In this document: positions 1-64,000 of the stretch, one piece after another | Position numbering within the stretch: position 1 is the first letter of the stretch | Layout: the number at the start of each line of letters is the position of its first letter | Source: an uncultured Rhizobium sp. | GTDB lineage: Bacteria > Pseudomonadota > Alphaproteobacteria > Rickettsiales > UBA1997 | Reading direction: 5' to 3' | Length of the DNA stretch: 64,000 nt | Assembly (NCBI GenBank): GCA_964444545.1 | Contig: CAYUHG010000003.1 | Span: 36,106 to 100,105 of the forward strand | Translations under genes and position numbers: made by a program | The notes under the pieces: model-generated | Seen by the model: the letters and a program-made list of their open reading frames with translations, nothing else | Databases searched by the model: none | Told to the model about the DNA's origin: nothing

Positions 1-1
1 T

Positions 2-829
2 AAAAAAGTTGGTCTTAAAAATATCGTTATGGAAGTTGACGGCTACGAAGCTGTTATCCACGAAAGCGGCTTGATTCCAAGAGAAACTTTCCGCGTTGGT
101 GATCGCATGCGCGTTTACGTTGAAGATGTTCGCAAAGAACCACACGGAGCACAAATTTTCTTATCTCGTACTCACCCACAATTTTTGGTTCGTTTGTTTG
201 AACAAGAAGTTCCTGAACTTTACGACGGCAATATCGAAGTTAAAATGGTTGCTCGCGATCCTGGTTCTCGCGCTAAAATCGCAATTTACTCACGTCGTGA
301 TGATATCGACATTATTGGTTCATTCATCGGTATTCGTGGTAACCGCGTTCAATCAGTAAGCTCTGAACTTCGTGGCGAAAAAATCGACATCATCAAATGG
401 TCATCAAACATCGCTGAATTGGTTGTAAGCTCACTTACTCCTGCAAAAGTCAGCAAAGTTGTAGTTGATGAAGAGAATAATTTGATCGAAGTTGTAGTGG
501 CTGAAGATCAATTGAGCCTTGCAATTGGCCGTGGCGGACAAAACGTTAAATTGGCTTCAAAAATCGTTGGTTACAAAATCGACGTGATGACTGACGAGCA
601 AGAATCTGTTCGCAGAACGACCGAATTCAACCAAGCTTCTAAAGTATTTGTTGAAGCTCTGGACGTTGAAGAAATGATTGCTAACTTACTCGCTGCCGAA
701 GGTTTCTTGTCAGTTGAAGAATTAGCTCAAGCTGAAGTTTCAGAAATTCAAGCGATCGAAGGTTTCGATGAAGAAATCGCCAAAGAGATCAAACGTCGCG
801 CTGAAGAGTACCTACAAAAAACAGCTTAA
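2..829 (+). CDS. nusA: Transcription termination/antitermination factor NusA, C-terminal ~275 aa (5' end lies upstream of the window)
   Basis: Frame 2 is open from the window edge (KKVGLKNIVMEVDGYEAV...). Two KH-type GxxG motifs (GIRGNRVQ, GRGGQNVKLASKI) and an acidic C-terminal tail. Followed by infB as in the conserved nusA-infB operon. Motif recognition only. Confidence 0.9.
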   Translation, partial: KKVGLKNIVMEVDGYEAVIHESGLIPRETFRVGDRMRVYVEDVRKEPHGAQIFLSRTHPQFLVRLFEQEVPELYDGNIEVKMVARDPGSRAKIAIYSRRDDIDIIGSFIGIRGNRVQSVSSELRGEKIDIIKWSSNIAELVVSSLTPAKVSKVVVDEENNLIEVVVAEDQLSLAIGRGGQNVKLASKIVGYKIDVMTDEQESVRRTTEFNQASKVFVEALDVEEMIANLLAAEGFLSVEELAQAEVSEIQAIEGFDEEIAKEIKRRAEEYLQKTA

Positions 830-916
830 GATGGCACTTATTATTTAGGCATTTATCATTTAGCACTTGATGAATGCCTTTGTGGCGCGCCTCAAGTGGT
901 AAATGTTAAATGATAA

Positions 917-3481
917 ATGATAATTCGAATGACCGAAGATAATAAAAATACAACCCGCTCAACTCTAACGCTTAAACTTAAGCCAGCAGTTGCTGTAGAT
1001 CAAAAAACTTTGGCTTTAAAACAGCCAGTAGCTGAGAACAGAAAAATCAGTAAATCTTCATCTGTCCAAGTCACCATAAAAGGTCGCAAAAAAGATTCGA
1101 AAGAAGAGCTTGCTAACCTTAATAAAAGCGAAGTTGAAGCCAGATTCCGCGCTATTTCATCTTCAAATTCTCTTGAGTCAGAAGATATTGATAGCACAAC
1201 AATTCTCAGCAAAGCTCTAAAAGAACAAAAGAAAGTTGAAGTTAAAGAAGAAGAAATAGTTGAAATCGTTGAAGAAGTAATCGCTCCAGTTGAGATCAAG
1301 ATTGAAGAACCAGTTAAAGTTGAACCAAAAATTCAAAGACCTTCCTTCCAATCTGAAGGATTTGATGTGATGAGCAAAATCAAACAAAGCATCGCTATCA
1401 CTAATCGCGAAAAAGAAGAAAGAGAAAAAGTTTTAAGCGAAAAAAGAAAACAAGAACAAGAAAAACTCGAAAAAGAAAGAATCGAAAAAGAGAAAAAACT
1501 AAAACAGAAAAAACCTTTTACTACCGGACGTAGCTTCGAAAGTAATGAACAAGAAGACGCCAAGAAAGGTAAGCCAAATTTCAAAGAAGAAAGTCAGCGC
1601 AGCAATCATCGTAAACTTACTTACATCATTGATGGCGAAGGTGATGATGATTCTGAAGGTTCACGTCGTAGAAAAAAACACAAATCAAGAGCTCAAATAG
1701 TTGAACAACCGAAAGAATATAAAAAGATTGCCCGTGAAGTTAATCTACCTGAATTAATTTCCGTTTCTGATTTGGCCGATCGTATGGCTGAAAAAACCGG
1801 CGATGTGGTGAAAAAACTTTTCACTATGGGCATGGTTGCAACCAGTAACCAAGTAATTGATGCAGATACTGCAGAATTAGTTGTGGCAGAATTCGGTCAC
1901 ACTGTAAAACGCGTTTCTCACTCTGACGTTGAAAATGTTTTGGATCAAAGCGAATCAAATCACGAAAAATTATCACGTGCTCCAATCGTAACTATTATGG
2001 GTCACGTTGACCACGGTAAAACTTCACTTCTTGATGCAATTCGTGAAACTGATATTGTAAGCGGAGAACATGGCGGAATTACTCAGCACATTGGTGCTTC
2101 AAGAATTCAAACTAAAGCAGGAAAATATATTACTTTTCTTGATACTCCTGGTCACGAAGCATTTACTGAAATGCGTTCACGCGGTGCTAACGTTACTGAT
2201 ATCGTAGTTTTGGTTGTTGCAGCTGATGACGGCGTTAAAGAACAAACTATTGAAGCGATTAATCACGCTAAAGCTGCTAATGTTCCGATTATCGTTGCTG
2301 TAAATAAAATCGATAAACCAGGAAATGATCCTGAACGCGTGAAACACGAGCTTCTATCACATAATGTTGTTGCCGAAGATTTAGGTGGTGATGTTATGTT
2401 CGTACCGGTTTCTGCTAAAGCAAAATTGAATTTAGATAAACTCGAAGAAGCAATTTTACTTCAAGCGGAAGTGTTAGAATTAACTGCTGCTTACGAAGGA
2501 AAATCTAGCGGTGTTGTTATCGAATCAAGAATCGACCCATCAAAAGGTGTAGTTGCAACTTTGTTAGTTCTTGAAGGAACTCTAGATACTTCTGATTTGA
2601 TCGTTGTTGGCACCTCTTACGGTAAAATCAGAAAAATGGTTGATGACCATGGCAAACACATCAAGCACGCAACTCCTGGTATGCCAGTTGAGGTTATGGG
2701 CTTAAATCAAGCGCCAAACGCTGGTGATAAATTCGTTGAAGTTGATGAAGAAAGACAAGCTCGTGAAATTATTTCTTACCGCTCGCGTAAAGAAAAAGAG
2801 ACGAAAGCAATGAAAAATTCTGCACGCAGCTTGAACGAAATTTTCCGCGATTCTGGTAAAGGCAGCATTAAATATCTAAATATCGTTTTGAAAGGAGACG
2901 TTCACGGATCAGTTGAAGCTCTAAGCGGCAGCATTATGAAGCTGAACAATGAAGAAGTTGCGATCAAAATTATTCACTCAGCAACTGGTGGAATTACTGA
3001 AACCGATATTGGATTAGCCGCAGTTTCTAACGCTGTAATCATCGGGTTTAACGTACGCGCTAACTCAGCTGCAACTGAATTAGCAAAACTAAAAGGCGTT
3101 GATCTACGTTACTATTCAATCATCTATAACGTAGTTGATGAATTGAAATTGTTACTTTCAGGCATGTTAGACCCAACTAAAAATGAAGAATATTTGGGTA
3201 AAGCTGAAATCAGACAAGTATTCAAAATTTCTGGCGCTGGTAAAATCGGCGGTTCAACTGTAGTTGATGGAATGATTAAACGTAACGCGAAAGTCAGATT
3301 AGTTCGCGACGACGTCGTAATTTATGACGGCATTTTGAAAACACTCAAACGCTTCAAAGAAGATGTTAAAGAAGTGAAAACCGGCTTTGAATGCGGTATC
3401 GCTTTAGAAAATTTCGAAGACATCAAAGAAAAAGATATGATTGAGTGCTACGAAATTGTTGAACAAAAAAGATCACTCTAA
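917..3481 (+). CDS. infB: Translation initiation factor IF-2
   Basis: GTPase motifs GHVDHGKTS (G1), DTPGHEAF (G3), NKID (G4). Lys/Glu-rich low-complexity N-terminal third typical of IF-2. Alternative in-frame ATG at 929. Confidence 0.95.
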
Positions 3482-3561
3482 CTACAAGTTAGTCAGTTCC
3501 GAATTACGTTTTGTCCGCGAAGAAATTCGCGGATATTTTCTCATCAAATTACCGATTAACT

Positions 3562-4086
3562 ATGAAATACGCCCTTTCCTCTCGCATCATTCATTGGCTA
3601 ATGGCCGCAATCATTCTTTTCCTTTTAGGACTAGGAATTTATATGACCGAAATCTTACCGAAAGATGCGGTTAATCATTTGCAAGTTTACGAATTACACA
3701 AATCTCTCGGCGTATTAGTTCTGATTTTGCTTTTTGTTCGCATCATCAATCGCATTGTGAAAAAAGCTCCTCCTCTTCCAAATACTATGCCAAAATATGA
3801 GCAAATTCTTGCTCATCTTGGCCATATTGGACTTTACGTTTTAATGTTCGTCGTCCCTATTTCAGGATTTTTGATGTCAAACTCATTTGGCTTTGCTGTG
3901 AAATTTTTCAGCATCGAATTGCCAATGTTAATCGGTACTGATTTTGAACGAGGAAAACTTTTCGCTGAAGCTCACGAACTGTCAGCTTACGCTCTTCTTG
4001 GCCTTGTTGCTGTTCATGTTGGCGCAGTAATCAAACATCGTTTCTTCGATAAACCTGAACAAGATGTTCTCAAAAGAATGATCTAA
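3562..4086 (+). CDS. Cytochrome b561 family membrane protein (CybB-like)
   Basis: Four hydrophobic helices with conserved His positions ([31 protein letters not shown]). The ORF track starts at TTG 3511; ATG 3562 ([12 protein letters not shown]) is the more likely start. Confidence 0.7.
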
Positions 4087-4091
4087 AACTA

Positions 4092-4847
4092 ATGTTAAAG
4101 AACCGCATAATTCCTTGCCTTGACGTTAAAGACGGCCGCGTTGTTAAAGGAGTAAATTTTGAAAATTTGATTGATGCTGGAGATCCAGTTTCACAAGCGC
4201 GATTTTATTACGAGCAAGGTGCTGACGAATTATGTTTTCTTGATATCACAGCCTCCAGCGAAAATCGTTCAGCAATTTTTGACACCGTAAAAAAAGTAGC
4301 ATCAGTGTGTTTTATTCCACTCACAGTTGGCGGTGGTATCAGAACTATAGATGATTTCCATAAATTACTTCTAAGCGGAGCAGATAAAGTTTCCGTCAAC
4401 AGCGCTGCTATAAAAAATCCTGATTTAATCACTCAAGCTTCCAATAAATTCGGTGCACAATGCGTGATTGTTGCAATCGATGCCAAAAAAAATGCTGCTG
4501 GAAATTACGAAATTTTTACTCACGGTGGCCGCAATGCTACTGGAATTGATGCGATTGAATGGGCCAAAAAAGTTGTATCCCTTGGCGCCGGAGAGTTGCT
4601 AGTAACTTCGATGGATAAAGATGGAACGAAGTCAGGATATGATTTGGAGCTGATCGAAAAAATCACCGCTGCCGTTTCCGTACCGGTAATTGCATCTGGT
4701 GGTGTAGGAAATCTACAACATCTGGCCGATGGCATCAAAGCCGGAGCCAACGCTGCCCTCGCCGCTTCAATCTTTCACTTCAAAGAATATTCCGTCAGAC
4801 AAGCGAAAGAGTTTTTAGCTGAACAAAAAATTCCAGTCAGACTCTAA
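4092..4847 (+). CDS. hisF: Imidazole glycerol phosphate synthase cyclase subunit HisF
   Basis: [47 protein letters not shown] and ASGGVG are the HisF (beta/alpha)8 signature segments. Confidence 0.9.
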
Positions 4848-4858
4848 AAATTTTGAGT

Positions 4859-5287
4859 TTAAGAGTAACTATGCTTCACCTTCTTAGGCTTCTGGCGGGC
4901 AATTGAAGCCGCTAAAGCGATCAGATGCTTCTTCGCCTGCAAATCATCAATGCGATTAAAAGCGCGAACCAAAGGCAAAATTTCCTTGTTAAATTCCGCC
5001 TCTTCTTTGGCCTGTTTTTTATCAGTTTTGAAATCGTAATTGTAGTAATCACGATCAGCTTTCAAACCAGCAAAGAAAGCACTCACTGGCTTATTTAGAA
5101 GTTGCGACAACTCAAAAAGTTTACTAGCACTAACGCGATTCTGCGCTTTTTCATATTTCTGAATTTGCTGAAAAGTAACGCCGATCAGATCACCAAGTTG
5201 TTCTTGAGTCATAGCCGCTGCCACTCGAAACTGGCGCAATTTTTGTGCAATATGGACGTCAACTGGTGTGATTTTGTCTAATAACAT
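4859..5287 (-). CDS. XRE-family helix-turn-helix transcriptional regulator
   Basis: HTH_3-like segment LRQFRVAAAMTQEQLGDLIGVTFQQIQKYEKAQNRVSASKLFELSQLL. Start set at ATG 5287 (MLLDKITPV). The longer ORF to 5374 would run deep into lnt. Confidence 0.7.
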   Translation of the reverse strand: MLLDKITPVDVHIAQKLRQFRVAAAMTQEQLGDLIGVTFQQIQKYEKAQNRVSASKLFELSQLLNKPVSAFFAGLKADRDYYNYDFKTDKKQAKEEAEFNKEILPLVRAFNRIDDLQAKKHLIALAASIARQKPKKVKHSYS

Positions 5288-6824
5288 TTCTTCTGTGGAG
5301 TAAAAAAATAATGAGGAAGGAAACCAATAATAACAACGGCGCAAAGCAGTATCGAGAATAAATAGTAGGCTCAAGATTTTTTACCAAATCGACATCAATT
5401 ATTCCCTCTTGATTCAAATTGATTTTACTTATCACCCGTCCGAAAGGATCAAAAAATGCCGTAATCCCAGTATTAGCAACTCTTGCCAGAGGTATACCAT
5501 ATTCCACCGCGCGCATTTTTGCCATATCGAAATGTTGGTAAGGACCTGTGCTGTTGCCAAACCAAGCATCGTTGGTCAAGTTAACCAAAAGATCGGGGCG
5601 ATCATTTCGATCAATAATTTTGTCAGGGAAAATCACTTCATAACAAAGAAGGGGACTGATTGAGATCAAATCACCGCGTATAGTTTTAGGCCCCTCACCT
5701 TCAGAAAACCCAATCGCACCTTTGGTAACTTTTTGCACGAATGGTAAATATTTTTGCAACGGCACATATTCGCCAAACGGCACCAAATGGTGTTTGTCGT
5801 AAGATGCCGCAATGCCATTTTTGTTGATCACAAAAACACTATTCCACACATTTTCAATATTTTCGCCACCATCACTTTTTAAGCGTATTCCGCCAGTAAC
5901 CAACATTCCATCACCATTTGAGCGGTTCGGCACCGCAAGCTTAAGCTGTTCAACGATTTCAGAAGATTCATCAATGGTGTACGGCACCGAAGTTTCTGAC
6001 CAAATCACCGCCGCAATATCAGAACTATCTTCAGAGTTCGTCATTTTGATATGTTTGATGAAATTATGGTATTTTTCGCGCGCATCCCATTTCATCTCTT
6101 GCCTGATATTGCCTTGAACCAAGCGCAATTTCAGGTTTTTGTCGTTAGCAATTTTGGTATCAGCAATGCGGCAATAGCCAAAAATAAAGTTAGCGATTAC
6201 TAATAAAATTATAGTCACCACAAAAGTCAGATCTTGTTTGCTACGATCTTTGGTAAAATAAATTATTGGCAAAAGACTAACCAAAACAGCAAAAAAACTT
6301 AAACCCCAAACTCCAAACACGCTTGAAATCTGAATCGCCGTGTCACTAAACATCCAGACATAACCCAGTAAATTCCACGGAAAACCAGTAAATAAAAAGG
6401 CGCGTAAAATTTCGCAAACTGTCCAGAAAATGGCAAAAATAAGAAATTTTTCATAATTTTTTGTGAAAGAAAATTTCTTAATTACAAAATTAAAAGAGCT
6501 GGAAAGCATTGCAAAATAAAGCGCCAGAACTGAAGGAATTAAAGTTAAAGCAAAAGGAATCAGCCACGCAAAACTTTGCGCATCAACTAAAAGCGAGATC
6601 GAAATCCAATAAACTCCAAAAACAAAATATCCAAAACCGTAACACCAGCCAAGCCAAAAATCTTCTTTACGCGAGGTAGTTTTTTGGCAAAGAGCAAAAA
6701 AAATCGCGATTGAAGCTATCGTAGCAACAAAGAAATGAAAAGGCGCGAAAGCCAGATTACACAAAGCTCCAGCGCAAATTGCCTGGAAAAATTTACTTTT
6801 AAAAAACTGTGAAATTTTTTTCAT
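5259..6824 (-). CDS. lnt: Apolipoprotein N-acyltransferase
   Basis: About 8 N-terminal TM helices, then a CN-hydrolase domain with candidate E-K-C triad contexts (VIWSETS, YDKHHLVPFGEYVP, SPLLCYEVIFP). Confidence 0.85.
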   Translation of the reverse strand: MKKISQFFKSKFFQAICAGALCNLAFAPFHFFVATIASIAIFFALCQKTTSRKEDFWLGWCYGFGYFVFGVYWISISLLVDAQSFAWLIPFALTLIPSVLALYFAMLSSSFNFVIKKFSFTKNYEKFLIFAIFWTVCEILRAFLFTGFPWNLLGYVWMFSDTAIQISSVFGVWGLSFFAVLVSLLPIIYFTKDRSKQDLTFVVTIILLVIANFIFGYCRIADTKIANDKNLKLRLVQGNIRQEMKWDAREKYHNFIKHIKMTNSEDSSDIAAVIWSETSVPYTIDESSEIVEQLKLAVPNRSNGDGMLVTGGIRLKSDGGENIENVWNSVFVINKNGIAASYDKHHLVPFGEYVPLQKYLPFVQKVTKGAIGFSEGEGPKTIRGDLISISPLLCYEVIFPDKIIDRNDRPDLLVNLTNDAWFGNSTGPYQHFDMAKMRAVEYGIPLARVANTGITAFFDPFGRVISKINLNQEGIIDVDLVKNLEPTIYSRYCFAPLLLLVSFLIIFLLHRRNVIRQNHTS

Positions 6825-6886
6825 TTTTATCTTTAGAATTTGTTAATTGACCTCGTCATGCGACGGGGTCAATTCTTAGAGAAATT

Positions 6887-8962
6887 TTACTCCCTCACAT
6901 AAACTTCAAAATCGTAGCGAATGGTTTCTTTCGAAGGCTTCACATCGTCAAAAATATCTTTCTCTTCTTTTGCGGTTGTAACAATTCTTCGCGTTGGATT
7001 TTTCACTTCAACGCTAGTCAAAATGCGATTCTCGAAACGGAAATTTTCGAAAAATATTTTACGAAATTCTGGATCAGCAAAATAATATTCCAAAAATCCA
7101 ATCAAGCAGCGATCCTTACGGTAGAAGACTCTGGTGCCTTGATTAATAAATAAAATTTTGACGTTAGGATTTTTTAGCTGCTTTTTGAGATCTTCAAAAA
7201 CATAACTCAAAGTTAAAATCGTATCACGATCTTGATTTTCAGGAAAAGCTTTGGACGCTCCCAGAAATCCACGTTGCGCCATCAACATTACTACGTGATT
7301 TACGTGATAATTTTCTTTATCGACATAATTTAGAACTGGAAATTGATGCACGATAAGATCAGAAAAAACCAAAAATCCGTCTTCTTTTTTTGGCGCGTAA
7401 ATTGCGGAATAATAAGAAATTTTGTCGCTTAGTTTATTGGGGAAAGTGTCGTAATGCTTGGTCGGAATCAGGTTACTTAGCGGTAAAATATAAGCGTAAA
7501 GCAAACACGAAATTGAAGTGGTAATCACAAAAACTGTGAAGGGAGAAAATTTTTCTTCAAATTTTCCGTAAATTTTCTCGAAGAAAAATAACACAAAAAA
7601 TAGTGAGAAAAGATTGCTCACCATAAATCCCCAACCGCCCATATATTTCAAGGACAAAAGCGTTGTAAGCAATAACACAAAATATAACAAAATCGCCAAA
7701 GAAATTTTTAAAGCGGTGAGATTTTTAGCTTTAAATTCGGCAAATTTTTGCGGTGATTTTTTCTTCATCTGTCCGAAAAAAATCACCGGATAAACTAAAG
7801 CAAAAACCCACCAAACATTTATAAATCCTGAAAGACCTAGAATTGCTCCCGGCAAAACTTCCATGTCGAAAATCGGCCAAATTATCAGAACTGAAATAAT
7901 AAATTTATTGTCGCGAAATGAAAATTTCTGCGACATCACTAGATCGTAAAAAATCTTCAAAAAACAGGTTGTATAAACTGCGTAAATAACTCCCAGCTGA
8001 TCAATTGTACCAATATTTTCAAGGATTGCTAACGATGAGGCTGCACAAAAAATTAGGAATAAAATTTTATCGTTAGCACTAAATTTCAGTCGTGAGAAAC
8101 CTAAGAAAATAAAACAAAACATCGCCGTTTCAGCACCTAAACGATGCAAAACATTTTCGAAAAATAATTTAGAATCGTCATAAGCTTTATAAATCTTTGG
8201 CCACATTGGCACTACAAACTCAAAGAATTCCGGAGTCAGTTTAATCATCAAAAACAGATAAAATACACCGACAAAAATCATCACTAACTTGTCGAGTTGC
8301 ACAAAAAACTTCAGATTTTTTTGCTGCCAAAAACGATGTCCTTCAATGATAATTACAAAAATTAAATAATGCGGCTTGAAGCATGGTATCAGACCCATCA
8401 AGAGTCCGCGCTGGATTAATTCTGCACGGCTGAAAACAGTTAAACGCTCGAAAGAAAACGAAATGTAGGGAATTAAACACAGTAACAGGAAACTACTTTT
8501 CGTACCAAATTCGCCGAGTTGAATGACGTTGGCGCGAATAAAAAAACCTAAAATGTAAGAAATTATAATCAGATTGTAATGGGCACGATTGTTGTAAATC
8601 GTGCTTCTTTTCAATATTTGCGCTGACCAATAAATTGAAAGAACCGCGGCTAAATCGATAAAAATTTCCGACATCAAAATTGGACTGATGCCAATCCACA
8701 AAGACAAATGATATTGCGCCGCATAGATATAAAATGAGAGCGGAAAATTACTCTCAAAAAAATTGTAATAATATTTACCACCGCGCGCAATTTCTCGGCC
8801 AAGATCAAGGTAAACTCCGGTGTCGGGACCAATATCGATAATTGAACGTAAAAAAATACTTAAACCCAAAATCAAAGAGCAAGAAACCATCAAAAAAGTT
8901 TTTGCGCTGACAATTTCACTGAATTTGTTAATGATTTTATTTTCTAACATAGACCTCAGCAT
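6887..8962 (-). CDS. Large polytopic membrane protein, GT-C (ArnT/PMT)-like glycosyltransferase candidate, paralog 1
   Basis: 691 aa with more than 10 hydrophobic helices plus a ~200-aa C-terminal soluble part. First-loop motif IGPDTGVYLDLGREIARGGKYYYNFFESNFPLSF and later CFKPHY resemble the Asp-loop and PPL-type motifs of GT-C enzymes. Clear paralog of the upstream gene. The CDS is confident; the function is tentative. Confidence 0.55.
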   Translation of the reverse strand: MLRSMLENKIINKFSEIVSAKTFLMVSCSLILGLSIFLRSIIDIGPDTGVYLDLGREIARGGKYYYNFFESNFPLSFYIYAAQYHLSLWIGISPILMSEIFIDLAAVLSIYWSAQILKRSTIYNNRAHYNLIIISYILGFFIRANVIQLGEFGTKSSFLLLCLIPYISFSFERLTVFSRAELIQRGLLMGLIPCFKPHYLIFVIIIEGHRFWQQKNLKFFVQLDKLVMIFVGVFYLFLMIKLTPEFFEFVVPMWPKIYKAYDDSKLFFENVLHRLGAETAMFCFIFLGFSRLKFSANDKILFLIFCAASSLAILENIGTIDQLGVIYAVYTTCFLKIFYDLVMSQKFSFRDNKFIISVLIIWPIFDMEVLPGAILGLSGFINVWWVFALVYPVIFFGQMKKKSPQKFAEFKAKNLTALKISLAILLYFVLLLTTLLSLKYMGGWGFMVSNLFSLFFVLFFFEKIYGKFEEKFSPFTVFVITTSISCLLYAYILPLSNLIPTKHYDTFPNKLSDKISYYSAIYAPKKEDGFLVFSDLIVHQFPVLNYVDKENYHVNHVVMLMAQRGFLGASKAFPENQDRDTILTLSYVFEDLKKQLKNPNVKILFINQGTRVFYRKDRCLIGFLEYYFADPEFRKIFFENFRFENRILTSVEVKNPTRRIVTTAKEEKDIFDDVKPSKETIRYDFEVYVRE

Positions 8963-11000
8963 CTCGTACTATTGCCTCTCCAGAAGATATAGAATATGAT
9001 TTGACTTGTTTATCACTAAAGAATTTCACCTTCTTTTCTGCTGCTTTAGTACTAATTATACGATGTGAAAATTTGTAATTTTCGAAAAATATTTTCCGAA
9101 ATTCCGCATCACGTAAGTAATATTCTAACAACAAAATCCGACAACGATCATTTGAGGGCAATCCACGAGGCTCGACAAAAATTAGTTTATTTTTTGGATT
9201 GATCATTTGTTCTTTAATTTTCGAAATCATGTACGATGCAACCCCACCAATTTTATCACGATTATCAATCTCAACATAAAGGGGCTGTAGTTGTGAAAAC
9301 GGCAATGGGTTGATTTTATTCACATAATTTCTTACCGAATAGCTGCCAATAATTCTGCCCGAAATTGTAATATAATTTTCATCTGCAGCGACATATTGAT
9401 TTACGGCATTAATCATTTCATCGTTAACTGAATTTGGTGATTTATATTCATGAACATTAAAAATTGCCGCTAATTGCAGGCTGATGAAATAAGATAGAAC
9501 TACAAAAATTACACTCGCTGACAATAAAGACATCTTAGCTTTATCAATAAATTGGCGATGCAAATTGTGATAAAAGCTGATCATCAAAATAAAAATTACC
9601 GCGGTAAAACCCCAAGAAATATGGTTAATAATTCTGTTAGAAGACATCTTAATCGTAATCACCACCAATAACCCAAAACAGAACCATGACAAAGGTTCGC
9701 GCAGTAAAAAAATATAACGTAAATAGTTACAATTTTTAAAATCTTTGTCGCTGATGATTTTATTCCATTTCGGTGAAAGCGCTAAAACAAAAATCCACCA
9801 AAATGCGCAAATATTGAAAGCAGTTGTAACAAAGAAACTGCGATCAAATTGTGGAATTAAAAGAATCAAAAGCAGAGTCAGAAAATCGCGATGCCAATTG
9901 ATTTGATGATCGCGAATCAAAGCCAAAATCAACAACGAAACTAAAGGTAAAGACAGCGAATAAAGCAAAACTCTTTGATCGTAAACACCTGTGAGTTCTG
10001 ACGCGACAATCACACAAAAAACCAGTGATGTAAAAAAGAACGGGCGTAGAAATTCAAATTTTTTGCGCAAGAAAAAGCACGGAATAATCAATAAAATCAG
10101 CGGATAAATATCTTCTTTAAGAGGAAAAAGTGGATAAAAATATTTTGGATCAAAGTAGGTTTCGGCGAAGGCTGGAATTGCCTTTATGTAGTCGGGAAAA
10201 AATAAAAATAATGAGATCAAATAAAAAATTATCAAAGAAGCTGTAACAAAATTTCTAATCGCAAAAAGCGATTTAAGAGATTTATTTTCGAAAAATTTTT
10301 TTATCTCAAAAGCAATAACCAAAACGCCGTAATGCGGTTTTAGACAGAATAAAAGTCCGGCCAAAATTCCGATAAAAAATTGATCAGATTTTTTCAATTC
10401 CGCTTCTTGCAGAAATTGGTAGGATAAATAAGGAAAGGCGAAAGCTAAGAAGTAGGTAGATCTAGTACCAAACTCATTAAATTGTAACGTAAAGATTCGC
10501 AGAAAAAATCCGGCGGCAAAACTTAAAATTACCAGATTAAAAACTGTGCGATCTTTGAAAATGTAAGATCTGGTGAGAATTTTATACGAAGAATAAAGTG
10601 TAAAAATTCCGATCAGATTAACAAAAATTTCCAATAAAATAATTGGATTTAACGAAAAAACTTTTGCCAGAAAAACTGGTATAATCGTGAAGCAGTAAGA
10701 GAGCGGAAGATTGTTTTCAAAAAAATCTTGATAATATTTTCCACCCATCAAAATTTTTTGTGCGACTTCCAAATAAAGCCCTGTGTCTTGTCCGATGTCG
10801 CGGTAAGATCTGACAAAAATGCTGATTAGAAAAATGATGATTGAGCCAATAAAAGCGCAGTTTTTAGACGAAAATAGGCGCGCAAAAAAATCGGCAATAA
10901 TCGCAATTTTTTGCAACAAAAAACCCTCGATTTTTGTACCTAAAATTAGTCGTTTTTCTTCGATATTTCTTTGGATTTCCAACGGATCAATCTTCGCCAT
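8937..11000 (-). CDS. Large polytopic membrane protein, GT-C (ArnT/PMT)-like glycosyltransferase candidate, paralog 2
   Basis: Same architecture and motifs as 6887-8962 (IGQDTGLYLEVAQKILMGGKYYQDFFENNLPLSY, CLKPHY, LLEYYLRDAEFRKIFFENYKF). ATG at 11000 (MAKIDPLEIQ) is preferred over TTG at 11051. Confidence 0.55.
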   Translation of the reverse strand: MAKIDPLEIQRNIEEKRLILGTKIEGFLLQKIAIIADFFARLFSSKNCAFIGSIIIFLISIFVRSYRDIGQDTGLYLEVAQKILMGGKYYQDFFENNLPLSYCFTIIPVFLAKVFSLNPIILLEIFVNLIGIFTLYSSYKILTRSYIFKDRTVFNLVILSFAAGFFLRIFTLQFNEFGTRSTYFLAFAFPYLSYQFLQEAELKKSDQFFIGILAGLLFCLKPHYGVLVIAFEIKKFFENKSLKSLFAIRNFVTASLIIFYLISLFLFFPDYIKAIPAFAETYFDPKYFYPLFPLKEDIYPLILLIIPCFFLRKKFEFLRPFFFTSLVFCVIVASELTGVYDQRVLLYSLSLPLVSLLILALIRDHQINWHRDFLTLLLILLIPQFDRSFFVTTAFNICAFWWIFVLALSPKWNKIISDKDFKNCNYLRYIFLLREPLSWFCFGLLVVITIKMSSNRIINHISWGFTAVIFILMISFYHNLHRQFIDKAKMSLLSASVIFVVLSYFISLQLAAIFNVHEYKSPNSVNDEMINAVNQYVAADENYITISGRIIGSYSVRNYVNKINPLPFSQLQPLYVEIDNRDKIGGVASYMISKIKEQMINPKNKLIFVEPRGLPSNDRCRILLLEYYLRDAEFRKIFFENYKFSHRIISTKAAEKKVKFFSDKQVKSYSISSGEAIVRDAEVYVRK

Positions 11001-11086
11001 GTAAGTAAGATGTTGAATCTTTGGTTTGCGAGCTACAATAAGGCCGGACAAACTACCCTACCCGCAACACAAAAATCAATTTTAAA

Positions 11087-12574
11087 ATGACAAAAACTAT
11101 TACTGTCGCATATGGCGACGGAATTGGTCCTGAAATTATGGACAGCACTTTGGAAATTTTACGCGAAGCTAAGGCTGACGTAAAATTCAGCATCATCGAA
11201 GTCGGTAAAAAAATTTACGAAAAAGGATTCAATTCAGGTTTAATGCCTTCTGCTTGGGAAGATTTGAACAACACTCGCGTTATCTTAAAAGCACCAATCA
11301 CAACTCCACAAGGCGGCGGTTACAAAAGTTTAAACGTGACCATGCGTAAAAAACTGGGATTGTTTTCTAACGTACGCCCGATCTCATCTTTTCACCCTTT
11401 CGTTGCGACAAAATTTCCGAAAATGGATGTCGTAATTGTGCGCGAAAATGAAGAAGATTTATACGCCGGTATCGAACATCGTCAAACTGATGAAACTTAC
11501 CAATGCTTGAAATTAGTGACTCGCAAAGGCTGTGAAAGAATTATTCGTTATGCTTTTGAATATGCAGTTGCTAACAATCGCAAAAAAGTTAGCTGCTTCT
11601 CGAAAGACAATATTATGAAAATGACTGACGGAATTTTTCATAAAGTTTTTGACGAAATTGCTAAAGAATATCCACAAATTCAAAACGATCACTACATCAT
11701 CGACATTGGAACAGCACGCTTGGCGGCTAAACCAGAAATTTTCGACGTTGTTGTAACAATGAATCTTTACGGAGACATTATTTCTGACGTCGTTGCCGAA
11801 ACTTCTGGTTCAGTTGGTTTGGCAGGATCAGCAAATATTGGTGAAGATTACGCTATGTTTGAAGCAATTCACGGATCAGCGCCAGACATTGCTGGTCAAG
11901 ATATCGCCAATCCAACTGGTTTGATTAACGCTGCGGTGATGATGTTAATTCACATCGGGCAAAATGAAGTAGCAGCAAAAATCAGAAATGCACTTTACAA
12001 AACTATCGAAGATGGCGTTCACACCGCTGATGTTTACAATTCTCAAACTTCAAAAAAGAAAGTTGGAACGAAAGAATTTACTCAAGCTGTAATTGCGAAT
12101 TTGGGTCAAAAACCAAGCCAATTGCCAGTTGCTGATTTTTCGGCTTCAGCGAAAAAAACTGAAATTAAATCTGAGAAAAAAGCTGCAATCAACAGCACAA
12201 AATCTTTGATCGGTTTCGATCTATTTATTGATTGGCAAAAAGATTTCACCGACTTGCTTGCATCTTTGAAGCAAATGGAAAGCGAAAAATTAGAAGTAAA
12301 AATGATCAGCGCTAAAGGCCTACTACTATGGCCTTTGCTTGATCAACACATGATGCCAAATTACAACAAAGGTCTAACAGTTTTGCGCTTCATCGGCAAA
12401 GGAATTACTGGCAAATCGAGCAACGAAATTCTTGATGCAACCAAATCAATTTCGCACCAAGACATCATCGAAATGCTTTCAGTATTGAATGAGAAAAAAT
12501 TTGATTTCGTAAAATACGAAGGTTTGTATCTGTTCGACGGCAAACCTGGATATACTTCGGGACAAGGCGAATAA
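11087..12574 (+). CDS. icd: Isocitrate dehydrogenase, long form with ~140-aa C-terminal extension
   Basis: GDGIGPEI, SLNVTMRKKLGLFSNVRP, NLYGDIISD and HGSAPDIAG are isocitrate/isopropylmalate dehydrogenase motifs. The 495-aa length resembles the long Rickettsia-type Icd, as far as I recall. Confidence 0.9.
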   Translation: MTKTITVAYGDGIGPEIMDSTLEILREAKADVKFSIIEVGKKIYEKGFNSGLMPSAWEDLNNTRVILKAPITTPQGGGYKSLNVTMRKKLGLFSNVRPISSFHPFVATKFPKMDVVIVRENEEDLYAGIEHRQTDETYQCLKLVTRKGCERIIRYAFEYAVANNRKKVSCFSKDNIMKMTDGIFHKVFDEIAKEYPQIQNDHYIIDIGTARLAAKPEIFDVVVTMNLYGDIISDVVAETSGSVGLAGSANIGEDYAMFEAIHGSAPDIAGQDIANPTGLINAAVMMLIHIGQNEVAAKIRNALYKTIEDGVHTADVYNSQTSKKKVGTKEFTQAVIANLGQKPSQLPVADFSASAKKTEIKSEKKAAINSTKSLIGFDLFIDWQKDFTDLLASLKQMESEKLEVKMISAKGLLLWPLLDQHMMPNYNKGLTVLRFIGKGITGKSSNEILDATKSISHQDIIEMLSVLNEKKFDFVKYEGLYLFDGKPGYTSGQGE

Positions 12575-12586
12575 ATTTTATAAAAT

Positions 12587-13855
12587 ATGAGAGAAGAACA
12601 ATTAGACAAAGTGTTTTCGGCAGTTGAAAAAACTATCGGCAGCTCGCAATTTTATTGGCAATCACTGTCACTAATTTTGTGTTTCGTTCTCTCATATTTT
12701 ATTTATCGCATCACCAGAAAAATTCTTCTTCCTAAACTGGTTTCATTTTCGATTAAGAAAAATATCGAACTCGGACGTTTGATCACACGATATTTAACTC
12801 CGCTACTTTACCCAATTTTCGCCATAATTTTTCTCTCGATCGGACTTTCGATTTACGAACAATTTTTTCGCGATCCTATTCTGTTTTCCACCACTCTGCG
12901 TTTGATGATGCTGTTTTTATTTTTGCGATTTTTACGCATCTCATCAAACAGCAATTTCGTTGCCAATGCTGCCGGAATTTTCTTAATGCCGGCTTTAGTT
13001 CTAGACATCTTCGGAATTCTTGACACCACCATCAGCTATCTCGATCAATATGCTTTAAAAATCGGCGCAATCCGCATTTCAATTTATCTCGTCATCAAAG
13101 GTTTCATCGTTTTGATGATTCTATTTTGGTTGGCAAATTTGGTTTTAAGAAAAAGCAAATCTTACATTGAAAACAGCAAAACCATCAACTCCAGCACTAA
13201 AGGAATTTTGAACAAATTCATCGATATCTTGGTTTATTCTTTGGTGCTAGTTGCACTTCTAAAAACTTTCGGTGTTGATATGACTACATTCGCCGTTCTT
13301 GGCGGTGCGATCGGTGTTGGTATCGGATTTGGACTTCAGAAAATCGCTTCTAATTTTATCAGCGGTATCATTTTACTTTTTGAGAAATCGGTGGAAATCG
13401 GTGATATTGTTGAGCTCGATAACGGAAATATCTATGGCACAATCAAACATTTCGGCGGCCGTTACATTTTAGTTGAGGCGACAGATGGCAAAGAAATTAT
13501 GATCCCAAACGAAGATTTCATTACCAGCAAAGTGACGAATTGGACTTATTCTAACAACCGTGCCCGCATTGAAATTACAGTCGGAGTTGCACAAGATTCC
13601 GACTTACAAAAAGTTAAAGAGATTATGATTTCTTGTGCGGAAGAACATCCACGCTGTTTGAAATATCCTGAGATTGAATGTTTTGTAACCGGATTTGGCG
13701 AATATGATACCAAGTTCGTTTTATTCTTCTGGATTAGCGATATTGTTCAAGGAAGAGCCGGCGCCAAAAGTGATGTGATAATAAGCATCCACAAAAAATT
13801 TAAGGAAAACAATATTCGCGTTCCAATTCCGCAAAGAGAAGTTAAGCAGAGTTAA
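12587..13855 (+). CDS. Mechanosensitive ion channel (MscS family)
   Basis: Multiple N-terminal TM helices, then the pore-helix and beta-domain signature GGAIGVGIGFGLQKIASNFISGIILLFEKSVEIGDIVELD. Confidence 0.85.
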   Translation: MREEQLDKVFSAVEKTIGSSQFYWQSLSLILCFVLSYFIYRITRKILLPKLVSFSIKKNIELGRLITRYLTPLLYPIFAIIFLSIGLSIYEQFFRDPILFSTTLRLMMLFLFLRFLRISSNSNFVANAAGIFLMPALVLDIFGILDTTISYLDQYALKIGAIRISIYLVIKGFIVLMILFWLANLVLRKSKSYIENSKTINSSTKGILNKFIDILVYSLVLVALLKTFGVDMTTFAVLGGAIGVGIGFGLQKIASNFISGIILLFEKSVEIGDIVELDNGNIYGTIKHFGGRYILVEATDGKEIMIPNEDFITSKVTNWTYSNNRARIEITVGVAQDSDLQKVKEIMISCAEEHPRCLKYPEIECFVTGFGEYDTKFVLFFWISDIVQGRAGAKSDVIISIHKKFKENNIRVPIPQREVKQS

Positions 13856-13907
13856 AACCAGAAAAGCTGGTTAATGTGAGTTTAAGATCGAGTTTTAGGT
13901 CAATAAA

Positions 13908-14002
13908 CCCCCCACCCCTACGTGGCCACCCCCCTTGATAGGGGTGCTCTGGAGTTTATCTTACACCCCTGTCAAGGGGGGTGGCCACGTAGAGGTCGTG
14001 GG
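13908..14002. repeat. GC-rich long imperfect inverted repeat (hairpin/cruciform element) between convergent genes
   Basis: 13918-13946 pairs with 13964-13992 (29 positions, one mismatch, one G-U), with further partial pairing outward. The loop is 13947-13963. Each arm contains the 8-mer palindrome gtggccac. Composition contrasts strongly with the AT-rich surroundings. Confidence 0.75.
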
Positions 14003-14030
14003 GTTTCTCAAGTAAAATCACTTAGCCTTA

Positions 14031-14852
14031 TTACTTCTGCAAATAACTTCTCAATCCAATTTCCCAATCACCGCAAAGCCCACCATTATCCATCGCCGAA
14101 AATTTCGGGCGTGGCGCTGGACGAGGAAATTCGGCAGTTGTCACCGGTAAAACCTCAACATCGACTCCGGCAAACTCGAAAATCTTTTTAGCAAATTCAA
14201 ACCAGCTTGTCGTACCTTTTCCACAAATCTGATAAGTGCCAAATTGCATATCGCTTTCGATTAGTTTTTTGATGCCATTGGCCAAATCACAAGTCCACGT
14301 CGGACAACCAAACTGATCGTTTACTACTTTTAACTGTTTCTGATTTTTGGCGATATTGAGCATAGTATCGACAAAATTTTTGCCATATTTGCCGTAAAGC
14401 CAACTAGTGCGAACTATGAAATGACGAGTGTTCACAGCTCTAACATTTTCTTCGCCAGCCAATTTCGAAGCTCCGTAAACAGTTTTTGGATTTACCGCAT
14501 CTGAAGGAAAATAAGGCGAAGTTTTTTCACCATCAAAAACGTAATCGGTACTAATAAAAATTATGGGAATATTTTTTTGCGCTGACGCTAAAGCGATATT
14601 TTTCGCACCAATAGAATTAACTGCAAAAGCCAGATCTTGTTCTTTTTCCGCATCATCAACTTTGGTGTAGGCAGCAGCGTTAATTACAAAATCGAAAGTT
14701 TTATCGGAGAAAAATTTTTCTACTTGAGATAGATTTGTGATGTCAAAATCATCCCTTACGGCTTTTATAACTTGATAGCCAGCAGCTGAGAAAATCAGTG
14801 CCGCATCTAAACCAAACATTCCATTTGCGCCGACAAGTAGAATTTTTTTCAT
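14031..14852 (-). CDS. rfbD: dTDP-4-dehydrorhamnose reductase
   Basis: N-terminal Rossmann motif LLVGANGMFG, catalytic YGASK (YxxxK), and the length and order typical of RmlD. Lies directly downstream of rfbC. Confidence 0.85.
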   Translation of the reverse strand: MKKILLVGANGMFGLDAALIFSAAGYQVIKAVRDDFDITNLSQVEKFFSDKTFDFVINAAAYTKVDDAEKEQDLAFAVNSIGAKNIALASAQKNIPIIFISTDYVFDGEKTSPYFPSDAVNPKTVYGASKLAGEENVRAVNTRHFIVRTSWLYGKYGKNFVDTMLNIAKNQKQLKVVNDQFGCPTWTCDLANGIKKLIESDMQFGTYQICGKGTTSWFEFAKKIFEFAGVDVEVLPVTTAEFPRPAPRPKFSAMDNGGLCGDWEIGLRSYLQK

Positions 14853-14856
14853 TTGG

Positions 14857-15405
14857 TTAGAAAGTGTGTTGTAAATCTTTAAACAAAGGCAGAACTAAGT
14901 CTTTAGGTGAAACAGTCGGATTTTTAACTTTCCAATCGATACCAATTTGAGGATCATCAAATTTCAAACCAAATTCACATTTTTGGTCATATTCTTCTGA
15001 AACTTTGTAAACCACTTCAGCAGTTTCCGACAATGTAGAGAAACCATGAGCAAAGCCTGCTGGAACGTACAACATCAAACCATTTTTCGCTGATAAATTA
15101 ATGCCAAAATACTTACCAAAAGTTGGCGAAGATTTTCTTAAATCGACAATACAATCGTAAATTTCACCTTGAATACAGCGTACCAACTTTGCCTGAGCTT
15201 TTGGTGCAACCTGAAAATGCAGCCCACGCACCACACCACGACCCGAAAAAGAGTGATTATCCTGTACAAAATTATCTTCAATTCCACCAGCTTTAAAAGT
15301 AGAATATTTGTAAGTCTCTGAAAAGTAACCACGTTCATCACGAAATTGACGCGGCTCAATAATCACAACACTGGGGAATTGATTTGTTGTAAATTTAAAA
15401 TTCAT
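14857..15405 (-). CDS. rfbC: dTDP-4-dehydrorhamnose 3,5-epimerase
   Basis: RmlC cupin motifs FRDERGYFSE, VRGLHFQ, GFAHGF. Confidence 0.9.
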   Translation of the reverse strand: MNFKFTTNQFPSVVIIEPRQFRDERGYFSETYKYSTFKAGGIEDNFVQDNHSFSGRGVVRGLHFQVAPKAQAKLVRCIQGEIYDCIVDLRKSSPTFGKYFGINLSAKNGLMLYVPAGFAHGFSTLSETAEVVYKVSEEYDQKCEFGLKFDDPQIGIDWKVKNPTVSPKDLVLPLFKDLQHTF

Positions 15406-15477
15406 AATTTGCCAAATTATCTTTAATCAGAAATATTCAAGATAGAACAGTAACTAAAATTCAACCTTACTACAAAA

Positions 15478-16314
15478 ATGCAAAGAAAGAAAGCCTGCAT
15501 TGCAATTCCAGTTTACCAAAAAATTTCAGAACCAAATGAAATTTTTTCACTCAAAAGGAGTTTAGAGATTTTTGCTAACTATACAATAATTTTTGTTTGC
15601 CCTCATTCATTTGATGAATTGCTGCTTTCAGAATATATGAATTTACATTCTAGTATAGCTTTTGAAAAGTTTGCCGACGAAAATTTTATAAGCGTCAAAT
15701 CTTATAGCTCTCTTCTAATCAAATCAGAATTTTACCAGCGTTTTAGTAATTACGAATTTATGCTATTATACCAAACTGATGCTTACGTTTTTTCTGATCA
15801 GCTTGAATATTGGTGTAATAAAGGGATTGATTATATAGGTGCTCCTTGGTTCAAAAAATTTGATACTGAGAATAAATATTATGAATTTATTTCAGTTGCT
15901 GGAAACGGAGGATTTTCTTTACGGAATATAGTGAAAATAAATAAAATAATGAATCACCAAATGAATCTCAGAGATATGTGGAAATTTTTGAGATTAATGA
16001 AAAAAACTCGCTTTCACCCTCATAATTCTTTCACATTTTACTTAAAATTTTTTAGCAAAAAAAGAACGTTCTCCGAGGTTTGCGAATTCATGATAAATAA
16101 CTCTGATTTCACTAATGAAGATTATTTTTTCGCTTTTGTATACCCTCAAATGTTCGATTCTTTTCGTTCAAGCACTGCTCTTGAAGCAATTCCTTTTTCA
16201 TTTGAGACCAAACCAGAATATCTCTATAAGTTGAACGACAATAAATTACCTTTTGGTTGCCACGCCTGGACAAAATATTCACCAGAATTCTGGAAAAAAT
16301 TTATTAATTTCTAA
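15478..16314 (+). CDS. Putative glycosyltransferase-like protein (DUF5672-like)
   Basis: QTDAYVF ... IDYIGAPW ... GNGGFSLRN resembles what I recall of DUF5672 proteins from LPS/capsule loci. Divergent from rfbC. The function is tentative. Confidence 0.45.
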   Translation: MQRKKACIAIPVYQKISEPNEIFSLKRSLEIFANYTIIFVCPHSFDELLLSEYMNLHSSIAFEKFADENFISVKSYSSLLIKSEFYQRFSNYEFMLLYQTDAYVFSDQLEYWCNKGIDYIGAPWFKKFDTENKYYEFISVAGNGGFSLRNIVKINKIMNHQMNLRDMWKFLRLMKKTRFHPHNSFTFYLKFFSKKRTFSEVCEFMINNSDFTNEDYFFAFVYPQMFDSFRSSTALEAIPFSFETKPEYLYKLNDNKLPFGCHAWTKYSPEFWKKFINF

Positions 16315-16317
16315 AAA

Positions 16318-17298
16318 ATGAAACTCGCACCAATCGCTTTTTTTTGCTTTAATCGGGCCGATAAAACCAAACAAGTTCTAGATGAATTAGCTAAAAATGA
16401 TTTAGCTGCGGAGTCAGAAATTTTTATTTTCTGCGATGGTCCTAGAAATCTGAAAGATCTGACAGCTTTAAAAGAAGTCTATAATGTGATTGAGAACGTA
16501 CGCGGATTTAAAAATGTCTACCTTACTAAAAGAGAATTAAATCACGGTGTAAAAGTTTCTATCGTAGATGGCATAAACAAAGTTTTGGAAAACTACGATT
16601 CAATAATTGTTGTTGAAGATGATATTATTACTTCAAAAGACTTTTTAAATTTCACTAACCGCGCTTTAAGTTTTTACGAAAATGAAAAAAATATTTGGTG
16701 TGTCAGCGGTTTTAATTATCCAAAACACCTAATTTCATATCCTAAATCTTACAAAGAAGATGTATTTTTTGTGCGCGGAAAAAATTCATCTTGGGGCTGG
16801 GGAACATGGAAAGATCGTTGGCAAAAAATTGATTTCGAAATTTCTGACTATAACGAATTTGCCAAAAACAAAAACCAAGTTAAAGCCTTTAACCGATCTG
16901 GTAGCAATATGTTCGATATGCTACGTATGCAAAAAGAAAATCGTATCAATACTTGGGATATTCAAATGTCTTATACGATGTTCAAAAATAATGGCTATAC
17001 TGTGCATAGCATAAAACCACTAACTAAGAATATTGGTTTTGATGAAAGCGGGACTCACACCACATCTGAAGCTGATATGGCTAATTTTGAGTTTGAGAAT
17101 TTTTCTAATTTTACGCTGAAAAAATTATCTGAGATAAAGAACAATGAGATCGCTGAAAAATCTTACATAGGATATCACCAAGATCCTTTCTTTCTGATCA
17201 AATGGTCAAGATCAAAAAAGAAAAGGAATAACTTCAAATGGCTTGCTGTTGGAATATTACTTTGCGAAGCCGCACATCTTTTTTTAAAACTTTTATAG
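16318..17298 (+). CDS. GT-A fold glycosyltransferase (GnT-I/GT13- or GT2-like) with C-terminal membrane anchor
   Basis: N-terminal beta-strand IAFFCFNR, DxD-type IIVVEDDIITSKDFLNF, and a hydrophobic tail FKWLAVGILLCEAAHLFLKLL. Starts 4 nt after the previous gene. Confidence 0.5.
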   Translation: MKLAPIAFFCFNRADKTKQVLDELAKNDLAAESEIFIFCDGPRNLKDLTALKEVYNVIENVRGFKNVYLTKRELNHGVKVSIVDGINKVLENYDSIIVVEDDIITSKDFLNFTNRALSFYENEKNIWCVSGFNYPKHLISYPKSYKEDVFFVRGKNSSWGWGTWKDRWQKIDFEISDYNEFAKNKNQVKAFNRSGSNMFDMLRMQKENRINTWDIQMSYTMFKNNGYTVHSIKPLTKNIGFDESGTHTTSEADMANFEFENFSNFTLKKLSEIKNNEIAEKSYIGYHQDPFFLIKWSRSKKKRNNFKWLAVGILLCEAAHLFLKLL

Positions 17299-17309
17299 CT
17301 GATCATGTT

Positions 17310-17355
17310 GTTAAGAATTTGAATCATAACTCAAATTCTTAACGCAATTTTTTTG
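17310..17355. terminator. Rho-independent terminator, probably bidirectional
   Basis: Perfect 13-bp stem gttaagaatttga (17310-17322) / tcaaattcttaac (17331-17343), 8-nt loop, then a T-run at 17348-17355. Lies between the convergent glycosyltransferase and argB genes. Confidence 0.65.
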
Positions 17356-17363
17356 AATGATTT

Positions 17364-18332
17364 CTACAAAATCATTGTGCCGGCACCGCTTTCGGTGAAG
17401 ATTTCCATCAACAAAATATTATCAACTCCGCCATTTAAGATGTGAGCGAAGTCGACTCCAGCCTCAACAGCTGACATGCAAGTTTCAATTTTCGGAATCA
17501 TACCGCCAGTAATAATGCCATCAGCAATCATCTGTCTTGCAGTCGCTGTATTTAAATGGCTAACCAACTCGCCATTTGGCAACATCACACCGTCAATATC
17601 AGAAAGAATCACCAACTTCGCCGCTTGCACTGCAACTGCAATCGCACCAGCTGCTGTATCAGCATTGATGTTGAAAGTTTCACCATTATCACCAACACCA
17701 ATCGGCGCAATTACTGGAATGATGTCAGAATCTTCAAACAAAGCTAAAACTTCTGGATCAACTTTGTATGGCTCACCAACGAAACCAAGATTGAGAATTT
17801 TTTCGATGTTTGAATCAGGATCTTTTTTAGTTCTAGTCAATCTTTTAGCACGGATCAAATTAGCATCTTTACCACACAAACCAATAGCTTTGCCGCCTGC
17901 AGCATTAATTTCTTTCACAATCATTTTGTTAATTGAACCGGCCAAAACCATTTCAACAACATCGACCGTATCAGCATCTGTAATACGCAAACCATCAACG
18001 AAAGAAGATTTAATGTTCAATTTATTCAACATTTGACCGATTTGTGGTCCGCCACCGTGAACTACGATTGGATTGATGCCAATCTGTTTTAGAAGCACGA
18101 TATTTTTAGCAAAATTCTTCAAATTGCTGTCGCCACCCATTGCACTGCCACCAAACTTAATAACCAAAGTTTCGCCAGCGAATTTTGTCATATAAGGTAA
18201 AGCTTCGCAAAGCACTTCCGCTTTTTTCGCCCATTCCTGACGGCTTTTTTCTTTTTGTAGAGAAAGTTTTTCCACCGGAGTAACACCAGCAGAATCTTTA
18301 TTAGGATCGTTGAAATTAATGATATTAGTCAT
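17364..18332 (-). CDS. argB: Acetylglutamate kinase
   Basis: Amino-acid kinase motifs VIKFGGSAM, VVHGGGPQIG, GLRITD, INADTAAGAIA. Has an N-terminal extension of about 30 aa. Confidence 0.9.
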   Translation of the reverse strand: MTNIINFNDPNKDSAGVTPVEKLSLQKEKSRQEWAKKAEVLCEALPYMTKFAGETLVIKFGGSAMGGDSNLKNFAKNIVLLKQIGINPIVVHGGGPQIGQMLNKLNIKSSFVDGLRITDADTVDVVEMVLAGSINKMIVKEINAAGGKAIGLCGKDANLIRAKRLTRTKKDPDSNIEKILNLGFVGEPYKVDPEVLALFEDSDIIPVIAPIGVGDNGETFNINADTAAGAIAVAVQAAKLVILSDIDGVMLPNGELVSHLNTATARQMIADGIITGGMIPKIETCMSAVEAGVDFAHILNGGVDNILLMEIFTESGAGTMIL

Positions 18333-18392
18333 GTCTGATAATATTAGTTAGGGCGTTTTGAAGGGCGCGCAATATGCAACAGAAAAGCTTTT

Positions 18393-19040
18393 TTAATCAA
18401 GCAAGTTTTTCAAAAAATTTTCCAAAGAAACTGTCGATATTTTGGTAAAATTTTCGATCGTTGAAATTGGCGACTGACTTTTGTTTTGCTGACTTGGCAG
18501 AGTTTCATTCACAATAATTTTTTCGATCATCAAACCTCGCGCTTTTACAGCTTCAACCGCTGATAAAGTATGACTAATCGCACCAAGATAATTAGCCGTT
18601 ACCAGCAAAACTGGAATTTTTAACGCATCTGCTAAATCCAAAAAAGTTTTATCATCGTTTAGCGGAGTCATCACGCCTCCAGCTGCTTCAATAAATAGAA
18701 ACTGATCGCTCTGTTTTGCGATAGAAATTTTTTCAACGCAGAAATCTTTTACTTTCTCAAAATCAATTTTAACTCCTAAATTTTGAGCGGCAAAATGTGG
18801 AGAAACCGCTTCTTCGAAACGCCACGGCGAAATTTCATCAAGATTTTTTAGCGCAATTTCTTTGCCCAGAGCCGTTAAAATTTTGGCACTATCACTACTT
18901 TTATCATCATCACGAAATCCACTCGCAATTGGCTTAATTGCTAAAGAATTTGAAATTTTGCGGCACAGATTTTCCACTAAAAAAGTTTTTCCTATGTCCG
19001 TGCCAACTGCAGCGATAAAGTAAATTTTGTACTGAAGCAT
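18393..19040 (-). CDS. bioD: Dethiobiotin synthase-like ATPase
   Basis: P-loop GTDIGKT and IEAAGGVMTPL match BioD motifs (GTDTxxGKT, EGAGG). ATG 19040 lies 2 nt after the upstream gene's stop; the ORF extension to 19100 would overlap that gene. No other bio genes are nearby. Confidence 0.6.
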   Translation of the reverse strand: MLQYKIYFIAAVGTDIGKTFLVENLCRKISNSLAIKPIASGFRDDDKSSDSAKILTALGKEIALKNLDEISPWRFEEAVSPHFAAQNLGVKIDFEKVKDFCVEKISIAKQSDQFLFIEAAGGVMTPLNDDKTFLDLADALKIPVLLVTANYLGAISHTLSAVEAVKARGLMIEKIIVNETLPSQQNKSQSPISTIENFTKISTVSLENFLKNLLD

Positions 19041-19042
19041 CG

Positions 19043-20245
19043 TTATTGAATCTTCGAGAATGTAGCGTAAATCGGACCAAATACCGCAATCGTAATCCAA
19101 CCAATCATGCCACCCATAGTAATTGTGAGTGCTGGCTGAATCATGCCTACCAACTTATCGATCGAGTCATTAATTTCGCGATCATAGAAGAATTTAATAT
19201 TTGAAAGCGCGCTTTCCATGTTACCACTTTCCTCACCGATCTTTAACATTCTGATTACAAGATTGGGAAAATAGTTTACTGAAGCAATTGCCTTAGCCAA
19301 AGATTGACCATCAGAAACCTGTTTTTTTACCGAGATAATCGCATTTTTCATCGCTTTATTCTTTACCACTTCACTAGCAGCATCCAAGCATTCCAGAACA
19401 CCCATACCACTTTTGAAAGTCATAGCAAAGAACTGACAAAATTTCGCCGCATCAATTTTGTTAATGATCGGACCGATAATTGGGAATTTCATTTTATAGT
19501 GATCAATCCTGATCGCAATTTTAGGGTAGCGGCTCAGAATCTTTAAAGTGACCCAAATAGTCGGCCAAGAGAAGACAAGAATGTACCAATAATTTTTCAC
19601 AAAATCTGAAAAGGCAATCAAGGCAATTGTGATAAAAGGTAGGCTCAGATTCTGCGCCATTAGGAATCCGGTAACTTTGGGAATAACAATCGAAGTCATC
19701 ACACCAAGTACAATAAACATAACGAATAACCCAAATAAAGGACCTCTGGTGGCCTTCTTGGTTTTTCTTTTGATTTCCATATTCCATTTCATGTCTTCAA
19801 CAATACTGGAAAAAGCGTCAGATAGGTTACCGGTTTTTTCACCGGCCGCAATCAAACCGATATAAACTTGGCTAAAGACATCTGGATGTTTGGCCAAACT
19901 TTCTGAAAATAAACTACCATTTCTGATCGATTCATAAACTTGAGACATCAAGACTTTAATTTTCGGAGAATCTGATGTATCCTTTAAGTCCTGAATAGAA
20001 TCCAGAATCGATACACCGGCACGATCCAGCTGCTCAAGCTGTACGAAGGCAACAATCAAATCACGCGTTTTTACTTTATCGAAAAAAAATCCTCCGACTT
20101 TTTTTTGTCTTTCTTGCTTGAATGAAATTAATTCCTGACCAGATAACTTAAGAGTATTAGCCAAATCATACTGATTTTCCGCCGCGATTCTTCCTTTAAT
20201 GTAGCGACCGCTAGCATCAATCGCTTTAAAGCTGTAATTGGCCAT
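19043..20245 (-). CDS. Type II secretion system F / type IV pilus PilC family inner-membrane platform protein
   Basis: 400 aa, a duplicated GspF-type domain with three TM segments, and N-terminal YSFKAIDASGRYIKGRIAA typical of the family. Confidence 0.8.
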   Translation of the reverse strand: MANYSFKAIDASGRYIKGRIAAENQYDLANTLKLSGQELISFKQERQKKVGGFFFDKVKTRDLIVAFVQLEQLDRAGVSILDSIQDLKDTSDSPKIKVLMSQVYESIRNGSLFSESLAKHPDVFSQVYIGLIAAGEKTGNLSDAFSSIVEDMKWNMEIKRKTKKATRGPLFGLFVMFIVLGVMTSIVIPKVTGFLMAQNLSLPFITIALIAFSDFVKNYWYILVFSWPTIWVTLKILSRYPKIAIRIDHYKMKFPIIGPIINKIDAAKFCQFFAMTFKSGMGVLECLDAASEVVKNKAMKNAIISVKKQVSDGQSLAKAIASVNYFPNLVIRMLKIGEESGNMESALSNIKFFYDREINDSIDKLVGMIQPALTITMGGMIGWITIAVFGPIYATFSKIQ

Positions 20246-20247
20246 TC

Positions 20248-20796
20248 TTAATTATGTTTTTGGATTTTTTTCATAATCATTTCGCGCTTCAACTTCGAGA
20301 TATGATCAACGAAAGTTATGCCATTCAAATGATCGATTTCGTGTTGAATACAAGTCGCTAAAATTCCGTCCATCTCTTCAACGTGTTCTGCGCCATTTTC
20401 GTCCAGATATTTTACCTTCACGATCTCTGGCCTTACCACTTCTGAACGCGCACCAGGAAATGACAAACAACCTTCTTTGTAAGAAGAACATTCTTTAGAA
20501 GATTCAATAATTTCAGGATTTACGAAATAGCGGGGGTTAGTATTTTTAACGTGAATGCCACCACAATGATCGTGGTCATGATGATGGTGATCGTCAATTT
20601 CGTAATCGAGATCAATCACTAAAACTCTTTTTAATACACCGACTTGAACTGCTGCCAAACCAATACCATTTTCGGCGTACATTGTATTAACCATATCTTT
20701 CATAAAAAGACGAAGCGCATCGTCAATTTTTTCAACGGGCTTAGAAACCTTTTTTAACAAAGGATTAGGAGCGATTACTAGAGGAAGAATTTTCAT
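20248..20796 (-). CDS. def: Peptide deformylase with His/Asp-rich insertion
   Basis: Motifs GIGLAAVQVG, EGCLSFPG, HEIDHLNG. Insertion DDHHHHDHDHCGG lies between motifs 1 and 2. Confidence 0.9.
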   Translation of the reverse strand: MKILPLVIAPNPLLKKVSKPVEKIDDALRLFMKDMVNTMYAENGIGLAAVQVGVLKRVLVIDLDYEIDDHHHHDHDHCGGIHVKNTNPRYFVNPEIIESSKECSSYKEGCLSFPGARSEVVRPEIVKVKYLDENGAEHVEEMDGILATCIQHEIDHLNGITFVDHISKLKREMIMKKIQKHN

Positions 20797-21371
20797 TATT
20801 TTGTGAGAATTTTTTTAAGAGATTCCGGATAAATACGATGCTCTTCTTTTAAGATTTTTGCCGCAAGAGTTTCTTTGGTATCACTTGCTAAAACCTCAAC
20901 TTCAGCTTGCATAATTATTGGACCAGAATCCATTTCTTCGCGAACGAAATGCACCGTACAACCAGATTTTTTCGCACCAGCTTTAATCGCATCACCAACA
21001 GCATCAGCGCCTTTAAATTCAGGTAGAAGTGAAGGATGAATATTGATCAACTTATCAAACCAACGCTCAACAAACCAAGGTGAAAGCAAACGCATAAAGC
21101 CTGCAAGACAAACAAACTGAGCACCAGATTTAGCAATTTCCTCGCTGACTTTTTTGTCAAAATCTTCGCGCGAAGAAAATTCGCGGTGATTTAAAAATGC
21201 AGTTTTGATTTTTTTTTCCGCAGCAAATTTCAAACCTTCAGCATCAATTTTATTCGACAACACAAGAACAACTTCAGCAGGAAAATTAGGATCTTCGCAA
21301 GCCTGTACAATAGATCGCATATTACTTCCGCGACCAGATATAAGAATCGCAATTTTTGTTTTTATCATCAT
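20796..21371 (-). CDS. purN: Phosphoribosylglycinamide formyltransferase
   Basis: ILISGRGSN, NIHPSLLP and MDSGPII are PurN motifs. Its stop overlaps the def start. Confidence 0.85.
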   Translation of the reverse strand: MMIKTKIAILISGRGSNMRSIVQACEDPNFPAEVVLVLSNKIDAEGLKFAAEKKIKTAFLNHREFSSREDFDKKVSEEIAKSGAQFVCLAGFMRLLSPWFVERWFDKLINIHPSLLPEFKGADAVGDAIKAGAKKSGCTVHFVREEMDSGPIIMQAEVEVLASDTKETLAAKILKEEHRIYPESLKKILTK

Positions 21372-21386
21372 TCGTAAGTATTCAGA

Positions 21387-21986
21387 TTAATTCCCGATAA
21401 ATGGCTGCAGAACAAGTTTACCCATCATTAAAACTCCATCCAGAGTCACAGTAATTGGAGTTAAAGCCGCAGCACATACTTTTTTCAATGGCCCCATTTT
21501 CTCGTTAATAAACAATTGATATGGTACAGATAATTCAGGCAGATTCGCTGTAGAAATATCTTGATCAAACCTTGGTAAATAACGTTTACCATTCAACTTG
21601 ACCCTCATGAAAAATAGGTCGTTTTTTTTATCATATTTGAACCCAACAGCCTGAAGAAACGCCCAATCTTCCCTTAGAAAATTTTTACTAACAGTTTCGA
21701 TAAAAATCTCACCCGCTAGATCATTTTTCTCATCAACCGTGATCGTAGTCTTATCTGTGTTAATAATCAGAATATCGCGCATATTCCATAACAAAATATC
21801 CTTCAAGAAACCACGCGGATCATATAAGACATAATGATAGTTATCGCCAATAAAAACTATGTATCTGGCATCTTTACTTACGACAAAATTTTCGATTCTG
21901 TCCTGATAACCATTTTTCCACAATGCACTCGTAATAGTGCAAGATGCCAACAAGAAAAAACTGAGTACTAAAAAAAACTTCTTCAT
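21387..21986 (-). CDS. Hypothetical lipoprotein
   Basis: MKKFFLVLSFFLLASC gives a signal peptide with a lipobox (LLASC). ATG 21986 is preferred over the longer ORF. No recognisable family. Confidence 0.5.
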   Translation of the reverse strand: MKKFFLVLSFFLLASCTITSALWKNGYQDRIENFVVSKDARYIVFIGDNYHYVLYDPRGFLKDILLWNMRDILIINTDKTTITVDEKNDLAGEIFIETVSKNFLREDWAFLQAVGFKYDKKNDLFFMRVKLNGKRYLPRFDQDISTANLPELSVPYQLFINEKMGPLKKVCAAALTPITVTLDGVLMMGKLVLQPFIGN

Positions 21987-22060
21987 CTTTGCTTTAATGG
22001 AAAAATGTATTCTGAAGTTGGACGTGGTATAAATCACGCCCAACTTCGAATAACAAAAAA

Positions 22061-23323
22061 TTACTTTTTACTTTTTGCGTTTGATCTGGCGCCGATTCTT
22101 AAGCGAAGAGCATTTAATTTAATGAATCCTGCTGCATCTTTTTGATCATAAACTGAATCTTCTTCAAAAGTTACGTGAGCTTCAGAATACAAGCTTTTTA
22201 CTGACTTACGAGAAACTACAGTAGCAGAACCTTTGTAGAGTTTCATAGTTACAGAACCTTCGACATTGTCTTGTGATTTATCGATCAAAGCTTGCAACAT
22301 TTCGCGTTCTGGCGAGAACCAGAAACCGTTGTAAATCAAACTTGCATATCTTGGCATCAACTCATCTTTCAAATGCGCTGCTTCACGATCCAAAGTGATT
22401 GATTCAATCGCACGGTGCGCTGCCAACATAATTGTGCCACCAGGAGTTTCATAAACACCGCGAGATTTCATACCAACGAAACGGTTTTCAACTAAGTCTA
22501 AACGACCAATTCCGTTAGCGCCGCCAAGTTCGTTCAATTTGGTTAGAATTTCATGTGGCTTCATTTTTTTGCCATTAATGGCAATCGGATCACCTTTTTT
22601 ATATTCAATTTCGATGATTGTAGCCTTATTTGGAGCATCTTCAGGGCTAACAGTTCTTTGATAAACATATTCTGGCGCTGGCTGTGAAGGATCTTCTAAA
22701 ACTTTACCTTCAGATGAAGTGTGAAGCAAGTTAGCATCAACAGAATAAGGAGCTTCGCCACGTTTATCTTTAGCAACCGGAATCTGATTTTTTTCAGCGT
22801 AATCGATTAATTTCGTACGTGAATTTAAATCCCACTCTCTCCACGGCGCGATGATTTTGATGTCAGGTTTGTTGGCATAGTAAGAAAGTTCAAAACGAAC
22901 TTGGTCATTTCCTTTTCCAGTTGCACCGTGAGCAACCGCATCAGCACCAACCATTTTAGCAATCTCGATTTGACGTTTTGCAATCAATGGACGGGCAATC
23001 GAAGTTCCTAAAAGATAAACACCTTCGTAAACTGTGTTAGCGCGGAACATTGGAAACACGTAATCGCGAACAAATTCTTCGCGCAGATCTTCAATAAAGA
23101 TTTCTCTCACACCAAGCTTTTGAGCTTTTTTGCGAGCCGGCTCAAGTTCCTCACCTTGGCCTAAATCAGCGGTAAAAGTCACCACTTCACAATCATAATT
23201 TTCTTGTAACCATTTCAAAATAACCGAGGTATCAAGACCACCAGAATAAGCCAATACGACTTTTTTTACTGCTCTAGTAGAAGTACTTTTTGGCGCAGCA
23301 TTTTTGCTTTTTTGATTTTTCAT
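22061..23323 (-). CDS. argG: Argininosuccinate synthase
   Basis: [12 protein letters not shown]-pyrophosphatase motif, [12 protein letters not shown], and the length and order typical of ArgG. Confidence 0.95.
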
Positions 23324-23426
23324 TTGAAAGTTTTTGATTGATTAATAAATTAACCTGCGATTTTTAAGAAGTGCCTTCAGGGCTGATCTGTAGCCGTCTC
23401 AGCCATAATTCTCAAACAGAAATAAA

Positions 23427-23861
23427 ATGCAAATAAAAGAAATTCAAAATCGCGAAGAAATTATTCAAACCTTTAGAGTGTTAGTGCAAATTTACAGCGA
23501 ATTGCAGGAAGAATCTTACGTTGAAGATATTTTAAACATGATGCAACGAGGCTACAAAATGGCCGGCGTTTTTGATGGTGATGAATCTGGTCCGATTAAT
23601 TGTATCGGAGTTGTTGGAGTTCGTATTATCAGAAAATTACACTTCGGCAAAGCTATCGAGATTGAAGATTTTATGATTGATCGCGAAAAACGTGGTATCG
23701 GAGTTGGCAAAATGTTGATGCGCTGGGTTGATTGGCAGGCAGCAAACTTTGGTTGCAGCAATATTATCGGGGTTCTTGAAACTAAACGTCTTGAATCTCA
23801 GAAAATTTTTTCCCGCGAAAAATTCAATTTGGACGGATTCTTTTTCAAAAAATCTTGCTAG
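23427..23861 (+). CDS. GNAT family N-acetyltransferase
   Basis: 144 aa. Acetyl-CoA binding motif A-like REKRGIGVGKMLM. Confidence 0.6.
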   Translation: MQIKEIQNREEIIQTFRVLVQIYSELQEESYVEDILNMMQRGYKMAGVFDGDESGPINCIGVVGVRIIRKLHFGKAIEIEDFMIDREKRGIGVGKMLMRWVDWQAANFGCSNIIGVLETKRLESQKIFSREKFNLDGFFFKKSC

Positions 23862-23865
23862 TTTG

Positions 23866-24756
23866 ATGAAGAGAAAAAACTCAAAATTAATTCATTTTTT
23901 CCGCAAATATTGTATACTTCCGGTAAAAATTTTACGGATCGCGATCTTTGATACTGTAAAGCAAGACGGAATTGAACATGCTGGATATCTTGCATTTTTG
24001 AGCATTCTTTCTCTCTTCCCCTTTTTGATTTTTTTAGCAGCAATTATCGGTTTCATTGGCGCTTCTGAAGTTGGCAGTAATTTCATCAACTCAATTTTAA
24101 ACTCAGCACCACAAGAAATGGTGCAAGCTCTAGCTCCGCGCATTAACGAAATTATTTCAGGTCCGCCGCAAACTTTTCTAACACTCGCAATTATTGGTGT
24201 AATTTGGACTGCATCTTCATCGGTTGAAGGTTGCCGTACTATTCTTAATCGGGCCTATAGAATTCACTATCCGCCACCATATATCTTTCGCCGTCTCGTC
24301 AGTATCGCTCAGTTTTTTGTTATAATTTTTATTGTGGTTAGTGGCATTGTGGTTTTCGTTGTCGCGCCAAATATTTTAAAAGAAGTTGAAAAAGGACTGC
24401 GGCTGAGCTTACGCATAGATTACGATTTTTATTACATTCGTTACTTTGCGATTTTTTTCTTATTAGTTACGGCAACTTCTTTGCTTTATTTCGCTTTACC
24501 AAATGCCAAACAAAAGTTCAGTCAAACCGTTCCAGGATCAATATTAGCAGTAGTTTTATGGACGTGTCTTGAGCACTTTTTCTCACTTTATTTGGCAAAT
24601 TTTCATCAATTTAGTTTTATTTACGGATCGCTTGCCGGAGTAATAATCTCTTTGATGTTCTTTTATTTGATCAGCTTGATTTTCATCTTAGGTGCCGAAT
24701 TCAACTATCACTACCATCGCACTTACAAAATATTCTTACCTAAACCACAAAAATGA
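23866..24756 (+). CDS. YihY/virulence factor BrkB family membrane protein
   Basis: GIEHAGYLAFLSILSLFPFLIFL and 5-6 TM helices. ATG 23866 is preferred, because the ORF-track start 23728 would overlap the GNAT gene by 134 nt. Confidence 0.75.
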   Translation: MKRKNSKLIHFFRKYCILPVKILRIAIFDTVKQDGIEHAGYLAFLSILSLFPFLIFLAAIIGFIGASEVGSNFINSILNSAPQEMVQALAPRINEIISGPPQTFLTLAIIGVIWTASSSVEGCRTILNRAYRIHYPPPYIFRRLVSIAQFFVIIFIVVSGIVVFVVAPNILKEVEKGLRLSLRIDYDFYYIRYFAIFFLLVTATSLLYFALPNAKQKFSQTVPGSILAVVLWTCLEHFFSLYLANFHQFSFIYGSLAGVIISLMFFYLISLIFILGAEFNYHYHRTYKIFLPKPQK

Positions 24757-26054
24757 AGTTCCCTTTTTGGCCAGATTTTAGTGGTTATCGCAACATTGAA
24801 TTGGGTTTGTCGAGAGTTTACAAATTGCTTGAACGTCTTGATAATCCACATTTAAAAATTCCGCCAACAATACATCTTGCCGGCACTAATGGCAAGGGCT
24901 CAACCCTTTCATTCTTGAAGGAAATTTTTACTGAAAATGGCTATAAAGTTCATACATACACTTCGCCACATTTAGTAAATTTTAATGAAAGAATTGTTTT
25001 AGCGGGCGAAGAAATTTCCGACAGTTTTTTGACTGAAATTTTAAATGAATGCAAAAAGGCAGCAGAAAAATCACCAGCCATTCCAGTAACTTTTTTTGAA
25101 GGAATTACTGTAGCTGCTTTTCTCGCTTTCAGCCGCATTGAAGCTGATATTCTTCTACTTGAAACTGGAATGGGTGGTAGACTTGATGCCACCAACGTTT
25201 TGCCTAAAGTTTTGTGTTCAATTATTACGCCAATTGCCTTTGATCACACCGATTTTTTAGGAAAATCTCTGAGCAAAATTGCTTTTGAAAAAGGCGGAAT
25301 TATCAAAAATAATTGTCCAGTAATTATCGCCAAACAAAAAAAATCAGCACTAAAAATTCTCGAAGAACAAGCTTCTAAATCAAAGTCCGAAACCAAAATA
25401 TTTGGCAATGATTGGAAAATTAAGAAGCAGAGAAATGGATTTTTATTTGAAATGTTTGGACAAAAAATCACGTTCCCAAACCCATCTCTTGCCGGAGAAC
25501 ATCAAATTGAAAATGCTAGTACAGCAATCGCTGCAGCTCTCACTCAGAAGCAATTCTCAATCACAGAAGATAAAATTAAATCTGCCCTAAGAAAAGCTTC
25601 GTGGCCAGCAAGATTACAAAAAATTGAATCAGGAAAATTCTTTAAAATGATTCCCAAAAACTGCGAATTGTATCTTGATGGAAGTCATAATCTGCAAGGT
25701 TCTGGCACTTTAAAGAAGTTTTTTAACCTAAACAAAAACAAGAAAATTTTTGTGATCTTTTCGATGTTACAAGATAAAGATTGTGCAGGATTTTTACAAA
25801 AAATTGCGTCCGGAACTGATATTTTAATTGCCCTGACAATTCCTGATGAAGCGAAGTCCAGAAAGGCTAAAGAGATCGTAAAAATTGCCCAAGACTGTAG
25901 AATAAAAGCGCAGGAAGCGCATGATTTTTCTCAAGCTTTTACTCAAGTTACACAGCTAATCAAGAAAGGTGAGCCATCTCTTATAGTTGTATGCGGATCA
26001 CTATATTTGGCAGGAAGTTTTTTGGATCAAAACCTATCGAATGATGTAGTCTAG
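24753..26054 (+). CDS. folC: Bifunctional folylpolyglutamate synthase / dihydrofolate synthase
   Basis: Mur-ligase P-loop GTNGKGST, LLETGMGGRLDATN, DGSHN. Its ATG overlaps the stop of the previous gene (ATGA). Confidence 0.85.
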   Translation: MKFPFWPDFSGYRNIELGLSRVYKLLERLDNPHLKIPPTIHLAGTNGKGSTLSFLKEIFTENGYKVHTYTSPHLVNFNERIVLAGEEISDSFLTEILNECKKAAEKSPAIPVTFFEGITVAAFLAFSRIEADILLLETGMGGRLDATNVLPKVLCSIITPIAFDHTDFLGKSLSKIAFEKGGIIKNNCPVIIAKQKKSALKILEEQASKSKSETKIFGNDWKIKKQRNGFLFEMFGQKITFPNPSLAGEHQIENASTAIAAALTQKQFSITEDKIKSALRKASWPARLQKIESGKFFKMIPKNCELYLDGSHNLQGSGTLKKFFNLNKNKKIFVIFSMLQDKDCAGFLQKIASGTDILIALTIPDEAKSRKAKEIVKIAQDCRIKAQEAHDFSQAFTQVTQLIKKGEPSLIVVCGSLYLAGSFLDQNLSNDVV

Positions 26055-26447
26055 AAACTGGGCAACACAATAAGCATCAATAACCATCGTGACAAAAATT
26101 GGATCCCATTTTGTGAACGATTCTTGCAACAAAATTTTTCTCATGAGTTTTTTTGGAAACTCCTTACGTCTTTCAGCACGTAGTTTTCGTTTTTCTTCCT
26201 TAGTAAGTTTAGGTTTTTTTGGTGAACATTTTTTTAACACGTAAATGTGCCAAACGAAGTAACAAATCAAAACTGCTGAAACAACGGCACCAAAGAGATA
26301 AACGTGAGAAGCTCTAATAATTTTGTTGGCAATAAATGCGACAACATAAGCTGAAATCCCCCACCAGTAAATTAGTGCTGACGTGCTTTCTTCGCCTCTC
26401 AGAGCTGCTTTAAAAGAAGCTTCAACTTTGCTAAAAATGTCATTCAT
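26034..26447 (-). CDS. Small hypothetical membrane protein with Lys-rich segment
   Basis: Two hydrophobic helices, then KKCSPKKPKLTKEEKRKLRAERRKEFPKK. Begins 5 nt downstream of the nuoC stop on the same strand. No family recognised. Confidence 0.4.
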   Translation of the reverse strand: MNDIFSKVEASFKAALRGEESTSALIYWWGISAYVVAFIANKIIRASHVYLFGAVVSAVLICYFVWHIYVLKKCSPKKPKLTKEEKRKLRAERRKEFPKKLMRKILLQESFTKWDPIFVTMVIDAYCVAQFLDYIIR

Positions 26448-26452
26448 AAATA

Positions 26453-27058
26453 TTAAGATTTGTTCTTATTATCACTCTGAACCGCGTATTTTGCACCTTC
26501 CCAAGGCATCTCAAAATCAAAGTTGCGAAATTCTTGCATAAGCTTAACTGGTTCGTAAACAACTTTCTTCTGTTGCTCGTCATAACGAACTTCTTTGTAT
26601 CCGGTAAGCGGGAAATCTTTTCTCAAAGGATGACCTTCGAAACCATAATCTGTAAGGATGCGACGCAAATCAGGATTACCAGCGAAAACGATGCCATACA
26701 TATCAAAAGCTTCACGTTCAAACCATCCAGCACCGGTAAAAACTGAAACAGCACTCGGAACTTTTTGACCATCTTCAACAGCAACTTTGATGGTGATTCG
26801 ATTGTTTAATTTCAAGCTGAGTAAATTATAGATCACTTCAAAACGCGGCGAACGTACACCAAGCATGTCGGCACCGAAAATATCGATGAAACATTTGAAA
26901 GAGAGATTGGAATCATCACGCAAAAATTTCAGAAAATTTAAAATTTTATCTGGCGCAACGTAAATGATTAGATTGTCAAAAGCGATTGGTTCAACAACAT
27001 TGGCGCCTTCGAAATTTGCTTTAATGTAGTCAGCTTGAGCTTGAAGATTCTTGATCAT
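26453..27058 (-). CDS. nuoC: NADH-quinone oxidoreductase subunit C
   Basis: [46 protein letters not shown] is the Nqo5/NuoC signature. Confidence 0.9.
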
Positions 27059-27579
27059 TATCTGTTAAATTTTCCGGTTCTTTTGATTTTTCTTTGTAAA
27101 ACTAAAACGCCGTAAAGTAGGCCTTCAGCGGTTGGAGGACATCCTGGAACATAAACGTCAACAGGAACGATGCGATCGCAACCTCTTACAACTGAATAAG
27201 AATAATGGTAATAGCCGCCGCCATTAGCGCAGCTTCCCATTGAAATTACATAACGTGGTTCGGCCATTTGATCGTAAACTTTACGAAGTGCTGGCGCCAT
27301 TTTATTAGTCAAAGTTCCCGCAACAATCATAACGTCAGATTGGCGAGGTGATGGACGGAAAATCATACCGAAACGGTCAAGATCATAACGGCTCGCCGCA
27401 GTTTGCATCATTTCAACAGCGCAACAAGCCAGACCGAAAGTCATCGGCCAAAGTGAACCAGTACGCGCCCAGTTAACCAATTCATCAATTTTCGCGGTAA
27501 CAAATCCGCGATTATTCATGTCTTCAGAAACTTGATTTAGAAGAGCGTCTTGGTTTAGCGGACTAAGATTATGCAACAT
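27058..27579 (-). CDS. nuoB: NADH-quinone oxidoreductase subunit B
   Basis: [20 protein letters not shown] and PGCPP are the N2-cluster Cys motifs. Confidence 0.95.
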
Positions 27580-27594
27580 TTTTTAAGAGTTTTA

Positions 27595-28008
27595 TTATTT
27601 CCATTCGAGAGCGCCACGCATCCATTCGTAAATGAAGCCGACAGTTAAAAGTGTTAAGAAAAACATCATCGACCAAAAGCCGAAAGCACCGATTTTAGTA
27701 AGCGAAACTGCCCACGGAAACAAGAAGGCAATTTCCAAATCGAAAATTATAAAGAGAATAGCGACTAAATAAAATTGTACGTTGAACTCGTTACGAACTG
27801 GTCCTTCACCTTCAAAACCACACTCATATTGCGAAAGTTTTTCACGATCTGGTTTTGATTTAGCAACGATGAAAGGCACTAAGATAATTGCGCAAGAAAG
27901 GCCGATAGCGATTACAAGAAATAACAAAATCGGCAAATATTGTGAAGACAACAAATCAATGCCGGAAACAGCGTTGACAGTCTTTGAGATGGTTTCGATA
28001 CCGCTCAT
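27595..28008 (-). CDS. nuoA: NADH-quinone oxidoreductase subunit A
   Basis: Three TM helices and YECGFE plus FDLEIAFLFPWA motifs. Confidence 0.85.
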   Translation of the reverse strand: MSGIETISKTVNAVSGIDLLSSQYLPILLFLVIAIGLSCAIILVPFIVAKSKPDREKLSQYECGFEGEGPVRNEFNVQFYLVAILFIIFDLEIAFLFPWAVSLTKIGAFGFWSMMFFLTLLTVGFIYEWMRGALEWK

Positions 28009-28138
28009 TATTTTTTATTATTGTTGATTGTGTTTTAGAGAATGGCGACTTAATAAATGCAAAGTCACTAAATAATTTTCTAGAATTTCGACCAGAAATT
28101 ATTTACCTCCGAGCAGAAAATCAATTTAAAATTCTAAC

Positions 28139-29008
28139 ATGATTGCAGAAACATTTACGGCACTTATTACACCTTTCAAAAACGGCAAAATTGATGAAAA
28201 ATCTTTGGAAAAATTAGTTGAATTCCAAATTGCAAATGGTGTTGACGGAATTGTTCCTTGCGGCACAACTGGTGAGTCTCCAACTCTATCTCACGAAGAA
28301 CATAATTTGGTTATTGATCTGTGCGTTAAAATCGCCAATAAACGCGTAAAAGTTATGGCGGGAACTGGATCAAATTCTACTGCTGAAGCGATTGCTATGA
28401 CTAATCACGCTAAAGAAATCGGCGCTGATTCTTGTTTGATTGTTGCTCCTTACTACAACAAACCAACCCCAGAAGGTGTTTATCAACATTTCAAAGCTTT
28501 AAACGAATGTGATATCCCTTTAATCGTTTACAACATTCCGGGACGTTCAGTAATTAATATCTCTGACGAAAATTTGGCGCGTATTGCTGAGTTGAAAAAT
28601 GTTGCCGGAATTAAAGATGCAACTGGCGATTTAGCTCGTGTTGCTAGCTTGCGCTTGTTGATCAAAAAACCATTTTCTTATTTGTCAGGCGAAGATGCTA
28701 CTGTTGTTGGATTCAACGCTATGGGCGGCAACGGTGTGATTTCAGTTACTTCAAATATCGCACCAAAATTAGTTTCTGACTTACAAAAATTTACTGCTAA
28801 AGGCGATTTCAAATCTGCTTTAGAAATCCAAGACAAACTTACCAGCCTTCACGCTGCAATGTTTTGCGAAACCAATCCAATTCCAATTAAATATGCTGCA
28901 AGCTTGATGGGATTGTGTAACGGTGAAATTCGTCTTCCTTTAGTTGAGCCTTCTGCAGGTGCTAAAGCAAGAATCGAATCTGAAATGAAGAAATTAGGAC
29001 TTATTTAG
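28139..29008 (+). CDS. dapA: 4-hydroxy-tetrahydrodipicolinate synthase
   Basis: GIVPCGTTGESPTLS, YYNKP, YNIPGRS, and the Schiff-base Lys context GIKDATGD. Confidence 0.9.
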   Translation: MIAETFTALITPFKNGKIDEKSLEKLVEFQIANGVDGIVPCGTTGESPTLSHEEHNLVIDLCVKIANKRVKVMAGTGSNSTAEAIAMTNHAKEIGADSCLIVAPYYNKPTPEGVYQHFKALNECDIPLIVYNIPGRSVINISDENLARIAELKNVAGIKDATGDLARVASLRLLIKKPFSYLSGEDATVVGFNAMGGNGVISVTSNIAPKLVSDLQKFTAKGDFKSALEIQDKLTSLHAAMFCETNPIPIKYAASLMGLCNGEIRLPLVEPSAGAKARIESEMKKLGLI

Positions 29009-30263
29009 CTAAAGTAAGCTTTTCCAAAAAAGTTAAGCTATCCGACAAGCTATCATTTCCAATTTTTTCCGCAGCTTGAGCTAGGGTAATTTTTTCTTTG
29101 CTAAATATTCCCGCCTTTTGTTCTAACACCAATATTCCGTAAGCATTAAAAGATACGCCACTTTCAAACCTAATACGATCAGAAGATAAAGTTTCTTTGG
29201 TAAAACTTTTTATCACCGCTACCAAATCCACTGGCAAATTTTTTCCAGAGAAAAGATTTTTTATTTCTTTTTGATAAGATTCTAAAATAGCGATTATTTC
29301 CTTGTTGGAATGAGCTTTAGCAATTTTTATAGCTTCTTCAATATTACCAATTCCCCACTGTAACAAAAGTGATAGAACTTCTTTTTTCCCTTTCGAAGCA
29401 GCCAAATATAAAATATCGTGACCAGAAGCAGTCTTGATATTTTTATCAGCACCATTTTCTAATAAAACTTGTGTTACCTTAACGTCACCAACGCTGATGC
29501 CAAATTGCAAAGCAGTTGTACCCGAAGTGGTTTTAAATTCTTTGTCAATTCCAGCTTTAATCAAAGCTAAGGTAACATCAGGAAATCCGCCAACTGCAGC
29601 ATAATGCAAAGCATTCATACAATGATTTTCTTCGGTAGTTTTCACATTTGTCTGCACTCTTTCTGCCAACAAAAATTCTACCACTGCTAAATGACCAAAC
29701 TCAGCTCCAACCAATAAAGGTGTTAATCCAAAAGATGTTTTTGCTTCTTTATCCGCACGATTAGCAATCAAAATTTTGATTACTTCTAAATGTCCACCTT
29801 TTGCTGCATAATGAATTGGTACCCATTCACGATCTTTTGGAGAAGATTTTGGGCTGATTTCAGCACCATTTTCCAATAAAACATTTACTACCTCAGCCCA
29901 ACCTCTTTTTGCCGCATGATGCAATGGCGTAAAAAAATTCTCATCACGAACAGAAGTATAAAACTTAGCATCGCGACCATCCATGGCTTTGCCAAAATCA
30001 CCATGATTAATATCCACCGTTACCAATTCTAAAACTCTTCTCAAAGATTCCGCAGCACCAAATTTTGCAGAAATATGCAAAATATTATTTCGCGGTTCAG
30101 CCAAAATATTTTTTACCTCTTCGCCATCCATTTTTGTCAGAATGTCGACATAATTGGCGATCAAGCTTCTTACTGTATCAAGATTCTCGAGGGAATTTTT
30201 TAAAATGATTTTGCCGGAAAATTCAGCAATTTTATCAGTAATTATGCTTAGTTCTTGATTCAT
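29001..30263 (-). CDS. Ankyrin-repeat protein (about 6-7 repeats)
   Basis: Repeated TPLHHAAKRGWAEVVNVLLENGA, VPIHYAAKGGHLEVIKILIANRA, NALHYAAVGGFPDVTLALIKAG and similar. No signal peptide is obvious. Confidence 0.8.
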   Translation of the reverse strand: MNQELSIITDKIAEFSGKIILKNSLENLDTVRSLIANYVDILTKMDGEEVKNILAEPRNNILHISAKFGAAESLRRVLELVTVDINHGDFGKAMDGRDAKFYTSVRDENFFTPLHHAAKRGWAEVVNVLLENGAEISPKSSPKDREWVPIHYAAKGGHLEVIKILIANRADKEAKTSFGLTPLLVGAEFGHLAVVEFLLAERVQTNVKTTEENHCMNALHYAAVGGFPDVTLALIKAGIDKEFKTTSGTTALQFGISVGDVKVTQVLLENGADKNIKTASGHDILYLAASKGKKEVLSLLLQWGIGNIEEAIKIAKAHSNKEIIAILESYQKEIKNLFSGKNLPVDLVAVIKSFTKETLSSDRIRFESGVSFNAYGILVLEQKAGIFSKEKITLAQAAEKIGNDSLSDSLTFLEKLTLAK

Positions 30264-30279
30264 TTTAGCTTAAATTAGA

Positions 30280-30825
30280 TTAACGACCACGACTATGTTG
30301 TCTGCCAGCAGCACGTTCTTTTGCTTCGATCATGCTTGCCCAGAAACCTTTATCGCCACGCTTATTAAGTATTTGTGCGGACTGAATTAAATAAGTCAAT
30401 TTTTGTCCTAAAATCATCGAAGTCCAAAATCCAACTGGCTTCACGATATCGACAATATTGATTTCATTGAGTTCTTTACGATCACGTTCTTTTTCTTCTG
30501 AGGCGATAATTTCGTAACTACCACTTTCAGCCTGACTTCTTTTTGCACGGATTTCTGCCTTAACTTCGGAATGAGCACGTGGAATTTCTGAAAACTTTTT
30601 ACGTAATAATTCGTCTTCTTCTTTGAGATATTTTTTTGATTTTTTAGGAAAGAGCTTTTGGCTCTTTTTTTTCATTTTGAGAAAATTTTGATAAGCACGT
30701 TCCAGCAAATAATTCAGAACGATACGAGCGACAATTATTGCAAAAAAAACACAAACCGAAATAACCGCTAAAATCGGCAACGCTTTCTCAGTAGCTACGA
30801 TAAATCCGGTGAAAAAATCTGACAT
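30280..30825 (-). CDS. Hypothetical membrane-anchored protein with Lys/Glu-rich region
   Basis: One N-terminal TM helix (LPILAVISVCVFFAIIVARIVL), then a charged low-complexity segment. No family recognised. Confidence 0.4.
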   Translation of the reverse strand: MSDFFTGFIVATEKALPILAVISVCVFFAIIVARIVLNYLLERAYQNFLKMKKKSQKLFPKKSKKYLKEEDELLRKKFSEIPRAHSEVKAEIRAKRSQAESGSYEIIASEEKERDRKELNEINIVDIVKPVGFWTSMILGQKLTYLIQSAQILNKRGDKGFWASMIEAKERAAGRQHSRGR

Positions 30826-30826
30826 A

Positions 30827-31321
30827 TTATCTGAGATTGTAGCAGGTTTCTTTCATCTTTGCATAAGCTTGAGGAAAGCCGATCAATGAATAAGTGTCGT
30901 TAGCAATTTTTCCTTCGCGAGTCGTACCAGTTACCACAAATTCTTCAGCACGCTGCATTTCTTTAATAATATCTATATCGTCATTTTTATCATTAGCCCA
31001 AGCCACAGCTAAGTAGGGGAAAAGGTAGTATTTTTTTGAACCAAAAGAAACTTCAACATCAGATCTTTTTTTATAAAGAAATCCAGAAGAGGCGCTGATT
31101 TCGTCGGCATCGTTAATAATATTAGTTACGAGGAAATAAGGTTCACCTCTTTTGTCGTAATTGCCTTCACGTTTAATTGGAGTAGAAGCAACGTAACATA
31201 CAATTTGATCACCTCTTTCGGCTTTAAAAACATTCCAATCCTGAAATTTTGCTTTTAATTCTTGAGCCTGAAGGTTTGAGCACAAAAACAGTAAAAAAGG
31301 TACGTATTTTATAAATTTCAT
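30827..31321 (-). CDS. Secreted hypothetical protein (possibly IalB-like)
   Basis: Signal peptide MKFIKYVPFLLFLCSNLQA|QE. Size and a W/C pattern loosely recall invasion-associated locus B family proteins. Weak call. Confidence 0.4.
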   Translation of the reverse strand: MKFIKYVPFLLFLCSNLQAQELKAKFQDWNVFKAERGDQIVCYVASTPIKREGNYDKRGEPYFLVTNIINDADEISASSGFLYKKRSDVEVSFGSKKYYLFPYLAVAWANDKNDDIDIIKEMQRAEEFVVTGTTREGKIANDTYSLIGFPQAYAKMKETCYNLR

Positions 31322-31477
31322 AACTTGACTTCTTGGGTCTTAAAAATATTTTGCGCGCTTCTTTTTTGAAGCCCTACCTTGAATAGTTTAGAGGCTCGAA
31401 TAAGTTTCACATCTTAAAGCTTTCGCGTTCGCGAAAAAGATCACGAAGAATTTTAAAATCCAACAATTTCTAAAACA

Positions 31478-32227
31478 ATGTCCGGACAAGGTCACGAGAA
31501 ACACAATCCTCTAGCACAATTTGAAGTGCACAAAATTTTTGATTTGAACGTTGGTGGTATCGACATCAGCTTCACCAATTCTGCACTTTACATGGTTATT
31601 GCTACCGTGACTGTGATCGCTTTCATGCTTTTTGCTACCAGAAAAAAATCTCTCATTCCTTCAAGATTACAGGTTGTTGCCGAATCAATTTACAACTTCG
31701 TTTTCGACATCATCAAAGGCACAATTGGCGATGAAGGCGTTAAATTTTTCCCACTAATTTTCACCCTCTTCACTTTCATTTTATTGTGTAATATGTTTGG
31801 TCTTACACCTTACAGTTTCACTGCAACCAGCCAAATTGCGGTTACACTTTCTCTAGCGATGATCGCATTCTTCACCATCACAATTTTCGCGATCTGGCGT
31901 AACGGTATCGGTGGATTTTTACACATGTTCTTGCCAAGTGGAGTTCCAGGTTGGATGGCTCCGGTGATTTTTGCCATCGAGCTTTTCTCATTTTTGATTC
32001 GTCCAGTTACACTCTCTGTGCGTCTTTTCGCTAACATGGTTGCTGGTCACGTATTGCTTAAAGTTGTAGCAGGATTCATCATTTCTCTTGGCGTAGTTTT
32101 TGGAACTTTACCTTTCGCTTTCTCAGTTGTTATGACTGGCTTCGAACTTTTCGTTGCTGTGTTACAAGCTTATATTTTTGCAATTTTGGTTTGCGCTTAC
32201 ATCAGCGAAACTACTAAAGCACATTAG
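31478..32227 (+). CDS. atpB: F0F1 ATP synthase subunit a
   Basis: Five TM helices with the essential Arg context LSVRLFANMVAGH. Confidence 0.9.
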   Translation: MSGQGHEKHNPLAQFEVHKIFDLNVGGIDISFTNSALYMVIATVTVIAFMLFATRKKSLIPSRLQVVAESIYNFVFDIIKGTIGDEGVKFFPLIFTLFTFILLCNMFGLTPYSFTATSQIAVTLSLAMIAFFTITIFAIWRNGIGGFLHMFLPSGVPGWMAPVIFAIELFSFLIRPVTLSVRLFANMVAGHVLLKVVAGFIISLGVVFGTLPFAFSVVMTGFELFVAVLQAYIFAILVCAYISETTKAH

Positions 32228-32323
32228 TTTTTTACAGAATTTGGCTTTTCGTTCGTGGCCAAATAATTCCCGATCAATGGGGTTTTTTACGAACAAATAT
32301 TAATCTAATTTCATAGGTAAAAC

Positions 32324-32566
32324 ATGGAAGAAGTAGTAGTAAGCAATTTTGAAGCTTTCAAATATATCGGTGTTGGTCTTTGCTCTCTAGGCATGGCTGG
32401 TGCTGCTTTAGCAATCGGAAACATCTTCGGATCTTTTTTCAATTCAATTGCTAGAAACCCTTCAGCTGCTCCAAAACTTGAAAAATACATCTACATCGCT
32501 GCTGGTCTTGCAGAAGCTATGGGTATCTTCGCGGTACTTTTGGCGTTCTTGGTGATGTTCTCTTAG
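32324..32566 (+). CDS. atpE: F0F1 ATP synthase subunit c
   Basis: Helical hairpin with a Gly-rich first helix (GMAGAALAIGNIFG), an RNP loop (ARNPS) and the proton-binding Glu in GLAEAMGIF. Confidence 0.9.
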   Translation: MEEVVVSNFEAFKYIGVGLCSLGMAGAALAIGNIFGSFFNSIARNPSAAPKLEKYIYIAAGLAEAMGIFAVLLAFLVMFS

Positions 32567-32605
32567 TAAATTCAAAACTTCGTTTTGAATTTAGTTTTAG
32601 ATCGA

Positions 32606-32641
32606 GTTAAACCACTTGAGGGCGGCCTCAAGTGGTTTAAC
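32606..32641 (+). terminator. Perfect 16-bp hairpin between atpE and the b' gene (intra-operon attenuator/terminator candidate)
   Basis: gttaaaccacttgagg (32606-32621), loop gcgg, cctcaagtggtttaac (32626-32641). Followed by an A/T-rich stretch with a short T-run. Confidence 0.5.
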
Positions 32642-32666
32642 AATTTATATTATTTTAGGGTAAATT

Positions 32667-33101
32667 ATGCCTCAGTTAGATTTAACTACTTACAGCTCAC
32701 AAATTTTCTGGTTCGCGCTTTGCTTTATTGCGCTCTATATCACTTCTGCAAAAATTATTTTGCCAAGAGTTGCGGCGATTTTGAAAAACAGAAAAAATAT
32801 TATTGATGCTGATTTGGCTTCAGCAAAAGAGTTGGATGACAAAATTTACGAATTGGAATCGCAAACCGGCAAATTAAGAAAAGACGCAACCAGCAAATAT
32901 CAAGTTAAGTTGGAAGAAGCGACTAAATCAGCGACCAAACAAAGAGAAAAAATGATCGAGGATTTAAAAGCAAAAATCGATCAAAACATCGCTAAATCAC
33001 ACAAAGAATTGCAAGATTTAATCGCCAAATCGCAATCTGAAAGCGAAGCTGCAATCAAAAATATTTCTCAACAAATCGAACAAAAATTGACCAATGTTTA
33101 A
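32667..33101 (+). CDS. F0F1 ATP synthase subunit b'
   Basis: One N-terminal TM helix plus a long Ala/Lys/Glu-rich coiled coil. First of two b-type genes after atpE, the alphaproteobacterial arrangement. Confidence 0.8.
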   Translation: MPQLDLTTYSSQIFWFALCFIALYITSAKIILPRVAAILKNRKNIIDADLASAKELDDKIYELESQTGKLRKDATSKYQVKLEEATKSATKQREKMIEDLKAKIDQNIAKSHKELQDLIAKSQSESEAAIKNISQQIEQKLTNV

Positions 33102-33570
33102 CGAAAAATTCTGGTTAGCAATTGCCTTTGCGACATTCATCCTACTTCTTCTTAAGCTTGCTAGAAAAGCTATTGGCAAATCTTTAGACGATAAATCAAA
33201 ACTTATAGCTGAAGAGATTCTTGCTGCCAAAGAATTAAAGGAAAAAGCAGTTAGTCTTTTTGCTTCAGCCGAAAAATTCTCGCAAGAGTCTACAGCTTTT
33301 GCGCAAAAACTAATCAAAGACGCTGAAATAGAAGCGCAAAAATTTCTAGCCGAAGCACAAAAATCAGTCGAAGATGAAGTTGCTAAAAAAACTGCAGCTG
33401 CAGCTGAAAGAATTAAACAAGAAGAAGCTTTGGCAATTAGCCAAATCAAAGAAAAAATTGTTTCTGCAGCAGTTGGGGAAGTTGAAGCTAAATTACAAAA
33501 AAATCTTAGCGAACAACAAAGCAATTCAGTTCTAACTAAAGCAATTCAAGACCTCGGACAAAATATCTAA
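33094..33570 (+). CDS. atpF: F0F1 ATP synthase subunit b
   Basis: Same architecture as b' (TM helix plus coiled coil). Overlaps the b' gene's stop by 8 nt. Confidence 0.8.
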   Translation: MFNEKFWLAIAFATFILLLLKLARKAIGKSLDDKSKLIAEEILAAKELKEKAVSLFASAEKFSQESTAFAQKLIKDAEIEAQKFLAEAQKSVEDEVAKKTAAAAERIKQEEALAISQIKEKIVSAAVGEVEAKLQKNLSEQQSNSVLTKAIQDLGQNI

Positions 33571-33572
33571 CA

Positions 33573-35939
33573 ATGAAATTCACATTTTCTTGGCTCAAAG
33601 AATATCTCGACACCAACGCATCACTTGAAGAGATCTGTAATAAACTTACCGCAATCGGCCTAGAAGTTGAATCACTTGAAGATAAAGCAAAAACTCTAGC
33701 ACCTTTTTCAGTCGCTCACATCGTTGAGGCAAAACCTCACGAAAATTCTACCAAATTAAAAATCTGTTCCGTTCAAACCGCAGATTCCGTAACTCCACTT
33801 CAAATTATTTGCGGAGCAGCAAATGCCAGAACAGGAATTAAAGTTGCTTACGCACCAATTGGCTCAGTAATTCCAGCCAATCAAATGGTCATTAAAAAAG
33901 CCAAAATCGCCGGCGTTGAAAGTAACGGAATGTTGTGTTCTGCCCGCGAATTATCTTTAGGAAATGAAGATTCTGGCATCATTGAAATTGATGAGAAATG
34001 GCCAGTCGGAACAAAAATTACCGAAGTGTTTTCACTAAACGATGCACTAATTGAAATCAACGTCACACCAAATCGTGGCGATTGTTTGGGAATTTACGGA
34101 ATCGCCCGCGACCTTGCTGCTGCTGGAATTGGCACTTTAAAAAATCCTGAGATCAAAAAAGCTGCTGGCAAATTTCCGACCGCAATTGAAATCAAAAATG
34201 AAGCCGCAACTTCATGTCCTCACATTGCGTTCCGTTCGATCAAAAATGTTAAAAATTGCGAATCGCCAAAATGGTTGAAAGACCGTCTGACTTCAATCGG
34301 CGCTAATTCAATTTCAGCTTTAGTAGACATTACAAATTATGTGATGTTTGCACTAAATCGTCCGATGCATGCTTACGATGCTAATAAGATAAACGGTTCT
34401 CTTCATATTCGTTTTGCTAAAAATGATGAAAAATTTACTTCTCTTAAAGGCGAAGAATTTAATTTAGATGAAAAAATTCTCGTAATTTCTGATTCACAAA
34501 AACCACTTGGAATTGCTGGTGTTACTGGTTCAAACAACTCTGGTTGTGATTTAGAAACTAATGAAATTTTACTCGAATCAGCATTTTTTGCACCAACCGC
34601 AGTTTCCTATTCTGGCCGTAAATTAAATATTCTATCTGATGCCAGATTTCGTTTCGAACGCGGCGTTGATGAAGGAAGCTGCGAAACTGGAATTGATTTA
34701 GCAACTCAGTTGATCTTAGAAATCTGCGGCGGCGAAGTTGGCGAAACTAAAATTATCGGCACTAAATCTGCCAGCAAAAAAATCACATTTGATGCCAGCA
34801 AAATTAAAAAAATTACCGGAGTTGAAATCGCTTCTGACAAGGCGACAAAAATTCTTTCTGATCTTGGTTTTAGTACTACAAAATCTGGAGAAACTCTAGA
34901 AGTTGAAGTTCCTTCACATCGTCACGACGTTACAATTGAACAAGATTTAGTTGAAGAAGTTGTAAGAATTTTTGGCTATAACCAAATTCCTTCAACTCCA
35001 CTTACTTCTGGTTCTGCATTAATTTCTCAAGTCAACATTTTACATCAGGCCAGAAAATATTTAGCTGCACAAGGCATGATTGAAACTATCAGCTGGTCGT
35101 TTGTTGATGAGAATTTAGTCGAATTATTTGCGCAAAAAAATGAAAAATTAATTTTGCAAAATCCGATCAGCATCGAGATGAATCACATGCGCCCTACTCT
35201 GGCAATTGGTTTGCTTGAATCTTATCGCAAAAATTGTGCTAGAAATTTTTCTGATCTTTCACTTTTTGAAATCGGCAATGTTTTCGTTGATGATAAACAA
35301 AATCTGATGATTTCAGGAATTCGTGCCGGAAAAAATAAAGAACAAAGTCACTTTCATGATGAAAGAGATTTTGATGTTTTTGATGTTAAAAAAGATTTCT
35401 TCGACATATTGGAAATTTTCGGATTACGTGCTGACAGCACACAAATCAGTACTAACGATGCTCCAAAATATTATCATCCACATCGCTTTGCCGCAGTAAA
35501 ACTTGGTAAAAATTTAGTTGGATATTTTGGTGAAATTCACCCGAGCTTGGCAAAAAAATTCGATCTCAAAAATCGTGTAAATATTTTCGAGATCTTCGTC
35601 GATAACTTACCACAAACTCAAAAATCAACGGCTCGCAAAGCATTCATCGCCAACGATTTACAAATGGTTGAACGCGATTTCGCTTTCTTGGTTAATAAAG
35701 ATCAGGCAATTGGTGATTTGATTAAAACCATCGGAAACTGCGATAAACAATTAATCAAGGAAGTGAGTATTTTCGATATTTTTAGCGGTAAAAATATTTC
35801 TGAAGACAAAAAATCGGTTGCTTTGCGTGTTAAAATTCAACCGTTGGAAAAAACCTTAACTTCGGAAGAAATTGATCTGATTGGTAAAAAAATCATCGAA
35901 GCTGTGAATAAATTCTACGGTGCGACTTTGCGCGAGTAG
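33573..35939 (+). CDS. pheT: Phenylalanine--tRNA ligase beta subunit
   Basis: 788 aa. N-terminal MKFTFSWLKEYLD, a tRNA-binding OB domain (GVESNGMLCS), the B3/4 motif NRGDCLG, and a C-terminal FDX-ACB-like domain. pheS is not adjacent. Confidence 0.9.
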   Translation: MKFTFSWLKEYLDTNASLEEICNKLTAIGLEVESLEDKAKTLAPFSVAHIVEAKPHENSTKLKICSVQTADSVTPLQIICGAANARTGIKVAYAPIGSVIPANQMVIKKAKIAGVESNGMLCSARELSLGNEDSGIIEIDEKWPVGTKITEVFSLNDALIEINVTPNRGDCLGIYGIARDLAAAGIGTLKNPEIKKAAGKFPTAIEIKNEAATSCPHIAFRSIKNVKNCESPKWLKDRLTSIGANSISALVDITNYVMFALNRPMHAYDANKINGSLHIRFAKNDEKFTSLKGEEFNLDEKILVISDSQKPLGIAGVTGSNNSGCDLETNEILLESAFFAPTAVSYSGRKLNILSDARFRFERGVDEGSCETGIDLATQLILEICGGEVGETKIIGTKSASKKITFDASKIKKITGVEIASDKATKILSDLGFSTTKSGETLEVEVPSHRHDVTIEQDLVEEVVRIFGYNQIPSTPLTSGSALISQVNILHQARKYLAAQGMIETISWSFVDENLVELFAQKNEKLILQNPISIEMNHMRPTLAIGLLESYRKNCARNFSDLSLFEIGNVFVDDKQNLMISGIRAGKNKEQSHFHDERDFDVFDVKKDFFDILEIFGLRADSTQISTNDAPKYYHPHRFAAVKLGKNLVGYFGEIHPSLAKKFDLKNRVNIFEIFVDNLPQTQKSTARKAFIANDLQMVERDFAFLVNKDQAIGDLIKTIGNCDKQLIKEVSIFDIFSGKNISEDKKSVALRVKIQPLEKTLTSEEIDLIGKKIIEAVNKFYGATLRE

Positions 35940-36014
35940 CTCAATTTTGGCTTATAATCAGGTGGAGTTATGATTTTGTGGCCACAGCTATATAATGAGT
36001 TCTTCCTAGATAAA

Positions 36015-36046
36015 CCAGGCCATTTAAAAAAATGGTCGGGTTTTTT
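36015..36046 (+). terminator. Rho-independent terminator after pheT
   Basis: Stem 36015-36025 / 36030-36040 (11 positions, one mismatch, one G-U), followed by tttttt at 36041-36046. Confidence 0.55.
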
Positions 36047-36064
36047 ATTGAACCAAAAATTTAC

Positions 36065-36427
36065 TTATCTTTTTTCCATCAACTCTTCGTTGATGAATTC
36101 TACTACCAGCTGCAATTCACTTTTTACCTTTTGCATTAACGCATTTTTTTGTTCAGCTGTTTCTTCTGGATGATTTTGTGCATATTCCAAAACATTCGCC
36201 AACTCTAAGGCACCAATCGAAGCAGCTGCACCTTTAAAAGCGTGCGAAGACATATACCAAGAGTTGTCGTTTGCCACTTTTATTGCCTCTTGCATTTTTT
36301 CAATATTGCGATGGGCATTTTCAATAAAAATAGCGAATAATTCTTTCTCAAACTCGAAATCATTTTCAATGATGCTTCTTAGAAACTCTATATCGATAAC
36401 CTTTTTCGACTTTGAATCAGTAACCAT
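36065..36427 (-). CDS. Stand-alone histidine phosphotransfer (Hpt) protein
   Basis: 120 aa, four-helix pattern with the phospho-His motif SHAFKGAAASIGA. Confidence 0.8.
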   Translation of the reverse strand: MVTDSKSKKVIDIEFLRSIIENDFEFEKELFAIFIENAHRNIEKMQEAIKVANDNSWYMSSHAFKGAAASIGALELANVLEYAQNHPEETAEQKNALMQKVKSELQLVVEFINEELMEKR

Positions 36428-36438
36428 AAATTACACAA

Positions 36439-36924
36439 TTAGTTGATAACCAAGCTCAATGCCAAAGCACTAAGCCTTACGCCAGAATCTTTCACAGCTT
36501 TGGAATTTAGAATCAATTCAAAACTTCTGCGACCCATTTGAACCTGCACCATCCCACCACGCTCAGTAAAACCATCAAAAATGGCAATGGTCATAATTTT
36601 ATGTTTGCTGAACTTATCAATTTCAGCAGCAATACCTTTGATTGCACCAGTTGATACATATATTGCTTTGCAAGATGCAAACTTTGAACCGTCGCGAGAT
36701 AAATCAATTGAACCCTTTTCCTGACTAATGATTCTGGAAATCTCATCACTTCCCAAATAGCAAGTAGGACCTACTTTGGAAGTCTGAGTTGTATGCACTA
36801 AATCTTGAATGAACCCAGCAAAAGCTACCGCCTCTTCTTTATCTGTAATATCCGCACGAGCCTCTGCAAATACCACGAAGAACGTCAGCAACATTGCTAC
36901 GATTGGTTTTATAATCTTAAACAT
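36439..36924 (-). CDS. YfiR-like (DUF4154) periplasmic protein
   Basis: Signal peptide, then TIAIFDGFTERGGMVQVQMGRRSFELILNSKAVKDSGVRLSALALSLV. This matches my memory of the YfiR C-terminal consensus (GG..f... F.iN..a....l.isskLL.lA). Confidence 0.6.
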   Translation of the reverse strand: MFKIIKPIVAMLLTFFVVFAEARADITDKEEAVAFAGFIQDLVHTTQTSKVGPTCYLGSDEISRIISQEKGSIDLSRDGSKFASCKAIYVSTGAIKGIAAEIDKFSKHKIMTIAIFDGFTERGGMVQVQMGRRSFELILNSKAVKDSGVRLSALALSLVIN

Positions 36925-36951
36925 TATTGTTCTTAGGTCTTATCTGATGTC

Positions 36952-38934
36952 TTAATATTGCCAAACCATTTTCAAATAATAGGTACGGCCCACTACTGTT
37001 TGTCTGTTATACAAGGCACCCTTAAATTCTGAGTGGACTTGATCCATTAGGTTTCTGATACCAATACTTAAATCTAAGTTACGAGTCATCAGATAACCAA
37101 GTCTGGTATCCCAAGTAATATAAGAAGGGATGCCAGCAGTAGTATTCGTTACGCCTTTATTTAATCCTCCTACATAATAGAGGATGTTATCGAATTCTAA
37201 TTTCGGCGTAATGTTATAGAAAGATTTCAACTTAATCTGATCGCGTGGAGACTGACCTTCTGCATTTGATAAACTATCGCTATTTCTCAAAACCTGTTTT
37301 GTATCATCAGTTGAAGCAGAGCTTACATGAGTAAAAAGATTTAAGTGATCATAATTCACTTCCAACTTCCAGTTATCCGTCGCTTGCCATTTACCAGTAA
37401 GTTCGAAACCGTAAGATTCAGCAGAACCTAAATTCGCAAGTACCGGAGTTACACCGTTAGGATTATTTGACTCTAAAGTTCTGAGCTTGGAGTAATCATT
37501 ATAAAATACCGAAGCATCCAACAAAGTTTTGCTAGTTGGTTTAATTCTATAACCAGCTTCATAAGCGATTAGTTGTTCGATACCGTATGCTGGACTGCCC
37601 TGACTTACAACAGTAGCACTTGAACCGGTTCTGATAGTTACATCACTTTCACCACGAGTTGGTGTTCTAACTGATCTTGAAACTGCTGCCCAAAGAGTTT
37701 GATTACGTGCCGGATAATAAGATAATCTGGCATTTGGCTGATATTCAAATCCAGTGAAATCGTTTTTCTCAATTTTAGTACCGAGAGTTAAATATAGCTT
37801 ATCTGGAATTAAACCGATTTTATCTTGAATAAAGCCGCTAAACCACTGGTCGTTTCTCTTAGATGAAGAATAATGAAGCGGTAAATTACCGTTCACTTCA
37901 CTTTCGTTAATATGATCCATAATTTGTCTGTAGCCAACGCCCCAGATGAATTGATTCTCTTTGGAAAAATTGTAGAAATGCTGGAAGTCAACGTCGAAAG
38001 TTCGCGCTGCTCTTTTTAGAATTGGTATGCTGAATTGATCGTAATCTAAATAGCTGTTTAGAATAAAGTTTGATTTGTTGGATAATTTTTTGTTCCAGTT
38101 AACCACAAGATTCATACCTTTAGAATCTTTGTCATTCTTAGTTGGATTAGTTAGAGCAGAAAAATAATTTTGTGCTACACCACTAAAAGCATCGCCATGA
38201 ACTGTAATTGAGCTGTCTTTAATTGAGCTGATATCATATCTGAAACCAGCACGATCTTGTTTGATGCCATCATTATTACTTCCTACTCCGTCAGCACGAT
38301 CCAAACCAGCACGCACTGCTTTTTTTACGTAGAAACGATAGGCATCTTTGCTTTCAGTTTGACCACCATATCGCGCTTCAGTAATTGACTTGTCTTGATC
38401 GCCAACAATTTGTGAAACGTAAGTGCCTTGAGTTTGTACTGCACTTTTAGTGATAATATTGATAACACCGTTTACAGCGTTAGCACCCCAAATTGTTCCA
38501 CCTGGGCCTTTAACAACTTCGATTCTATCAACATCTTCAAGCACATAATCTTGAATATCCCAAACCGTACCAGAGAACAAAGTGGTATAAACAGTACGAC
38601 CATCAATCATCACTAGTAATTTGTTAGCAAATTGACGATTAAAACCGCGCGCAGTAATTGCCCATTTATTACCGTCCATTCTGGCAACTTGTAAACCAGG
38701 AACCATTCTTAAAGCTTCCGGAATTGAAGTAGCGCCAGATCTTCTAATATCTTCGGAAGACAAAACATAAGTAGCCGAAGGGGCATCAAAAGCGCTCTCT
38801 TTTTTCTTGGATAATGAGAATATTTCGGTGTTAAAAGTTGCATTTGCATCCTGTCCTCCTTTGCTATCAGCTTCTGCTGATGAACAAAAAGACGACATTA
38901 ACAAAGAAAAAGTAATTATTCCGAATCTTCTCAT
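36952..38934 (-). CDS. TonB-dependent outer-membrane receptor
   Basis: Signal peptide, plug-domain motifs (IPEALRMVPGLQV, DRIEVVKGPGGTIWGANAVNGVINIITK), a long beta-barrel, and a C-terminal aromatic residue (VWQY). Confidence 0.85.
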   Translation of the reverse strand: MRRFGIITFSLLMSSFCSSAEADSKGGQDANATFNTEIFSLSKKKESAFDAPSATYVLSSEDIRRSGATSIPEALRMVPGLQVARMDGNKWAITARGFNRQFANKLLVMIDGRTVYTTLFSGTVWDIQDYVLEDVDRIEVVKGPGGTIWGANAVNGVINIITKSAVQTQGTYVSQIVGDQDKSITEARYGGQTESKDAYRFYVKKAVRAGLDRADGVGSNNDGIKQDRAGFRYDISSIKDSSITVHGDAFSGVAQNYFSALTNPTKNDKDSKGMNLVVNWNKKLSNKSNFILNSYLDYDQFSIPILKRAARTFDVDFQHFYNFSKENQFIWGVGYRQIMDHINESEVNGNLPLHYSSSKRNDQWFSGFIQDKIGLIPDKLYLTLGTKIEKNDFTGFEYQPNARLSYYPARNQTLWAAVSRSVRTPTRGESDVTIRTGSSATVVSQGSPAYGIEQLIAYEAGYRIKPTSKTLLDASVFYNDYSKLRTLESNNPNGVTPVLANLGSAESYGFELTGKWQATDNWKLEVNYDHLNLFTHVSSASTDDTKQVLRNSDSLSNAEGQSPRDQIKLKSFYNITPKLEFDNILYYVGGLNKGVTNTTAGIPSYITWDTRLGYLMTRNLDLSIGIRNLMDQVHSEFKGALYNRQTVVGRTYYLKMVWQY

Positions 38935-38957
38935 GAATAAAAATTAAAGGTTAAAAA

Positions 38958-39692
38958 TTAAGACAGTTTAGCATGTATAGGAAATGTTCTGACATTATTG
39001 TATGTCTCGCCTTCTTGTCTTTGACGATTCATCACAATTTCCATTTCATATCCTAACTCTCTAAGAATTCTTCTGTAATCTCTACAAACTGCAGCAACAC
39101 CGACGGCGCAAATATAATTACATCCACGCTCTTTTGACATATTGATACCATGTTCAATAAGTACTTTAGAAACCGTTCTATCTCTTTCATTTCTTGCTAC
39201 AACAAAAGCAGAAACTTCGCTCAAAAGCAGATTCTCTCTTTTATCGTATTTTTGAACTATACTTAAATGCGTATAATCTTCTCCGACTGTATCATTTGAC
39301 AAAACATCACACTCTCCAGAAAACATTATTCTTGTGCCACCAATAACCTCATCACCTCTTACCGCAACAATAATATGACCAGCACGATCATATTTATTTT
39401 CAGAGCCATCATAACCCTGCCAACCATTCTCTCTGTTATAAGCTTCGTGACGCATTTGATAATATTGATCTAAAAGATTTTTGTCTTTTGTAGCAAAAAC
39501 TCGTACCTCTTTTTTTACTTCTTGAGAAGAGTCAACATCGTTACTATCAACGACTGATTCAATATTATTTTGCACTGATAATGGTGATTTATTTCTCAAT
39601 TGATCAACAAAACCAACTGAATGAAATTGATTGCTAATCTCGCGATCAACAGCTGCATCCATAGATTTTAACAATCTTGCTCTATCCTGCAT
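38958..39692 (-). CDS. GNAT-fold acyltransferase resembling LuxI / N-acyl amino acid synthase (FeeM-like) enzymes
   Basis: After a ~70-aa N-terminal extension: YYQMRHEAYNRENGWQGYDGSENKYDRAGHIIVAVRGDEVIGGTRI. This fits the R..(V/A)(F/Y)...GW...E.(D/N).YD...H.......(I/V)G..R pattern of autoinducer-synthase-like GNATs. Recognition from memory only. Confidence 0.45.
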   Translation of the reverse strand: MQDRARLLKSMDAAVDREISNQFHSVGFVDQLRNKSPLSVQNNIESVVDSNDVDSSQEVKKEVRVFATKDKNLLDQYYQMRHEAYNRENGWQGYDGSENKYDRAGHIIVAVRGDEVIGGTRIMFSGECDVLSNDTVGEDYTHLSIVQKYDKRENLLLSEVSAFVVARNERDRTVSKVLIEHGINMSKERGCNYICAVGVAAVCRDYRRILRELGYEMEIVMNRQRQEGETYNNVRTFPIHAKLS

Positions 39693-39959
39693 TACACTCC
39701 GTATTTGTTAGATTTGTCTCAACTTAAGAACTTGTTAATAAAATGTTCTTTTATGTAGATAAAAAGTTTGACAGCACTGGACTGCGAAATAGAAAATCCG
39801 CAATGACTCGTGATCAACAACCTTCTGTAGACACTAAAGGCTGGTGATCAGGAATTCTAAGGTCTCAGAAAAATACAATTACTTGGAAGGCTTGTTTTAA
39901 TATAAAATCAGACATGTTTCAAAAAGGAACTAACTAACAACAAACTGATATTTAAGGCC

Positions 39960-42830
39960 TTGTCGACATCAAATCCGCAAAATATTTCTGGCTCAGAAAA
40001 CAATAACTCAAAACGTCAGGGTTTTTTGTTTCCTGTAAAAAAATTACGTCTTGGATCTTTTTGGGATAATATTTTTTACCAACTCACCATCATCTATTTT
40101 GGCAGAAATGAATATTACCAAGAAAAAATAGTCAGACGCAGCAACGACGATCCAAACTATCCAAGAAGATTTAACAAAATTTATAAACGTTACAAAAAAA
40201 TTCACCGACCAAAAAATAAAGTCGAAAGCAAAATGGACTTAGCGCAGTCCTACACAATTTTCTCCTGCGTTTTGTTGCTACTGATTCTAAGCTTACTAAC
40301 CATAAACACTTTCGTAGTTTATCGCGGATTTTGGTATAACCTCGACAATCAAGTTAAATTCCAAAGCGGCGTTATTGAAAAAGCCTCAACCTCTTTGATG
40401 GGTGCTGTAGATAACTATATCAACTATGTCGGCGACAAACTTCTTACTCTTAAAGGCGAGAAAGACAAAAACACAATCGCACACATTTTACAAAAAACTC
40501 TAAACCGTGATGCGCTGCAAAAAAACGTCTCTTCATGGATTAACATTAGCTTCGTCAACAATGATGGTAAAGTAATCATCACTTCTGATGAAGGAGTTTT
40601 AAAAACACCAATTGATCCAAACGGTTATTTTCCTGTGCGTGAAGCAAAACAGAAAAATGCTTGGCGCTTAAAAGTTGGGCAACTCACTCACATCGAAACT
40701 GACATCGCTTCTTATAACATGCTTCCAGTAGCGATGCGTATCGACTATGACGATTTGAAACCAATCGGAACTTTCATCGCACAACTTCCAACCGAAGTTA
40801 TTCAAAGACAAATCGATTGGGTTTTCGGTGATGAAGATATTTGCTACATTGTAATCGACGATCATTTCGACATGCTGGCACATTCGGCAAGCTTTGATCC
40901 TCAGGCCTTTAACAAACCTTTCTTACGTTCGAAAAATTTCCTTCACGATATTTTTGATCAAACTTTGGCGAATGATTTTCTGCCTGAACGATTTAAAATG
41001 GGCGAATGTGTATTTACTTATTCACAAAAATCTGTCGGATATCACCTCGCCACACTTACTGGCTATCATCAAAAGAAATCTTGGAAAAATCTTACCTTCC
41101 AACTTTTGATTTCAGTAGGTCAATCTGCCGCCGTAGCATTTCTTTTCATGACAACAATTTTCATTTTCAAGAGAGTGAAAATTGGACCATTCGTAACTGA
41201 ATTAATTAAAGCTCGTATCGCTGCCGAAGCTGCCAGTGTAGCGAAAAGCCAATTCCTTTCTAACATGTCGCACGAGTTGCGAACTCCGATGAACGGAATT
41301 ATCGGTATGAGTCAAGCTTTGAAAGATTCCGGTAAATTAGGTGATGAGGAACAAGATCAAATTAACACTATTTATCGCTCTTCCGATGCACTTTTGATTA
41401 TCCTAAACGACATTCTGAATTTCTCTAAAATCGAAGCCAAGAAAGTTGATCTCGAACAAATCAATTTCAATCTACGTTCATTGGTTGAAGACATCGCAGA
41501 TTTAATGTCAGTTACTGCCAACAATAAAGGTTTGGAAGTGATCGTTGATATCAGCAAAGAATTGCCAGAAAACCTGATTGGCGATCCGGGAAGAATTCGT
41601 CAAATCACTACTAACTTAGTAAATAACGCCATCAAATTTACTTCTTACGGACAAATTTTGATTCAGATCAAATTAGATAGAGTTGAGAACGACAAATATT
41701 TCGTAAACTTCAACATAAAAGACAGTGGCATCGGTATTGATCCAGCAAAGATCGGAACCATGTTCACTAAATTTACACAAGCCGACATGTCGACCACCCG
41801 AAAATATGGCGGAACTGGTTTAGGACTTTCAATTTGCAAAGAATTAACTGAATTGATGCACGGTCAAATTGGTGTCGTCAGCGACTTTGGACAAGGTTCA
41901 AATTTCTGGTTCACTTTGCCGTTACCAAAATCTGAAAGCGAAGCACAAGACTTATTCATCGAACAGAAAAAACAATTAGCCGGCCGCAAAGTTGCAGTTG
42001 TTGAAGACAACATTATCGCCAAAAAAGTTTTGGAAGGAAATCTCAGCGACTTACAAATGACTCACTGCGTTATCAGCACCCATGACATCGATTCTGCAGA
42101 AGATAAAATTAATTTTGCCGTCAGTGAACTAGAAAAATTTGCTGGATGTGAAGCAATATTAATCAGTCACAACTCTTTTTTTGGAATCAATTCTCTCGAT
42201 TTGGCTGAACGTATTCGTAGTAATGAGAAATTGAAAAATATTCCTCTGATACTGGTAATTCTGCTGCAAGAAAAAATCAAAATTCCGCCAGAAAAATTAA
42301 AATTATTTGATCGCATCATTGCCAAACCAATCAAGATGAATCGCTTGCTACAAGCTTTGTTCTTCGCTCTCAAAATCACTTATTACGAAGAAGAAGGTGT
42401 GTTGATTGAGAAAGGTGTTGCCAAAATTGAAGATCAACAAACTAAAGGCATGAAATTGTTGTTGTGTGAAGACAATGAAGTAAACATGAAAGTTGCGACG
42501 ACAATTTTAAAACGTATGGCCTTCAATATTGAATTTGCTGAAAACGGTCAAGAAGCGCTCAACAAATTCCTTCACGTTAAATATGACGTAATTCTGATGG
42601 ATTGTATGATGCCAATTATGGATGGATTTGAAGCGACAAAACGTATTCGCGAAATCGAAAAAGAAACTGGCGCACAACCAACTTGTATCATTGCATTAAC
42701 CGCAAACGCTACGGAAGAAGATCGTAAAAAATGTTTAGAACTTGGCATGAACGATTTCGTTTCCAAACCAATCAAACGCGAATCAATCGAAGAAGTAATG
42801 AAACGCTGTTTTAAGAATAGTAAGCAGTAA
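39960..42830 (+). CDS. Hybrid sensor histidine kinase: periplasmic Cache-like domain, HisKA, HATPase_c, pseudo-receiver, receiver
   Basis: TM helices around res 100-120 and 385-405 flank a ~260-aa extracytoplasmic domain. H-box [19 protein letters not shown]-box [26 protein letters not shown], and the final receiver [13 protein letters not shown] ... SKP. The start is uncertain: TTG 39960 or ATG 40233. Confidence 0.85.
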
Positions 42831-42852
42831 GTCATTCAAGTTACAAATCACA

Positions 42853-42892
42853 AAAAAAAGCCGCTGCAACTTTTCAGTTACAGCGGCTTTTA
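42853..42892. terminator. Bidirectional rho-independent terminator
   Basis: A-run, then stem gccgctgcaact (42860-42871) / agttacagcggc (42876-42887) with one mismatch, then tttt. Lies between the convergent hybrid kinase and FadL-like genes. Confidence 0.65.
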
Positions 42893-42918
42893 AACTTCAA
42901 AAGAAGATTTTTTAAAAA

Positions 42919-44139
42919 CTAAAATTCTTTTTTCAAAGCCAGCGAGAACACATCCACTTTGGTTTTGTAGTGAACGTTGATATCTTGAGTTGTACTGCCA
43001 TTTCCTTTCAAATTAGTAACGGCATTTCTGTAGAATTGATGTAAGTAAGTTGCGTCAACTGACAATGTTTTTGAGAATTTATAATTGAAACCAATTGAAG
43101 TCCAAACTTTGTCCGATGAAGGAACTGCCGGATTTCTGTTGGCATCAGTCATCGCTTCTTTTTCATAAGCCAAACCAGTTCTTAGCAACCATTTGTCGTT
43201 AAGTGTGAAATTGGCACCAACTGAATGTAAGAAAGAATCATGCCAGTTGAAAGATGAAGTCGCACTTAAGTTTGAATTTTGATAAGCATTAACTTGCAAA
43301 CTTTTCAAACGTGACCAACGCGTCCAAGTTAAATCATAAGCCAATTCAGTTGCCGGATTTAATTTGTAAGCTGTACCAATAGTTAAAGATTCTGGTGTCG
43401 AAGTTTTAGCCTGCATGTCCGAATATCCAAAGCCATGCGCTTGAACAGTTCCAACGATATTGTGATCGATTTTTGAACGATAACCAATACCAAATTTCAG
43501 ATTTTCTGTTGCCTGATATTTTGCACCCAAATTGAAACCATAACCCCAATCGCTACCTTGAACTTTAGTGTAATAAGTCGAAGCCGTGCTGCTAGTAAGT
43601 TGTGATCTATAATATTGCGCTTGGAAACCAGCACCCAAAGACAAATCTTTATTCACTTTATAAGAAACGCTTGGGTTGATGTTGATTGTTGTAATTGAAC
43701 TTGCGATCGCACGATCCAAACCTTGCCAATTATCAGTATATCTAGTTGCCAAACCAAATGGCGAAGTAATTGCTAAACCAAAAACCGCATCTTCGTTAAT
43801 TCTTTTCGCAACGTAAAGAGCTGGAACAACTCCATTTACACCGGCATCGTGAACGTTAGCAGTTTTTGAAGTTCCATCAGATTTGCTGCCGCCATTAGTA
43901 TTAATTTTTAAATCTAAATAGCTTGCCGACAAAACAAACTCACCATTCTCAACATCTGACAAAATAGCTGGGTTAAAAAACATATCGCTGACATCATGAA
44001 TACCAGTCACTGATCCGGCATAAGAGTTTGCCAAACCTGAAGTTGAAGTCAGTTCTGTAGAATAGCCAGCAGCCATAGCATCGCCACCAGCGATGACCAA
44101 AGCCAAAGACGTCACAAAAAGTTTTTTATTTAGTTTCAT
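42919..44139 (-). CDS. FadL/OMPP1/TodX family outer-membrane transporter for hydrophobic compounds
   Basis: Signal peptide, N-terminal hatch motif LANSYAGSVTGIHDVSDMFFNPA, an alternating beta-strand pattern, and C-terminal KKEF. Confidence 0.8.
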   Translation of the reverse strand: MKLNKKLFVTSLALVIAGGDAMAAGYSTELTSTSGLANSYAGSVTGIHDVSDMFFNPAILSDVENGEFVLSASYLDLKINTNGGSKSDGTSKTANVHDAGVNGVVPALYVAKRINEDAVFGLAITSPFGLATRYTDNWQGLDRAIASSITTININPSVSYKVNKDLSLGAGFQAQYYRSQLTSSTASTYYTKVQGSDWGYGFNLGAKYQATENLKFGIGYRSKIDHNIVGTVQAHGFGYSDMQAKTSTPESLTIGTAYKLNPATELAYDLTWTRWSRLKSLQVNAYQNSNLSATSSFNWHDSFLHSVGANFTLNDKWLLRTGLAYEKEAMTDANRNPAVPSSDKVWTSIGFNYKFSKTLSVDATYLHQFYRNAVTNLKGNGSTTQDINVHYKTKVDVFSLALKKEF

Positions 44140-44289
44140 AGATTTTTTTTATTGTTGAGAAGTAACACGATCAGCAAAAAAAATTGCTTGGTGAGCAGTT
44201 TCATAAACAACAAAAAAAATACACAACGCTATCGTCAGAGAAATTTACTAACAAAAACAAACTGTCACAAAATGCAAAACACCAATTTT

Positions 44290-46107
44290 CTAATGTGTTG
44301 TTGATTTAGTTAGATTCTTCGCAATCAGCTGCATCAAATAATCCGGCTCATCACCTTTGATAAAATAGTCGTTTATTGCAGAGTTTACACCACATTGATC
44401 ATCGTCACCACTAATTGCGATAATTGGGATCGCGTGCTTTTGATCAATTTTATTTTCCCTCTCCAAACTTCTAATTTCCGCTGCAACTTCATGACCATTT
44501 TTCAGCGGCATCGAAATATCAGTTAGAATCAAATCAAATTTTGATTCACCATTTTCGCTTAAATTATTTTTATAAATCTTCAGTAACTCATAACCGTTTC
44601 TGACCTTGGTAACATTCATGCCAAACGATGTCAGATTTGTTTCCATCGCAATCAAATTCAATTCGCGATCATCCGCAATCAACACTTCTTTTCCGCTTAA
44701 TAATTCGATTAAATCTGCACGAGATATTTTATTTTCTGGCAAAATTTCTGCTGGTTTTGAGCGAATATTTTTAACTTCAATTTGTGAAATTTGCGGAAAC
44801 AACAAACTAAATTTTGTCCAACCATTTTCTCTTTGGCCATTTTCTCTTTGGCCATTTTCTCTCCGGCTATTTTCACCTTCACCAAATTCTGATTCGCAAA
44901 TAATATCCCCACCAAATGCTTTCATATTGCGCCTACAAAATGCTAGCCCCAAGCCAGTTCCGCTTTTCTTTCCTGATGTATAAAAATCACCAAATAAATT
45001 TTCGATTTCTTGCGCAGCAATTCCCGGACCATTATCTTCAACGTAAATCACGTTATAGTTCTGACCCTTCAGAACTCTTTTTTCGATGCCGACTTTCACC
45101 ATCAAATTGGAAAATTGCGCATCGTAATAAAGTGAATTTTTCAAAAGATTATAAATGATGAATGACAGCCTGTCCGGCACAGCTTTGAAGAAAAAATCAT
45201 CCTGAGAATTTATCGATATCTTTACTTTTTTTCTTTCTTGCTGTTGTGCATAACCATATTGCTCAACAATCCGCGGCAAAATTTCACTCGCTCTTAAATA
45301 AGAAAATTCTGCAAAATTAATCGGTTTTTTCTGCAAGTCTGAGAGAGCAATATTAATAATTGCGTTGGCTTGTTTGATTGTGTCCGAAACCAACTGCATC
45401 GAATTTTCAATCTTAACAATATCAAAATTTTTAGAATTTTTGGCCTTCGATTTAACGTCCGAAATTGTTAAATTAATCGCATTCAAAGGATTACGCATTT
45501 CGTGAACTAGAGAAGCTGTAAGAGACAACATCTCACTATATAATTTTTCGATCGCCACCGCCCTGCCGCTATAATTAAAACACATGCCAACAAAGCCGCT
45601 GAAAACTATACAAATTAGATACGCTGAAACATCGAACTGCGGATGAAGATCAGAAAAATTTCCGCCACTAATCAAGAAAGCCAGAATCGCACCACCAACA
45701 CCAATCATTAAATCGATAAGATAAATCAACCAATTAGGCACACACAAAGCCAGCAACAAAACACCAAATATTTCCCAATAAAGCCAAACTTCGTGAAAGT
45801 TATTTTTCAGTAAATTGTAAGTGAAAACAAACGGCAAAGAATTGATCACCATCAAATGCCAATAAAATGGAAAATATTTTTCACGCAAGCGAGGCGACAA
45901 TAAATAATTTCCCGCCACACTAACACAAATTAGCGATGCCGCCAACCTTACATAAATATTTTCGTGAAGACCAAAAGCGTATTTATAAACAAAGTAAAAA
46001 ACAAAATGCGCAATCCCACCAGTCAAAGCAGCCGTAAGAATCGTCGGCTTACCAATCAAAGTTCCTTCTTGCCAGGCATTGATCAGAAACTGTTTTAGAT
46101 TCGACAC
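44290..46107 (-). CDS. Hybrid sensor kinase A: CqsS/LqsS-like multi-helix membrane sensor, kinase core, receiver
   Basis: GTG start. About 6 TM helices (YFPFYWHLMV, LPFVFTYNLLKNNFHEVWLYWE), H-box LVHEMRNPLNAI, IYNLLKNSLYY, GTGLGLAFCRRNMKAFGGDIICES, WTKFSLLFPQ, receiver LILTDISMP. The CqsS-likeness is judged from remembered motifs. Confidence 0.75.
   Translation of the reverse strand: MSNLKQFLINAWQEGTLIGKPTILTAALTGGIAHFVFYFVYKYAFGLHENIYVRLAASLICVSVAGNYLLSPRLREKYFPFYWHLMVINSLPFVFTYNLLKNNFHEVWLYWEIFGVLLLALCVPNWLIYLIDLMIGVGGAILAFLISGGNFSDLHPQFDVSAYLICIVFSGFVGMCFNYSGRAVAIEKLYSEMLSLTASLVHEMRNPLNAINLTISDVKSKAKNSKNFDIVKIENSMQLVSDTIKQANAIINIALSDLQKKPINFAEFSYLRASEILPRIVEQYGYAQQQERKKVKISINSQDDFFFKAVPDRLSFIIYNLLKNSLYYDAQFSNLMVKVGIEKRVLKGQNYNVIYVEDNGPGIAAQEIENLFGDFYTSGKKSGTGLGLAFCRRNMKAFGGDIICESEFGEGENSRRENGQRENGQRENGWTKFSLLFPQISQIEVKNIRSKPAEILPENKISRADLIELLSGKEVLIADDRELNLIAMETNLTSFGMNVTKVRNGYELLKIYKNNLSENGESKFDLILTDISMPLKNGHEVAAEIRSLERENKIDQKHAIPIIAISGDDDQCGVNSAINDYFIKGDEPDYLMQLIAKNLTKSTTH
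44823..44882 (-). repeat. In-frame 15-bp tandem repeat encoding (RENGQ)n inside kinase A
   Basis: On the + strand: ccattttctctttgg x2, ccattttctctccgg, then a degenerate unit. Protein reads GENSRRENGQRENGQRENGWTKF. Confidence 0.85.
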
Positions 46108-46223
46108 AGGAATTAAAATTTGGTTAAATTGAGATTGGGATGATGTGATTTATTACAAATGATTATCAACTTACGCAGTTCTTAAAATTTCACTTAAGCG
46201 CAACAGAAAACTAATTTTCAAAG

Positions 46224-47543
46224 ATGATCAATTTCGTAAAAAAAGCTTTTGCTGAAGGCACAAGTATAGAAAGATATAACATACTTGCCGCAGTTTTTTT
46301 AGGCTCACTTGCACATATGTCGCTGTGGTTTTTATACAGCTTTGTTTTTCCAATGAAGTTTGAGAGTTTTTATTTGAGATTATTTCTCTCAATTCTGTGC
46401 TCTGTAGCTTATTCTTACAAATATCTGCCACAAAAAATCAGAACTCACTATTTTCCAATTTATTGGCACTTCATGGTAATGATGGCTTTGCCTTGTCATT
46501 GCACGTTTCTTCTACTTATGAATGATTTTCATCCATCATATTTATATTGGGAAATTTTTTGTGTGGTCACCATGATAATTTATATACCACACTGGTTTGC
46601 TGCCCTGACAAATCTTTTTGTTTCTTTAGTTTTAGCAGTTGTTGCTTACTACATAATGTCTCCAGAACCATATTTGATAGGCCTTATTCATGGTTTTGAT
46701 TATGCGCCATATCTTTTGGTTTTTTCTTTTGCCACTTTTTCCAGTATGATTTTTTCTCATGCAAACAGAACTACCTGGCTGGAAAAACAACAAAAACAAC
46801 TAACCGCACTTGCCGGCTCGGTTGCTCATGAATTGCGCAATCCACTTGGCGTAATCAACTCGGCACAAACGCAAATCAATTTAGTTTCTCGCACTGTCAA
46901 ATCCGAAAATTTAGACAAGTTTAAAGACAAAATCCAAAACCTCGCGCACATCATCGCTGAATCTGTAGTTCAGGCCAACGACATCATCAACCTCACCTTG
47001 TCTGACGTTACGGGAAAAAAATTCAGCTCTGATCAAATTATCAACATCGACGCCAAAACTGTGATCAATGAAATAGTCGAGAAATTTGGTTACGAAAATT
47101 CTGAGCAAAAAAATATCATAAAAATAAAGATCGACTCCTCCAACAGCTTCAACTTCAAAGCCAACCATGAACGCTTCAGCTGCATCGCTTCCAACCTAAT
47201 CCAAAACTCTCTTTATTACCTCAAAGATTTTGCAAACCTTAACATCACAATCGGCACCGAGCAAAAAGATTTCTTAGGCCAAAAATACAACGTAATCTAC
47301 TTCCTAGACAACGGACCAGGAATCAAAACCGAAAACCTCAACAACATCTTCAATGACTTCTACACCGAAGGGAAAAATAACGGAACAGGGTTGGGTTTGT
47401 CTTTCTGTAAACGTAACATGAAAGCGTTTGGCGGAGACATCATCTGCGAATCACAATTCGGTAACGTATCAAACGGCAAAAGGGAAAATGGTTGGACGAA
47501 ATTTAGTTTGTTGTTTCCGCAAGTTTTTTATTCAACTCCATAA
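46224..47543 (+). CDS. Sensor kinase B: CqsS/LqsS-like membrane sensor and kinase core, no receiver
   Basis: N-terminal YNILAAVFLGSLAHMSLWFLYSFVFPMKFESFYLR, YFPIYWHFMV, LMNDFHPSYLYWE. H-box AGSVAHELRNPLGVI, GTGLGLSFCKRNMKAFGGDIICES, WTKFSLLFPQ. Confidence 0.75.
   Translation: MINFVKKAFAEGTSIERYNILAAVFLGSLAHMSLWFLYSFVFPMKFESFYLRLFLSILCSVAYSYKYLPQKIRTHYFPIYWHFMVMMALPCHCTFLLLMNDFHPSYLYWEIFCVVTMIIYIPHWFAALTNLFVSLVLAVVAYYIMSPEPYLIGLIHGFDYAPYLLVFSFATFSSMIFSHANRTTWLEKQQKQLTALAGSVAHELRNPLGVINSAQTQINLVSRTVKSENLDKFKDKIQNLAHIIAESVVQANDIINLTLSDVTGKKFSSDQIINIDAKTVINEIVEKFGYENSEQKNIIKIKIDSSNSFNFKANHERFSCIASNLIQNSLYYLKDFANLNITIGTEQKDFLGQKYNVIYFLDNGPGIKTENLNNIFNDFYTEGKNNGTGLGLSFCKRNMKAFGGDIICESQFGNVSNGKRENGWTKFSLLFPQVFYSTP
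46809..47526 (+). repeat. Copy 1 of a ~720-bp near-identical direct repeat (kinase core of B)
   Basis: Aligns colinearly with 52842-53574 at an offset of 6033 nt. By eye there is no difference over 46947-47317. The identical antisense ORFs in the track (46911-47168 and 52977-53201) confirm this. Confidence 0.85.
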
Positions 47544-47827
47544 ATCTCTTTTTGAAACACTGTTTGGAATATCTTGAAATCAGCCATTCTGGCAGTTGTG
47601 TTTTTTTGGGATAAGAATTTTTTAATCTAATCAGATTGGCGTCTTCTTTAGATTATTATAACTCAAAAACCCTCACTTCTAAAGTTAGATTCAGTCTTCA
47701 ACTAAATTGTCTAATACAAAGGCAATAAATTTTTACAGCACTTGCGATTTTCTAATTCAAGAGCTGTGAATTTCTTCAAATACACCTCAGAGTTAGCGTT
47801 TTTTTAAACTAAAAATGGGAACAAAAA

Positions 47828-48796
47828 ATGCAAATCGCAGCTCGTGTTGAATCAAATTACTGTGATCGTAATTTTGTACATAATTTAAGCAAAAATATAA
47901 AAAGTTTGAGCTTTTCTGAAATTTTTTTATTTGCTTTAAAACAGGCAAAAAAAGTCGAAATATCTGAGGTACTTAAAAAAATATGTGTTTCACCTCCATA
48001 TTTTGCATTTCAGGAAATCTATCGATACGAATCTTTTCTGATAGCTCCTATTACTCCACAACAAGTAATAGAGTTTGAAAGCACTCCAATGTCTTCCGCT
48101 GAAGCTGGTAGACACCTAGCAATATTGGGAAGCTGTTCTTTAGCTATTGATGAAGTTGAAAAAAATTATTATTTAGCTCACAAAGCTCTTAAAAAAATAG
48201 GATCTGATTTCAAAAACACTGAAAAACTATATGTTGTTGCCTGCCCTAGTTTATCAGAAAATGACAAGGGTTCGGCATCTTCTGCTTATACAGCTTTAGT
48301 TAATCAAAACGGAGACATAATATTTGAAATGGATATCCTATTCCAGAAAGTTTCAGTCAGACTTTTTAACAGAATATTCAAAGAGCATCTAAGAGAAACG
48401 CAATCTATTGACTACAATCCTTACGAGAAAGTTGTGCGTTTAATAAATATCACGGAGACTAATTCTGGAATCAAAGCTGAACTACCATTAATGAACGACT
48501 CAGAATGTTCTGGTCATTTTGATGGGGCTCCTATGTTACCAGTTGGAACTATGTCTTACATAATTACAAATCATATTGGTAATTTTCTTAGAAAGATTGA
48601 TGGACAATCAAATGGTAGATATTCATTAGTTAGTGCTGATTTAGAACTATTTGAACCAACAAATATAAGAAAAAGAGAATTCGTAGAAATAAATTATGGT
48701 GGAAAAATTGATAACGTTCACAATATCTCATGGGTTGTCAGAGGAGAATCCGGAAAAGAAAGAAATAGAATGCAGTTATTTTTTACCCATAAGTAA
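47828..48796 (+). CDS. Hypothetical protein with FabA/FabZ/AfsA-like hot-dog signature (possibly double hot-dog)
   Basis: GGGA lies 7 nt upstream of the ATG. The C-terminal half has CSGHFDGAPMLPVGTMSYIITNHIG (compare FabZ GHFPxxPVMPGV). The N-terminal half has AEAGRHLAILGSCSLAI. No other family recognised. Confidence 0.4.
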   Translation: MQIAARVESNYCDRNFVHNLSKNIKSLSFSEIFLFALKQAKKVEISEVLKKICVSPPYFAFQEIYRYESFLIAPITPQQVIEFESTPMSSAEAGRHLAILGSCSLAIDEVEKNYYLAHKALKKIGSDFKNTEKLYVVACPSLSENDKGSASSAYTALVNQNGDIIFEMDILFQKVSVRLFNRIFKEHLRETQSIDYNPYEKVVRLINITETNSGIKAELPLMNDSECSGHFDGAPMLPVGTMSYIITNHIGNFLRKIDGQSNGRYSLVSADLELFEPTNIRKREFVEINYGGKIDNVHNISWVVRGESGKERNRMQLFFTHK

Positions 48797-48823
48797 GTTT
48801 CGTTTTTTAGAGAGGAAATAAGG

Positions 48824-51439
48824 TTGTTGGTCGAAAAAATAGAGTACAATAAATATAATGTACTTGCTCTAGGGTTTCTTGCCACACTAGGACATCCTTC
48901 ATTTTGGATTATTTACACATACATTATTCCTCAAAAGTTTGAGAGTTTATATCTCAGAGGCTTTGGTTTTCTAAGCTGTCTAATCCTACTGCTTTTAGTT
49001 ACCTTCAAAAAGCATTTTGGCAGAGCTGAGATTTGTTACTGGATATTGTGTCTAGTATATAATCTCCCCTTCTTTTTCACAGTTACCCTAATAAACAATG
49101 ATTTTAGTGCTGTTTGGCTTGCGGCGGAAGTGGTGATGTTTGTTGTGATGATAATGGCTGTAGAAGGGTTATTAACGGCGATTTTTCTGATATTACTAGG
49201 AATAGTATCTGCTGTAGTTTTTTGTTCACAGTTTTATCCAGAAAATACGATATATCATCAAGTTATATTTGATATCATACCAATCTCTTTTTTTGGCATC
49301 GCAACTGCTGCAATATTCGGATATAGTAACGTCCAGGGTATGTCGATTAGCAAAGATGTAAAATATAAAAATGCCACCAACCTTCTTAAATCACTAGCTG
49401 GGTCAATTGCACATGAGATTAGGAATCCTCTCAATACAATAGATTTTGTTAGTTCACAGATGAATGATTTGCTAAAGAATGATCATAACTTAACGCAAGT
49501 AGAAGAAAAAATACTGTCTTTCAACTCTCAGATTTCAGATGCGGTCTCGAGCTCCAATAGGATCATAAATATGATACTAAGTGACTTGAGAGATTCTCCA
49601 ATTAGTGAACAAGATTTTTCTTATTTAAGTTCACAAGAAATTTTACATAAAATTATCAACAAATATGGCTATAAAACTACTGAAGAACGTAATAAAGTAA
49701 TATTTGATACATCTCTAACCGACAAAGGTTTTATCCTCCGAGTAGTAGAAGAACGCTTTACATTTGTAGTATACAATCTTCTCAAAAATGCACTTTACTA
49801 CTTAAAAGAATATCCAGATTCGACAGTTAGAATTGGTGCAGAATCTAAAGAAATAAATAATGTTATTTGGAATGTAATTTACATTCATGACACTGGTCCA
49901 GGAATTCCTAAAGATATAATTCCAAAACTATTTAATGACTTCTACACCTCTGGCAAAAAAGATGGAACAGGTCTCGGTTTGTCATTTTGTAAACGTAACA
50001 TGAAAGCATTTGGTGGCGACATCATCTGCGAATCAGAGCTTGGAAAATGGACTAAATTTAGTCTTTTATTTCCGAAGGTAGATCAGGATCTAATCAATCA
50101 AGAAGCCAATCAAATTTCTGACATAAACTCCGACGATAAAACGAAGAACAAACCATTCATCGCAATAGATAAAGATTCGGGAAAAACCAAAATTCTTTTG
50201 GTTGATGACGAGCAAACTAATCTTTTGATCACCAAGGCGATGATTGAAAAAAATCTCAATATTTTATGTGAGTTGGCTCATAGTGGAAAAGAGGCAATTG
50301 AGATTGAATCGCACCACATCGAGGATCATAAATTAATCATCACCGATATTCAGATGATGGAAACAAATGGAATTAGCGCTGCTAAAAATATCCGCGCTTT
50401 CAACAAAGAAATCCCGATTATTGCCCTTACCTCACTTGAATATGAAGATTTACAAAAAAACGATCACAATTATTTCAGCGATCATTTAAGCAAACCAGTG
50501 TCTGGGCATATTCTTTATCGAACTATTTCCAAATTTATTCCCGACTTAAAAGACAATATTGATTATCTAGGCGTTCCAGATCAGTACCTTCCTGACATCA
50601 AATCGAAGAAAATTTTGATCGTTGACGACCAAGAGCTGAATCTTTCGATTTTCTCGAAAAAAATGCAAAATCTTGGCATGGAAGTAACTAAAGCCACTGA
50701 TGGAAAAGAGATGGTGGAAGTATATCAAAATAGCTTAATTGAAGTCTTGGCAGAGGATGCTGAAAAAATCATTAAATCACAATTCGACATCATCGTAACT
50801 GACGTAAACATGCCAATCATGTCAGGAACTGATGGTGCAAAAAAAATTAGAGAAATCGAATCATCGAAAAACATTTCTTACAAAAATCGTATTCCAATTA
50901 TTGCTTTAAGTGGCGATGGCACTGAAGAAGACATAAAACATTTCTTCGAAGCCGGAATGAGCGACTATTTCATCAAAGGTTCGGACGTAAATAAGTTGAT
51001 CAAGATCATTACGATTTATCTCAATCCGGATAAGTCTTACAAAAGCTTGAATCACAAAAAAGAAGATGAAGATCTACACCATAAAATTGCTAACCAAATC
51101 AGTCATGAAGAAGACAATGACCAAATTCTTAATCAGGAAAAAATCATGCAATTCAGCAACGAAGATCGTCATGAGTTTCTGAAAATATTTTTAGAAGGCA
51201 GTCAAACTCAATTGAATAAGATTAAGCAAACTATTAGCGCTAACGACAATAAAGAGCTCTCTATCGCTTTACATGCTTTAAAAGGAATATCCGGCAACAT
51301 CGGCGCGGAGAGAGTATTCGCAGTGGTAACCAGAACTGATTATAATCTAAAAAATAACATCGCGGTTGGCGAAAATTGGTACGAAGAATTAAATACCGAA
51401 TATGAAAAGCTAAAATCGGAGATATCGAAGATTTTATAA
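48824..51439 (+). CDS. Hybrid sensor kinase C: CqsS/LqsS-like sensor, kinase core, two receivers, C-terminal Hpt
   Basis: TTG start with agagga 7 nt upstream. YNVLALGFLATLGHPSFWIIYTYIIPQKFESLYLR, AGSIAHEIRNPLNTI, GTGLGLSFCKRNMKAFGGDIICES, receivers LIITDIQM and IIVTDVNMP, Hpt motif LHALKGISGNIGA. Confidence 0.8.
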   Translation: MLVEKIEYNKYNVLALGFLATLGHPSFWIIYTYIIPQKFESLYLRGFGFLSCLILLLLVTFKKHFGRAEICYWILCLVYNLPFFFTVTLINNDFSAVWLAAEVVMFVVMIMAVEGLLTAIFLILLGIVSAVVFCSQFYPENTIYHQVIFDIIPISFFGIATAAIFGYSNVQGMSISKDVKYKNATNLLKSLAGSIAHEIRNPLNTIDFVSSQMNDLLKNDHNLTQVEEKILSFNSQISDAVSSSNRIINMILSDLRDSPISEQDFSYLSSQEILHKIINKYGYKTTEERNKVIFDTSLTDKGFILRVVEERFTFVVYNLLKNALYYLKEYPDSTVRIGAESKEINNVIWNVIYIHDTGPGIPKDIIPKLFNDFYTSGKKDGTGLGLSFCKRNMKAFGGDIICESELGKWTKFSLLFPKVDQDLINQEANQISDINSDDKTKNKPFIAIDKDSGKTKILLVDDEQTNLLITKAMIEKNLNILCELAHSGKEAIEIESHHIEDHKLIITDIQMMETNGISAAKNIRAFNKEIPIIALTSLEYEDLQKNDHNYFSDHLSKPVSGHILYRTISKFIPDLKDNIDYLGVPDQYLPDIKSKKILIVDDQELNLSIFSKKMQNLGMEVTKATDGKEMVEVYQNSLIEVLAEDAEKIIKSQFDIIVTDVNMPIMSGTDGAKKIREIESSKNISYKNRIPIIALSGDGTEEDIKHFFEAGMSDYFIKGSDVNKLIKIITIYLNPDKSYKSLNHKKEDEDLHHKIANQISHEEDNDQILNQEKIMQFSNEDRHEFLKIFLEGSQTQLNKIKQTISANDNKELSIALHALKGISGNIGAERVFAVVTRTDYNLKNNIAVGENWYEELNTEYEKLKSEISKIL

Positions 51440-51452
51440 TATTCCAAAACAA

Positions 51453-53579
51453 ATGTTCTCTGTCGTTCCAGCTGTCGTTGCTCTCTATTTTCTTCTTGTT
51501 GGGATTTTTGTAGTTCGGCAGAATCGAGGCAATCTTTTAGCTAAAACATTCTGTGCGATATGTGTGACTACTTTTAGTTGGCAGTTTGTTTGGTCCATTC
51601 TTTATCAAACTAAAAACCCTGAAAATGCTTATCTTTTAACTAAGATTGGTTGGATCTTTATACTTTTTTTACCTACTACAGCCTATCATTTTCTTATAAC
51701 CTTAAGTAACAAAAAATCTGAACTTAAGTTCGTTTATTTTTCTTATTTAGTCTCAGCACTTTTTCTATTCACCCTTCCTTCTGATTTAATGCTTGCTGGT
51801 GTTTATCAGTACTACTGGGGCTTTTATCCAAAAGCTGGAATACTACATCCCCTTCACGTTCTACAAACTGTTATTGTGGTGCTTAGAGGTTTATACGTAA
51901 CTTATCTGAAACAAAAAACATGCGATGATTACAAAACCAAATCACAATTACGATATTGTGTAGTCGCAATTTTCATATTCTTGATTGCCGCAATCGATTA
52001 TTTAGGAAATTATGGTCTAAATGTTTATCCATTCGGAATCGCTTTTCTCAGCACTTCGCTCACAATAATTTGCTACGCAATCGTACAACACCGCATCCTC
52101 GACTTAGATCGCGTTTTCATCCTTATCACAGCTCGAATCGTAATCTATTTATGTTTCTTAGGATTATTCGTGTGCTATGGATTTTTCTTTCTCGAAAATG
52201 ATGAATGGCAAAATTTCTATTTCTTCATTGCTGTCGCCGCAATTTTAGTATTGGTGTGCGAGACTTATTCCTACGTTATCCGCAGAGTCGAAAATCTTTT
52301 AAAAGTTATAATGATTCGACGTAAAGAAAGTGAAGATTGGAAAGATCTGCTGATTCGTCAATTAAATGAATCTTATTCTCTCGATCAGCTATATCACAAT
52401 ATGGAGTGGTTCTCGAAAAATGTTCTCGAAGTAAATCTAACCGGATTTTTTATCAGAAGTGATTTGCGCGGTAATGACAATTCGTCACATTATTTTGACT
52501 TGCTCAATCGCAATTATTTTGCTGGTTTTAGCCGAAGTTTTGCTAGCGAAGTACTTAAATCTAAAGCTCCAATTGAGAGAATTGATTACCCGAAAGAGTT
52601 AGAAGATCTAAAATCCAGCAAGGTTTTTGTACCTTTTATTCGCAATCAAGAAATCTCCGGATTTATGTTGGTTGATGCCAAAAAATCACTACAATTTCAA
52701 CACTACGAAATCTTTAATTTGTTGATTAGCCAAGTTGCTTTAACAGTTGATCGGATCTTGGCTTATCAAGAAATTTCACTGCAGAAACAAGAATTACAAA
52801 AGCAGGAATTTATTCGTGAAAAAGCCGAATCTTTAAGATCACTTGCTGGCTCAGTTGCTCATGAATTGCGCAATCCACTTGGTGTGATTAACTCGGCGCA
52901 GACGCAAATCAACTTGGTTTCTCGCAGTGTCAAATCCGAAAATTTAGACAAGTTTAAAGACAAAATCCAAAACCTCTCACACATCATCGCTGAATCTGTA
53001 GTTCAGGCCAACGACATCATCAACCTCACCTTGTCTGACGTTACGGGAAAAAAATTCAGCTCTGATCAAATTATCAACATCGACGCCAAAACTGTGATCA
53101 ATGAAATAGTCGAGAAATTTGGTTACGAAAATTCTGAGCAAAAAAATATCATAAAAATAAAGATCGACTCCTCCAACAGCTTCAACTTCAAAGCCAACCA
53201 TGAACGCTTCAGCTGCATCGCTTCCAACCTAATCCAAAACTCTCTTTATTACCTCAAAGATTTTGCAAACCTTAACATCACAATCGGCACCGAGCAAAAA
53301 GATTTCTTAGGCCAAAAATACAACGTAATCTACTTCCTAGACAACGGACCTGGAATCAAAACCGAAAACCTACAAAACATCTTCAATGACTTCTACACCG
53401 AAGGAAAAAACAACGGAACAGGACTGGGCTTGTCTTTCTGTAAACGTAACATGAAAGCCTTCGGCGGAGACATCATCTGCGAATCGCAACTCGGCAACGA
53501 AATAAATGGCCAAAGAGAAAATGGCCAAAGAGAAAATGGATGGACGAAATTTAGTTTGTTGTTTCCGCAAGTTTCATAA
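51453..53579 (+). CDS. Sensor kinase D: 7-TM (HisKA_7TM-like) sensor, uncharacterised linker domain, then a kinase core nearly identical to B
   Basis: The N-terminal ~280 aa form about 7 helices unrelated to the A/B/C/E sensors. Res ~290-450 are soluble (GAF/PAS-like?). From LAGSVAHELRNPLGVIN to the end it is nearly identical to kinase B. Confidence 0.8.
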   Translation: MFSVVPAVVALYFLLVGIFVVRQNRGNLLAKTFCAICVTTFSWQFVWSILYQTKNPENAYLLTKIGWIFILFLPTTAYHFLITLSNKKSELKFVYFSYLVSALFLFTLPSDLMLAGVYQYYWGFYPKAGILHPLHVLQTVIVVLRGLYVTYLKQKTCDDYKTKSQLRYCVVAIFIFLIAAIDYLGNYGLNVYPFGIAFLSTSLTIICYAIVQHRILDLDRVFILITARIVIYLCFLGLFVCYGFFFLENDEWQNFYFFIAVAAILVLVCETYSYVIRRVENLLKVIMIRRKESEDWKDLLIRQLNESYSLDQLYHNMEWFSKNVLEVNLTGFFIRSDLRGNDNSSHYFDLLNRNYFAGFSRSFASEVLKSKAPIERIDYPKELEDLKSSKVFVPFIRNQEISGFMLVDAKKSLQFQHYEIFNLLISQVALTVDRILAYQEISLQKQELQKQEFIREKAESLRSLAGSVAHELRNPLGVINSAQTQINLVSRSVKSENLDKFKDKIQNLSHIIAESVVQANDIINLTLSDVTGKKFSSDQIINIDAKTVINEIVEKFGYENSEQKNIIKIKIDSSNSFNFKANHERFSCIASNLIQNSLYYLKDFANLNITIGTEQKDFLGQKYNVIYFLDNGPGIKTENLQNIFNDFYTEGKNNGTGLGLSFCKRNMKAFGGDIICESQLGNEINGQRENGQRENGWTKFSLLFPQVS
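52842..53574 (+). repeat. Copy 2 of the ~720-bp near-identical direct repeat (kinase core of D)
   Basis: See 46809-47526. Contains one extra 15-bp unit relative to copy 1. Confidence 0.85.
53493..53540 (+). repeat. In-frame 15-bp tandem repeat in kinase D
   Basis: ggcaacgaaataaat (degenerate), then ggccaaagagaaaat x2 (53508-53537). Protein reads GNEINGQRENGQRENGWTKF. Confidence 0.8.
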
Positions 53580-53737
53580 GATATTAATAAAACCTCATTA
53601 CGAGAAGCACAGCCAGCCGGAAATCCAGTTTTAGATAGATTCTGGATTAACACGCTACGCTAACGATAACGAAGTGAATCGATATTTTTCATCGAATCAT
53701 AATCAAAAATTCGAGAACAATCATAAATATTACAAAC

Positions 53738-55567
53738 GTGTTTTTAGAGTACTTTGCGAACAAATTATCCAGCACCACTAAACTAGCAAAGTACAACATA
53801 ATAGCTCTTGGTGTAATAGGAACTTTTGGTCATCCATTGTACTGGGCGATATGGACTTATATTTTTCCTCAGCCATACGAAAATGTTTTTATAAGATTTT
53901 CTGCCGCAATTGCGTGCTTAGTTCTTTTATTGAACGAATATTTACCAGAAAGAACCAAAAGATATTTTCCAACCTATTGGTTTTGTGCTGTGATTTATGC
54001 ATTACCATTTTTGTTCACAGTGCATTTGATAAAGAATAATTTTTCGGACATCTGGATGATGTGCGAAGTTGGAATGGGTTTTATGGTTATTATATTCATT
54101 CCCGATGCATTATTGATGCTTTTAAATATTATACTGGGAGTAGTTCTGGCCATATGGTTTTGCAATATCTTCCCAGAAACATCTTCCGTAGTTTTAGAAA
54201 ATGGTGTCAGATTTTTTCCAGGAGATAAATATATTCCGATATGGACTTTTTTATTAGTTGCTGGCCCAGTTTTTAGTAACAGTGGAATCCTTGGCGCAAC
54301 ATATGAAAGGGCTAACAAAGTTCTAAGATATTCTTTAGCCATCGCCGGCTCAATCGCCCATGAATTACGTAATCCAATCAACACAATAAACTTAACTGGA
54401 ACACAGATTAAGAATTTGTTGAATCAAAGTTCTGATTTTAACAACAAAGAAAAAATCAGCTCTCTCACCGATCAAATTTCAGATTCAATTTCTGAGGCGA
54501 ATAACATCATCAATATTATCTTGAGCGATTTAAGCGAAAATCCGATTGATGACAAAGATTTTGTATTTTTACAGCCCAATTTGATAATTCCAAAAATAGT
54601 TCAGAACTACAGCTACAAGAATCAAGACGAGAAAAATTGCGTTCAACTTATCGTTAGTCCAAGTAATGATTTTACAATTAAAGCCGTTCCCGAGCGCTTC
54701 ACTTTTATCATCTATAATTTGCTCAAAAACGCTCTTTATTACTTGAATCAATATACTGATTTAAAAATCACAATTGGTGCCGAGGTCAGAGAAATCAAAG
54801 GAGTAAAATGGAATACAATTTACGTCCACGATACTGGCCCGGGAATTTCTCCAGAAATTATTTCGAAACTGTTTGATGATTTTTACACCAACAACAAAAA
54901 AGACGGAACCGGTTTGGGTTTGTCTTTTTGCAAACGCAACATGAAAGCGTTCGGCGGCGACATCATCTGCGAATCGCAATTCGGCAACGGAGCAAATTGT
55001 TGGACGAAATTTAGTTTATTGTTCCCACAAATTCAGCTTCCTACAGATCATAAATTTGACAATAAAATAACCCTTCAACCAACCAAAAACCCAAACAATT
55101 CAATGACTAATTTAAACACAAAAAATATTTCCGATTTTTCCGAGCTGCTCGCCAATAAAAAAATTCTTATTGCCGACGATCACGATCTCAGTCTTAAAAC
55201 GATGCAAGGTTGGTTAGAATGTTATGGCTGTGAAGTTTCTACAGCATTGAATGGCGAAGATTTAGTGCGCGCTTACAAAAACAATCTGGATCAAAATTAT
55301 AAATCAAATTTCGATCTGATTATTACTGATTTTTGTATGCCAATTAAAAATGGCGATGAAGTTGTTAGAGAAATTCGCGAACTGGAAAAGCAAAATAATG
55401 TTTCATCATGCAACGCCATTCCGATAATTGTTGTCAGCGGCAATGATGATAGAGAAACTATCAATACACTTCAAAAATTCCACTCTACCAAAAATTTCGT
55501 TAAAGGAGATAATTTAGAAAATCTTCTCGAAATTATCCTAGATCTTACAACGATCAGACAAATCTAA
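53738..55567 (+). CDS. Hybrid sensor kinase E: CqsS/LqsS-like sensor, kinase core, receiver
   Basis: GTG start. YNIIALGVIGTFGHPLYWAIWTYIFPQPYENVFIRF, YFPTYWFCAV, LPFLFTVHLIKNNFSDIWMMCE, AGSIAHELRNPINTI, GTGLGLSFCKRNMKAFGGDIICES, receiver LIITDFCMP. Confidence 0.8.
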   Translation: MFLEYFANKLSSTTKLAKYNIIALGVIGTFGHPLYWAIWTYIFPQPYENVFIRFSAAIACLVLLLNEYLPERTKRYFPTYWFCAVIYALPFLFTVHLIKNNFSDIWMMCEVGMGFMVIIFIPDALLMLLNIILGVVLAIWFCNIFPETSSVVLENGVRFFPGDKYIPIWTFLLVAGPVFSNSGILGATYERANKVLRYSLAIAGSIAHELRNPINTINLTGTQIKNLLNQSSDFNNKEKISSLTDQISDSISEANNIINIILSDLSENPIDDKDFVFLQPNLIIPKIVQNYSYKNQDEKNCVQLIVSPSNDFTIKAVPERFTFIIYNLLKNALYYLNQYTDLKITIGAEVREIKGVKWNTIYVHDTGPGISPEIISKLFDDFYTNNKKDGTGLGLSFCKRNMKAFGGDIICESQFGNGANCWTKFSLLFPQIQLPTDHKFDNKITLQPTKNPNNSMTNLNTKNISDFSELLANKKILIADDHDLSLKTMQGWLECYGCEVSTALNGEDLVRAYKNNLDQNYKSNFDLIITDFCMPIKNGDEVVREIRELEKQNNVSSCNAIPIIVVSGNDDRETINTLQKFHSTKNFVKGDNLENLLEIILDLTTIRQI

Positions 55568-55574
55568 AATCATC

Positions 55575-56942
55575 ATGAGAATGCTGGCAGCACAAGAATC
55601 TTGGCCATTTAGAAGCTATTTCATTTTTCTTATTCTCACCAGTTTTCTTGGAATTATTGCCTTAGGATTGGCAATTTTTTTGTTAGAAAAATCGGCTGCA
55701 ACTCCAGCAATTTTAGCCATCTATTTTGCTTTTTTCGTAATGGTTGGAACTTTTTTTACGGTTCTTTTCACCTTCAGAAAAAAAATATCGGAAGTAGCAA
55801 AAAAAGAACTGCTATTAAGTCAATTTTTACAAAGAAGTAATCTCTCTAAAACCACTTTTATCAAGTCTGCCAGCCATGATATTAAAAATTATGTATTCGG
55901 AATTTCTGGCCTACTTAAATTGATTTTACACAACAAAACTGAAGCAGAAATTAAAGCCAATGACGATCTAAAAATGATCGAAGCGCTGCAGCTTAAGTCG
56001 GAAGAATTAATGCGTTTTGTCGAAGATTTATTTGATACCAATCAAGATGAATGTGATGATCTAGATCCAAGCTACAGAAGGTTGTGTAACGTTATTGATC
56101 TAGCCCAAAGAATGGTGATTCTGAACAAAAATTTCGCCATGAAAAATCGAGTTAATTTGGAATTCGACAACAAAACCAATAACCAAATTGTTAAGGTTGA
56201 ATGTAACACCAAGCGCTTGAAACAAATTCTGCAAAATCTGATTCGTAACGCCATAAAATCTAGTGCCATCAATGACCTGGTAATCGTACAAATCTCGGCG
56301 ATTAATAATCATGTGCAAATTTCAGTAATCGATCAAGGCAACGGCAACAGCACAGATTCAATCAAAGATGCAAATTTAGATCAGCTCGATCCTCACAATT
56401 TGAGCTTTAATAACATGAGAAATTTGATCGAATCTTATCACGGCAAATTCGAGATAAATGCCGTAAAAGGTTATGGAACTGAAGTAAAAATTAATATTAT
56501 TGCGGCTCAAGATCACAACAGCTCTGAGCAAAAATTATACTCAGAAAATAGTATTGATAACAGCTTCGAAAACAAAGCAGTTCTGGTTGCAGAAGATAAT
56601 TTAATCACCAGTAAAGTTATAACTTTTCTGCTGCGCAAAATGGGTTTCAAAGTTAAGCATGTTGATAACGGCGCGGAAATTTTAGAACAACTCGACAATC
56701 AACATTTCGACCTAATTTTTCTCGACATCAATATGCCAAAACTTGGTGGATTTGAAACGGCTAAAACTATTCGCGAAGGCAAAGTTTTTAAGAGATTCAA
56801 AAATTACAACATTCCAATTATCGCAATCAGCACCGAGAAACAGCAGCTTTCTGACCTTAAAAATCACGGCATTAACATGATGCTTGGTAAACCATTTTCC
56901 GAAAAAGAGTTGATCGATTTTGTGATGGAATATGTGAAATAA
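55575..56942 (+). CDS. Hybrid kinase-like protein F: two TM helices, H-box, HATPase_c lacking a G2 box, receiver
   Basis: H-box FIKSASHDIKNYVFGISG, N-box LIRNAIKSS, G1 DQGNG. No GxGLGL-type G2 box is present; PHNLSFNNMRNLIESYHG sits in its place. The receiver has LIFLDINMP and LGKP. Confidence 0.7.
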   Translation: MRMLAAQESWPFRSYFIFLILTSFLGIIALGLAIFLLEKSAATPAILAIYFAFFVMVGTFFTVLFTFRKKISEVAKKELLLSQFLQRSNLSKTTFIKSASHDIKNYVFGISGLLKLILHNKTEAEIKANDDLKMIEALQLKSEELMRFVEDLFDTNQDECDDLDPSYRRLCNVIDLAQRMVILNKNFAMKNRVNLEFDNKTNNQIVKVECNTKRLKQILQNLIRNAIKSSAINDLVIVQISAINNHVQISVIDQGNGNSTDSIKDANLDQLDPHNLSFNNMRNLIESYHGKFEINAVKGYGTEVKINIIAAQDHNSSEQKLYSENSIDNSFENKAVLVAEDNLITSKVITFLLRKMGFKVKHVDNGAEILEQLDNQHFDLIFLDINMPKLGGFETAKTIREGKVFKRFKNYNIPIIAISTEKQQLSDLKNHGINMMLGKPFSEKELIDFVMEYVK

Positions 56943-56954
56943 ATTAGAACTAGA

Positions 56955-57833
56955 ATGAAAACTTCACTACCAACGCAATCACAAATTCATCAAGAAGCCA
57001 TCCAAGAAATCGCTGATAATATTTTAAAAGCCGGAAAAGATAAAATTGCTTTCATAATTTTATTCGGAGCTTTCGCCCGTGGTAGCTGGATTAGCTATCG
57101 TTATACCGAAAATGATGCAGTTTACGAATATACTTCTGATTATGATTTTTTGATTATCACCAAAAGCGGAAAACAAGCCAACAGCAGCGCCGGATTTGAC
57201 TTGGAGAGGAAAATCAAAAAAGAAATCGATAACTCAACTAAGGTTAAAAAAACTCATCGCGTTCACATCATTATCGAGTCAATTAATCGCGTTAATGAGG
57301 AGTTGGAAAAGTCACAATATTTTTTCTCCAGCATTAAAGAAGAAGGAATTATGCTTTATAATTGTGGCGAATATCAGCTGTCTAATTCTGAAAGTTTAAA
57401 TTCAGAACAACGCATCAAGATTGCTCGCGAGACTTATCAACATTGGTTTGAAAGTGCTGATGGATTTTTGATCGATTACGAAAATGCACGATCACGCAAT
57501 GATTTCAAAAAGTCGGCTCTTTATTTGCATCAAGCAACTGAAAGTCTGTATAACTGTACTTTACTTACCCTTGGAGGGTATAAGCCAAAATCTCATGATC
57601 TTGAAGAATTAAATCAGCTTTGTGCTGTTTATTCGGAAGATTTTCTCACTCTTTTTCCCAAAGCCAGCTCAGAACAAAAACAATGTTTTTCGTTGCTACA
57701 AAAATCATATATTGGATCGCGATATAACAAAGATTTCCAAGTTACCAAACAACAACTCGAATATTTGTTTTGCCAGATCAAGAAACTGCAAACAGTTGTG
57801 AAGAAAATTTGTGAAGAACGAATTGGTGTGTGA
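56955..57833 (+). CDS. Fused nucleotidyltransferase (MNT-like) plus HEPN domain protein
   Basis: N-terminal NTase motif ILFGAFARGSW ... SDYDFLIIT (GxxxRG ... DxD). C-terminal HEPN-like ALYLHQATESLYNCTLLTLGGYKPKSHDLEEL and YIGSRYNKDF. Confidence 0.65.
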   Translation: MKTSLPTQSQIHQEAIQEIADNILKAGKDKIAFIILFGAFARGSWISYRYTENDAVYEYTSDYDFLIITKSGKQANSSAGFDLERKIKKEIDNSTKVKKTHRVHIIIESINRVNEELEKSQYFFSSIKEEGIMLYNCGEYQLSNSESLNSEQRIKIARETYQHWFESADGFLIDYENARSRNDFKKSALYLHQATESLYNCTLLTLGGYKPKSHDLEELNQLCAVYSEDFLTLFPKASSEQKQCFSLLQKSYIGSRYNKDFQVTKQQLEYLFCQIKKLQTVVKKICEERIGV

Positions 57834-58553
57834 TTAATTCTTTAAAGAATCGAGCAACTTTACCAACTCAGCATGGTCAAAATAAAGCGGCAACGCACCA
57901 CTTCTGCCAGCAAGATCTTGTGCCGTGATTGTTTTAGAAATTTGATTGCCGGAATGACCATAAACAACCGGACGGCATCCTGAATTGTAAGCACATTCGA
58001 TATCAGCGATGGTGTCGCCAACAAACCAAACTTCATCTTTTTTTGGATCAATTCCACTTCCCATCAAAGCCAGATTAACTGGTGCTACACTTGGCTTATC
58101 AGAATCAGCATCTGTTGCGCCAATTAGAGAAAAAAACTTTTTATCAACGCCAATTTTTTTTGCTTCTTTGCGCAAAGTTGCACCGATTTTATTGCTAACC
58201 AGAAACTGCAACACACCTTTTTCTTCAAGCTTGTTAATCAGATTTAGAGCGTTTGGTAACAGTTCAATTTTTTCCAAATGCATTGAGCGATAAGCATTTT
58301 TATAAATCTCGCCTGCCTTCTCCCAATCACTACCAAAAATCATGGGGAAAGATTCACGCATCGATTTATGCACATTATCACGCACTTTTTCCAAACCCCA
58401 CGGCTCTTTACCCATTGCGGTCATAGTTTTATCAATTGCGGCGTGAATCAAAGGCCAAGTATCAACCAAAGTATTATCCCAATCAAAAATCACTGCTTTT
58501 GGTTTTGGCAAAGCCAAAAAAGCTTCGCGATTTTTTGTAAAATTATCTGTCAT
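57834..58553 (-). CDS. HAD-superfamily hydrolase (phosphoglycolate phosphatase-like)
   Basis: Motif I VIFDWDNTLVDT, motif II LVSNK, motif IV VGDTIADIE. ATG 58553 lies 1 nt after the fdxA stop. Confidence 0.75.
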   Translation of the reverse strand: MTDNFTKNREAFLALPKPKAVIFDWDNTLVDTWPLIHAAIDKTMTAMGKEPWGLEKVRDNVHKSMRESFPMIFGSDWEKAGEIYKNAYRSMHLEKIELLPNALNLINKLEEKGVLQFLVSNKIGATLRKEAKKIGVDKKFFSLIGATDADSDKPSVAPVNLALMGSGIDPKKDEVWFVGDTIADIECAYNSGCRPVVYGHSGNQISKTITAQDLAGRSGALPLYFDHAELVKLLDSLKN

Positions 58554-58554
58554 A

Positions 58555-58899
58555 TTATTTTCTGGTTTGTCCCTGGAATCCGCGCGGATCAAAGAATTTT
58601 TCATATTTATTTTTCATGCCATCGAAGTCTTTAGCTTCCGGTAACGCATCTTTTTTCTTAGTAATTACTGGCCATTGTTTGGCATATTTGCGATTGATTT
58701 CGACCCAATTTGCTAAATCTGGAGATTCCGGAGAAATCGCTTCAGCTGGGCATTCCGGCACGCAAACACCGCAATCGATACATTCATCTGGATCAATCAC
58801 CAAAGTGTTTTCACCTTCATAAAAACAATCAACCGGACACACAGAAACACAGTCGGTATATTTGCACTTAATACAGTTATCAGTAACGACGTAGGTCAT
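58555..58899 (-). CDS. fdxA: Ferredoxin, FdxA-type with two Fe-S cluster motifs
   Basis: [14 protein letters not shown] and [12 protein letters not shown] cysteine motifs. 114 aa. Confidence 0.9.
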
Positions 58900-58915
58900 A
58901 TAAAATAAAGATTTT

Positions 58916-59003
58916 CTTACTGATTGTCATCCTGAGCAAAGCAAAGGATCTCGAGTTTAGCTTTACGAGATCCTTCGCTTTGCTCAGGATGACAATCAGT
59001 AAG
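58916..59003. repeat. Long near-perfect palindrome (38-bp arms, 12-nt loop)
   Basis: cttactgattgtcatcctgagcaaagcaaaggatctcg (58916-58953) pairs with 58966-59003, with a single A/C mismatch at 58943/58976. Lies between the ccmC stop and the fdxA start. Confidence 0.85.
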
Positions 59004-59011
59004 ATAACAAA

Positions 59012-59710
59012 TTAATATTTTTGGATTTTTTTCTGTAAAATCTCCGTTTTTACACGAATCGACGAAACAAAAACAAAATAAGAAAAATAAACACCAAACA
59101 TTAAAAGCAAAGGCTTGAGCATTGCTGGATCAATTGCCACACCACCAGATCTTATAATACTTGCGGGCTGATGAAGCGAGTTCCAATACTCAACCGAAAA
59201 TTTGATGATCGGTACATTAATAAAACCAACGATCGAAATTATCGCGGCAATTTTTTCACCCTTCTCGCGGTCATCAAATGAGTCGAGCAAAATCATGTAA
59301 CCAAGGTAGAGAAAAAATAAAATCAGAACTGATGTAAGTCGCGCATCCCACACCCACCAAGTGCCCCAGATCGGCTTGCCCCAGATCGCACCAGTCACCA
59401 AAGTAATAAAACAAAACATTGCCCCCACAACCGCAATTGATCGCGCAATCAAATAAAAAAACGGATTTTTCCAAATAAATCCCGACAAGTTGAATACCGC
59501 TAGCAGGGTATAAACCAATAACGACATCCAAGCCGCCGGAACGTGAACATACATCATTTTCACCGCGTTGCCCTGCTGGTAATCATCCGGCGAATTCACA
59601 ATCGCCACAGCCGCCAAAACCAAAAACACCAAAAAACAACCAAAAGAAAACGGCGCGAAAAAGCGAAAATTTTTCTCGAAATTTTGTCGTCCAAAAAGTT
59701 GTTTAATCAT
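59012..59710 (-). CDS. ccmC: Heme exporter protein C (cytochrome c maturation)
   Basis: Six TM helices and the Trp-rich motif WGKPIWGTWWVWDARL. ATG 59710 lies directly after the hisS stop. Confidence 0.9.
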   Translation of the reverse strand: MIKQLFGRQNFEKNFRFFAPFSFGCFLVFLVLAAVAIVNSPDDYQQGNAVKMMYVHVPAAWMSLLVYTLLAVFNLSGFIWKNPFFYLIARSIAVVGAMFCFITLVTGAIWGKPIWGTWWVWDARLTSVLILFFLYLGYMILLDSFDDREKGEKIAAIISIVGFINVPIIKFSVEYWNSLHQPASIIRSGGVAIDPAMLKPLLLMFGVYFSYFVFVSSIRVKTEILQKKIQKY

Positions 59711-59711
59711 A

Positions 59712-60965
59712 TTAGATTTTACCTTCAAGATAGTGAATCAGAAGCTCAGATTTGACTTTTTGTTCAGTTGAGTGATCGAAATCTTTCACGGAAACTTCAC
59801 CGTTTTGCATTTCACTTTCGCCGATGATGACCACAAAACGTGAGTTGTTTTGAGAGGCGCGTTTCATTTGTTTTTTGAAATTTCCATCCAACACAAATTC
59901 AGTGACGAAACCATTGCAACGCAACTTCTGAGCGATTTCAAAAGCGTAAGATTTTTCTTTGGCAGAAATGTAATTCACCGCAACTGGACGTGATTTTTGT
60001 GGTTCTAATTTTGCCAAAAGCATCAAGCGCTCAACACCAGCAGCAAAGCCGATTGCCGGTACTTTTTTGCCCGACATTTTTTCTACCAAATTATCGTAAC
60101 GACCACCAGCCAAAACGGTGTTTTGTGCACCTTCAACCGCCATTACAAACTCAAAAACTGTCGAAGTGTAATAATCTAAACCGCGTACTAAACGTTGATT
60201 GACGCGATATTTCACGCCGAATTTGTCGAGAAGTTTTAGGATCGCGGCAAAATTTTCTCGCGCTTCATCTGAATAAAATTTCGAAATTTCTGGGGCATCG
60301 ACAAGAAGATCAATGTCTTGCTGCTCTTTAGAGTCAAGAATGCGAAGCGGATTTTTCTCAAGTCGCATTTGTGAATCGCGCGATAATTCATTTTTAAATT
60401 TCGCAAAATATTCGCCCAAAGCTGCTTCGTAATTTCTTTTAGTTTCAACACAGCCCAAAGAATTTATTTCGAGAGTTGTTTTATCTAAAACTCCCAAACC
60501 CTTTAAAACTGATGCTGCAAGCAAGATTGCCTCGACATCACAAAAATAATTTTCTTCACCAAAAACTTCGAAATTAATTTGATGAAACTGACGCTGACGA
60601 CCTTTTTGCGGACGATCGTAGCGAAAAATTGGCCCGTAAGAAAAAAACTTTTTCGGTAAAACTTGTTGCAATTCGCCATTCGAAATTAAAGCGCGCACCA
60701 CGCCAGCTGTAAACTCTGGACGTAGTGTTAACATGTTATCACCACGATCAGGAAACTTATAAACTTCTTTTGAAACTATGTCGGAAGCTTCGCCGAGATT
60801 GCGTTCAAATACTTCGCTAAATTCAAAAATTGGCGTTTGTAATTCTTCAAAACCGAAGAACTCACTCTTTTTTCTAGCTGTTTCGACGATGTGATTAAAA
60901 ATCTTAATATCATCGCCAAATAAATCTTTAGTGCCGCGAACCGGCTGTAACTTATGATCTGACAT
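59712..60965 (-). CDS. hisS: Histidine--tRNA ligase
   Basis: Class II motifs LRPEFTAGVVRA, FRYDRPQKGRQRQFHQ, GGRYDNL, plus a C-terminal anticodon-binding domain. Confidence 0.9.
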   Translation of the reverse strand: MSDHKLQPVRGTKDLFGDDIKIFNHIVETARKKSEFFGFEELQTPIFEFSEVFERNLGEASDIVSKEVYKFPDRGDNMLTLRPEFTAGVVRALISNGELQQVLPKKFFSYGPIFRYDRPQKGRQRQFHQINFEVFGEENYFCDVEAILLAASVLKGLGVLDKTTLEINSLGCVETKRNYEAALGEYFAKFKNELSRDSQMRLEKNPLRILDSKEQQDIDLLVDAPEISKFYSDEARENFAAILKLLDKFGVKYRVNQRLVRGLDYYTSTVFEFVMAVEGAQNTVLAGGRYDNLVEKMSGKKVPAIGFAAGVERLMLLAKLEPQKSRPVAVNYISAKEKSYAFEIAQKLRCNGFVTEFVLDGNFKKQMKRASQNNSRFVVIIGESEMQNGEVSVKDFDHSTEQKVKSELLIHYLEGKI

Positions 60966-60973
60966 TACTAGTT

Positions 60974-62389
60974 TTATTGTTTTTTAGTTTTCTTTACCGG
61001 TTTTGCTTTTTCTACCGGTTTTGGATTCTGCACTACTGGTTCCTGTACTGGAGCAGCTGCTGGAGCTGGAGTAAAGGCTTCCATCAATTTTGTTCCGACT
61101 TCCATCGCGGAAATATTGTTAATGAAAGTATCGAAACCATCATTTTTGTCGCGCTTAATTTCGAAAGCCAAAGTACTATCAATAGTCTGTGAATTTTGTG
61201 CCGCCAATTCTTTGATAATCGCCACAACCTTACTGATCTTGGCTTGATCATCGGCTTGGTCTTTTGCCAACTGAGGATTTCCGCTGCTAAATCTGTTCGA
61301 TTCACTTACGATCAATTGAACTAGCTCATCAAAGTGTTCAATCTTCATATTCAACACTCCCGAAGGAAAAGGAATCACGTCTTCTGGATAAGTATTAACC
61401 TTACCGTTAAGCGCAATTTTATAGGCATTGCTGGCAAATTCGAAATTGTTCAAATCAAGCGCAACCGAATATGGCGCAGCTTTTCTTTGGTACATCGATT
61501 TTGATTCTGGCGGAATTGTTGCCATTTGATCTGCTGGCAAGGTGTCTATCATCTTATCACCATTCTCAACCAACTCTAATGACATTTTAAGTGTTACACT
61601 GCTTTTGCTCAACTTACCTTCAGGTTTTGCATTAGATGGTAGCGTTGATGCCGCAAGATTGGCATCTGAAATATTTTTATCCGCACTAATTTTTTTGTAG
61701 ATATAATCTAAGTTGAAATATTCGAAATCTTTAACATTAGCATCAATTTTAAGCGTGGTTTTTTTGTCTTTATCAGTTACGTAAGAAACATCCGCGAAAG
61801 ATGAAGCTGCAGAAAAAATTACATTGTCTTTTTCATCAAAAATCTGAGATCCGCTATCTTGGTGCTTATATCCGATCACGTCACCATCAACATAAATTTC
61901 GGTTTTGGACTCTTTTTCTTTTCCCGATAAAATAACTTTTCTGGTTAGATTATCAGTAATTTTATACCCCGAGCTAGAGTAGTTAAGTTGTGAAATTTCC
62001 TGATTTCCCTTGGTAACGATTTCAATTTTAGTGTCTGAATCTAATTCAACTTTAATGTTAAAATTTTCCTTGGAACTGGATAGGTTAATAGCTTCCGGAA
62101 GGCTGACAGAGTAAGTTGAAGAAAATAAACCGGTTTGAGCTTCAATTGATTTAAAACTAATTATTCCTCCATTTTCCGGTGCAGTGAATTTCAAATCTTT
62201 CACAACAATTTTTTGGGAAAGAGGAAATCCTGAAATCGCGATTTCACCGACTGACAAATGCTCGCTATCCTTACTAACAAATTCGTTAATTTGTTTTTTG
62301 AACTGGCTGGTTTTGAAGAACCAAATACCGCTATACGCTGACAAAGAAACAACAGCAACAGCCGCTGGAATAACGACGATTTTTTTCAT
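60974..62389 (-). CDS. Hypothetical signal-anchored envelope protein with Pro/Ala/Lys-rich tail (possibly DUF2125-like)
   Basis: N-terminal MKKIVVIPAAVAVVSLSAYSGIWFF and C-terminal PAPAAAPVQEPVVQNPKPVEKAKPVKKTKKQ. The family assignment is a weak recollection. Confidence 0.4.
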   Translation of the reverse strand: MKKIVVIPAAVAVVSLSAYSGIWFFKTSQFKKQINEFVSKDSEHLSVGEIAISGFPLSQKIVVKDLKFTAPENGGIISFKSIEAQTGLFSSTYSVSLPEAINLSSSKENFNIKVELDSDTKIEIVTKGNQEISQLNYSSSGYKITDNLTRKVILSGKEKESKTEIYVDGDVIGYKHQDSGSQIFDEKDNVIFSAASSFADVSYVTDKDKKTTLKIDANVKDFEYFNLDYIYKKISADKNISDANLAASTLPSNAKPEGKLSKSSVTLKMSLELVENGDKMIDTLPADQMATIPPESKSMYQRKAAPYSVALDLNNFEFASNAYKIALNGKVNTYPEDVIPFPSGVLNMKIEHFDELVQLIVSESNRFSSGNPQLAKDQADDQAKISKVVAIIKELAAQNSQTIDSTLAFEIKRDKNDGFDTFINNISAMEVGTKLMEAFTPAPAAAPVQEPVVQNPKPVEKAKPVKKTKKQ

Positions 62390-62566
62390 ATTTGAGGTAA
62401 TTTTTTAGAAGTTTGAACACCACAAAAAATATGCAGAAGCGACAGAATTATACAACATCAATATCATAGAAATTTACACAGTTTAACACTTACACTTGAA
62501 GCAATAAAAAAAGCCGCTTAAAAAGCTCGCTCTCACTTGCTTTCACGTCAGTTAAAATCATCCAAA

Positions 62567-64000
62567 ATGTCTCTAAAAAATATCCGCAACTTCTCAATTG
62601 TTGCCCATATCGATCACGGAAAATCAACACTTTCCGACCGCTTAATTCAAGAATGCGGCGCAATTTCCGATCGCGAAATGACAGCCCAAATTCTCGACTC
62701 GATGGAAATCGAAAAAGAACGCGGCATCACAATTAAAGCACAAACTGTGCGTTTGATGTACAAAGCTGACGATGGTGAAACTTACATGTTAAACCTAATG
62801 GACACACCTGGTCACGTCGATTTCGGTTACGAAGTCAGCCGCTGTTTAGCTGCGTGCGAAGGTTCAATTCTTGTCGTCGATTCCACTCAAGGTGTTGAAG
62901 CACAAACTTTGGCCAACGTTTATCAAGCAATTGATAACAACCACGAAATCGTTCCGGTTCTAAATAAAATCGACCTTCCCGCTTCCAATCCTGAAGACGT
63001 AAAAAAACAAATCGAAGAAGTTATCGGCATCGACACTTCGGAAGCGATTTTAGTTTCCGCTAAAACTGGCGTTGGTATTCACGATACTTTGGAAGCTGTG
63101 GTCAAAAAACTTCCAGCACCAAAAGGTAATCCAAATGGCGCCTTCAAAGCCTTATTGATTGACAGCTGGTATGATCCTTACTTGGGCGTAATCATTCTTG
63201 TACGCGTGATTGATGGCTCAATCAAAAAAGGGCAAAAAATAAAAATGATGGCAGCCAACGCCACTTATCAAGTCGATTCTGTTGGTTTCTTCACCCCGAA
63301 GAAAAATTTCTGTGAAGATCTAAAAGCCGGTGAAGTTGGATTTATCAATGCTCAAATCAAACAAGTTGCTGATTGTAAAGTTGGCGACACGCTGGTGTTG
63401 GCAAACGACGAAACCACACAACCACTTCCGGGTTTCAAACAAAATCAGCCAGTAGTTTTCTGCGGCATTTATCCAATCGATTCTTCTGAGTTCGAAAAAT
63501 TCCGCGATGCTTTGGCAAAATTGCACTTAAACGATGCCAGTTTCGAATATGAAACTGAAACCTCTTCTGCCCTTGGCTATGGATTTCGCTGCGGCTTCTT
63601 AGGACTTCTGCATTTAGAAATTATTCAAGAACGTTTAGAGCGCGAATTTGACTTAGATTTGATCACCACCGCACCTTCAGTAATCTACAACATTCACTTG
63701 CGCCACGCCAACACCGCCGGCGAAAAACTTTTACACATTCACTCGCCAGCTGAAATGCCTGATCCAACTCACATCGATTTCATGGAAGAGCCGTGGATTA
63801 AGGCTACAATCATGACTCCAGATGAATATCTTGGCGCAGTGCTGGATTTATGCACGCAAAAACGTGGCATCCAGAAAGAGTTAAGCTATGTCGGCGATCG
63901 TGCTATGTTGGTCTATCGTTTACCGTTGAACGAAATTGTTTACGACTTTTACGATCGTTTGAAATCATGCTCGCGTGGGTACGCCAGCTTCGATTGGCAC
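62567..64000 (+). CDS. lepA: Elongation factor 4 (LepA), N-terminal 478 codons; the 3' end lies beyond the window
   Basis: Absent from the ORF track because no stop is reached. My own translation from ATG 62567 gives [31 protein letters not shown], then DTPGHVDF and NKID. Confidence 0.9.

Follow-up and report, generated by a model that had tools for sequence, protein, structure and literature searches.

A TonB-dependent receptor gene cluster with a YfiR-like protein and a divergent hybrid kinase: a plausible rearrangement of a widespread envelope signalling module

Do five clustered genes, for an acyltransferase, a TonB-dependent receptor (TBDR), a YfiR-like protein, an Hpt protein and a hybrid kinase, constitute one signalling circuit across the bacterial envelope, and is such a composition new? 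The question is raised by a locus in a 64,000-nt stretch of DNA (the window), and the hosts of this cluster are uncultured Rickettsiales-like freshwater alphaproteobacteria. The initial annotation proposed a self-contained circuit, in which a molecule made by, or related to, the acyltransferase would enter through the receptor, be sensed in the periplasm and be relayed through the Hpt protein; it named no described system of this composition.

Gene layout and conservation among relatives

The cluster consists of four minus-strand ORFs and a divergent plus-strand hybrid kinase gene:

38958–39692, minus strand: putative LuxI/FeeM-like N-acyl synthase, GNAT fold, 244 aa (gene 1 of the presumed operon)
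36952–38934, minus strand: TonB-dependent receptor, 660 aa (gene 2)
36439–36924, minus strand: YfiR-like (DUF4154) periplasmic protein, 161 aa (gene 3)
36065–36427, minus strand: stand-alone Hpt phosphotransfer protein, 120 aa (gene 4, the last)
39693–39959, no strand: divergent intergenic region between synthase and kinase genes, with three blocks conserved in relatives
39960–42830, plus strand: hybrid sensor histidine kinase, 956 aa, TTG start

The five ORFs, the gaps of 23, 27 and 11 nt within the minus-strand set (in transcription order) and the divergent kinase are all as first described. Spacing and conservation suggest that the four minus-strand genes form one operon, and the contact or overlap of the TBDR and DUF4154 genes in the relatives L005, L008 and L012 fits co-transcription. 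Consensus scans of the cluster for promoters and terminators gave scores not above those of shuffled sequence. The TTG start of the kinase lies 267 nt from the synthase start (540 nt if Met92 of the kinase is used); the upstream start is favoured because the segment that precedes the first transmembrane helix is conserved in orthologs. In an alignment of seven orthologous intergenic regions, conserved blocks occur at 39711–39731, directly upstream of the synthase start, at 39766–39777, including a TTGACA that is a candidate −35 element of the kinase promoter, and at 39915–39931, upstream of the kinase start. The top promoter-like match in the region (39768–39797, plus strand) likewise scores not above shuffled sequence. 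The intergenic region contains no Rfam family, and no Fur box was seen by eye in the alignment of the orthologous regions; no riboswitch was found at the locus, so this side offers no ligand clue. Unrelated signalling genes abound in the surrounding region.

The neighbourhood is conserved: the same arrangement is seen again in another eight species-level genomes of uncultured Rickettsiales-like bacteria (five-gene loci L087, L003/L004, L005/L006, L007, L008, L009 and L011), where the TBDRs are 54–80% identical and the synthase is again operon gene 1. Order and orientation are kept at 43–75% protein identity, despite flanking genes that vary among the five-gene loci (pheT, putA, a HAD hydrolase gene, lytB). 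Mere coincidence of unrelated neighbours in a compact genome could be argued from the scans, which gave no positive sign of a single transcript, and from the abundance of unrelated signalling genes in the region; given this conservation amid changing flanks, the gaps of only 11–27 nt and the recurrence of TBDR–DUF4154–kinase linkage across phyla (see below), we regard it as very unlikely.

The cluster does come apart in some relatives. Locus L001 retains only the divergent kinase and DUF4154–Hpt genes, the TBDR and synthase being lost, and that these three stay adjacent argues that they work together. L041 and L045 carry a synthase–TBDR pair without DUF4154 or kinase, in the neighbourhood of FadB-like, MutS and FliI/FliJ genes. 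Sub-modules are thus separable and the coupling of TBDR to kinase is not obligatory.

A receptor, YfiR-like protein and kinase module spanning phyla

The window TBDR is what it was taken for, with a signal peptide, a plug and a 22-strand-type barrel (Pfam Plug, residues 49–157; barrel, 215–629). It has more than 8000 homologs, with identity still at 56% at rank 120 and relatives in at least eight phyla, and scores 598 bits against NCBIfam NF053590, the TOL_0244 family (cutoff 645). Solved TBDRs are only distant kin and therefore hold no clue to the ligand.

The YfiR-like protein has a signal peptide and, in the clade alignment, two invariant cysteines (C55 and C85) as well as strong conservation of the C-terminal half. 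Its DUF4154/YfiR assignment withstood profile checks: Pfam DUF4154 matches at 40 bits (gathering score 24.9) over the C-terminal half only, PF13689 is present in 44 of 44 homologs, and a profile of the family aligns with solved YfiR (4zhu; 3.4e-16) over almost the entire length. Judged by the C-terminal-only Pfam match and a score of only 20 bits against NF053591 (cutoff 125), the protein has diverged.

Our survey of the family of the window TBDR took in 80 loci and at least eight phyla; 71 of the loci were informative. A DUF4154 gene is present in 65 of the 71, immediately downstream of the TBDR gene in 51, upstream in two and elsewhere in the locus in 12, and the stop and start codons of the two genes often overlap. 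A histidine kinase, usually of the CHASE8-HAMP type, follows DUF4154 in 36 of 47 loci. By Pfam, the first gene after the TBDR specifies DUF4154 in 39 of 39 cases, the second (n = 35) HATPase_c in 29, CHASE8 in 27 and HAMP in 27, and the third Response_reg in 13 of 19. The canonical order is TBDR, YfiR-like periplasmic protein, inner-membrane sensor kinase and response regulator. The TBDR/YfiR-like pair is already named in NCBIfam (TOL_0244/TOL_0243), and we found no paper on it.

The balance of the evidence tilts towards reading the window locus as a lineage-specific rearrangement of this phylum-spanning module, which would connect an outer-membrane TBDR with a sensor kinase by way of putative contacts of a periplasmic YfiR-like protein. 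New in the window lineage are a dCache domain in place of CHASE8, an inverted kinase gene, a separate Hpt gene and an added synthase; the window cluster encodes no response regulator. The claim that the composition lacks a described parallel must be given up, since TBDR, YfiR-like protein and kinase occur together across phyla and the pair is modelled in NCBIfam; what remains specific to the lineage is the synthase, the separate Hpt gene and the divergently transcribed dCache kinase.

Two independent sub-modules could instead share one operon, with no information passing from the TBDR to the YfiR-like protein, as the separate occurrence of synthase–TBDR (L041, L045) and kinase–DUF4154–Hpt (L001) would allow. 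The synthase and TBDR would then make and retrieve an acylated metabolite (siderophore-like, or a lipid or surfactant), and the other three, YfiR-like protein, kinase and Hpt, would form a separate YfiR-type envelope-stress or redox sensor that regulates this pair or something else; YfiR responds to redox state via its cysteines (PMC4655355), and two cysteines are invariant in the window clade. We find this rather doubtful. The DUF4154 linkage in 65 of 71 loci of a single TBDR family in at least eight phyla, with its frequent codon overlaps, is difficult to account for unless receptor and YfiR-like protein are directly tied in function. Outside the window lineage, moreover, the TBDR gene is preceded by a variety of genes, so the TBDR is not generally accompanied by a biosynthetic partner.

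Kinase, Hpt and synthase in the proposed circuit

Hydropathy places the transmembrane helices of the kinase at about residues 97–120 (TM1) and 381–404 (TM2), in agreement with the periplasmic domain of about 260 aa first described (about aa 121–380; nt 40320–41099); the conserved segment ahead of TM1 is cytoplasmic. TM2 is followed, without HAMP, by HisKA (H438), HATPase_c, a pseudo-receiver (about aa 675–800) and a receiver (D881). Pfam recognises HisKA, HATPase_c and one Response_reg in the kinase and no Hpt domain; the missing phosphotransfer domain is supplied by the Hpt gene of the operon. The Hpt assignment is above the Pfam threshold (30.6 bits; gathering score 24.6), with His62 in an HAFKG motif and weak resemblance to the Hpt of LuxU, TorS and ArcB, and at all loci of the clade, L001 included, DUF4154 is followed by an Hpt ortholog.

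dCache domains are small-molecule sensors. The Cache assignment of the periplasmic domain survives in a qualified form: dCache_1 scores 22.5 bits there, below the gathering score of 45, and is sub-threshold in six of seven kinase orthologs, but 20 of the 44 relatives of this domain do match it, so that the domain is, by transitive homology only, a divergent dCache. CHASE8 was ruled out (hhalign probability 0.3%). The kinase core (aa 410–956) aligns end to end with hybrid kinases of the canonical module (e.g., L053, 362 bits), which would fit a swapped sensor and a split-off Hpt, albeit this similarity may reflect merely the general BarA/TorS class.

YfiR represses the diguanylate cyclase YfiN through a CHASE8-HAMP sensor module. 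The YfiN periplasmic domain bound by YfiR is classified as CHASE8 (PMC8085984), and one conserved C-terminal surface of YfiR serves both YfiN and YfiB (PMC4655355). Gene content, family membership, conservation and the canonical architecture are observed; for the window locus we infer all protein–protein contacts, the identity of the ligand, the output and whether regulation is positive or negative. The YfiR-like protein would bind the periplasmic domain of the kinase and set its activity; the TBDR, standing where YfiB stands in YfiBNR, would alter this hold upon ligand binding or import, either by sequestering the YfiR-like protein or by passing ligand on to it. Phosphate would travel from H438 to D881, to H62 of the Hpt and on to a response regulator. 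A dCache sensor would have replaced CHASE8-HAMP in the kinase of this lineage, and the synthase, added at the operon head, may produce the TBDR ligand. This combination, a rearranged module with YfiR-like gating of the kinase and the TBDR in YfiB's place, is the explanation we prefer, with moderate confidence. We know of no precedent for a contact between a YfiR-like protein and a dCache domain. The YfiBNR analogy drawn initially holds for the YfiR homology and not for the sensor; as the window kinase lacks CHASE8, the one domain known to bind YfiR, its contact with the YfiR-like protein is less secure than in the canonical module.

The synthase begins with some 58 variable, predicted disordered residues. 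Its only Pfam match is Acetyltransf_1 at 20.5 bits (gathering score 20.7), and it reaches neither the LuxI nor the FeeM threshold. Its family profile matches the AHL synthases RpaI (4e-5) and BjaI (6e-4) via an RHxxY..ENGW..DGxE..D..GGxR block, three orthologs exceed the FeeM gathering score of 27 (L003, 29.7; P0053, 28.9; P0054, 30.6), and that of L008 scores 23.6 for Autoind_synth, just under 24. With an AF2 model (core pLDDT 70–94), Foldseek ranks FeeM (2g0b) third and also returns LasI, BjaI and RpaI amid generic GNATs. Close homologs number only about 10, and a Glu in the central strand is invariant. From profile and model, the "acyltransferase" is a member of the LuxI/FeeM branch among GNAT N-acyl synthases, which renders its suggested molecule-making role more plausible than for a generic GNAT. 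Members of this branch produce AHLs or N-acyl amino acids (PMC4897644), and N-acyl synthase (NAS) genes have known ties to further envelope systems, namely PEP-CTERM/exosortase (Craig et al. 2011, cited via PMC4897644). A distant homolog also directly precedes a TBDR of the same family in L041, L045 and L016, so the synthase–receptor link is observed twice.

The synthase product may be the TBDR ligand or the sensed signal. In a closed autocrine loop, that is, TonB-dependent quorum sensing, an N-acyl signal would exit, re-enter via the TBDR, bind the YfiR-like protein and/or the dCache domain and be relayed through the Hpt. The branch to which the synthase is assigned, its place at the operon head in the eight other genomes, the distant homologs upstream of TBDRs and the sensor class of dCache all speak for such a loop. 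Yet the window synthase falls short of both family thresholds, L001 retains the signalling genes without it, there is no dedicated receptor, of LuxR type or otherwise, and TonB-dependent import is not normally required by hydrophobic acyl signals. The canonical module, moreover, works without a synthase, so the ancestral ligand of the TBDR is not a synthase product. On these grounds we deem the loop unlikely.

Comparison with known systems

Like FecA in FecA-FecR-FecI, the window TBDR is proposed to signal to an inner-membrane regulator, without or besides transport, but it has no N-terminal signalling extension (its plug begins at residue 49), genes for an anti-sigma factor or an ECF sigma factor are absent nearby, and the relay would pass via a soluble YfiR-like protein to a kinase.

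In Vibrio LuxPQ/LuxN-LuxU, too, a hybrid kinase without Hpt feeds a small stand-alone Hpt, and a kinase whose periplasmic domain is of double-PAS/Cache type is gated by an accessory protein in the periplasm, as may be the case here; an acyl-signal synthase gene is nearby, and LuxU and LuxQ models match weakly in the window. These equivalog scores are far under cut-off (LuxU, 19.5 vs 140; LuxQ, 307 vs 1200), a YfiR-like protein takes the place of the LuxP-type binding protein as accessory protein, there is no LuxO-type regulator and the operon includes a TBDR. With LuxI/FeeM N-acyl synthases, the window family shares the GNAT fold, the N-terminal LuxI signature block, the invariant central-strand Glu and, in its orthologs, Pfam matches to FeeM and Autoind_synth; the disordered extension, the sub-threshold scores, the scarcity of close homologs and the lack of a LuxR partner set the window synthase apart.

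YfiBNR/HmsCDE of Pseudomonas aeruginosa, E. coli and Yersinia pestis likewise combine a secreted DUF4154/YfiR-family protein, whose gene adjoins that of an inner-membrane enzyme with a periplasmic sensor, with an outer-membrane partner. The output at the window locus is a histidine kinase phosphorelay instead of a GGDEF cyclase, its outer-membrane part a TBDR instead of the OmpA/Pal-like lipoprotein YfiB, and its sensor dCache instead of CHASE8; only one of the two cysteine pairs of YfiR has a possible window counterpart. The enzyme of the canonical TBDR-linked module does have a CHASE8-HAMP sensor like that of YfiN. The window cluster differs from this module in the stand-alone Hpt, not a kinase, that follows DUF4154, in its divergent dCache kinase, in the synthase preceding the TBDR and in lacking a response regulator, and its TBDR and YfiR-like protein both score under the curated TOL_0244/TOL_0243 cut-offs (598 vs 645; 20 vs 125). 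It nevertheless has a TBDR of the same family with a DUF4154 gene immediately downstream on the same strand, and an associated hybrid kinase with a very similar core.

Gene layout and conservation of the locus

The ORF list reproduced exactly the coordinates and gaps that the initial annotation had given for a probable minus-strand operon and a divergent hybrid kinase. Below, TBDR stands for TonB-dependent receptor, and the synthase is the LuxI/FeeM-like N-acyl synthase first called an acyltransferase; homologous loci in other genomes carry numbers prefixed L, and individual homologous proteins numbers prefixed P.

Genes of the window module, from the ORF list
38958–39692, minus strand: synthase gene, 244 aa; first in transcription order
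36952–38934, minus strand: TBDR gene, 660 aa; second in transcription order
36439–36924, minus strand: YfiR-like (DUF4154) gene, 161 aa; third in transcription order
36065–36427, minus strand: stand-alone Hpt gene, 120 aa; last in transcription order
39960–42830, plus strand: hybrid kinase gene, 956 aa, TTG start

The gaps within the operon measure 23, 27 and 11 nt, and the DUF4154 gene lies directly 3′ of the TBDR gene on the same strand, across the 27-nt gap. The kinase start is 267 nt from the synthase start (540 nt with Met92 as the start); orthologs also keep the stretch ahead of the first transmembrane segment, a point in favour of the longer form. Promoter and terminator scans did no better than shuffled expectation, and no Fur box is evident in the divergent intergenic region. 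Three blocks of that region (39711–39731, 39766–39777 and 39915–39931) are kept among relatives at 50–75% protein identity, the last one even in L001, which has neither synthase nor TBDR; all three may serve as operator or promoter elements. A hairpin with a T-run (36018–36037), located between the convergent pheT (end at 35939) and Hpt (end at 36065) genes, is a plausible pheT terminator and may be bidirectional.

The arrangement of a kinase divergent from synthase–TBDR–DUF4154–Hpt recurs in L087, L003/L004, L005/L006, L007, L008, L009 and L011, so that the gene order is indeed conserved across genomes, while the flanks of the module vary (pheT/ATP synthase, putA, HAD/ferredoxin/ccmC or lytB). 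The YfiR-like proteins are 55–75% identical (measured in L087, L003 and L005) and the kinases 43–75% across the five-gene loci and L001, in which only the kinase and the divergent DUF4154–Hpt pair occur. For genes that keep this order beside differing flanks, we regard a coincidental neighbourhood as extremely improbable. Every carrier is an uncultured MAG, alphaproteobacterial or labelled Rickettsiales, and several come from lakes. The record of L009 (CAMDRL010000002.1) has the title "MAG: Rickettsia typhi", although the genome bears the module and falls among freshwater alphaproteobacterial MAGs; its taxonomic label looks wrong.

The module overlaps, with its kinase gene, a dense signalling island (39960–56942) with six histidine-kinase genes (at 39960, 44290, 46224, 48824, 51453 and 53738), amongst them a hybrid with two REC domains and an Hpt (48824) and a 7TM type (51453), as well as a 455-aa protein that has a receiver at its C-terminus (55575–56942). 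These genes could be the source of the missing response regulator, or engage in cross-talk with the stand-alone Hpt. Between two hybrid kinases lies a gene for a FadL/TodX-family outer-membrane channel for hydrophobic compounds (42919–44139, minus strand; 2e-80), a possible alternative path for acylated molecules. The next gene (44290–46107, minus strand) encodes a LuxN-like hybrid kinase (NF041945, 7e-42), of which the N-terminal part has about six transmembrane segments and the ATPase domain contains an inserted threefold RENGQ repeat ('RRENGQRENGQRENGW'). A quorum-sensing reading that includes the FadL channel and the LuxN-like kinase in the module was rejected: neither adjoins the module in L087, L003 or L005. 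On the other side (29001–31321, minus strand) are genes for an IalB-like protein and for an ankyrin-repeat protein of 420 aa. In L001 and L087, they show synteny with the ATP synthase/pheT block, which hints at a host-associated lifestyle of the lineage.

The YfiR-like protein and the wider receptor family

The profile search proposed for the DUF4154/YfiR assignment bore it out. The window protein matches Pfam PF13689 (DUF4154, "YfiR/HmsC-like") over its C-terminal half only, with 40 bits (gathering score, 24.9), and the domain is present in all 44 homologs. A profile built from 39 TBDR-linked DUF4154 proteins, the window's included, matches the solved YfiR over nearly its full length (3.4e-16). 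The homology with YfiR, judged from these profiles, is solid. The window sequence shows a signal peptide, which the clade keeps; the protein has two cysteines only (C55 and C85), which are invariant in the clade. Of the two conserved pairs of YfiR in the YfiBNR system (C71–C110 and C145–C152), the first is compatible with C55/C85 by sequence position, while the second is absent. The C-terminal half is very conserved in the clade alignment; the corresponding region of YfiR is the common binding surface for YfiN and YfiB (PMC4655355).

Scanning with the TBDR alignment, one genome per species, yielded 80 loci in Alpha-, Gamma- and Deltaproteobacteria, Verrucomicrobia, Planctomycetes, Acidobacteria, Nitrospinota, Bacteroidota and others. 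Their gene maps show a recurrent order: the TBDR, a gene of ~170–215 aa and a gene of 480–1000 aa. We refer to the series TBDR, YfiR-like protein, CHASE8–HAMP kinase and response regulator, found in many phyla, as the canonical module; L049 (Thiocystis minor DSM 178) is one of its carriers.

Pfam content of genes around the TBDR in the wider family
Position −1: heterogeneous
Position +1: DUF4154, 39/39
Position +2: HATPase_c 29, HisKA 28, CHASE8 27, HAMP 27, REC 13, Hpt 11, each of 35
Position +3: response regulator, 13/19, some with GGDEF/EAL/HD-GYP

Upstream of the TBDR, the wider family shares no conserved gene. In a locus search with purpose-built HMMs, 71 loci had enough downstream sequence: DUF4154 is immediately downstream in 51, upstream in 2, elsewhere in the locus in 12 (mostly ORF-calling offsets) and absent from 6. 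In 36 of 47 loci, the gene after DUF4154 encodes a kinase; in the five window-clade loci, it encodes a stand-alone Hpt. Two DUF4154 genes flank the TBDR in L027 (7331–7924 and 10010–10543) and in L030 (3861–4664 and 10361–10720), and paralogous TBDRs of the same family stand side by side on several contigs (e.g., P0099/P0156, P0074/P0123 and P0138/P0144). An apparent TBDR–DUF4154 fusion in L054 (1079-aa ORF) is an artefact of GC-rich DNA, in which a long ORF runs out of frame; the true TBDR ORF has 667 aa, and DUF4154 is encoded by a gene of its own.

The window TBDR has a Plug and a barrel domain (Pfam), the plug starting at residue 49, directly after the signal peptide; it carries no N-terminal signalling extension and no further Pfam domain. 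By far its top model, matched over the full length, is NF053590 (TOL_0244 family TonB-dependent receptor); its score of 598.2 bits is close to, but under, the cutoff of 645. The companion model NF053591 (TOL_0243 family YfiR-like periplasmic protein) gives 20.2 bits with the window YfiR-like protein, below its cutoff of 125. NCBIfam pairs these two models, meaning that curators had already noticed the TBDR/YfiR-like pair. We found no description of the module in the literature on DUF4154, YfiR-like proteins or CHASE8 with TonB, or on N-acyl synthases (NAS) with a TBDR and a kinase. P. aeruginosa PA3268–PA3271 proved wrong as a known example, PA3271 being a CrbS/MxtR-type kinase. The window locus would use YfiR-type gating and belongs to this TBDR/YfiR-like pairing, which databases name but which, it appears, nobody has characterised.

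Kinase, Hpt and synthase

Two hydrophobic segments of the kinase (aa ~97–120 and ~381–404) enclose a periplasmic domain of ~260 aa; the Pfam domains that follow are HisKA, HATPase_c and one receiver, with neither GGDEF nor Hpt. The stand-alone Hpt protein scores 30.6 bits (gathering score, 24.6). The residue set of a multistep His-Asp-His phosphorelay is complete in the sequence: H438 in the H-box SHELRTP, D881 in the receiver motif ILMDCMMP and, in the separate Hpt protein, H62 in HAFKG. Kinase aa ~675–800 (window 41982–42359, plus strand) form a receiver-like domain, conserved in every ortholog, with ISHN at the acceptor position in place of Asp. This pseudo-receiver separates the ATPase from the true receiver, in a BarA/RcsC-type arrangement.

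The Cache assignment of the periplasmic domain fared less directly. The window kinase matches dCache_1 (PF02743) with 22.5 bits, under the gathering score of 45, and six of seven orthologous domains match at 22.5–25.6 bits, all sub-threshold. An exhaustive search of 1.84 billion representatives gave just 59 clusters of relatives; dCache_1 is matched by 20 of 44 of these relatives (best, 2e-13), with no rival sensor family. Because of this transitive homology, we call the sensor a "divergent dCache". A profile of the domain matched no PDB sequence, and its single-sequence AF2 model was unusable (pLDDT 30). Pfam finds neither CHASE8 nor HAMP in the window kinase, and a hidden CHASE8 was ruled out by hhalign (probability of 0.3% against 30 CHASE8 N-termini of canonical modules).

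The kinase core (aa 410–956, from HisKA across the pseudo-receiver to the receiver) can be aligned over its whole length with hybrid CHASE8 kinases of canonical modules in other phyla; one such is that of L053 (362 bits), which runs on into a C-terminal Hpt. In a separate search, the five other kinases of the window matched a shorter core (aa 416–660) at E = 1e-8 to 1e-12 only. The likeness fits a sensor swap (CHASE8–HAMP to dCache) with gene inversion and Hpt fission; it could also merely reflect the general BarA/TorS class.

The synthase has only about ten close homologs, one of them named AHL synthetase by JGI. The family profile significantly matches only the AHL synthases RpaI (4e-5) and BjaI (6e-4) in the PDB, over an N-terminal block (RHxxY..ENGW..DGxE..D..GGxR) with residues invariant in the family; the LuxI-type N-terminal block (R..F/Y..W..D/E..D..R) is present in the family. 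The window protein itself matches neither Autoind_synth (PF00765), even at E ≤ 10, nor Pfam FeeM. Its orthologs score 19–23.6 bits with Autoind_synth (best, L008 with 23.6; gathering score, 24), and three exceed the FeeM gathering score of 27 (L003, 29.7; P0053, 28.9; P0054, 30.6), the others having 14–22 bits. The AF2 model, with a confident core and 58 disordered N-terminal residues, adopts a GNAT fold; FeeM ranks third, and LasI, BjaI and RpaI are in the top 25 amid generic GNATs. E159 is invariant and lies within a predicted strand (157–165); its possible FeeM counterpart is the catalytic Glu95 of the central strand. The window acyltransferase is LuxI/FeeM-like, the window protein alone remaining below the LuxI and FeeM thresholds.

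Distant synthase homologs (46–65 bits to the family HMM) occur directly upstream of same-family TBDRs in L041 (7068–9953), L045 (3975–6742) and L016 (1924–4009), a second setting for the synthase–receptor link. With neither DUF4154 nor a kinase gene nearby, L041 and L045 constitute bare synthase–receptor pairs. Together with L001, which keeps the complementary genes, they speak for two independent sub-modules in one operon, a reading that we consider rather unlikely.

Signalling model and comparison with known systems

From the gene content, protein families and conservation observed, we infer the contacts, the ligand and the output of the model that we favour, by a slight balance of probability. 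The YfiR-like protein would act on the periplasmic domain of the kinase and so control it; the TBDR, taking the place of YfiB, would alter this control according to its ligand state; phosphate would pass from H438 to D881 of the kinase, then to H62 of the Hpt protein and on to a regulator outside the module, and the synthase product may serve as the ligand. The chief weak points of the model are the window kinase without CHASE8, the separability of the parts in L001, L041 and L045, and the lack of a ligand clue: no riboswitch or RNA clue was found in the window, four related loci and eight canonical loci (one tRNA only), nor any solved TBDR closely related to the window's.

The initial annotation had gone further, to a self-contained circuit in which an acyl molecule passes through the TBDR to the YfiR-like protein and the kinase, and on to the Hpt. 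The observation itself was confirmed and the interpretation partly supported; the complete autocrine loop, which the LuxI/FeeM-like family of the enzyme suits, we think unlikely.

Other TonB-dependent signalling routes are the FecA-type transducers and the SusC-associated hybrid two-component systems. A bolder and equally doubtful proposal is that TBDR, YfiR-like protein and kinase constitute a third TonB-dependent cell-surface signalling route in at least eight phyla, where a YfiR-family adaptor would read the ligand state of the TBDR and gate the sensor kinase; in this lineage, the coupling to a LuxI/FeeM-type synthase would let the cell import and sense its own N-acyl product, amounting to TonB-dependent, energy-coupled quorum or autocrine sensing.

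To our knowledge, YfiR is known solely as a periplasmic brake on one diguanylate cyclase. The window locus is part of a far larger set, with a YfiR-family protein between a highly conserved TBDR and a sensor kinase. If the linkage is a relay, it would imply a widespread conversion of outer-membrane ligand capture into phosphorelay signalling, and many orphan TBDRs of the TOL_0244-type family would gain a function. This broader linkage is a more valuable lead than the window variant, the bearers of which are all uncultured. The variant is nevertheless a natural experiment (CHASE8 swapped for dCache, Hpt split off, synthase added) that can reveal essential contacts, and the LuxI/FeeM-like enzyme is a concrete, testable candidate source of ligand.

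Unlike FecA-type transducers, the window TBDR has no N-terminal signalling extension, and neither an anti-sigma nor an ECF sigma factor is encoded among the neighbouring ORFs. The locus resembles YfiBNR in encoding a secreted YfiR/DUF4154-family protein. It differs in that the partner enzyme is without the CHASE8–HAMP sensor bound by YfiR, that the output is HisKA–HATPase_c–REC instead of a GGDEF diguanylate cyclase, and that the outer-membrane part is a TBDR, with no OmpA/Pal-like YfiB among the adjacent ORFs. From the canonical module, it differs by the stand-alone Hpt that follows DUF4154, by the divergent kinase with dCache and by a cluster without a response regulator. In the canonical module, for its part, the output is a kinase, and a TBDR stands in the position of YfiB. 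The periplasmic domain of YfiN is now classed as CHASE8 (PMC8085984); the YfiR homolog of the canonical module is therefore partnered with precisely the sensor type that YfiR is known to gate.

What the first reader, a model, noticed from the sequence alone, without database searches (positions are those of the whole stretch)
44290..56942. Array of six sensor kinases, four with a CqsS/LqsS-like membrane sensor, and no CqsA/LqsA-type synthase
Seen:
- Six kinase genes fill 12.6 kb and are interrupted by only one non-kinase ORF.
- Kinases A (44290-46107, minus strand), B (46224-47543), C (48824-51439) and E (53738-55567) start with ~150-190 aa of hydrophobic helices and have no large periplasmic loop.
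- They share sensor motifs: YN[IV][IL]A-x-G, GHP-x-[FY]W-x3-[TY]-x-I-x-PQ-x-[FY]E[SN], YFP-x-YW, LPF-x-FT, and N[ND]F[SH]-x3-[WL]-x2-E.
- They share an unusually conserved kinase core: AGS[IV]AHE[IL]RNPL, YNLLKNALYY, FYT-x-GK-x2-GTGLGLSFCKRNMKAFGGDIICES, WTKFSLLFPQ.

Established (from memory, not searched): the PQ-x-YEN sensor motif, AHEMRNPL, LLKNAFYY, FYT-x-GK, GLGL-x-FC[RK]-x2-M-x-AFGG and WT-x-F-x-L-x-FP are what I recall for Vibrio CqsS and Legionella LqsS/LqsT. Those kinases sense alpha-hydroxyketone autoinducers inside the membrane. They normally sit next to a PLP-dependent CqsA/LqsA synthase.

Inference: this is a strongly expanded CqsS-like receptor family in a likely host-associated alphaproteobacterium. 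Its architectures differ (HK, HK-REC, HK-REC-REC-Hpt). The window holds no cognate synthase of the known type and no output regulator. That would be an undescribed wiring of this signalling family.
Basis: partly seen in the sequence, partly recalled or inferred. Interest (0 to 1): 0.85.

Follow-up and report, generated by a model that had tools for sequence, protein, structure and literature searches.

The report
CqsS-like kinase array, swapped synthase
An uncultured, probably Rickettsiales bacterium carries a tandem array of membrane lipid-signal sensors of the Vibrio CqsS / Legionella LqsS type, and the one non-kinase gene inside the array, a FabZ-like double-hotdog enzyme found directly upstream of such kinases in six lineages, probably makes or processes their signal in place of the usual CqsA synthase.

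Summary
Six histidine-kinase genes fill 44290-56942, and a seventh hybrid kinase lies at 39960-42830.

- **Sensors.** The sensor domains of A, B, C and E, taken alone, match the sensor of a bona fide Vibrio CqsS (pairwise E 4e-24 to 3e-7). That Vibrio gene sits next to cqsA. An AlphaFold model of E shows six membrane helices and no periplasmic domain. Kinase D has a different 7TM sensor and F a 2-TM one.
- **No known synthase or output.** The window holds no CqsA-like gene and no stand-alone response regulator. It does hold a stand-alone Hpt (36065-36427) that is conserved beside such kinases in relatives.
- **The interrupting ORF (X, 47828-48796).**
  - It is a confidently modelled double hotdog whose C-terminal half is FabZ-like with the catalytic His motif.
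  - It is under purifying selection (dN/dS 0.08).
  - It lies 0-68 nt upstream of, or overlaps, a CqsS-like kinase in six lineages.
  - In relatives the same slot holds a thioester reductase, a SAM methyltransferase or a FabH-like ketosynthase. CqsA occupies it only in sister clades.
- **FadL.** A FadL channel is co-operonic with this system.

Best reading: a CqsS-family phosphorelay whose synthase was swapped for other fatty-acyl enzymes. Whether cqsA exists elsewhere in this genome is untested.

The parts
36065..36427 (-). Stand-alone Hpt phosphotransfer protein (120 aa), the likely shared relay for the hybrid kinases
   Evidence: Pfam Hpt E 4e-7. Weak NCBIfam LuxU hit, 9e-4. Orthologs (E about 5e-48) lie directly beside CqsS-like kinases in L012 and L108. 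Same syntenic slot as in L012.
39960..42830 (+). Kinase G: hybrid kinase of 956 aa with a weak dCache match, HisKA, HATPase_c and two REC matches (one weak); BarA/LuxQ-like
   Evidence: Pfam. NCBIfam BarA 2e-127 and LuxQ 2e-91, both below cut-off. Ortholog beside the FadL-X-kinase-Hpt cassette in L012 (E 1e-233).
42856..42891 (-). Terminator-like hairpin (16-bp stem, T-run) closing the A-FadL transcription unit
42919..44139 (-). FadL/TodX-family outer-membrane channel for hydrophobic molecules, 150 nt downstream of kinase A on the same strand
   Evidence: Pfam Toluene_X 2e-80. FadL homologs lie next to CqsS-like kinases in L012, L104, L108, L112, L115 and L121.
44290..46107 (-). Kinase A: CqsS-like six-helix membrane sensor, kinase core, REC
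   Evidence: (sensor vs Vibrio CqsS, E 6e-13)
46224..47543 (+). Kinase B: CqsS-like sensor and kinase core, no REC (LqsS/LqsT-like architecture)
   Evidence: E 3e-7. Its core is 95% identical to that of D.
47828..48796 (+). X: 322-aa cytoplasmic double-hotdog protein with a FabZ-like C-terminal half; candidate signal synthase or processing enzyme
   Evidence: No Pfam or NCBIfam hit. AF2 pLDDT 91.8. Foldseek: double-hotdog dehydratases and thioesterases. Profile vs PDB: FabZ 8.9e-8 with the GHF..P His motif aligned. dN/dS 0.08. Directly upstream of CqsS-like kinases in six lineages.
48824..51439 (+). Kinase C: CqsS-like sensor, kinase core, REC, REC, Hpt; starts 27 nt after X
   Evidence: (E 1.5e-12)
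51453..53579 (+). Kinase D: HisKA_7TM sensor, a cytoplasmic linker of about 200 aa, and the same kinase core; no REC
   Evidence: Pfam PF16927 1e-7. No CqsS-sensor similarity. 7TM-sensor orthologs follow C-like kinases in L101 and L105.
53738..55567 (+). Kinase E: the most CqsS-like sensor (FPQPYEN motif), kinase core, REC
   Evidence: E 4e-24; six-helix model
55575..56942 (+). Kinase F: 2-TM hybrid kinase with an unrelated core, 7 nt after E
   Evidence: Ortholog follows the E ortholog in L100.

Best explanation
The locus is a multi-input phosphorelay built from CqsS/LqsS-family receptors. In it, the usual PLP-dependent CqsA/LqsA synthase has been replaced by other fatty-acyl enzymes.

**Shown**
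- A, B, C and E are true homologs of CqsS, including the six-helix membrane sensor.
- The phospho-acceptor His and Asp residues and the ATP-binding boxes are intact.
- C carries its own Hpt, and a conserved stand-alone Hpt lies 3.5 kb upstream of kinase G.

**Inferred**
1. The cytoplasmic enzyme X acts on a fatty-acyl thioester, most simply a 3-hydroxyacyl-ACP or -CoA taken from fatty-acid metabolism. X is a pseudo-dimeric double hotdog. Hotdog 2 has a FabZ-type His (H230). Hotdog 1 has an invariant E92-x2-R95-H96 at the start of its central helix.
2. X turns this substrate into a hydrophobic signal, for example an unsaturated fatty acid or a derivative.
3. The signal leaves the cell and re-enters across the outer membrane through the FadL channel.
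4. It partitions into the inner membrane and is bound inside the helical bundle of kinase C, and possibly of its paralogs.
5. Ligand binding switches the kinase/phosphatase balance, as in CqsS.
6. Phosphate flows His to Asp (REC) to Hpt, and then to a response regulator encoded outside the window.
7. The paralogs A, B and E, the 7TM kinase D and the Cache kinase G feed other cues into the same relay, as LuxN, LuxQ and CqsS do in Vibrio.
For: **Receptor identity.**. The kinase core is closest to the Vibrio quorum-sensing kinase LuxN among NCBIfam models.

**X is a real, constrained gene.** dN/dS is 0.08 against a 91%-identical ortholog.

**X fold and active site.**
- AF2 model with pLDDT 91.8 and pTM 0.90.
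- Foldseek top hits are FAS/PKS dehydratases, TesB and FatA thioesterases, and LnmK.
- The family profile hits FabZ at E 8.9e-8 with the catalytic His motif aligned.
- The two halves of X are homologous (hhalign E 1.3e-5).
- Invariant E92, R95 and H96, and near-invariant H230, across 79 sequences.

**Coupling of X to the kinase.** All six lineages examined whose X homolog is 36-91% identical have it on the same strand directly before a CqsS-like HK-REC-REC(-Hpt) gene.

| Lineage | Spacing |
|---|---|
| window and L101 | gap 27 nt |
| L012 | 8-nt overlap |
| L013 | 8-nt overlap with a split sensor ORF |
| L018 | gap 68 nt |
| L183 | gap 2 nt |
| L185 | gap 0 nt |

**The same slot holds other acyl enzymes in relatives.**
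- A thioester reductase in L105, exactly between B-like and C-like kinases, and in L116.
- A TIGR00027/LCM SAM methyltransferase in L121.
- A FabH-like ketosynthase in L017, L181 and six high-GC loci.
- CqsA only in sister clades.

**Distant X homologs also sit next to membrane transducers.**
- In 9 Marinilabiliales-type loci, X lies -12 to +17 nt before an MCP of about 370 aa that has only a membrane sensor.
- In L080, X overlaps a multi-TM kinase.

**FadL and Hpt are conserved with the cassette.**

**Ligand site differs from that of alpha-hydroxyketone sensors.**
- The position of V. cholerae S107 is C, A, W or W in E, C, A and B. It is followed by a clade-specific Glu.
- The CqsA-linked L178 kinase keeps W...S.
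- The residue roles come from PMC3376566.
Against: - No biochemical datum exists for X. A lone dehydratase or thioesterase is a minimal 'synthase'.
- The partner acid of H230 is only inferred, because I could not measure distances in the model.
- X hits no Pfam model at gathering score. Only 8 of 79 family members give weak FabA hits.
- Most distant X homologs (Pseudomonas, Promicromonospora, most myxobacteria) have no adjacent sensor. The family is therefore not exclusively signalling-linked.
- Kinases A, B and E have no adjacent enzyme.
- The rest of the genome was not searched.
  - Low-GC, ankyrin-rich contigs from the same metagenome series carry a canonical cqsA-cqsS-like pair (L178/L179, L180).
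  - L178's tetranucleotide signature resembles the window (r = 0.987).
  - Cluster sizes nevertheless suggest a different, rarer organism.
- Quorum sensing in an obligately intracellular bacterium is not self-evident.
Confidence: 0.55

Rival explanations
1. This is an 'all ears' array. The kinases are orphan receptors that listen to lipids made by other organisms or by the eukaryotic host. FadL brings those lipids in. X trims, activates or inactivates the incoming lipid, or quenches the signal, rather than making an autoinducer.
For: - Receptor-only Lqs configurations and the orphan LqsT are documented in Legionella (PMC8023197).
- Three of the four CqsS-like paralogs have no adjacent enzyme.
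- FadL, an uptake channel, is the most frequent neighbour in the clade.
- Related contigs encode ankyrin-repeat proteins typical of intracellular bacteria.
- Sensor domains are only 28-38% identical to one another, which suggests different ligands.
Against: - The tight X-kinase pairing, often translationally coupled, is the classic synthase-receptor arrangement. It recurs in six lineages.
- The slot is filled by different biosynthetic-type enzymes (ketosynthase, thioester reductase, methyltransferase, CqsA) in relatives.
- X has no signal peptide or TM segment in its sequence. It therefore acts in the cytoplasm, not where an incoming signal first arrives.
Confidence: 0.25
2. This is an ordinary Cqs/Lqs system with extra paralogs. 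A canonical cqsA/lqsA, and a regulator, lie elsewhere in the genome. The array senses alpha-hydroxyketones, and X is an unrelated lipid enzyme.
For: - Sensor helices 1-3 keep the motifs said to bind features common to all alpha-hydroxyketones.
- A syntenic cqsA-cqsS-like pair next to uppP/recR exists in low-GC relatives (L178/L179, L180).
- L178's tetranucleotide usage is as close to the window as the window's own halves are to each other.
Against: - In a rough NJ tree of 77 sensor-plus-core sequences, none of the roughly 30 members of the window's clade is next to CqsA. CqsA-linked kinases form sister clades.
- The head-group position S107 is replaced in all four paralogs but kept in the CqsA-linked L178 kinase.
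- The L178 CqsA and DnaA clusters are seen on 2-3 contigs. The window's proteins are seen on 12-16 contigs, so L178 is probably another organism.
Confidence: 0.15
3. The adjacency of X is incidental. X is a housekeeping or accessory fatty-acid enzyme that happens to share an operon with kinase C.
For: - Distant X homologs are often stand-alone genes.
- No fusion proteins appear among the 150 best family representatives.
Against: - Adjacency holds in six lineages in which X has diverged to 36-58% identity, while the flanking genes differ.
- Independent coupling to MCPs is seen in Bacteroidota.
- X is not FabZ or FabA: it reaches no Pfam or NCBIfam threshold.
Confidence: 0.05

Closest known systems
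Vibrio cholerae/harveyi CqsA-CqsS-LuxU-LuxO circuit (CAI-1, alpha-hydroxyketone quorum sensing)
   Same: - Homologous six-helix membrane sensor.
- Homologous kinase core (AHE.RNPL, LLKNA.YY, GLGL.FC...FGG, WT.F motifs).
- Hybrid HK-REC architecture.
- Hpt relay.
- Several hybrid kinases converging on one relay.
   Different: - No CqsA next to any kinase of this clade. Instead there is a FabZ-like double hotdog, or in relatives a reductase, methyltransferase or ketosynthase.
- Four tandem CqsS-like paralogs instead of one.
- Hpt fused to kinase C.
- FadL is in the operon.
- The S107 head-group position is changed.
- No LuxO-type regulator in the window.
Legionella pneumophila LqsA-LqsR-HdeD-LqsS plus orphan LqsT (LAI-1)
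   Same: - Same receptor family.
- Kinase B, like LqsS and LqsT, lacks a receiver (this statement about LqsS/LqsT is from my own knowledge).
- More than one paralogous sensor per genome.
- Intracellular life style of the carrier.
- Receptor-only genomes are known (PMC8023197).
   Different: - No lqsA, lqsR or hdeD in the window.
- The paralogs are clustered, not dispersed.
- A different candidate synthase.
DSF signalling, RpfF-RpfC (Xanthomonas, Burkholderia)
   Same: Functional analogy only, from my own knowledge. RpfF dehydrates and hydrolyses 3-hydroxyacyl-ACP to a cis-2-enoic acid. A multi-TM hybrid kinase with a fused REC-Hpt senses that acid.
   Different: RpfF is a crotonase, not a hotdog. 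The RpfC sensor is unrelated to the CqsS sensor. No sequence relationship was tested or claimed here.
Ralstonia PhcB-PhcS (methyl 3-hydroxy fatty acid signals)
   Same: Analogy, from my own knowledge. A fatty-acid-derived signal is made by a SAM methyltransferase and sensed by a membrane histidine kinase. A TIGR00027/LCM methyltransferase occupies the X slot in L121.
   Different: Homology of the L121 enzyme to PhcB was not tested. The window itself has no such methyltransferase.
FabZ/FabA 3-hydroxyacyl-ACP dehydratases and double-hotdog dehydratases/thioesterases (PKS DH, TesB, FatA)
   Same: - Fold.
- The C-terminal half of X aligns to FabZ with the GHF..P..P catalytic His.
   Different: - X is a fused pseudo-dimer of 322 aa with about 10% identity to any solved structure.
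- Hotdog 1 lacks the His and carries an invariant AEAGRHLAILG.
- X reaches no family threshold.
- About 750 representatives among 1.84 billion, all stand-alone.

Membership tests
CqsS/LqsS sensor kinase family | N-terminal sensor domain homologous to that of a bona fide CqsS, tested without the kinase core | tested here: met
   BLASTP of the sensor-only regions against residues 1-175 of Vibrio P0115:
- E: 4.3e-24 (33.6% over 134 aa)
- A: 6.2e-13
- C: 1.5e-12
- B: 3.2e-7
- D: no hit

P0115 was validated as a true cqsS by its adjacent cqsA.
CqsS/LqsS sensor kinase family | Six transmembrane helices with short loops and no periplasmic domain (PMC3376566) | tested here: met
   AF2 model of E residues 1-215: pLDDT 92, six long helices, the last continuous with the H-box helix. 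A, B and C align collinearly. A crude hydropathy scan alone was inconclusive.
CqsS/LqsS sensor kinase family | Conserved motifs in TM1-3 (PQ.YEN, R, LPFFF, N.[FW]S) | tested here: met
   Invariant E42, R47, L83, P84 and N94 (numbering of the Vibrio P0115 sequence) in the alignment of Vibrio, window and related sensors.
CqsS/LqsS sensor kinase family | Head-group residues W104/S107 and tail/gate residues F160/F162/F166/C170 of V. cholerae CqsS | tested here: not met
   - The W104 equivalent is kept in A, C and E (Y in B).
- The S107 equivalent is C, A, W or W and is followed by a clade-specific Glu.
- The TM6 region aligns with gaps, so it is not assessable.
- This argues for a different ligand, not against homology.
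CqsS/LqsS sensor kinase family | Kinase core with H, N, G1, F and G2 boxes; C-terminal receiver in CqsS | tested here: met
   HE.RNP, D.GPG and GTGLGL are in A-E. REC domains with a conserved Asp are in A, C (two) and E. B has none.
Cqs/Lqs quorum-sensing system (synthase plus receptor) | Adjacent PLP-dependent CqsA/LqsA (AONS-like, Aminotran_1_2) synthase | tested here: not met
   - tblastn of a validated CqsA against the window: best E 2.4.
- None of the roughly 30 kinases of the window's clade has a CqsA neighbour.
- The rest of the genome was not searched.
Cqs/Lqs quorum-sensing system (synthase plus receptor) | Ligand is an alpha-hydroxyketone (CAI-1/LAI-1) | not testable with these tools
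   Needs chemistry or a reporter assay.
Vibrio-type phosphorelay (LuxU/LuxO) or Legionella LqsR output | Hpt relay protein and a dedicated response regulator | tested here: inconclusive
   Hpt is present twice: the C-terminus of C, and stand-alone at 36065-36427. There is no stand-alone REC, LuxO-like or LqsR-like gene in the 64 kb.
FabZ/FabA hotdog dehydratases (for X) | Hotdog fold | tested here: met
   AF2 model pLDDT 91.8. Foldseek probability 1.0 to double-hotdog enzymes, TM 0.45-0.66.
FabZ/FabA hotdog dehydratases (for X) | Catalytic His in the GHF..P..P motif | tested here: met
   H230 aligns with the FabZ catalytic His. It is at least 90% conserved in 79 sequences.
FabZ/FabA hotdog dehydratases (for X) | Catalytic Glu/Asp on the central helix of the partner hotdog | tested here: inconclusive
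   Invariant E92 lies at the start of the hotdog-1 central helix. It is offset by about one residue from the FabZ Glu in the weak N-half alignment. No coordinates were available to measure the H230-E92 distance.
FabZ/FabA hotdog dehydratases (for X) | Reaches the curated family threshold (Pfam FabA/FabZ, NCBIfam) | tested here: not met
   No hit for X. Only 8 of 79 relatives give sub-threshold FabA hits. X should be treated as a separate, unnamed family.

The most novel reading that the evidence does not exclude
CqsS-type six-helix sensors are a general platform for sensing fatty-acid-derived signals inside the membrane, and the synthase is exchangeable. Candidates are CqsA, a FabH-like ketosynthase, a thioester reductase, a SAM methyltransferase, or the double hotdog X. 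On this reading X founds a new family of autoinducer synthases. It makes a signal class not yet described, which Rickettsiales use with CqsS-like kinases and Marinilabiliales use with membrane-only chemoreceptors. The tandem array is then a multi-channel lipid-signal decoder in an intracellular bacterium.
Probability: 0.4. Interest if true: 0.9.

Novelty: new variant of a known kind. Interest (0 to 1): 0.78.

Why it matters
- Alpha-hydroxyketone signalling is known from Vibrio, Legionella and a few environmental proteobacteria, always as a CqsA/LqsA-receptor pair or as orphan receptors.
- Here the receptor family is expanded to at least four tandem paralogs in a probable Rickettsiales lineage. 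That order is not known for cell-cell signalling.
- Across relatives, the gene in the synthase position is swapped among unrelated fatty-acyl enzymes.
- If these enzymes make the ligands, each swap points to a new lipid autoinducer chemistry, and each comes with its receptor already identified. That makes the question directly testable by heterologous expression plus a sensor-chimera reporter.
- The locus also gives a first functional lead for an unnamed double-hotdog family of about 750 representatives.
- It suggests that FadL channels are a regular part of hydrophobic-signal circuits.

Tried and rejected
- **Sensor-only word-indexed search.** It returned nothing, not even the query itself. 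This was a tool limitation, and I replaced it with a sensor-plus-core query and local sensor-only BLAST and HMM runs.
- **Crude Kyte-Doolittle TM scan.** It under-called helices. I replaced it with an AF2 model. A first AF2 job failed.
- **Foldseek of the sensor model against PDB.** No analogue (best E 0.37). No CqsS-type sensor has been solved.
- **Foldseek of X against viral structures.** Uninformative.
- **Neighbour clustering around 79 distant X homologs.**
  - No universal partner emerged, and spurious ORFs in high-GC genomes blurred the result.
  - Only the MCP pairing and a few kinase pairings survived a stricter test.
  - The myxobacterial 'HK at -2/-3' pattern was dropped as probable chance in kinase-rich genomes.
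- **ORF 38958-39692 as an alternative synthase.** It has weak LuxI/N-acyl-amino-acid-synthase-like GNAT hits. It is absent from all related loci, so I kept it only as a side note.
- **L178 (cqsA-bearing contig) as part of the same genome.**
  - Composition fits.
  - Cluster and contig counts argue for another organism.
  - Unresolved.
- **Literature and accession searches.** They found no prior description and no source paper for the assemblies.
- **Rfam and tRNA scans of the window.** Empty.

Full report
**1. The observation**

- Pfam finds HisKA/HATPase_c in all six genes.
- REC is in A, E and F. Two RECs and an Hpt are in C. B and D have no REC.
- D starts with a HisKA_7TM sensor (PF16927), and F has only two TM helices.
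- The single interrupting ORF is X, 47828-48796 (322 aa).
Relaxed forms fit all of A-E and not F.
- Kinase cores of A-E are 46-58% identical. The exception is B and D, which are 95% identical (93.5% at the DNA level over 735 nt), a sign of recent gene conversion.
- The four CqsS-like sensors are only 28-38% identical to one another.

**2. Are the sensors CqsS-like?**

- A sensor-only word-indexed search failed.
- Kinase E residues 1-440 retrieved 1789 proteins.
  - The full-length matches include many that JGI annotates as CqsS.
  - They also include a Vibrio protein, P0115 (31% identity, 96% coverage).
- P0115 lies convergent to a 391-aa Aminotran_1_2 gene, the canonical cqsA-cqsS arrangement. 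It therefore serves as a validated reference.
- Sensor-only BLASTP against its first 175 residues gives E 4e-24 for E, 6e-13 for A, 1.5e-12 for C and 3e-7 for B. D gives nothing.
- The alignment is collinear and shares the TM1-3 motifs. PMC3376566 describes these as the common ligand-binding and transduction core.
- An AlphaFold model of E residues 1-215 (pLDDT 92) has six long helices, and the last runs into the H-box helix.
- No solved structure resembles it.
- One ligand-specificity position differs.
  - The equivalent of V. cholerae S107 is replaced in all four paralogs and is followed by a clade-specific Glu.
  - A CqsA-linked relative (L178) keeps W...S.

**3. What is absent and what is present**

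- A validated CqsA finds nothing in the window (best E 2.4).
- REC domains occur only inside kinases A, C, E, F and G, so there is no stand-alone regulator in the 64 kb.
- There is a stand-alone Hpt at 36065-36427 (Pfam 4e-7, a weak LuxU hit). Its orthologs lie directly beside CqsS-like kinases in two other organisms (E about 5e-48).
- A FadL/TodX channel follows kinase A on the minus strand and ends at a strong terminator.
- A seventh hybrid kinase (G, BarA/LuxQ-like with a weak Cache match) lies just upstream.

**4. Synteny**

- In a related contig (L012, PheT 75% identical) the same chromosomal slot lies between pheT/ATP-synthase genes and HAD/ferredoxin/ccmC/hisS.
- There the slot holds a minimal cassette: G-like kinase, FadL, X homolog, one CqsS-like HK-REC-REC, Hpt.
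- The window's array is an expansion of this cassette.

**5. The interrupting ORF X**

- X has no Pfam or NCBIfam hit.
- It has 81 homologs by word search, all 'hypothetical'. An exhaustive search finds about 750 representatives, all stand-alone proteins of about 300 aa.
- It is under purifying selection (dN/dS 0.08 at dS 0.51).
- The AlphaFold model is confident (pLDDT 91.8, pTM 0.90) and is a double hotdog. Its best PDB matches are FAS/PKS dehydratases, TesB and FatA thioesterases, and LnmK.
- The family profile matches FabZ sequences (E 8.9e-8) over the C-terminal hotdog, with the catalytic GHF..P..P His aligned to H230.
- The two halves are homologous.
- Invariant E92, R95 and H96 sit at the start of the central helix of hotdog 1.
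- I infer one FabZ-like His/acid site across the pseudo-dimer. I could not measure it.

**6. Coupling of X to the kinase**

Every lineage I could inspect with an X homolog at 36-91% identity has it directly before a CqsS-like HK-REC-REC(-Hpt) gene on the same strand.

| Lineage | Spacing |
|---|---|
| window and L101 | gap 27 nt |
| L012 | 8-nt overlap |
| L013/L014 | 8-nt overlap with a split sensor ORF |
| L018, a 'Rickettsiaceae bacterium' MAG | gap 68 nt; X homology at hhalign probability 100% |
| L183 | gap 2 nt |
| L185 | gap 0 nt |

The sensors in L183 and L185 were confirmed by a local HMM.

Distant X homologs (25-35% identity) occur in Myxococcota, Promicromonospora, Pseudomonas, Bacteroidota and other groups.
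- Most are solitary.
- In nine Marinilabiliales-type loci, X sits -12 to +17 nt before an MCP of about 370 aa. That MCP has only membrane helices, HAMP and the signalling domain.
- In one MAG, X overlaps a multi-TM kinase.

**7. The slot is exchangeable**

- A metagenome scan with the kinase alignment gave 79 loci. Local HMM annotation and a rough NJ tree show three groups.
  - A low-GC clade contains the window's A, B, C and E and the Rickettsiales MAG kinases. It has no CqsA neighbour among about 30 members.
  - Sister clades, including Vibrio, L120 and L178, are CqsA-linked.
  - A high-GC clade has a FabH-like ketosynthase immediately upstream.
- Within the window's clade, the gene in the X position is one of the following.
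  - A thioester reductase: L105, exactly between B-like and C-like kinases and followed by a D-like 7TM kinase; and L116.
  - A TIGR00027/LCM SAM methyltransferase: L121, with FadL upstream.
  - A FabH-like ketosynthase: L017 and L181, both Rickettsiales MAGs, with a 2-nt gap in L181.
- All of these are enzymes that act on fatty-acyl thioesters. This pattern is what one expects of a synthase position.

**8. Mechanism proposed**

See the best explanation.
- Shown: receptor homology, intact phosphorelay residues, the fold of X, conserved gene coupling, and the FadL and Hpt association.
- Inferred: that X makes rather than modifies the ligand, the chemical nature of the ligand, the role of FadL in its passage, and convergence of all kinases on the Hpt.

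**9. Main caveat**

- I could not search the rest of the genome.
- Low-GC, ankyrin-rich contigs L178/L179 (same metagenome series) and L180 carry a syntenic cqsA-cqsS-like pair next to uppP/recR.
- L178's tetranucleotide usage matches the window as well as the window's own halves match each other.
- Its CqsA and DnaA clusters are seen on only 2-3 contigs, against 12-16 for the window's proteins. It is therefore probably a different, rarer organism.
- A cqsA elsewhere in this genome remains possible. Even then, the X-kinase, FabH-kinase and reductase-kinase pairings would need an explanation.

**10. Novelty**

- The receptors are new members of a known family.
- The partner enzymes and the tandem expansion are a new variant of the Cqs/Lqs kind.
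- No paper in the searchable library links CqsS to Rickettsiales taxa, FabH or hotdog enzymes.
- Receptor-only Legionella species and the orphan LqsT are known (PMC8023197), so absence of a synthase alone would not be new.

Noticed in passing
window 38958-39692 (-): A 244-aa ORF between a TonB-dependent receptor and kinase G has weak similarity to acyl-homoserine-lactone synthases (PDB BjaI, E 0.004), to TIGR03694 acyltransferases (1.2e-5) and to GNAT (6e-4). It could be another lipid-signal enzyme, but it is absent from all related loci.
   Followed up: partly
window 46807-47526 and 52840-53574: The kinase cores of B and D are 93.5% identical in DNA over 735 nt, while all other pairs are about 50% identical in protein. 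This indicates recent gene conversion or duplication between a CqsS-type and a 7TM-type kinase.
   Followed up: yes
window 44822-44874 and 53504-53539: 15-nt tandem repeats encode (Q)RENG units just before the WTKF motif of kinases A (3.5 copies) and D (2.4 copies). B has one unit. This is a length-variable loop in the ATP-binding domain.
   Followed up: partly
L002:15771-17090 (same locus in another metagenome): This contig is identical to the window up to the 3' end of D. It then carries a different 439-aa CqsS-like paralog instead of E, with a D-like C-terminus. This is either strain-level cassette shuffling at the conserved core or an assembly chimera.
   Followed up: partly
window 56955-57833 (+): A fused nucleotidyltransferase-HEPN protein starts 12 nt after kinase F. 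Homologs lie next to kinase arrays in L100 and L104. Its role is unknown.
   Followed up: partly
L017:8760-9842, L181:10284-11327, and L111, L118, L119, L124, L126, L170: A FabH-like ketosynthase III lies directly upstream of CqsS-like kinases in two Rickettsiales MAGs and six high-GC metagenome contigs. This is a second, apparently undescribed synthase-receptor pairing.
   Followed up: partly
L105:2594-3889, L116:6727-7941, L121:2442-3875: Thioester-reductase (NAD_binding_4/TIGR01746) and SAM-methyltransferase (LCM/TIGR00027) genes lie 12-33 nt upstream of CqsS-like HK-REC-REC-Hpt kinases, in the position X has in the window.
   Followed up: partly
L102, L104, L106, L110, L115 (for example L104:6362-7555, -): A conserved, divergently oriented gene of about 397 aa lies about 400 nt upstream of the kinase in five loci. 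It has no Pfam hit and a weak hit to long-chain acyl-ACP reductase (E 1e-4).
   Followed up: no
L026, L030, L031, L034, L037, L038, L039, L048, L083: In Saccharicrinis/Marinilabiliaceae genomes the X homolog is translationally coupled to a short chemoreceptor that has only membrane helices, HAMP and the MCP signalling domain.
   Followed up: partly
L178/L179 and L180: A canonical cqsA-cqsS-like pair is conserved next to uppP, a dnaE-like fragment and recR in low-GC, ankyrin-rich contigs. One comes from the same metagenome series as the window.
   Followed up: partly
window 6887-8962 and 8937-11051 (-): Two adjacent large ORFs (691 and 704 aa) have no Pfam match at E 1e-8 or better.
   Followed up: no
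window 36439-38934 (-): A YfiR/HmsC-like periplasmic protein and a TonB-dependent receptor lie between the stand-alone Hpt and the GNAT-like ORF. They are inside the slot that holds only the signalling cassette in L012.
   Followed up: no

Follow-up and report, generated by a model that had tools for sequence, protein, structure and literature searches.

A mismatch-free tract shared by two sensor histidine-kinase genes of an uncultured Rickettsiales-like alphaproteobacterium: a probable case of ectopic gene conversion

Kinase genes B and D, two members of a histidine-kinase array in the 64,000-nt stretch of DNA analysed here (the window), share a 371-nt tract without a single mismatch, and we consider it likely that this tract records a real ectopic gene conversion in which B was the donor and D the recipient. 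The tract itself, its statistical excess, its polymorphism among strains and the B-to-D direction of transfer are demonstrated below. We propose the following account. B and D would be paralogs arranged in tandem, within an array that counts at least six LuxN/CqsS-type kinase genes and is carried by an uncultured Rickettsiales-like alphaproteobacterium; they would join unrelated sensors to one DHp+CA transmitter module, shared through an older partial duplication or a module replacement, with a background divergence of ~7% at the nucleotide level, mostly synonymous. In the lineage of the window, non-reciprocal homologous recombination would then have copied 174–371 nt of the B module into D. 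The two copies are direct repeats 6 kb apart. The event was presumably RecA-dependent (here we infer the enzymology), and it presumably initiated in stretches that the copies already shared: 153 nt at 52980–53132 and 44 nt at 53307–53350. Sister strains appear to have undergone similar events, plus an unequal-exchange variant in which a whole kinase gene, X, would have been gained or lost.

The array was delineated from an ORF listing of the window and from domain scans (Table 1); the window also codes for an ankyrin-repeat protein. By their H, N, G1, F and G2 boxes, B and D are classed as HisKA-type sensor histidine kinases: the motif HELRNP at His202 of B and His470 of D marks the phospho-acceptor H-box, and the CA boxes of D (NLIQNS, DNGPGI, FNDFY and GTGLGL) stand at residues 592, 630, 644 and 655. 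In Pfam, HATPase_c is matched by both proteins at 1e-13, and HisKA weakly, under its gathering score. The sensor parts are a different matter. The sensor of CqsS/LqsS autoinducer kinases is an N-terminal six-TM domain that binds alpha-hydroxyketones. In B the first ~190 residues are hydrophobic, with at least three strong segments in a crude hydropathy scan; this sensor matches no dedicated model, and its alignment with that of X, the relatives of which are named CqsS by JGI, could be made by eye only. D, on the other hand, carries ~170 further residues beside PF16927 HisKA_7TM upstream of its module, and its full-length relatives (40–44% identity) are hybrid kinases with a REC domain, with or without Hpt.

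How these proteins should be named deserves some care. In JGI the annotation given to relatives of X and D is CqsS, and NCBI records enter them as Legionella kinases. The best NCBIfam match of the module is LuxN (NF041945), at 128.6 bits for B and 120.7 bits for D, in the module region only and far under the equivalog cut-off of 1550 bits, which places both proteins outside that class. Among the window ORFs of at least 150 aa that were scanned (all but ~9), we found no CqsA/LqsA-type aminotransferase synthase and no LqsR-like protein; we therefore describe these kinases as being of ‘CqsS/LuxN-module type’ and not as members of a defined quorum-sensing system. The 322-aa ORF that lies between B and C has no family match in Pfam, NCBIfam or PDB sequences, so that no LqsR-like partner can be proposed from it. 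In a pairwise matrix, the B/D module has 41–54% identity with each of the other paralogs and likewise with the relatives of D and X, values that do not discriminate which sensor was the module's original owner.

Table 1. Coordinates in the window of the kinase genes and of the features bearing on the shared module.
Feature	Position	Strand	Description
Stand-alone Hpt ORF	~36068–36427		
Kinase G	39960–42830	+	Cache, REC
Kinase A	44290–46107	-	Hybrid kinase, REC; module is a same-type paralog, ~49% aa identity to B/D
Kinase A tail	44785–44857	-	73 nt, ~95% nt identity to inverted D tail 53504–53579; includes NGQRE 15-bp units
Kinase B	46224–47543	+	439-aa sensor histidine kinase, no REC; putative CqsS/LqsS-like multi-TM N-terminus, then DHp+CA; putative patch donor
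B copy of DHp+CA module	46807–47526	+	H-box to last CA strand; from alignments and repeat families
Mismatch-free tract, B side	46947–47317	+	371 nt
Sole strain difference in B	47006	+	C in the window (D's base), T in five other B alleles
ORF between B and C	47828–48796	+	322 aa
Kinase C	48824–51439	+	Hybrid kinase; two REC stretches and an Hpt domain
Kinase D	51453–53579	+	708-aa sensor histidine kinase, no REC; PF16927 HisKA_7TM, unassigned cytoplasmic domain, DHp+CA; putative patch recipient
D copy of DHp+CA module	52840–53574	+	From alignments
Maximal converted tract in D	52980–53350	+	371 nt; limits set by D-specific bases (52979, 53351)
Minimal converted tract in D	53133–53306	+	174 nt; 15 sites where D of the window equals B, unlike four other D alleles
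Two tandem 15-bp units in D tail	53505–53534 (53505–53519, 53520–53534)	+	AATGGCCAAAGAGAA; NGQRE NGQRE
Kinase E	53738–55567	+	Hybrid kinase, REC; same-family module
Kinase F	55575–56942	+	REC

The original prediction, made from the letters alone, was that B and D align colinearly from the H-box helix to the stop region, with unrelated sensors upstream, and that a difference-free core of 371 nt is set between flanks with scattered, mostly synonymous differences; pairwise alignment reproduced this picture throughout, and the core base for base. In a global alignment the offset between the two copies is 6033 nt, rising to 6048 nt past an extra 15-bp unit in D, a shift accounted for by the single, degenerate unit of B. 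Homology sets in at LAGSVAHE, seven residues ahead of the phospho-acceptor His, and ends 3–17 nt ahead of the B and D stop codons; the 5′ sensor parts cannot be aligned. Over 720 aligned nt the modules differ at 33 positions, plus one 15-bp indel (95.4% identity in the window vs 93.2% in unconverted strains). The nearest difference upstream of the clean run, which in D corresponds to 52980–53350, is the predicted Ala/Ser codon, GCG/TCA, at 46944–46946; the flanks contribute 10 differences in 46807–46895 and 14 in 47318–47466. As many as 20 of the 24 differing codons are synonymous and 4 are non-synonymous, a ratio that points to purifying selection on both copies of the module.

A run-length test of the GENECONV type, which had been suggested along with the prediction, bears out that the clean run is exceptional: none of 20000 permutations reached 371 nt (maximum 232; P<5e-5, with an analytic value of about 1e-9, namely 1.4e-9). 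Confining the analysis to third codon positions, at which the clean run covers 123 of 240 sites, again yielded 0/20000 permutations (about 8e-7); as this run is also beyond chance, constraint at the protein level is not the explanation of the 371-nt identity. In the flanks, third-position divergence is 0.22–0.30, near the between-lineage divergence, and we read these diverged flanks as an older duplication that lies under the conversion patch. The pair of unconverted B and D is a mosaic as well, its longest identical run being 113 nt (P about 0.007).

Another key body of evidence comes from sister loci. These were drawn from very large NCBI assemblies of eukaryote size, with contig numbers above one million, in which the bacterium is a passenger. 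The representative-genome collection does not include the species; there, the best matches to the module protein have only 23–43% identity (43% for an alphaproteobacterial MAG; Tolypothrix is also among them). An identical HisRS is encoded on 12 contigs, and the named proteins nearest to it come from MAGs labelled Rickettsiales or ‘Proteobacteria’ (81–86% identity); the B protein is identical on 9 contigs. Compared with six assemblies, the window shows zero differences outside the B/D modules over 27.4 kb (36224–63579); four of these assemblies provide a D allele. The exception to this identity is a seventh assembly, L012, which represents a slightly different strain. Two lineages from the same assembly series served as outgroups: L019 (~98% identity) and L018 (~91% identity). 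For a test of concerted evolution between lineages, the 91% lineage supplied a module fragment only, about equally far from B and D, and it has gene X at the position of B.

Within 53133–53306, D of the window bears the base of B at 15/15 sites at which 4/4 other D alleles differ. B is invariant at all 15 sites in six B alleles: the donor was unchanged and the transfer was non-reciprocal. Both L019 and L018 bear non-B states at 12/15 of the sites (53255–53306), with L018 having B-type bases at 53133–53141; since even these divergent lineages have non-B states, D of the window is the derived, converted copy, and the direction of transfer is from B to D. We considered whether the 15 differences in D arose by point mutation, and rejected this on account of their clustering and their match to the paralog: the probability that fifteen independent mutations would all match the paralog's base is about (1/3)^15. 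The earlier proposal of a recent conversion patch on top of an older duplication is thus upheld both by these strain-variable sites and by the third-position divergence of the flanks. One site is discordant. At 47006/53039, inside the identical tract, both copies bear the base that is usual for D, and a single one-way event leaves this unexplained unless the C of B is ancestral; that C may be an ancestral polymorphism or else a product of reciprocal repair.

The converted D allele is found in one assembly only, and its protein on a single contig. The effect of the patch upon that protein is to introduce P561S, H563Q, N603D, P605A, D606N, K608N and L618F into D; all seven substitutions sit past the end of DHp and ahead of the G1 box, and none is in the DHp specificity region. 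These data bear on a further claim of the original prediction, that conversion keeps the modules of the two kinases identical, and presumably their partner specificity too. In part this stands, as the DHp helices of B and D are near-identical in every strain; the tract, however, is not responsible. The H-box helix (46807–46895) that the patch was supposed to preserve is outside the tract, and 9/10 of its differences are synonymous, which indicates purifying selection; the tract does not touch the specificity region, its sole effect on the protein being the substitutions at the surface of the CA domain; and the tract, which one in five D alleles has, is polymorphic in the population, not a state that is being maintained. 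The conversion is probably neutral or nearly so; it is not a device for upholding partner specificity.

We have weighed the concern, raised at the outset, that the tract is an artefact: the genome would be unconverted, and the assembler, the polisher or a path through a mixed-strain graph would have run B-derived sequence through D. This we regard as unlikely, while acknowledging that several observations fit it. The converted allele is a singleton; the assemblies differ from one another in the repeated modules alone, the 27 kb of unique DNA being free of differences; and in the tract 15 sites are B-type while one (47006/53039) is D-type, a mixture that a consensus collapse would produce. Furthermore, breaks and branches occur at these repeats in assemblies of the series, with orphan contigs left over. 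X, for example, is often on orphan contigs of 1.6–2.5 kb, and GCA_013573075 contains both a D–E contig without X and an orphan contig with the D tail and X, two forms that indicate either mixed strains or a skipped path.

The nature of that branching is itself instructive. In one sibling assembly, two contigs have an overlap of precisely 127 nt, and it is likewise over precisely their first 127 nt that three orphan contigs equal the common D allele; these overlaps imply that the sibling assemblies are de Bruijn graphs with k=127, in which a branch marks haplotypes that co-exist. The longest identical stretch of unconverted B and D is 113 nt and they have no 127-mer in common, so that their paths stay apart in the sibling graphs, an argument for a real recombinant provided that the window contig came from the same pipeline as its siblings. 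The right-hand switch, from B-like at 53306 to D-like at 53351, spans 44–45 nt and hence lies inside single reads or k-mers; the GCG/TCA codon, 59 nt from the next variable site, escaped any collapse; and at least four assemblies of the same series held B and D apart correctly. In the L012 patch (see below), the T at 47430 is a novel base for which none of the paralogs could be the source. Taken together, these points make mis-threading or assembly collapse an unlikely source of the tract.

Two other alternatives to conversion of D by its resident B fare worse. In the first, D would have received its patch by allelic import from a co-resident related strain whose D was already B-like. The 98% and 91% lineages do co-occur in the sample series, probably in the same samples; the L006 locus, in which a segment with the D tail and X is 97.6% identical to the 91% lineage and its flanks are 91% identical, suggests exchange between lineages; and L018 has the B-type bases at 53133–53141 already mentioned. 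Against this, the patch and the resident B agree at 100% of 371 nt, all 15 diagnostic sites included, whereas every foreign D-type sequence that was sampled is non-B at 53255–53306. A foreign B-like D would, moreover, itself require a B-to-D conversion, and we give import a very small chance. Practically negligible is a history with no conversion at all, in which strong constraint or a very recent duplication accounts for the identity of the core while the other D alleles diverged by mutation: the module is indeed under purifying selection (20 synonymous vs 4 non-synonymous codon differences), but zero synonymous differences in 123 core third positions, set against 0.22–0.30 per site in the flanks, fifteen clustered changes amid 27 kb of identity, which cannot be point mutations, and the non-B states of the outgroups all contradict it.

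The conversion of D by B is not the only exchange that we detected in this kinase family. D of L007 bears the bases of B at 52977, 52979 and 53039, a second patch of 63–205 nt; its base at 53039 is the T allele that is carried by 5/6 B copies. In L012 the flow of information is the reverse: at 13 positions the B tail (47429–47492) shows the base typical of the D tail of L006 type, and the new T at 47430 creates a TGA that truncates B to 402 aa. Tract boundaries do therefore move between strains, the point that a strain comparison proposed with the original prediction was meant to check. L006 has an extra gene, X, which encodes a 439-aa CqsS-like kinase and lies between D and E. The D tail of the window type (from ~53412, and including the second 15-bp unit) and the DNA downstream of it match the tail of X and its downstream DNA, and not the D tail of L006; this match implies that an unequal exchange inside the CA-coding region sets the two haplotypes apart. 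That X might be a mis-join was considered and ruled out: its sensor sequence is unique, and it is present on 7 contigs from at least six assemblies. For five clustered SNPs in kinase A of L012, no donor was found.

We thus count four or five recombination variants, vs zero point differences in 27 kb, among near-clonal strains. The array appears to evolve by frequent recombination between paralogs in the 3′ module, in both directions and with varied end points. For near-identical rRNA operons, a conversion rate of 8.6e-6 per operon per donor per generation has been measured (PMC8022953). The ratio of conversion to mutation in the array is higher than would be predicted from such rates, given that the repeats here are ~7% diverged; possible causes are a mixture of strains, selection, or a recombination system that is unusually active.

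DHp residues have a known role in the choice of partner. As the DHp helices of B and D are near-identical in every strain, we infer that the two kinases feed one downstream acceptor, in a many-to-one layout that would resemble that of LqsS/LqsT to LqsR or of LuxN/LuxQ/CqsS to LuxU. Candidate acceptors would be the REC domains of neighbouring hybrid kinases, those of C in particular. Unrelated sensors with near-identical DHp helices run against the usual picture of insulated paralogs, and a many-to-one circuit is what we would predict from them. A bolder idea, to which we attach only a slender chance, is that the kinase array works as a recombination-driven cassette system, redistributing transmitter modules between sensors of different gating at a pace far above that of mutation. 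What prompts it is the count of 4–5 exchanges vs zero point differences in 27 kb, together with the NGQRE repeat and near-identical tail, present even in the inverted A, as a possible hotspot. If true, such a system would be the signalling counterpart of antigenic-variation cassettes, and it would provide a host-associated population with standing diversity in its signal wiring. A more practical implication concerns short-read assemblies, which break or branch at this repeat family: long reads are needed for calling alleles in kinase arrays of this sort.

Helicobacter bab/sab and Neisseria pilE/pilS are cases of recombination between paralogs for outer-membrane proteins or between antigenic-variation cassettes. 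As in those systems, repeated patchy conversions among family members have led to allelic mosaics in the population; unlike them, the targets here are cytoplasmic and serve signalling, with no silent cassettes and no sign of programmed initiation or of diversifying selection. A second comparison is with many-to-one kinase circuits, of which those of Legionella (LqsS/LqsT to LqsR) and Vibrio (LuxN/LuxQ/CqsS to LuxU) are examples and for which convergent, receiver-less CqsS-type kinases are a precedent (PMC5289986). The genome described here likewise has several membrane kinases with the CqsS/LuxN module, some of which, as is the case for LqsS and LqsT, are without a receiver. Unlike the Lqs and Lux systems, the window ORFs that were scanned include no CqsA/LqsA synthase or LqsR-like regulator, and the LuxN score is far under its cut-off; convergence on one partner is, for B and D, suggested by their near-identical DHp helices.

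Alm et al. (2006) reportedly set out the concept of domain shuffling in two-component proteins. Within-gene recombination and domain shuffling are an established idea for these families (bioRxiv 10.1101/2020.09.30.321588), and within-gene recombination has been named as a possibility elsewhere (PMC4603909). B and D conform to it, in that a sensor and a transmitter of different histories are joined near the H-box and in that lineage-specific paralogs swap segments. The published cases were inferred from deep phylogeny, whereas the B/D exchange is a polymorphism among near-clonal strains, with donor and recipient on one contig.

The closest parallels are to ectopic gene conversion between bacterial paralogs, known for tufA/tufB in Salmonella and for E. 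coli rRNA operons (PMC5485169, PMC8022953). As in those genes, the B/D transfer is non-reciprocal and within one chromosome; its tract is a few hundred nucleotides long and bounded by prior differences, its donor is unchanged, and it is polymorphic among close strains. On the other hand, B and D are homologous in the 3′ module only, with unrelated 5′ sensor parts; they are ~7% diverged, vs ~1% for the tuf and rRNA genes; and they are not kept uniform, most strains being unconverted. The B/D patch is ordinary ectopic conversion: it adds one well-resolved case to a process already known, introduces no new kind, and leaves the understanding of gene conversion as a process unchanged. Its value lies in the histidine-kinase paralogs themselves: exchange in two-component systems had earlier been inferred mostly from deep phylogeny, and here donor, recipient, direction and tract limits are all resolved from natural strain variation.

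In one sister assembly (locus L006), kinases D and E are separated by an additional kinase gene, which we name X and which encodes a CqsS-like protein of 439 aa (L006:12146-13465). X is also present in five further assemblies (L014-L017 and L019), each time on a short orphan contig. The window lacks X, and the tail of its kinase D resembles the tail of X; taken together, these two features suggest an unequal exchange. A hint of exchange between lineages comes from L018 (GCA_013565655, a 6870-nt contig), which represents a lineage at 91-94% nucleotide identity: the segment spanning the D tail and X is 97.6% identical to that of L006, whereas its flanks are only 91% identical. L018 carries a D-type module fragment, an X-like kinase of 443 aa and an epimerase gene at the place of the window's B and the 322-aa ORF.

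Within the window, the tails of kinases A (44785-44857, minus strand) and D (53504-53579, plus strand) share ~95% nucleotide identity in inverted orientation, even though the A and D modules as a whole show only ~49% protein identity. This match looks like a further short conversion patch, and the inverted pair is a potential substrate for inversion. The loop that precedes the last strand of the CA domain contains a 15-bp unit, AATGGCCAAAGAGAA, that encodes NGQRE; its copy number differs both between paralogs and between strains (see table).

We also noted variants in L012 (GCA_013565615), a slightly different strain, in which the tail of kinase B bears a patch copied from an L006-type D. In this B, a new TGA codon cuts the product to 402 aa (L012:1826-3034, equivalent to window 46224-47432). 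Kinase A of L012 carries five clustered SNPs (window equivalent 44908-44953); a donor for these was sought and not found.

Repeat units in the window and sister assemblies, and other genes of the window
Feature	Position	Strand	Remark
NGQRE units, kinase D	53505-53534	+	2 copies
NGQRE units, kinase A	44827-44871	-	2 exact, 1 degenerate
NGQRE unit, kinase B	47471-47485		1 degenerate copy
NGQRE units, X			2 copies
NGQRE unit, D of L006			1 copy
ORF between B and C	47828-48796	+	322 aa
Nucleotidyltransferase fused to HEPN domain	56955-57833	+	immediately 3' of kinase array
Stand-alone Hpt protein	about 36068-36427	-	~120 aa; motif HAFKGAAASIG
Ankyrin-repeat protein	29001-30263	-	420 aa
Two neighbouring ORFs	6887-8962 and 8937-11051	-	~700 aa each

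The 322-aa ORF is kept in every sister assembly, and searches against Pfam, NCBIfam and PDB sequences returned no match to it; the two ~700-aa ORFs had no match in Pfam. Ankyrin-repeat proteins, one of which is encoded in the window, are typical of bacteria living with eukaryotic hosts. The gene for the stand-alone Hpt protein adjoins those for a DUF4154 protein and a TonB-dependent receptor, and its product is a possible LuxU-like relay that would serve the hybrid kinases of the array.

Follow-up and report, generated by a model that had tools for sequence, protein, structure and literature searches.

The open reading frame at positions 47828–48796 (+ strand) of the 64,000-nt stretch of DNA analyzed here (the window) has an ATG start and encodes a double hot-dog protein of 322 amino acids, as indicated by the reading frame, an AF2 model, Foldseek searches and dN/dS ratios. 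The C-terminal half of the protein is related to FabZ, and in close relatives its gene is linked to that of a CqsS-like histidine kinase. Because the hot-dog gene directly precedes that of a membrane receptor kinase of the quorum-sensing type in all related bacteria examined, its product is a credible candidate, as yet unproven, for a lipid-signal synthase of a new kind. The only ligands known for CqsS/LqsS receptors are alpha-hydroxyketones, which are produced by the PLP enzymes CqsA and LqsA, and in many bacteria these receptors occur with no known synthase, as in Legionella species without lqsA (PMC8023197). In the conserved operon of FadL, hot-dog and CqsS-like kinase genes, there is a concrete candidate for a second chemistry of signaling through such receptors. 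Apart from signaling, the protein belongs to a family of approximately 740 clusters (at 50% identity) from many phyla, which has no Pfam or NCBIfam model and in which the double hot-dog fold is combined with an apparently split active site of an unusual kind. Our literature search found nothing on this family, nor any link between a hot-dog protein and CqsS or an autoinducer synthase.

The hot-dog fold had been proposed in the initial annotation, and the AF2 model (pLDDT 91, pTM 0.90) confirmed it in a duplicated form with two helix-in-sheet lobes. DSSP assigned a helix at residues 90–106 with strands at 113–176, and a second helix at residues 239–258 with strands at 265–321. Each lobe has the long central helix and the surrounding antiparallel sheet of the hot-dog superfamily, in agreement with Foldseek. 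A Foldseek search of the PDB with the whole model gave 399 matches at E ≤ 1e-3, and the best 50 were either hot-dog proteins or synthases with a hot-dog domain. The best matches were double hot dogs, namely the FAS dehydratase chain 2cf2_C, TesB, FatA, PKS dehydratases and LnmK. The two lobes are packed similarly to the FabA/FabZ dimer, and the top match, 2cf2_C, is a chain reportedly modeled on a FabA dimer. The overall fold is also common to TesB and the plant thioesterases FatA/FatB (TM 0.45–0.6). The thioester-hydrolase domain of 6-MSAS is another double hot-dog off-loading domain; it is absent from the Foldseek matches listed. The protein has no predicted TM segment and no hydrophobic segment and is cytoplasmic.

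The C-terminal half (residues 187–322; 48386–48793, + strand) was delimited by comparing the family profile with the PDB, in which FabZ was matched at 2e-7 (1u1z) and 2.4e-7 (4zw0) over profile positions 179–292, through the GHF region. The earlier assignment of this region to the FabA/FabZ type was therefore correct. This half retains the G-H-F...P-x-x-P loop and the catalytic His of FabZ/FabA (PF07977), although the last residue of the GHF motif is Val in place of the Gly of FabZ. FabZ is a single hot dog of approximately 150 residues that forms a homodimer or hexamer, whereas the window protein is a fused chain of 322 residues. The N-terminal half (approximately residues 45–186; 47960–48385, + strand) was defined by the secondary structure of the model and by a model of the half-domain. 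It begins with an invariant PPYF strand motif and, in contrast to FabZ, has no histidine motif and carries E-x-x-R-H instead. When modeled alone, it gave 127 Foldseek matches, with PaaI/YbdB/4HBT thioesterases and FabZ matched at TM 0.55–0.67. In the PaaI/YbdB/4HBT thioesterases, to which the N-terminal half is similar, the catalytic carboxylate is located where the central helix begins. Its sequence showed no significant similarity to FabZ, the C-terminal half or AfsA in profile searches and hhalign; its profile gave only chance matches among PDB sequences, and hhalign of the two halves detected no internal duplication.

Searches of Pfam, NCBIfam and PDB sequences with the single protein gave nothing meaningful. 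Its suggested status as a founder of a new family holds, since it matches no Pfam or NCBIfam model. Among 50 members of the family, five matched Pfam FabA weakly, the best at 18.7 bits against a gathering cut-off of 23; no member tested reached this threshold, and the window protein gave no match at all. One member of the 50 matched 4HBT_3 (E = 0.039). Likeness to the thioesterase families 4HBT_3 and Acyl-ACP_TE is structural (TM 0.45–0.53) and does not extend to a sequence match of the window protein, which differs from thioesterases in having its His in a FabZ-type loop. A search for extra domains in members with N-terminal extensions found none.

The candidate catalytic residues are distributed over both halves, in the two motifs that had been placed there by the initial annotation. 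The first, AEAGRHLAILGSCSLAI (residues 91–107; 48098–48148, + strand), is located at the start of the N-terminal central helix according to the alignments and the model. Its E-x-x-R-H residues (E92-A-G-R95-H96) are invariant in the 50 members and in 193/193 sequences. The same motif had served to retrieve the loci, which inflates this figure. The second, CSGHFDGAPMLPVGTMSYIITNHIG (residues 227–251; 48506–48580, + strand), was positioned by a residue-level alignment with FabZ. It contains the candidate catalytic His230, which aligns with the FabZ GHF histidine and is conserved in 186 of the 188 homologs with a residue there, and the near-invariant Cys227 (186/189). In FabZ/FabA, a Glu/Asp of the central helix, 14 residues C-terminal to the His, is catalytic and is used in trans in the homodimer. 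The conservation expected of the catalytic residues thus extends to His230 but not to the equivalent of this Glu, which is Tyr244 in the window protein and varies across the family (Y/S/G/H/Q). The C-terminal central helix has no conserved Glu or Arg, and the only conserved Glu is on the N-terminal helix. Since the FabZ Glu column is variable, any acid would have to come from Glu92. The two halves may form one composite site, in which His230 of the CxGHF loop would face the start of the N-terminal helix with Glu92, Arg95 and His96.

The hot-dog gene is embedded in an array of sensor kinases, four of which (A, B, C and E) are of the CqsS/LqsS type, with a 6-TM sensor of approximately 180 residues followed by HisKA-HATPase(-REC). 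Kinase A (44290–46107, − strand) and kinase E (53738–55567, + strand) are hybrid kinases, and kinase B (46224–47543, + strand), which lacks a receiver domain, ends 284 nt upstream of the hot-dog gene. These were assigned by Pfam and alignment, as was kinase C (48824–51439, + strand), by way of its N-terminus; it has a TTG start, the 6-TM sensor, HisKA, HATPase, two receiver domains and Hpt. Kinase D (51453–53579, + strand), 14 nt after kinase C, has a HisKA_7TM-type sensor (Pfam PF16927). The CqsS-like label is tentative, because it depends on a comparison sequence that is presumably that of V. cholerae CqsS. Its N-terminus matched kinase C at 2e-13 and an HMM of the window-type sensor domain at 1e-31; blastp values ranged from 3e-23, obtained with kinase E as the best match, to 7e-7. 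Among NCBIfam models, LuxN was matched best by the kinase core.

The hot-dog gene had been described as the only non-kinase ORF in the array. However, a gene for an outer-membrane channel of the FadL/TodX family for hydrophobic compounds (42919–44139, − strand; Pfam Toluene_X, 2e-80) is also located inside it, between a dCache hybrid kinase (39960–42830; Pfam) and kinase A. Other details of the original description proved accurate: the gene is on the same strand as kinases B and C, and kinase C starts 28 nt past the last base of its stop codon, with no terminator-like site found between them by a terminator scan. The two genes are probably co-transcribed. Co-transcription with a kinase fits an accessory or output role equally well. 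The reported lack of CqsA/LqsA was also reproduced, in that no CqsA-like aminotransferase was found among the suitably sized ORFs scanned in the 64 kb, and none was present in seven annotated loci of relatives.

In every one of the 11 loci from close relatives, the hot-dog gene is followed directly by the gene of a CqsS-like 6-TM hybrid kinase, HK(-RR-Hpt). The pairing spans 35–91% identity, with reading frames that overlap or abut, and the gap between the genes is −8 to +84 nt, except in one locus (L001) in which 396 nt separate the hot-dog gene from a split HK. A FadL ortholog is directly upstream of the hot-dog gene in three of these loci (L081, L146 and L147), and L146 has an ortholog of kinase D downstream. 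HisKA_7TM kinases of the kinase D type flank more distant members of the family in two loci (L105 and L061). Other neighbors are a multi-TM MCP in nine Saccharicrinis/Marinilabiliaceae loci, a 7TMR-DISM-SpoIIE phosphatase in L092 and 5–6-TM GGDEF-EAL proteins in Deinococcus. The input and output types of these transducers are unrelated, and their sensors are almost all polytopic membrane domains. A single sensor domain common to all of them was rejected on domain comparison. An MCP of Pseudomonas (L079) is 2 kb from the hot-dog gene, not adjacent, and was left out of the count.

Two fusion proteins place the hot-dog domain next to an ACP. In L131, a single ORF encodes AT-DH-ER-KR-ACP followed by the hot-dog family domain at the C-terminus (family HMM, 1.8e-45), and P0213 consists of a KR tail, an ACP and the hot-dog family domain. 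The domain immediately follows the ACP in both proteins, and in L131 this is the end of a PKS. This is the position occupied by off-loading or release domains. In the gladiostatin PKS, an AfsA-like double hot-dog domain that likewise follows the ACP was shown to release ACP-bound chains (PMC7756379). Because the hot-dog family domain is also terminal in a PKS, it may represent an unrecognized chain-release chemistry. Beside other loci of the family, the only genes of the PKS/FAS kind were a FabD-like one in L129 and, in Promicromonospora, those for zinc ADHs.

We infer from the gene context that the hot-dog protein may make or edit a signal. The enzyme most likely acts on fatty-acyl thioesters. 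Its substrate would be the thioester of a carrier-protein-bound acyl chain, here most likely acyl-ACP from fatty-acid synthesis, a substrate class that it would share with FabZ. The chain could be off-loaded by hydrolysis, alone or together with dehydration, or passed on to a small acceptor, and the product would be a lipophilic molecule derived from a fatty acyl chain. This product may be the ligand, or a ligand precursor, of kinase C, which would be translated from the same transcript; kinase D, with its 7TM sensor, is a possible second receptor, and the FadL channel may carry the product across the outer membrane. Such an acyl-ACP off-loading enzyme, feeding its lipophilic product to the adjacent receptor kinase, is the reading that we tentatively favor, at slightly below an even chance.

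The proposed arrangement, with a synthase gene beside a receptor gene, is that of CqsA/LqsA–CqsS/LqsS, LuxM–LuxN and RpfF–RpfC. The hot-dog gene would fill the role and position of cqsA, lqsA, luxM or rpfF with a different fold: CqsA/LqsA have the PLP-dependent aminotransferase fold and RpfF is a crotonase, whereas the window protein is a hot dog and gave no match to Pfam Aminotran_1_2. The downstream kinases share the 6-TM sensor of CqsS, as judged with the presumed CqsS sequence, and a hydrophobic acyl-derived ligand is expected for the hot-dog-paired kinase. RpfC offers a parallel, being a polytopic hybrid kinase with Hpt that is encoded beside an enzyme acting on 3-hydroxyacyl-ACP. A more general proposal is that these proteins form a hot-dog-fold class of autoinducer synthases, whose lipophilic, acyl-ACP-derived signal replaces the products of CqsA/LqsA for CqsS-type receptors in an AT-rich, probably host-associated clade, with FadL as a dedicated conduit through the outer membrane. 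More broadly, polytopic transducers that are unrelated to one another (7TM kinases, MCPs, 7TMR-DISM phosphatases and GGDEF-EAL proteins) would, in several phyla, receive from this class ligands that they sense at the membrane. We consider this wider proposal possible but doubtful.

The same neighborhoods could be produced by an accessory sensor or modulator. Such a protein would bind an acyl-thioester or lipid inside the cell, or turn it over, and would control the adjacent transducer by contact; alternatively, it would act on an incoming lipophilic signal by inactivating or editing it. Stand-alone H-NOX/NosP proteins are encoded beside kinases, GGDEF proteins and MCPs, and the partnership of the hot-dog family with four output classes (HK, MCP, PP2C and GGDEF-EAL) and non-homologous inputs is typical of such sensors. 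In addition, start and stop codons are −8 to +3 nt apart in six close loci, which suggests that the two proteins are made in stoichiometric amounts. However, a domain fused behind the ACP of a terminal PKS module must act catalytically on the tethered acyl chain, and the near-invariant His, Glu, Arg and Cys residues are enzyme-like. The polytopic membrane sensors of the partners fit a product that partitions into the membrane, and the linkage to FadL is consistent with the passage of a hydrophobic molecule. An accessory role is unlikely.

The off-loading enzyme that we favor must also be weighed against a thioesterase or dehydratase of lipid metabolism, which would remodel membrane or envelope lipids without a dedicated signaling role and would be regulated by the kinase or merely adjacent to it. 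The structural neighbors of the protein are thioesterases and dehydratases, and some members of the family adjoin SDRs, the FabD-like acyltransferase or NDH-2. Moreover, most members have no transducer nearby, as in Promicromonospora, most myxobacteria, Pseudomonas, Paraburkholderia, Inquilinus and Nitrospirales. The predicted co-occurrence with CqsS-like kinases was thus found in the close loci but not in most of the family, in which HK adjacency is only modestly enriched (10/124 versus 19/541; odds ratio 2.4, p = 0.03). Neighbors were called by six-frame HMM searches and a GC3-aware ORF caller, and these calls are rough in high-GC loci. On the other hand, the kinase pairing in every close locus is maintained over a wide range of identity with overlapping or abutting frames, and neighbors such as MCPs, PP2C phosphatases and GGDEF-EAL proteins do not suggest transcriptional control of an enzyme. 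We regard a purely metabolic role as improbable.

A more specific form of signal synthesis would be that of AfsA, in which a 3-ketoacyl chain is transferred from ACP to dihydroxyacetone phosphate to give a phosphorylated butenolide, the start of a butyrolactone- or butenolide-like signal. AfsA/ScbA/BarX (PF03756) are likewise double hot dogs of approximately 300 residues, with the same size and two-lobe plan and with E-x-x-R-[QH] on the central helix. AfsA uses acyl-ACP and makes a lipid signal, as the hot-dog protein may do, and both genes adjoin a receptor gene. The N-terminal E-A-G-R-H resembles E-T-x-R-Q of ScbA/AfsA, and L099 and L115 resemble GBL clusters in having an SDR gene downstream. 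Domains of both kinds, including a genuine AfsA-like one in the gladiostatin PKS, occur terminally after a PKS ACP (PMC7756379). For a direct comparison, we used six genuine ScbA/BarX proteins from Streptomyces plasmids, retrieved with a presumed AfsA sequence as bait. Against these six, hhalign placed both families in register at E-x-x-R and at the linker (LFxRxF versus VYRRLR), but with a probability of 0.5–1.2% and E values of 0.04–0.11, the ScbA profile being shallow (Neff 2.3). None of the 50 members matched PF03756 at E ≤ 0.1, nor did the hot-dog domain of L131, so that the link to AfsA drawn in the initial annotation was not supported. AfsA has E-x-x-R-Q in both repeats, with D-H-x-P-G-M...E-A-A-R-Q in the C-terminal half, whereas the hot-dog protein has E-x-x-R-H in the N-terminal half only and a FabZ-like GHF in the C-terminal half. 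The L131 module is fully reducing (DH-ER-KR); therefore, its product would not be a 3-keto thioester, which also counts against AfsA-type chemistry. The partner of AfsA is a TetR-type receptor (ArpA/ScbR), whereas that of the hot-dog protein is a membrane histidine kinase, and the hosts of the hot-dog/kinase pair are Gram-negative, AT-rich bacteria. A butenolide synthase of the AfsA type is very unlikely.

A spurious ORF or decayed pseudogene in an AT-rich spacer, as the unusual codon set and the GC3 value, tied for the lowest in the window, could have suggested, is refuted by the size of the homologous family, the confident fold, the full length kept by the orthologs and purifying selection; the ORF is real because its dN/dS is 0.08–0.12 against orthologs of 91% and 80% identity. 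Scans for promoters, terminators, repeats and Rfam elements around the gene were all at chance level. The bias toward AGA, ATA and TTA codons noted at the outset for the hot-dog gene and kinase C is clear in the former. Its GC3 is 0.21 (background 0.32 ± 0.05), its ATA/Ile and TTA/Leu fractions are both 0.50 (background 0.09 ± 0.09 and 0.26 ± 0.08, respectively) and are the highest among the window ORFs, and AGA/Arg is 0.73. The bias is weak in kinase C, with an ordinary GC3 of 0.33 and an ATA/Ile fraction of 0.22.

The hot-dog gene (47828–48796, + strand) encodes 322 residues from an ATG start codon. The two peptides quoted in the initial annotation were located at residues 91–107 and 227–251 of its product, and the ORF proved to be real. 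Its dN/dS ratio is 0.08–0.12 against orthologs of 91% and 80% identity; therefore, the gene is under purifying selection. The protein is cytoplasmic. No Pfam model, NCBIfam model, or PDB sequence matched it, and the 81 homologs found by homology search are all unnamed or "hypothetical". The earlier statement that no characterised family could be recognised beyond the motif is thus correct for Pfam and NCBIfam. An HMM searched exhaustively against 1.84 billion representative proteins matched 738 clusters at E ≤ 1e-3 and 396 at E ≤ 1e-30; therefore, this is a sizeable, unannotated family. The best 150 clusters are all stand-alone proteins of 273–391 residues. Members occur in Promicromonospora, many myxobacteria, Bacteroidota, Pseudomonas, Paraburkholderia, Inquilinus, Nitrospirales, Waddliaceae, Planctomycetota, and Deinococcus.

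The AlphaFold2 model, calculated with a 50-sequence family alignment (A1), is confident (pLDDT 91, pTM 0.90). It consists of two hot-dog lobes, with helix 90–106 in strands 113–176 and helix 239–258 in strands 265–321. The hot-dog fold proposed in the initial annotation is accordingly confirmed, as a double hot dog. A Foldseek search against the PDB retrieved other double hot dogs, namely a FAS dehydratase chain (2cf2_C), TesB, FatA, PKS dehydratases, and LnmK. The TM-scores were just 0.45–0.61, which indicates a shared fold and does not single out a family. The A1 profile matches FabZ (1u1z, 2e-7; 4zw0, 2.4e-7) through the C-terminal half only, and the Pfam FabA model gave sub-threshold matches in 5 of the 50 members. 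Judged from these alignments, the C-terminal half is FabZ-related and has kept the FabZ His. For the N-terminal half, no sequence similarity to the C-terminal half, any PDB chain, or ScbA could be detected. Modeled alone, this half forms a single hot dog (pLDDT 87) that is closest to PaaI/YbdB/4HBT thioesterases and FabZ (TM 0.55–0.67).

In a residue-level alignment, the GHF sequence of the protein falls on that of FabZ, and His230 occupies the column of the catalytic His. The column of the catalytic Glu is occupied by Tyr244 and is variable across the family. The expected conservation of candidate catalytic residues was therefore found for His230 (186/188) and not for the Glu column. Gly229 and Phe231 are conserved around this His, as is Cys227 (186/189), and Pro238 has no substitution (186/186, with 7 gaps). 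These C-terminal residues played no part in locus retrieval. In the N-terminal half, Pro57 and Tyr58 of a PPYF strand motif are invariant, as are Glu92, Arg95, and His96 with the following AIL at the start of the central helix; the latter motif owes part of its invariance to locus retrieval, which used the pattern E[AV][GS]RHLAIL. Tyr115 (189/193) and the linker residues Phe180 (191/193), Pro198, and Tyr199 are near-invariant. The E-A-G-R-H sequence is intermediate between E-A-M-A-Q of FabZ and E-T-x-R-Q / E-A-A-R-Q of ScbA. In FabA/FabZ and YbdB-type thioesterases, His and Glu/Asp from opposite subunits face each other. By analogy, we infer one composite site, with the His of the C-terminal loop predicted to lie opposite the beginning of the N-terminal helix.

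Fusions with acyl carrier proteins point to the substrate. One locus (L131) carries, at 2–5578 on the + strand, a single ORF of 1,859 residues with AT-DH-ER-KR-ACP, a short linker, and a full hot-dog domain at the C-terminus. This domain matches the family HMM at 1.8e-45 and retains the E, R, H, and CAGHF residues. The type I PKS module thus carries the hot-dog domain at its end in place of a thioesterase. A second fusion fragment, the family member P0213, joins a KR tail and an ACP to a hot-dog domain 42% identical to that of L131. The position after the ACP is that of chain-release domains, and there is a documented precedent for a double hot-dog AfsA-like domain that releases ACP-bound chains from this position (PMC7756379). 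The fusions argue for a family that acts on acyl thioesters bound to carrier proteins and off-loads them. A hot-dog domain after a PKS ACP may be an unrecognised chain-release domain.

The hot-dog gene shows close and consistent linkage to a CqsS-like hybrid kinase, and FadL is often a further partner. Such a kinase lies directly downstream on the same strand in all 11 loci of close relatives (~35–91% identity: the window, L089, L087/L090, L081, L084, L086, L145, L146, L147, L148, and L001), with measured gaps of −8, −4, 0, 0, 2, 3, 27, 27, and 84 nt. In L001, the kinase (~8270–10100) is in two parts, a 145-residue sensor fragment and a 457-residue kinase whose body is 396 nt downstream of the hot-dog gene; the split may be a frameshift or a pseudogene. 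In the window, kinase C (48824–51439, +, TTG start) begins 28 nt past the hot-dog stop codon, as first noted, and no terminator-like site was found in the spacer. The hot-dog gene had been described as the only non-kinase ORF in the array, which was incorrect, as a FadL/TodX outer-membrane channel gene (42919–44139, −) is also inside. With orthologs immediately upstream of the hot-dog gene in L081, L146, and L147, FadL seems to be a third component conserved in the module. L146 also has an ortholog of kinase D, and two short ORFs in it (4706–6212; 260 and 247 residues) align with kinases B and E over the sensor and the beginning of HisKA alone.

Seven sensor kinases occupy 17 kb of the window (39960–56942): four CqsS-like 6-TM paralogs (A, 44290–46107, −; B, 46224–47543, +; C; and E, 53738–55567, +), a HisKA_7TM kinase (D, 51453–53579, +) starting 14 nt past kinase C, a 2-TM hybrid (F), and a dCache hybrid (39960–42830) with an architecture reminiscent of V. 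cholerae CqsR. An N-terminal domain of ~185 residues with several hydrophobic segments is common to kinases A, B, C, and E, and it is also present in the kinases downstream of close hot-dog homologs. We take these sensor domains to be of the CqsS type on computed homology. The N-terminal sequence of V. cholerae CqsS aligns with kinases E (3e-23), C (2e-13), and A and B (7e-7), and matches an HMM of the window-type sensor domains at 1e-31. The best NCBIfam match of the kinase cores is LuxN, far under its cut-off, and kinase C carries REC-REC-Hpt. A homolog search with the 190-residue kinase C sensor (48824–49393) returned no match, though the fetched loci hold close orthologs; this is probably a word-index limit on hydrophobic fragments and not biology. 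The island lies between pheT and the HAD / cytochrome-c-assembly / hisS genes in both the window and L081. It holds seven kinases in the former and two in the latter; therefore, duplication appears to have enlarged the array in this genome. A HEPN-domain gene borders the kinase cluster in the window (56955–57833, +) and in L087 (5726–6601, −), where it has an extra nucleotidyltransferase domain.

The suggested co-occurrence with CqsS-like kinases holds for the close relatives and does not extend to most of the family; the majority of members have no transducer nearby (129 loci, 69 clusters at 55% identity). Histidine kinases are modestly enriched (10/124 adjacent vs 19/541 distant genes; odds ratio 2.4, p = 0.03). 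The exceptional loci are informative, as the family gene in each adjoins a polytopic-membrane transducer of the same orientation: flanking HisKA_7TM kinases on both sides (L105), a kinase homologous to these (L061; N-terminal domain 50% identity), a 7TMR-DISM-SpoIIE phosphatase (L092), a multi-TM MCP (nine Saccharicrinis/Marinilabiliaceae loci), and 5–6-TM GGDEF-EAL or GGDEF proteins on Deinococcus megaplasmids. The latter add a fourth output class, and the family gene just downstream is annotated as "hypothetical protein" (L150, 3912–6837; L149, 3934–6810). Unlike these polytopic cases, L028 has a cytoplasmic GAF kinase upstream. The sensor domains of different partner types are not homologous.

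We tentatively favor, at slightly less than an even chance, an acyl-ACP off-loading enzyme whose lipophilic product is read by the adjacent sensor; a signalling role is plausible but unproven. The enzyme would take acyl-ACP and free the product by hydrolysis, by dehydration and hydrolysis (the route of RpfF, whose fold differs), or by transfer onto an acceptor. We would expect this product to partition into the membrane, where the 6-TM (and 7TM) sensor would read it, and FadL would carry it across the outer membrane. The gene holds the position of cqsA, lqsA, luxM, or rpfF beside their receptors. The reported absence of CqsA/LqsA was supported within the window: no aminotransferase-type ORF was found among window ORFs of suitable size. 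Legionella provides documented cases of CqsS/LqsS-type receptors that lack a cognate synthase (PMC8023197).

The diverse outputs of the partners would suit an accessory sensor, modulator, or signal-editing enzyme, which we consider unlikely given the ACP fusions and the enzyme-like conservation. A lipid-metabolic enzyme simply co-located with or regulated by the kinases would fit most family members; it is about as doubtful, since the linkage is 11/11 and MCP, PP2C, and GGDEF partners occur. A true AfsA-type butenolide synthase is improbable: the motif and the PKS position are AfsA-like, but PF03756 is unmatched, hhalign gives a probability of ~1%, and L131 has a fully reducing module. The possibility of a spurious ORF, to which we gave almost no weight, is refuted. 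Membership tests place the protein outside FabZ/FabA, since it scores below threshold, has no cis Glu, and fuses two hot-dog domains in one chain; by its lack of a PF03756 match and its motifs it also falls outside AfsA. CqsA/LqsA and RpfF have unrelated folds. We rate it as a new family within the known hot-dog superfamily, encoded in a synthase-receptor gene layout of a known type. In a limited literature set, no paper tied a hot-dog protein to CqsS-type receptors or described one as an autoinducer synthase.

The AGA/ATA/TTA codon bias attributed to the hot-dog gene and kinase C is clear in the former and weak in the latter (GC3 0.33). The hot-dog gene has a GC3 of 0.21 (background 0.32 ± 0.05), which ties for the lowest among window ORFs, and the highest fractions of ATA/Ile (0.50; background 0.09) and TTA/Leu (0.50; background 0.26); its AGA/Arg is 0.73. 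In related loci, its GC3 does not exceed that of the downstream kinase (9/9). A second compositional outlier encodes a DUF5672 protein (15478–16314, +; GC 0.30, ATA/Ile 0.42, TTA/Leu 0.35), whose neighbour (16318–17298) has no Pfam match; nor has a 471-residue ORF adjoining hisS (60974–62389, −; AGA/Arg 0.75). Ankyrin-repeat proteins in the window (29001–30263, −) and on a related contig (L081, 20781–20921), together with the 37% GC, suggest that the bacterium is host-associated (with a protist or an animal).
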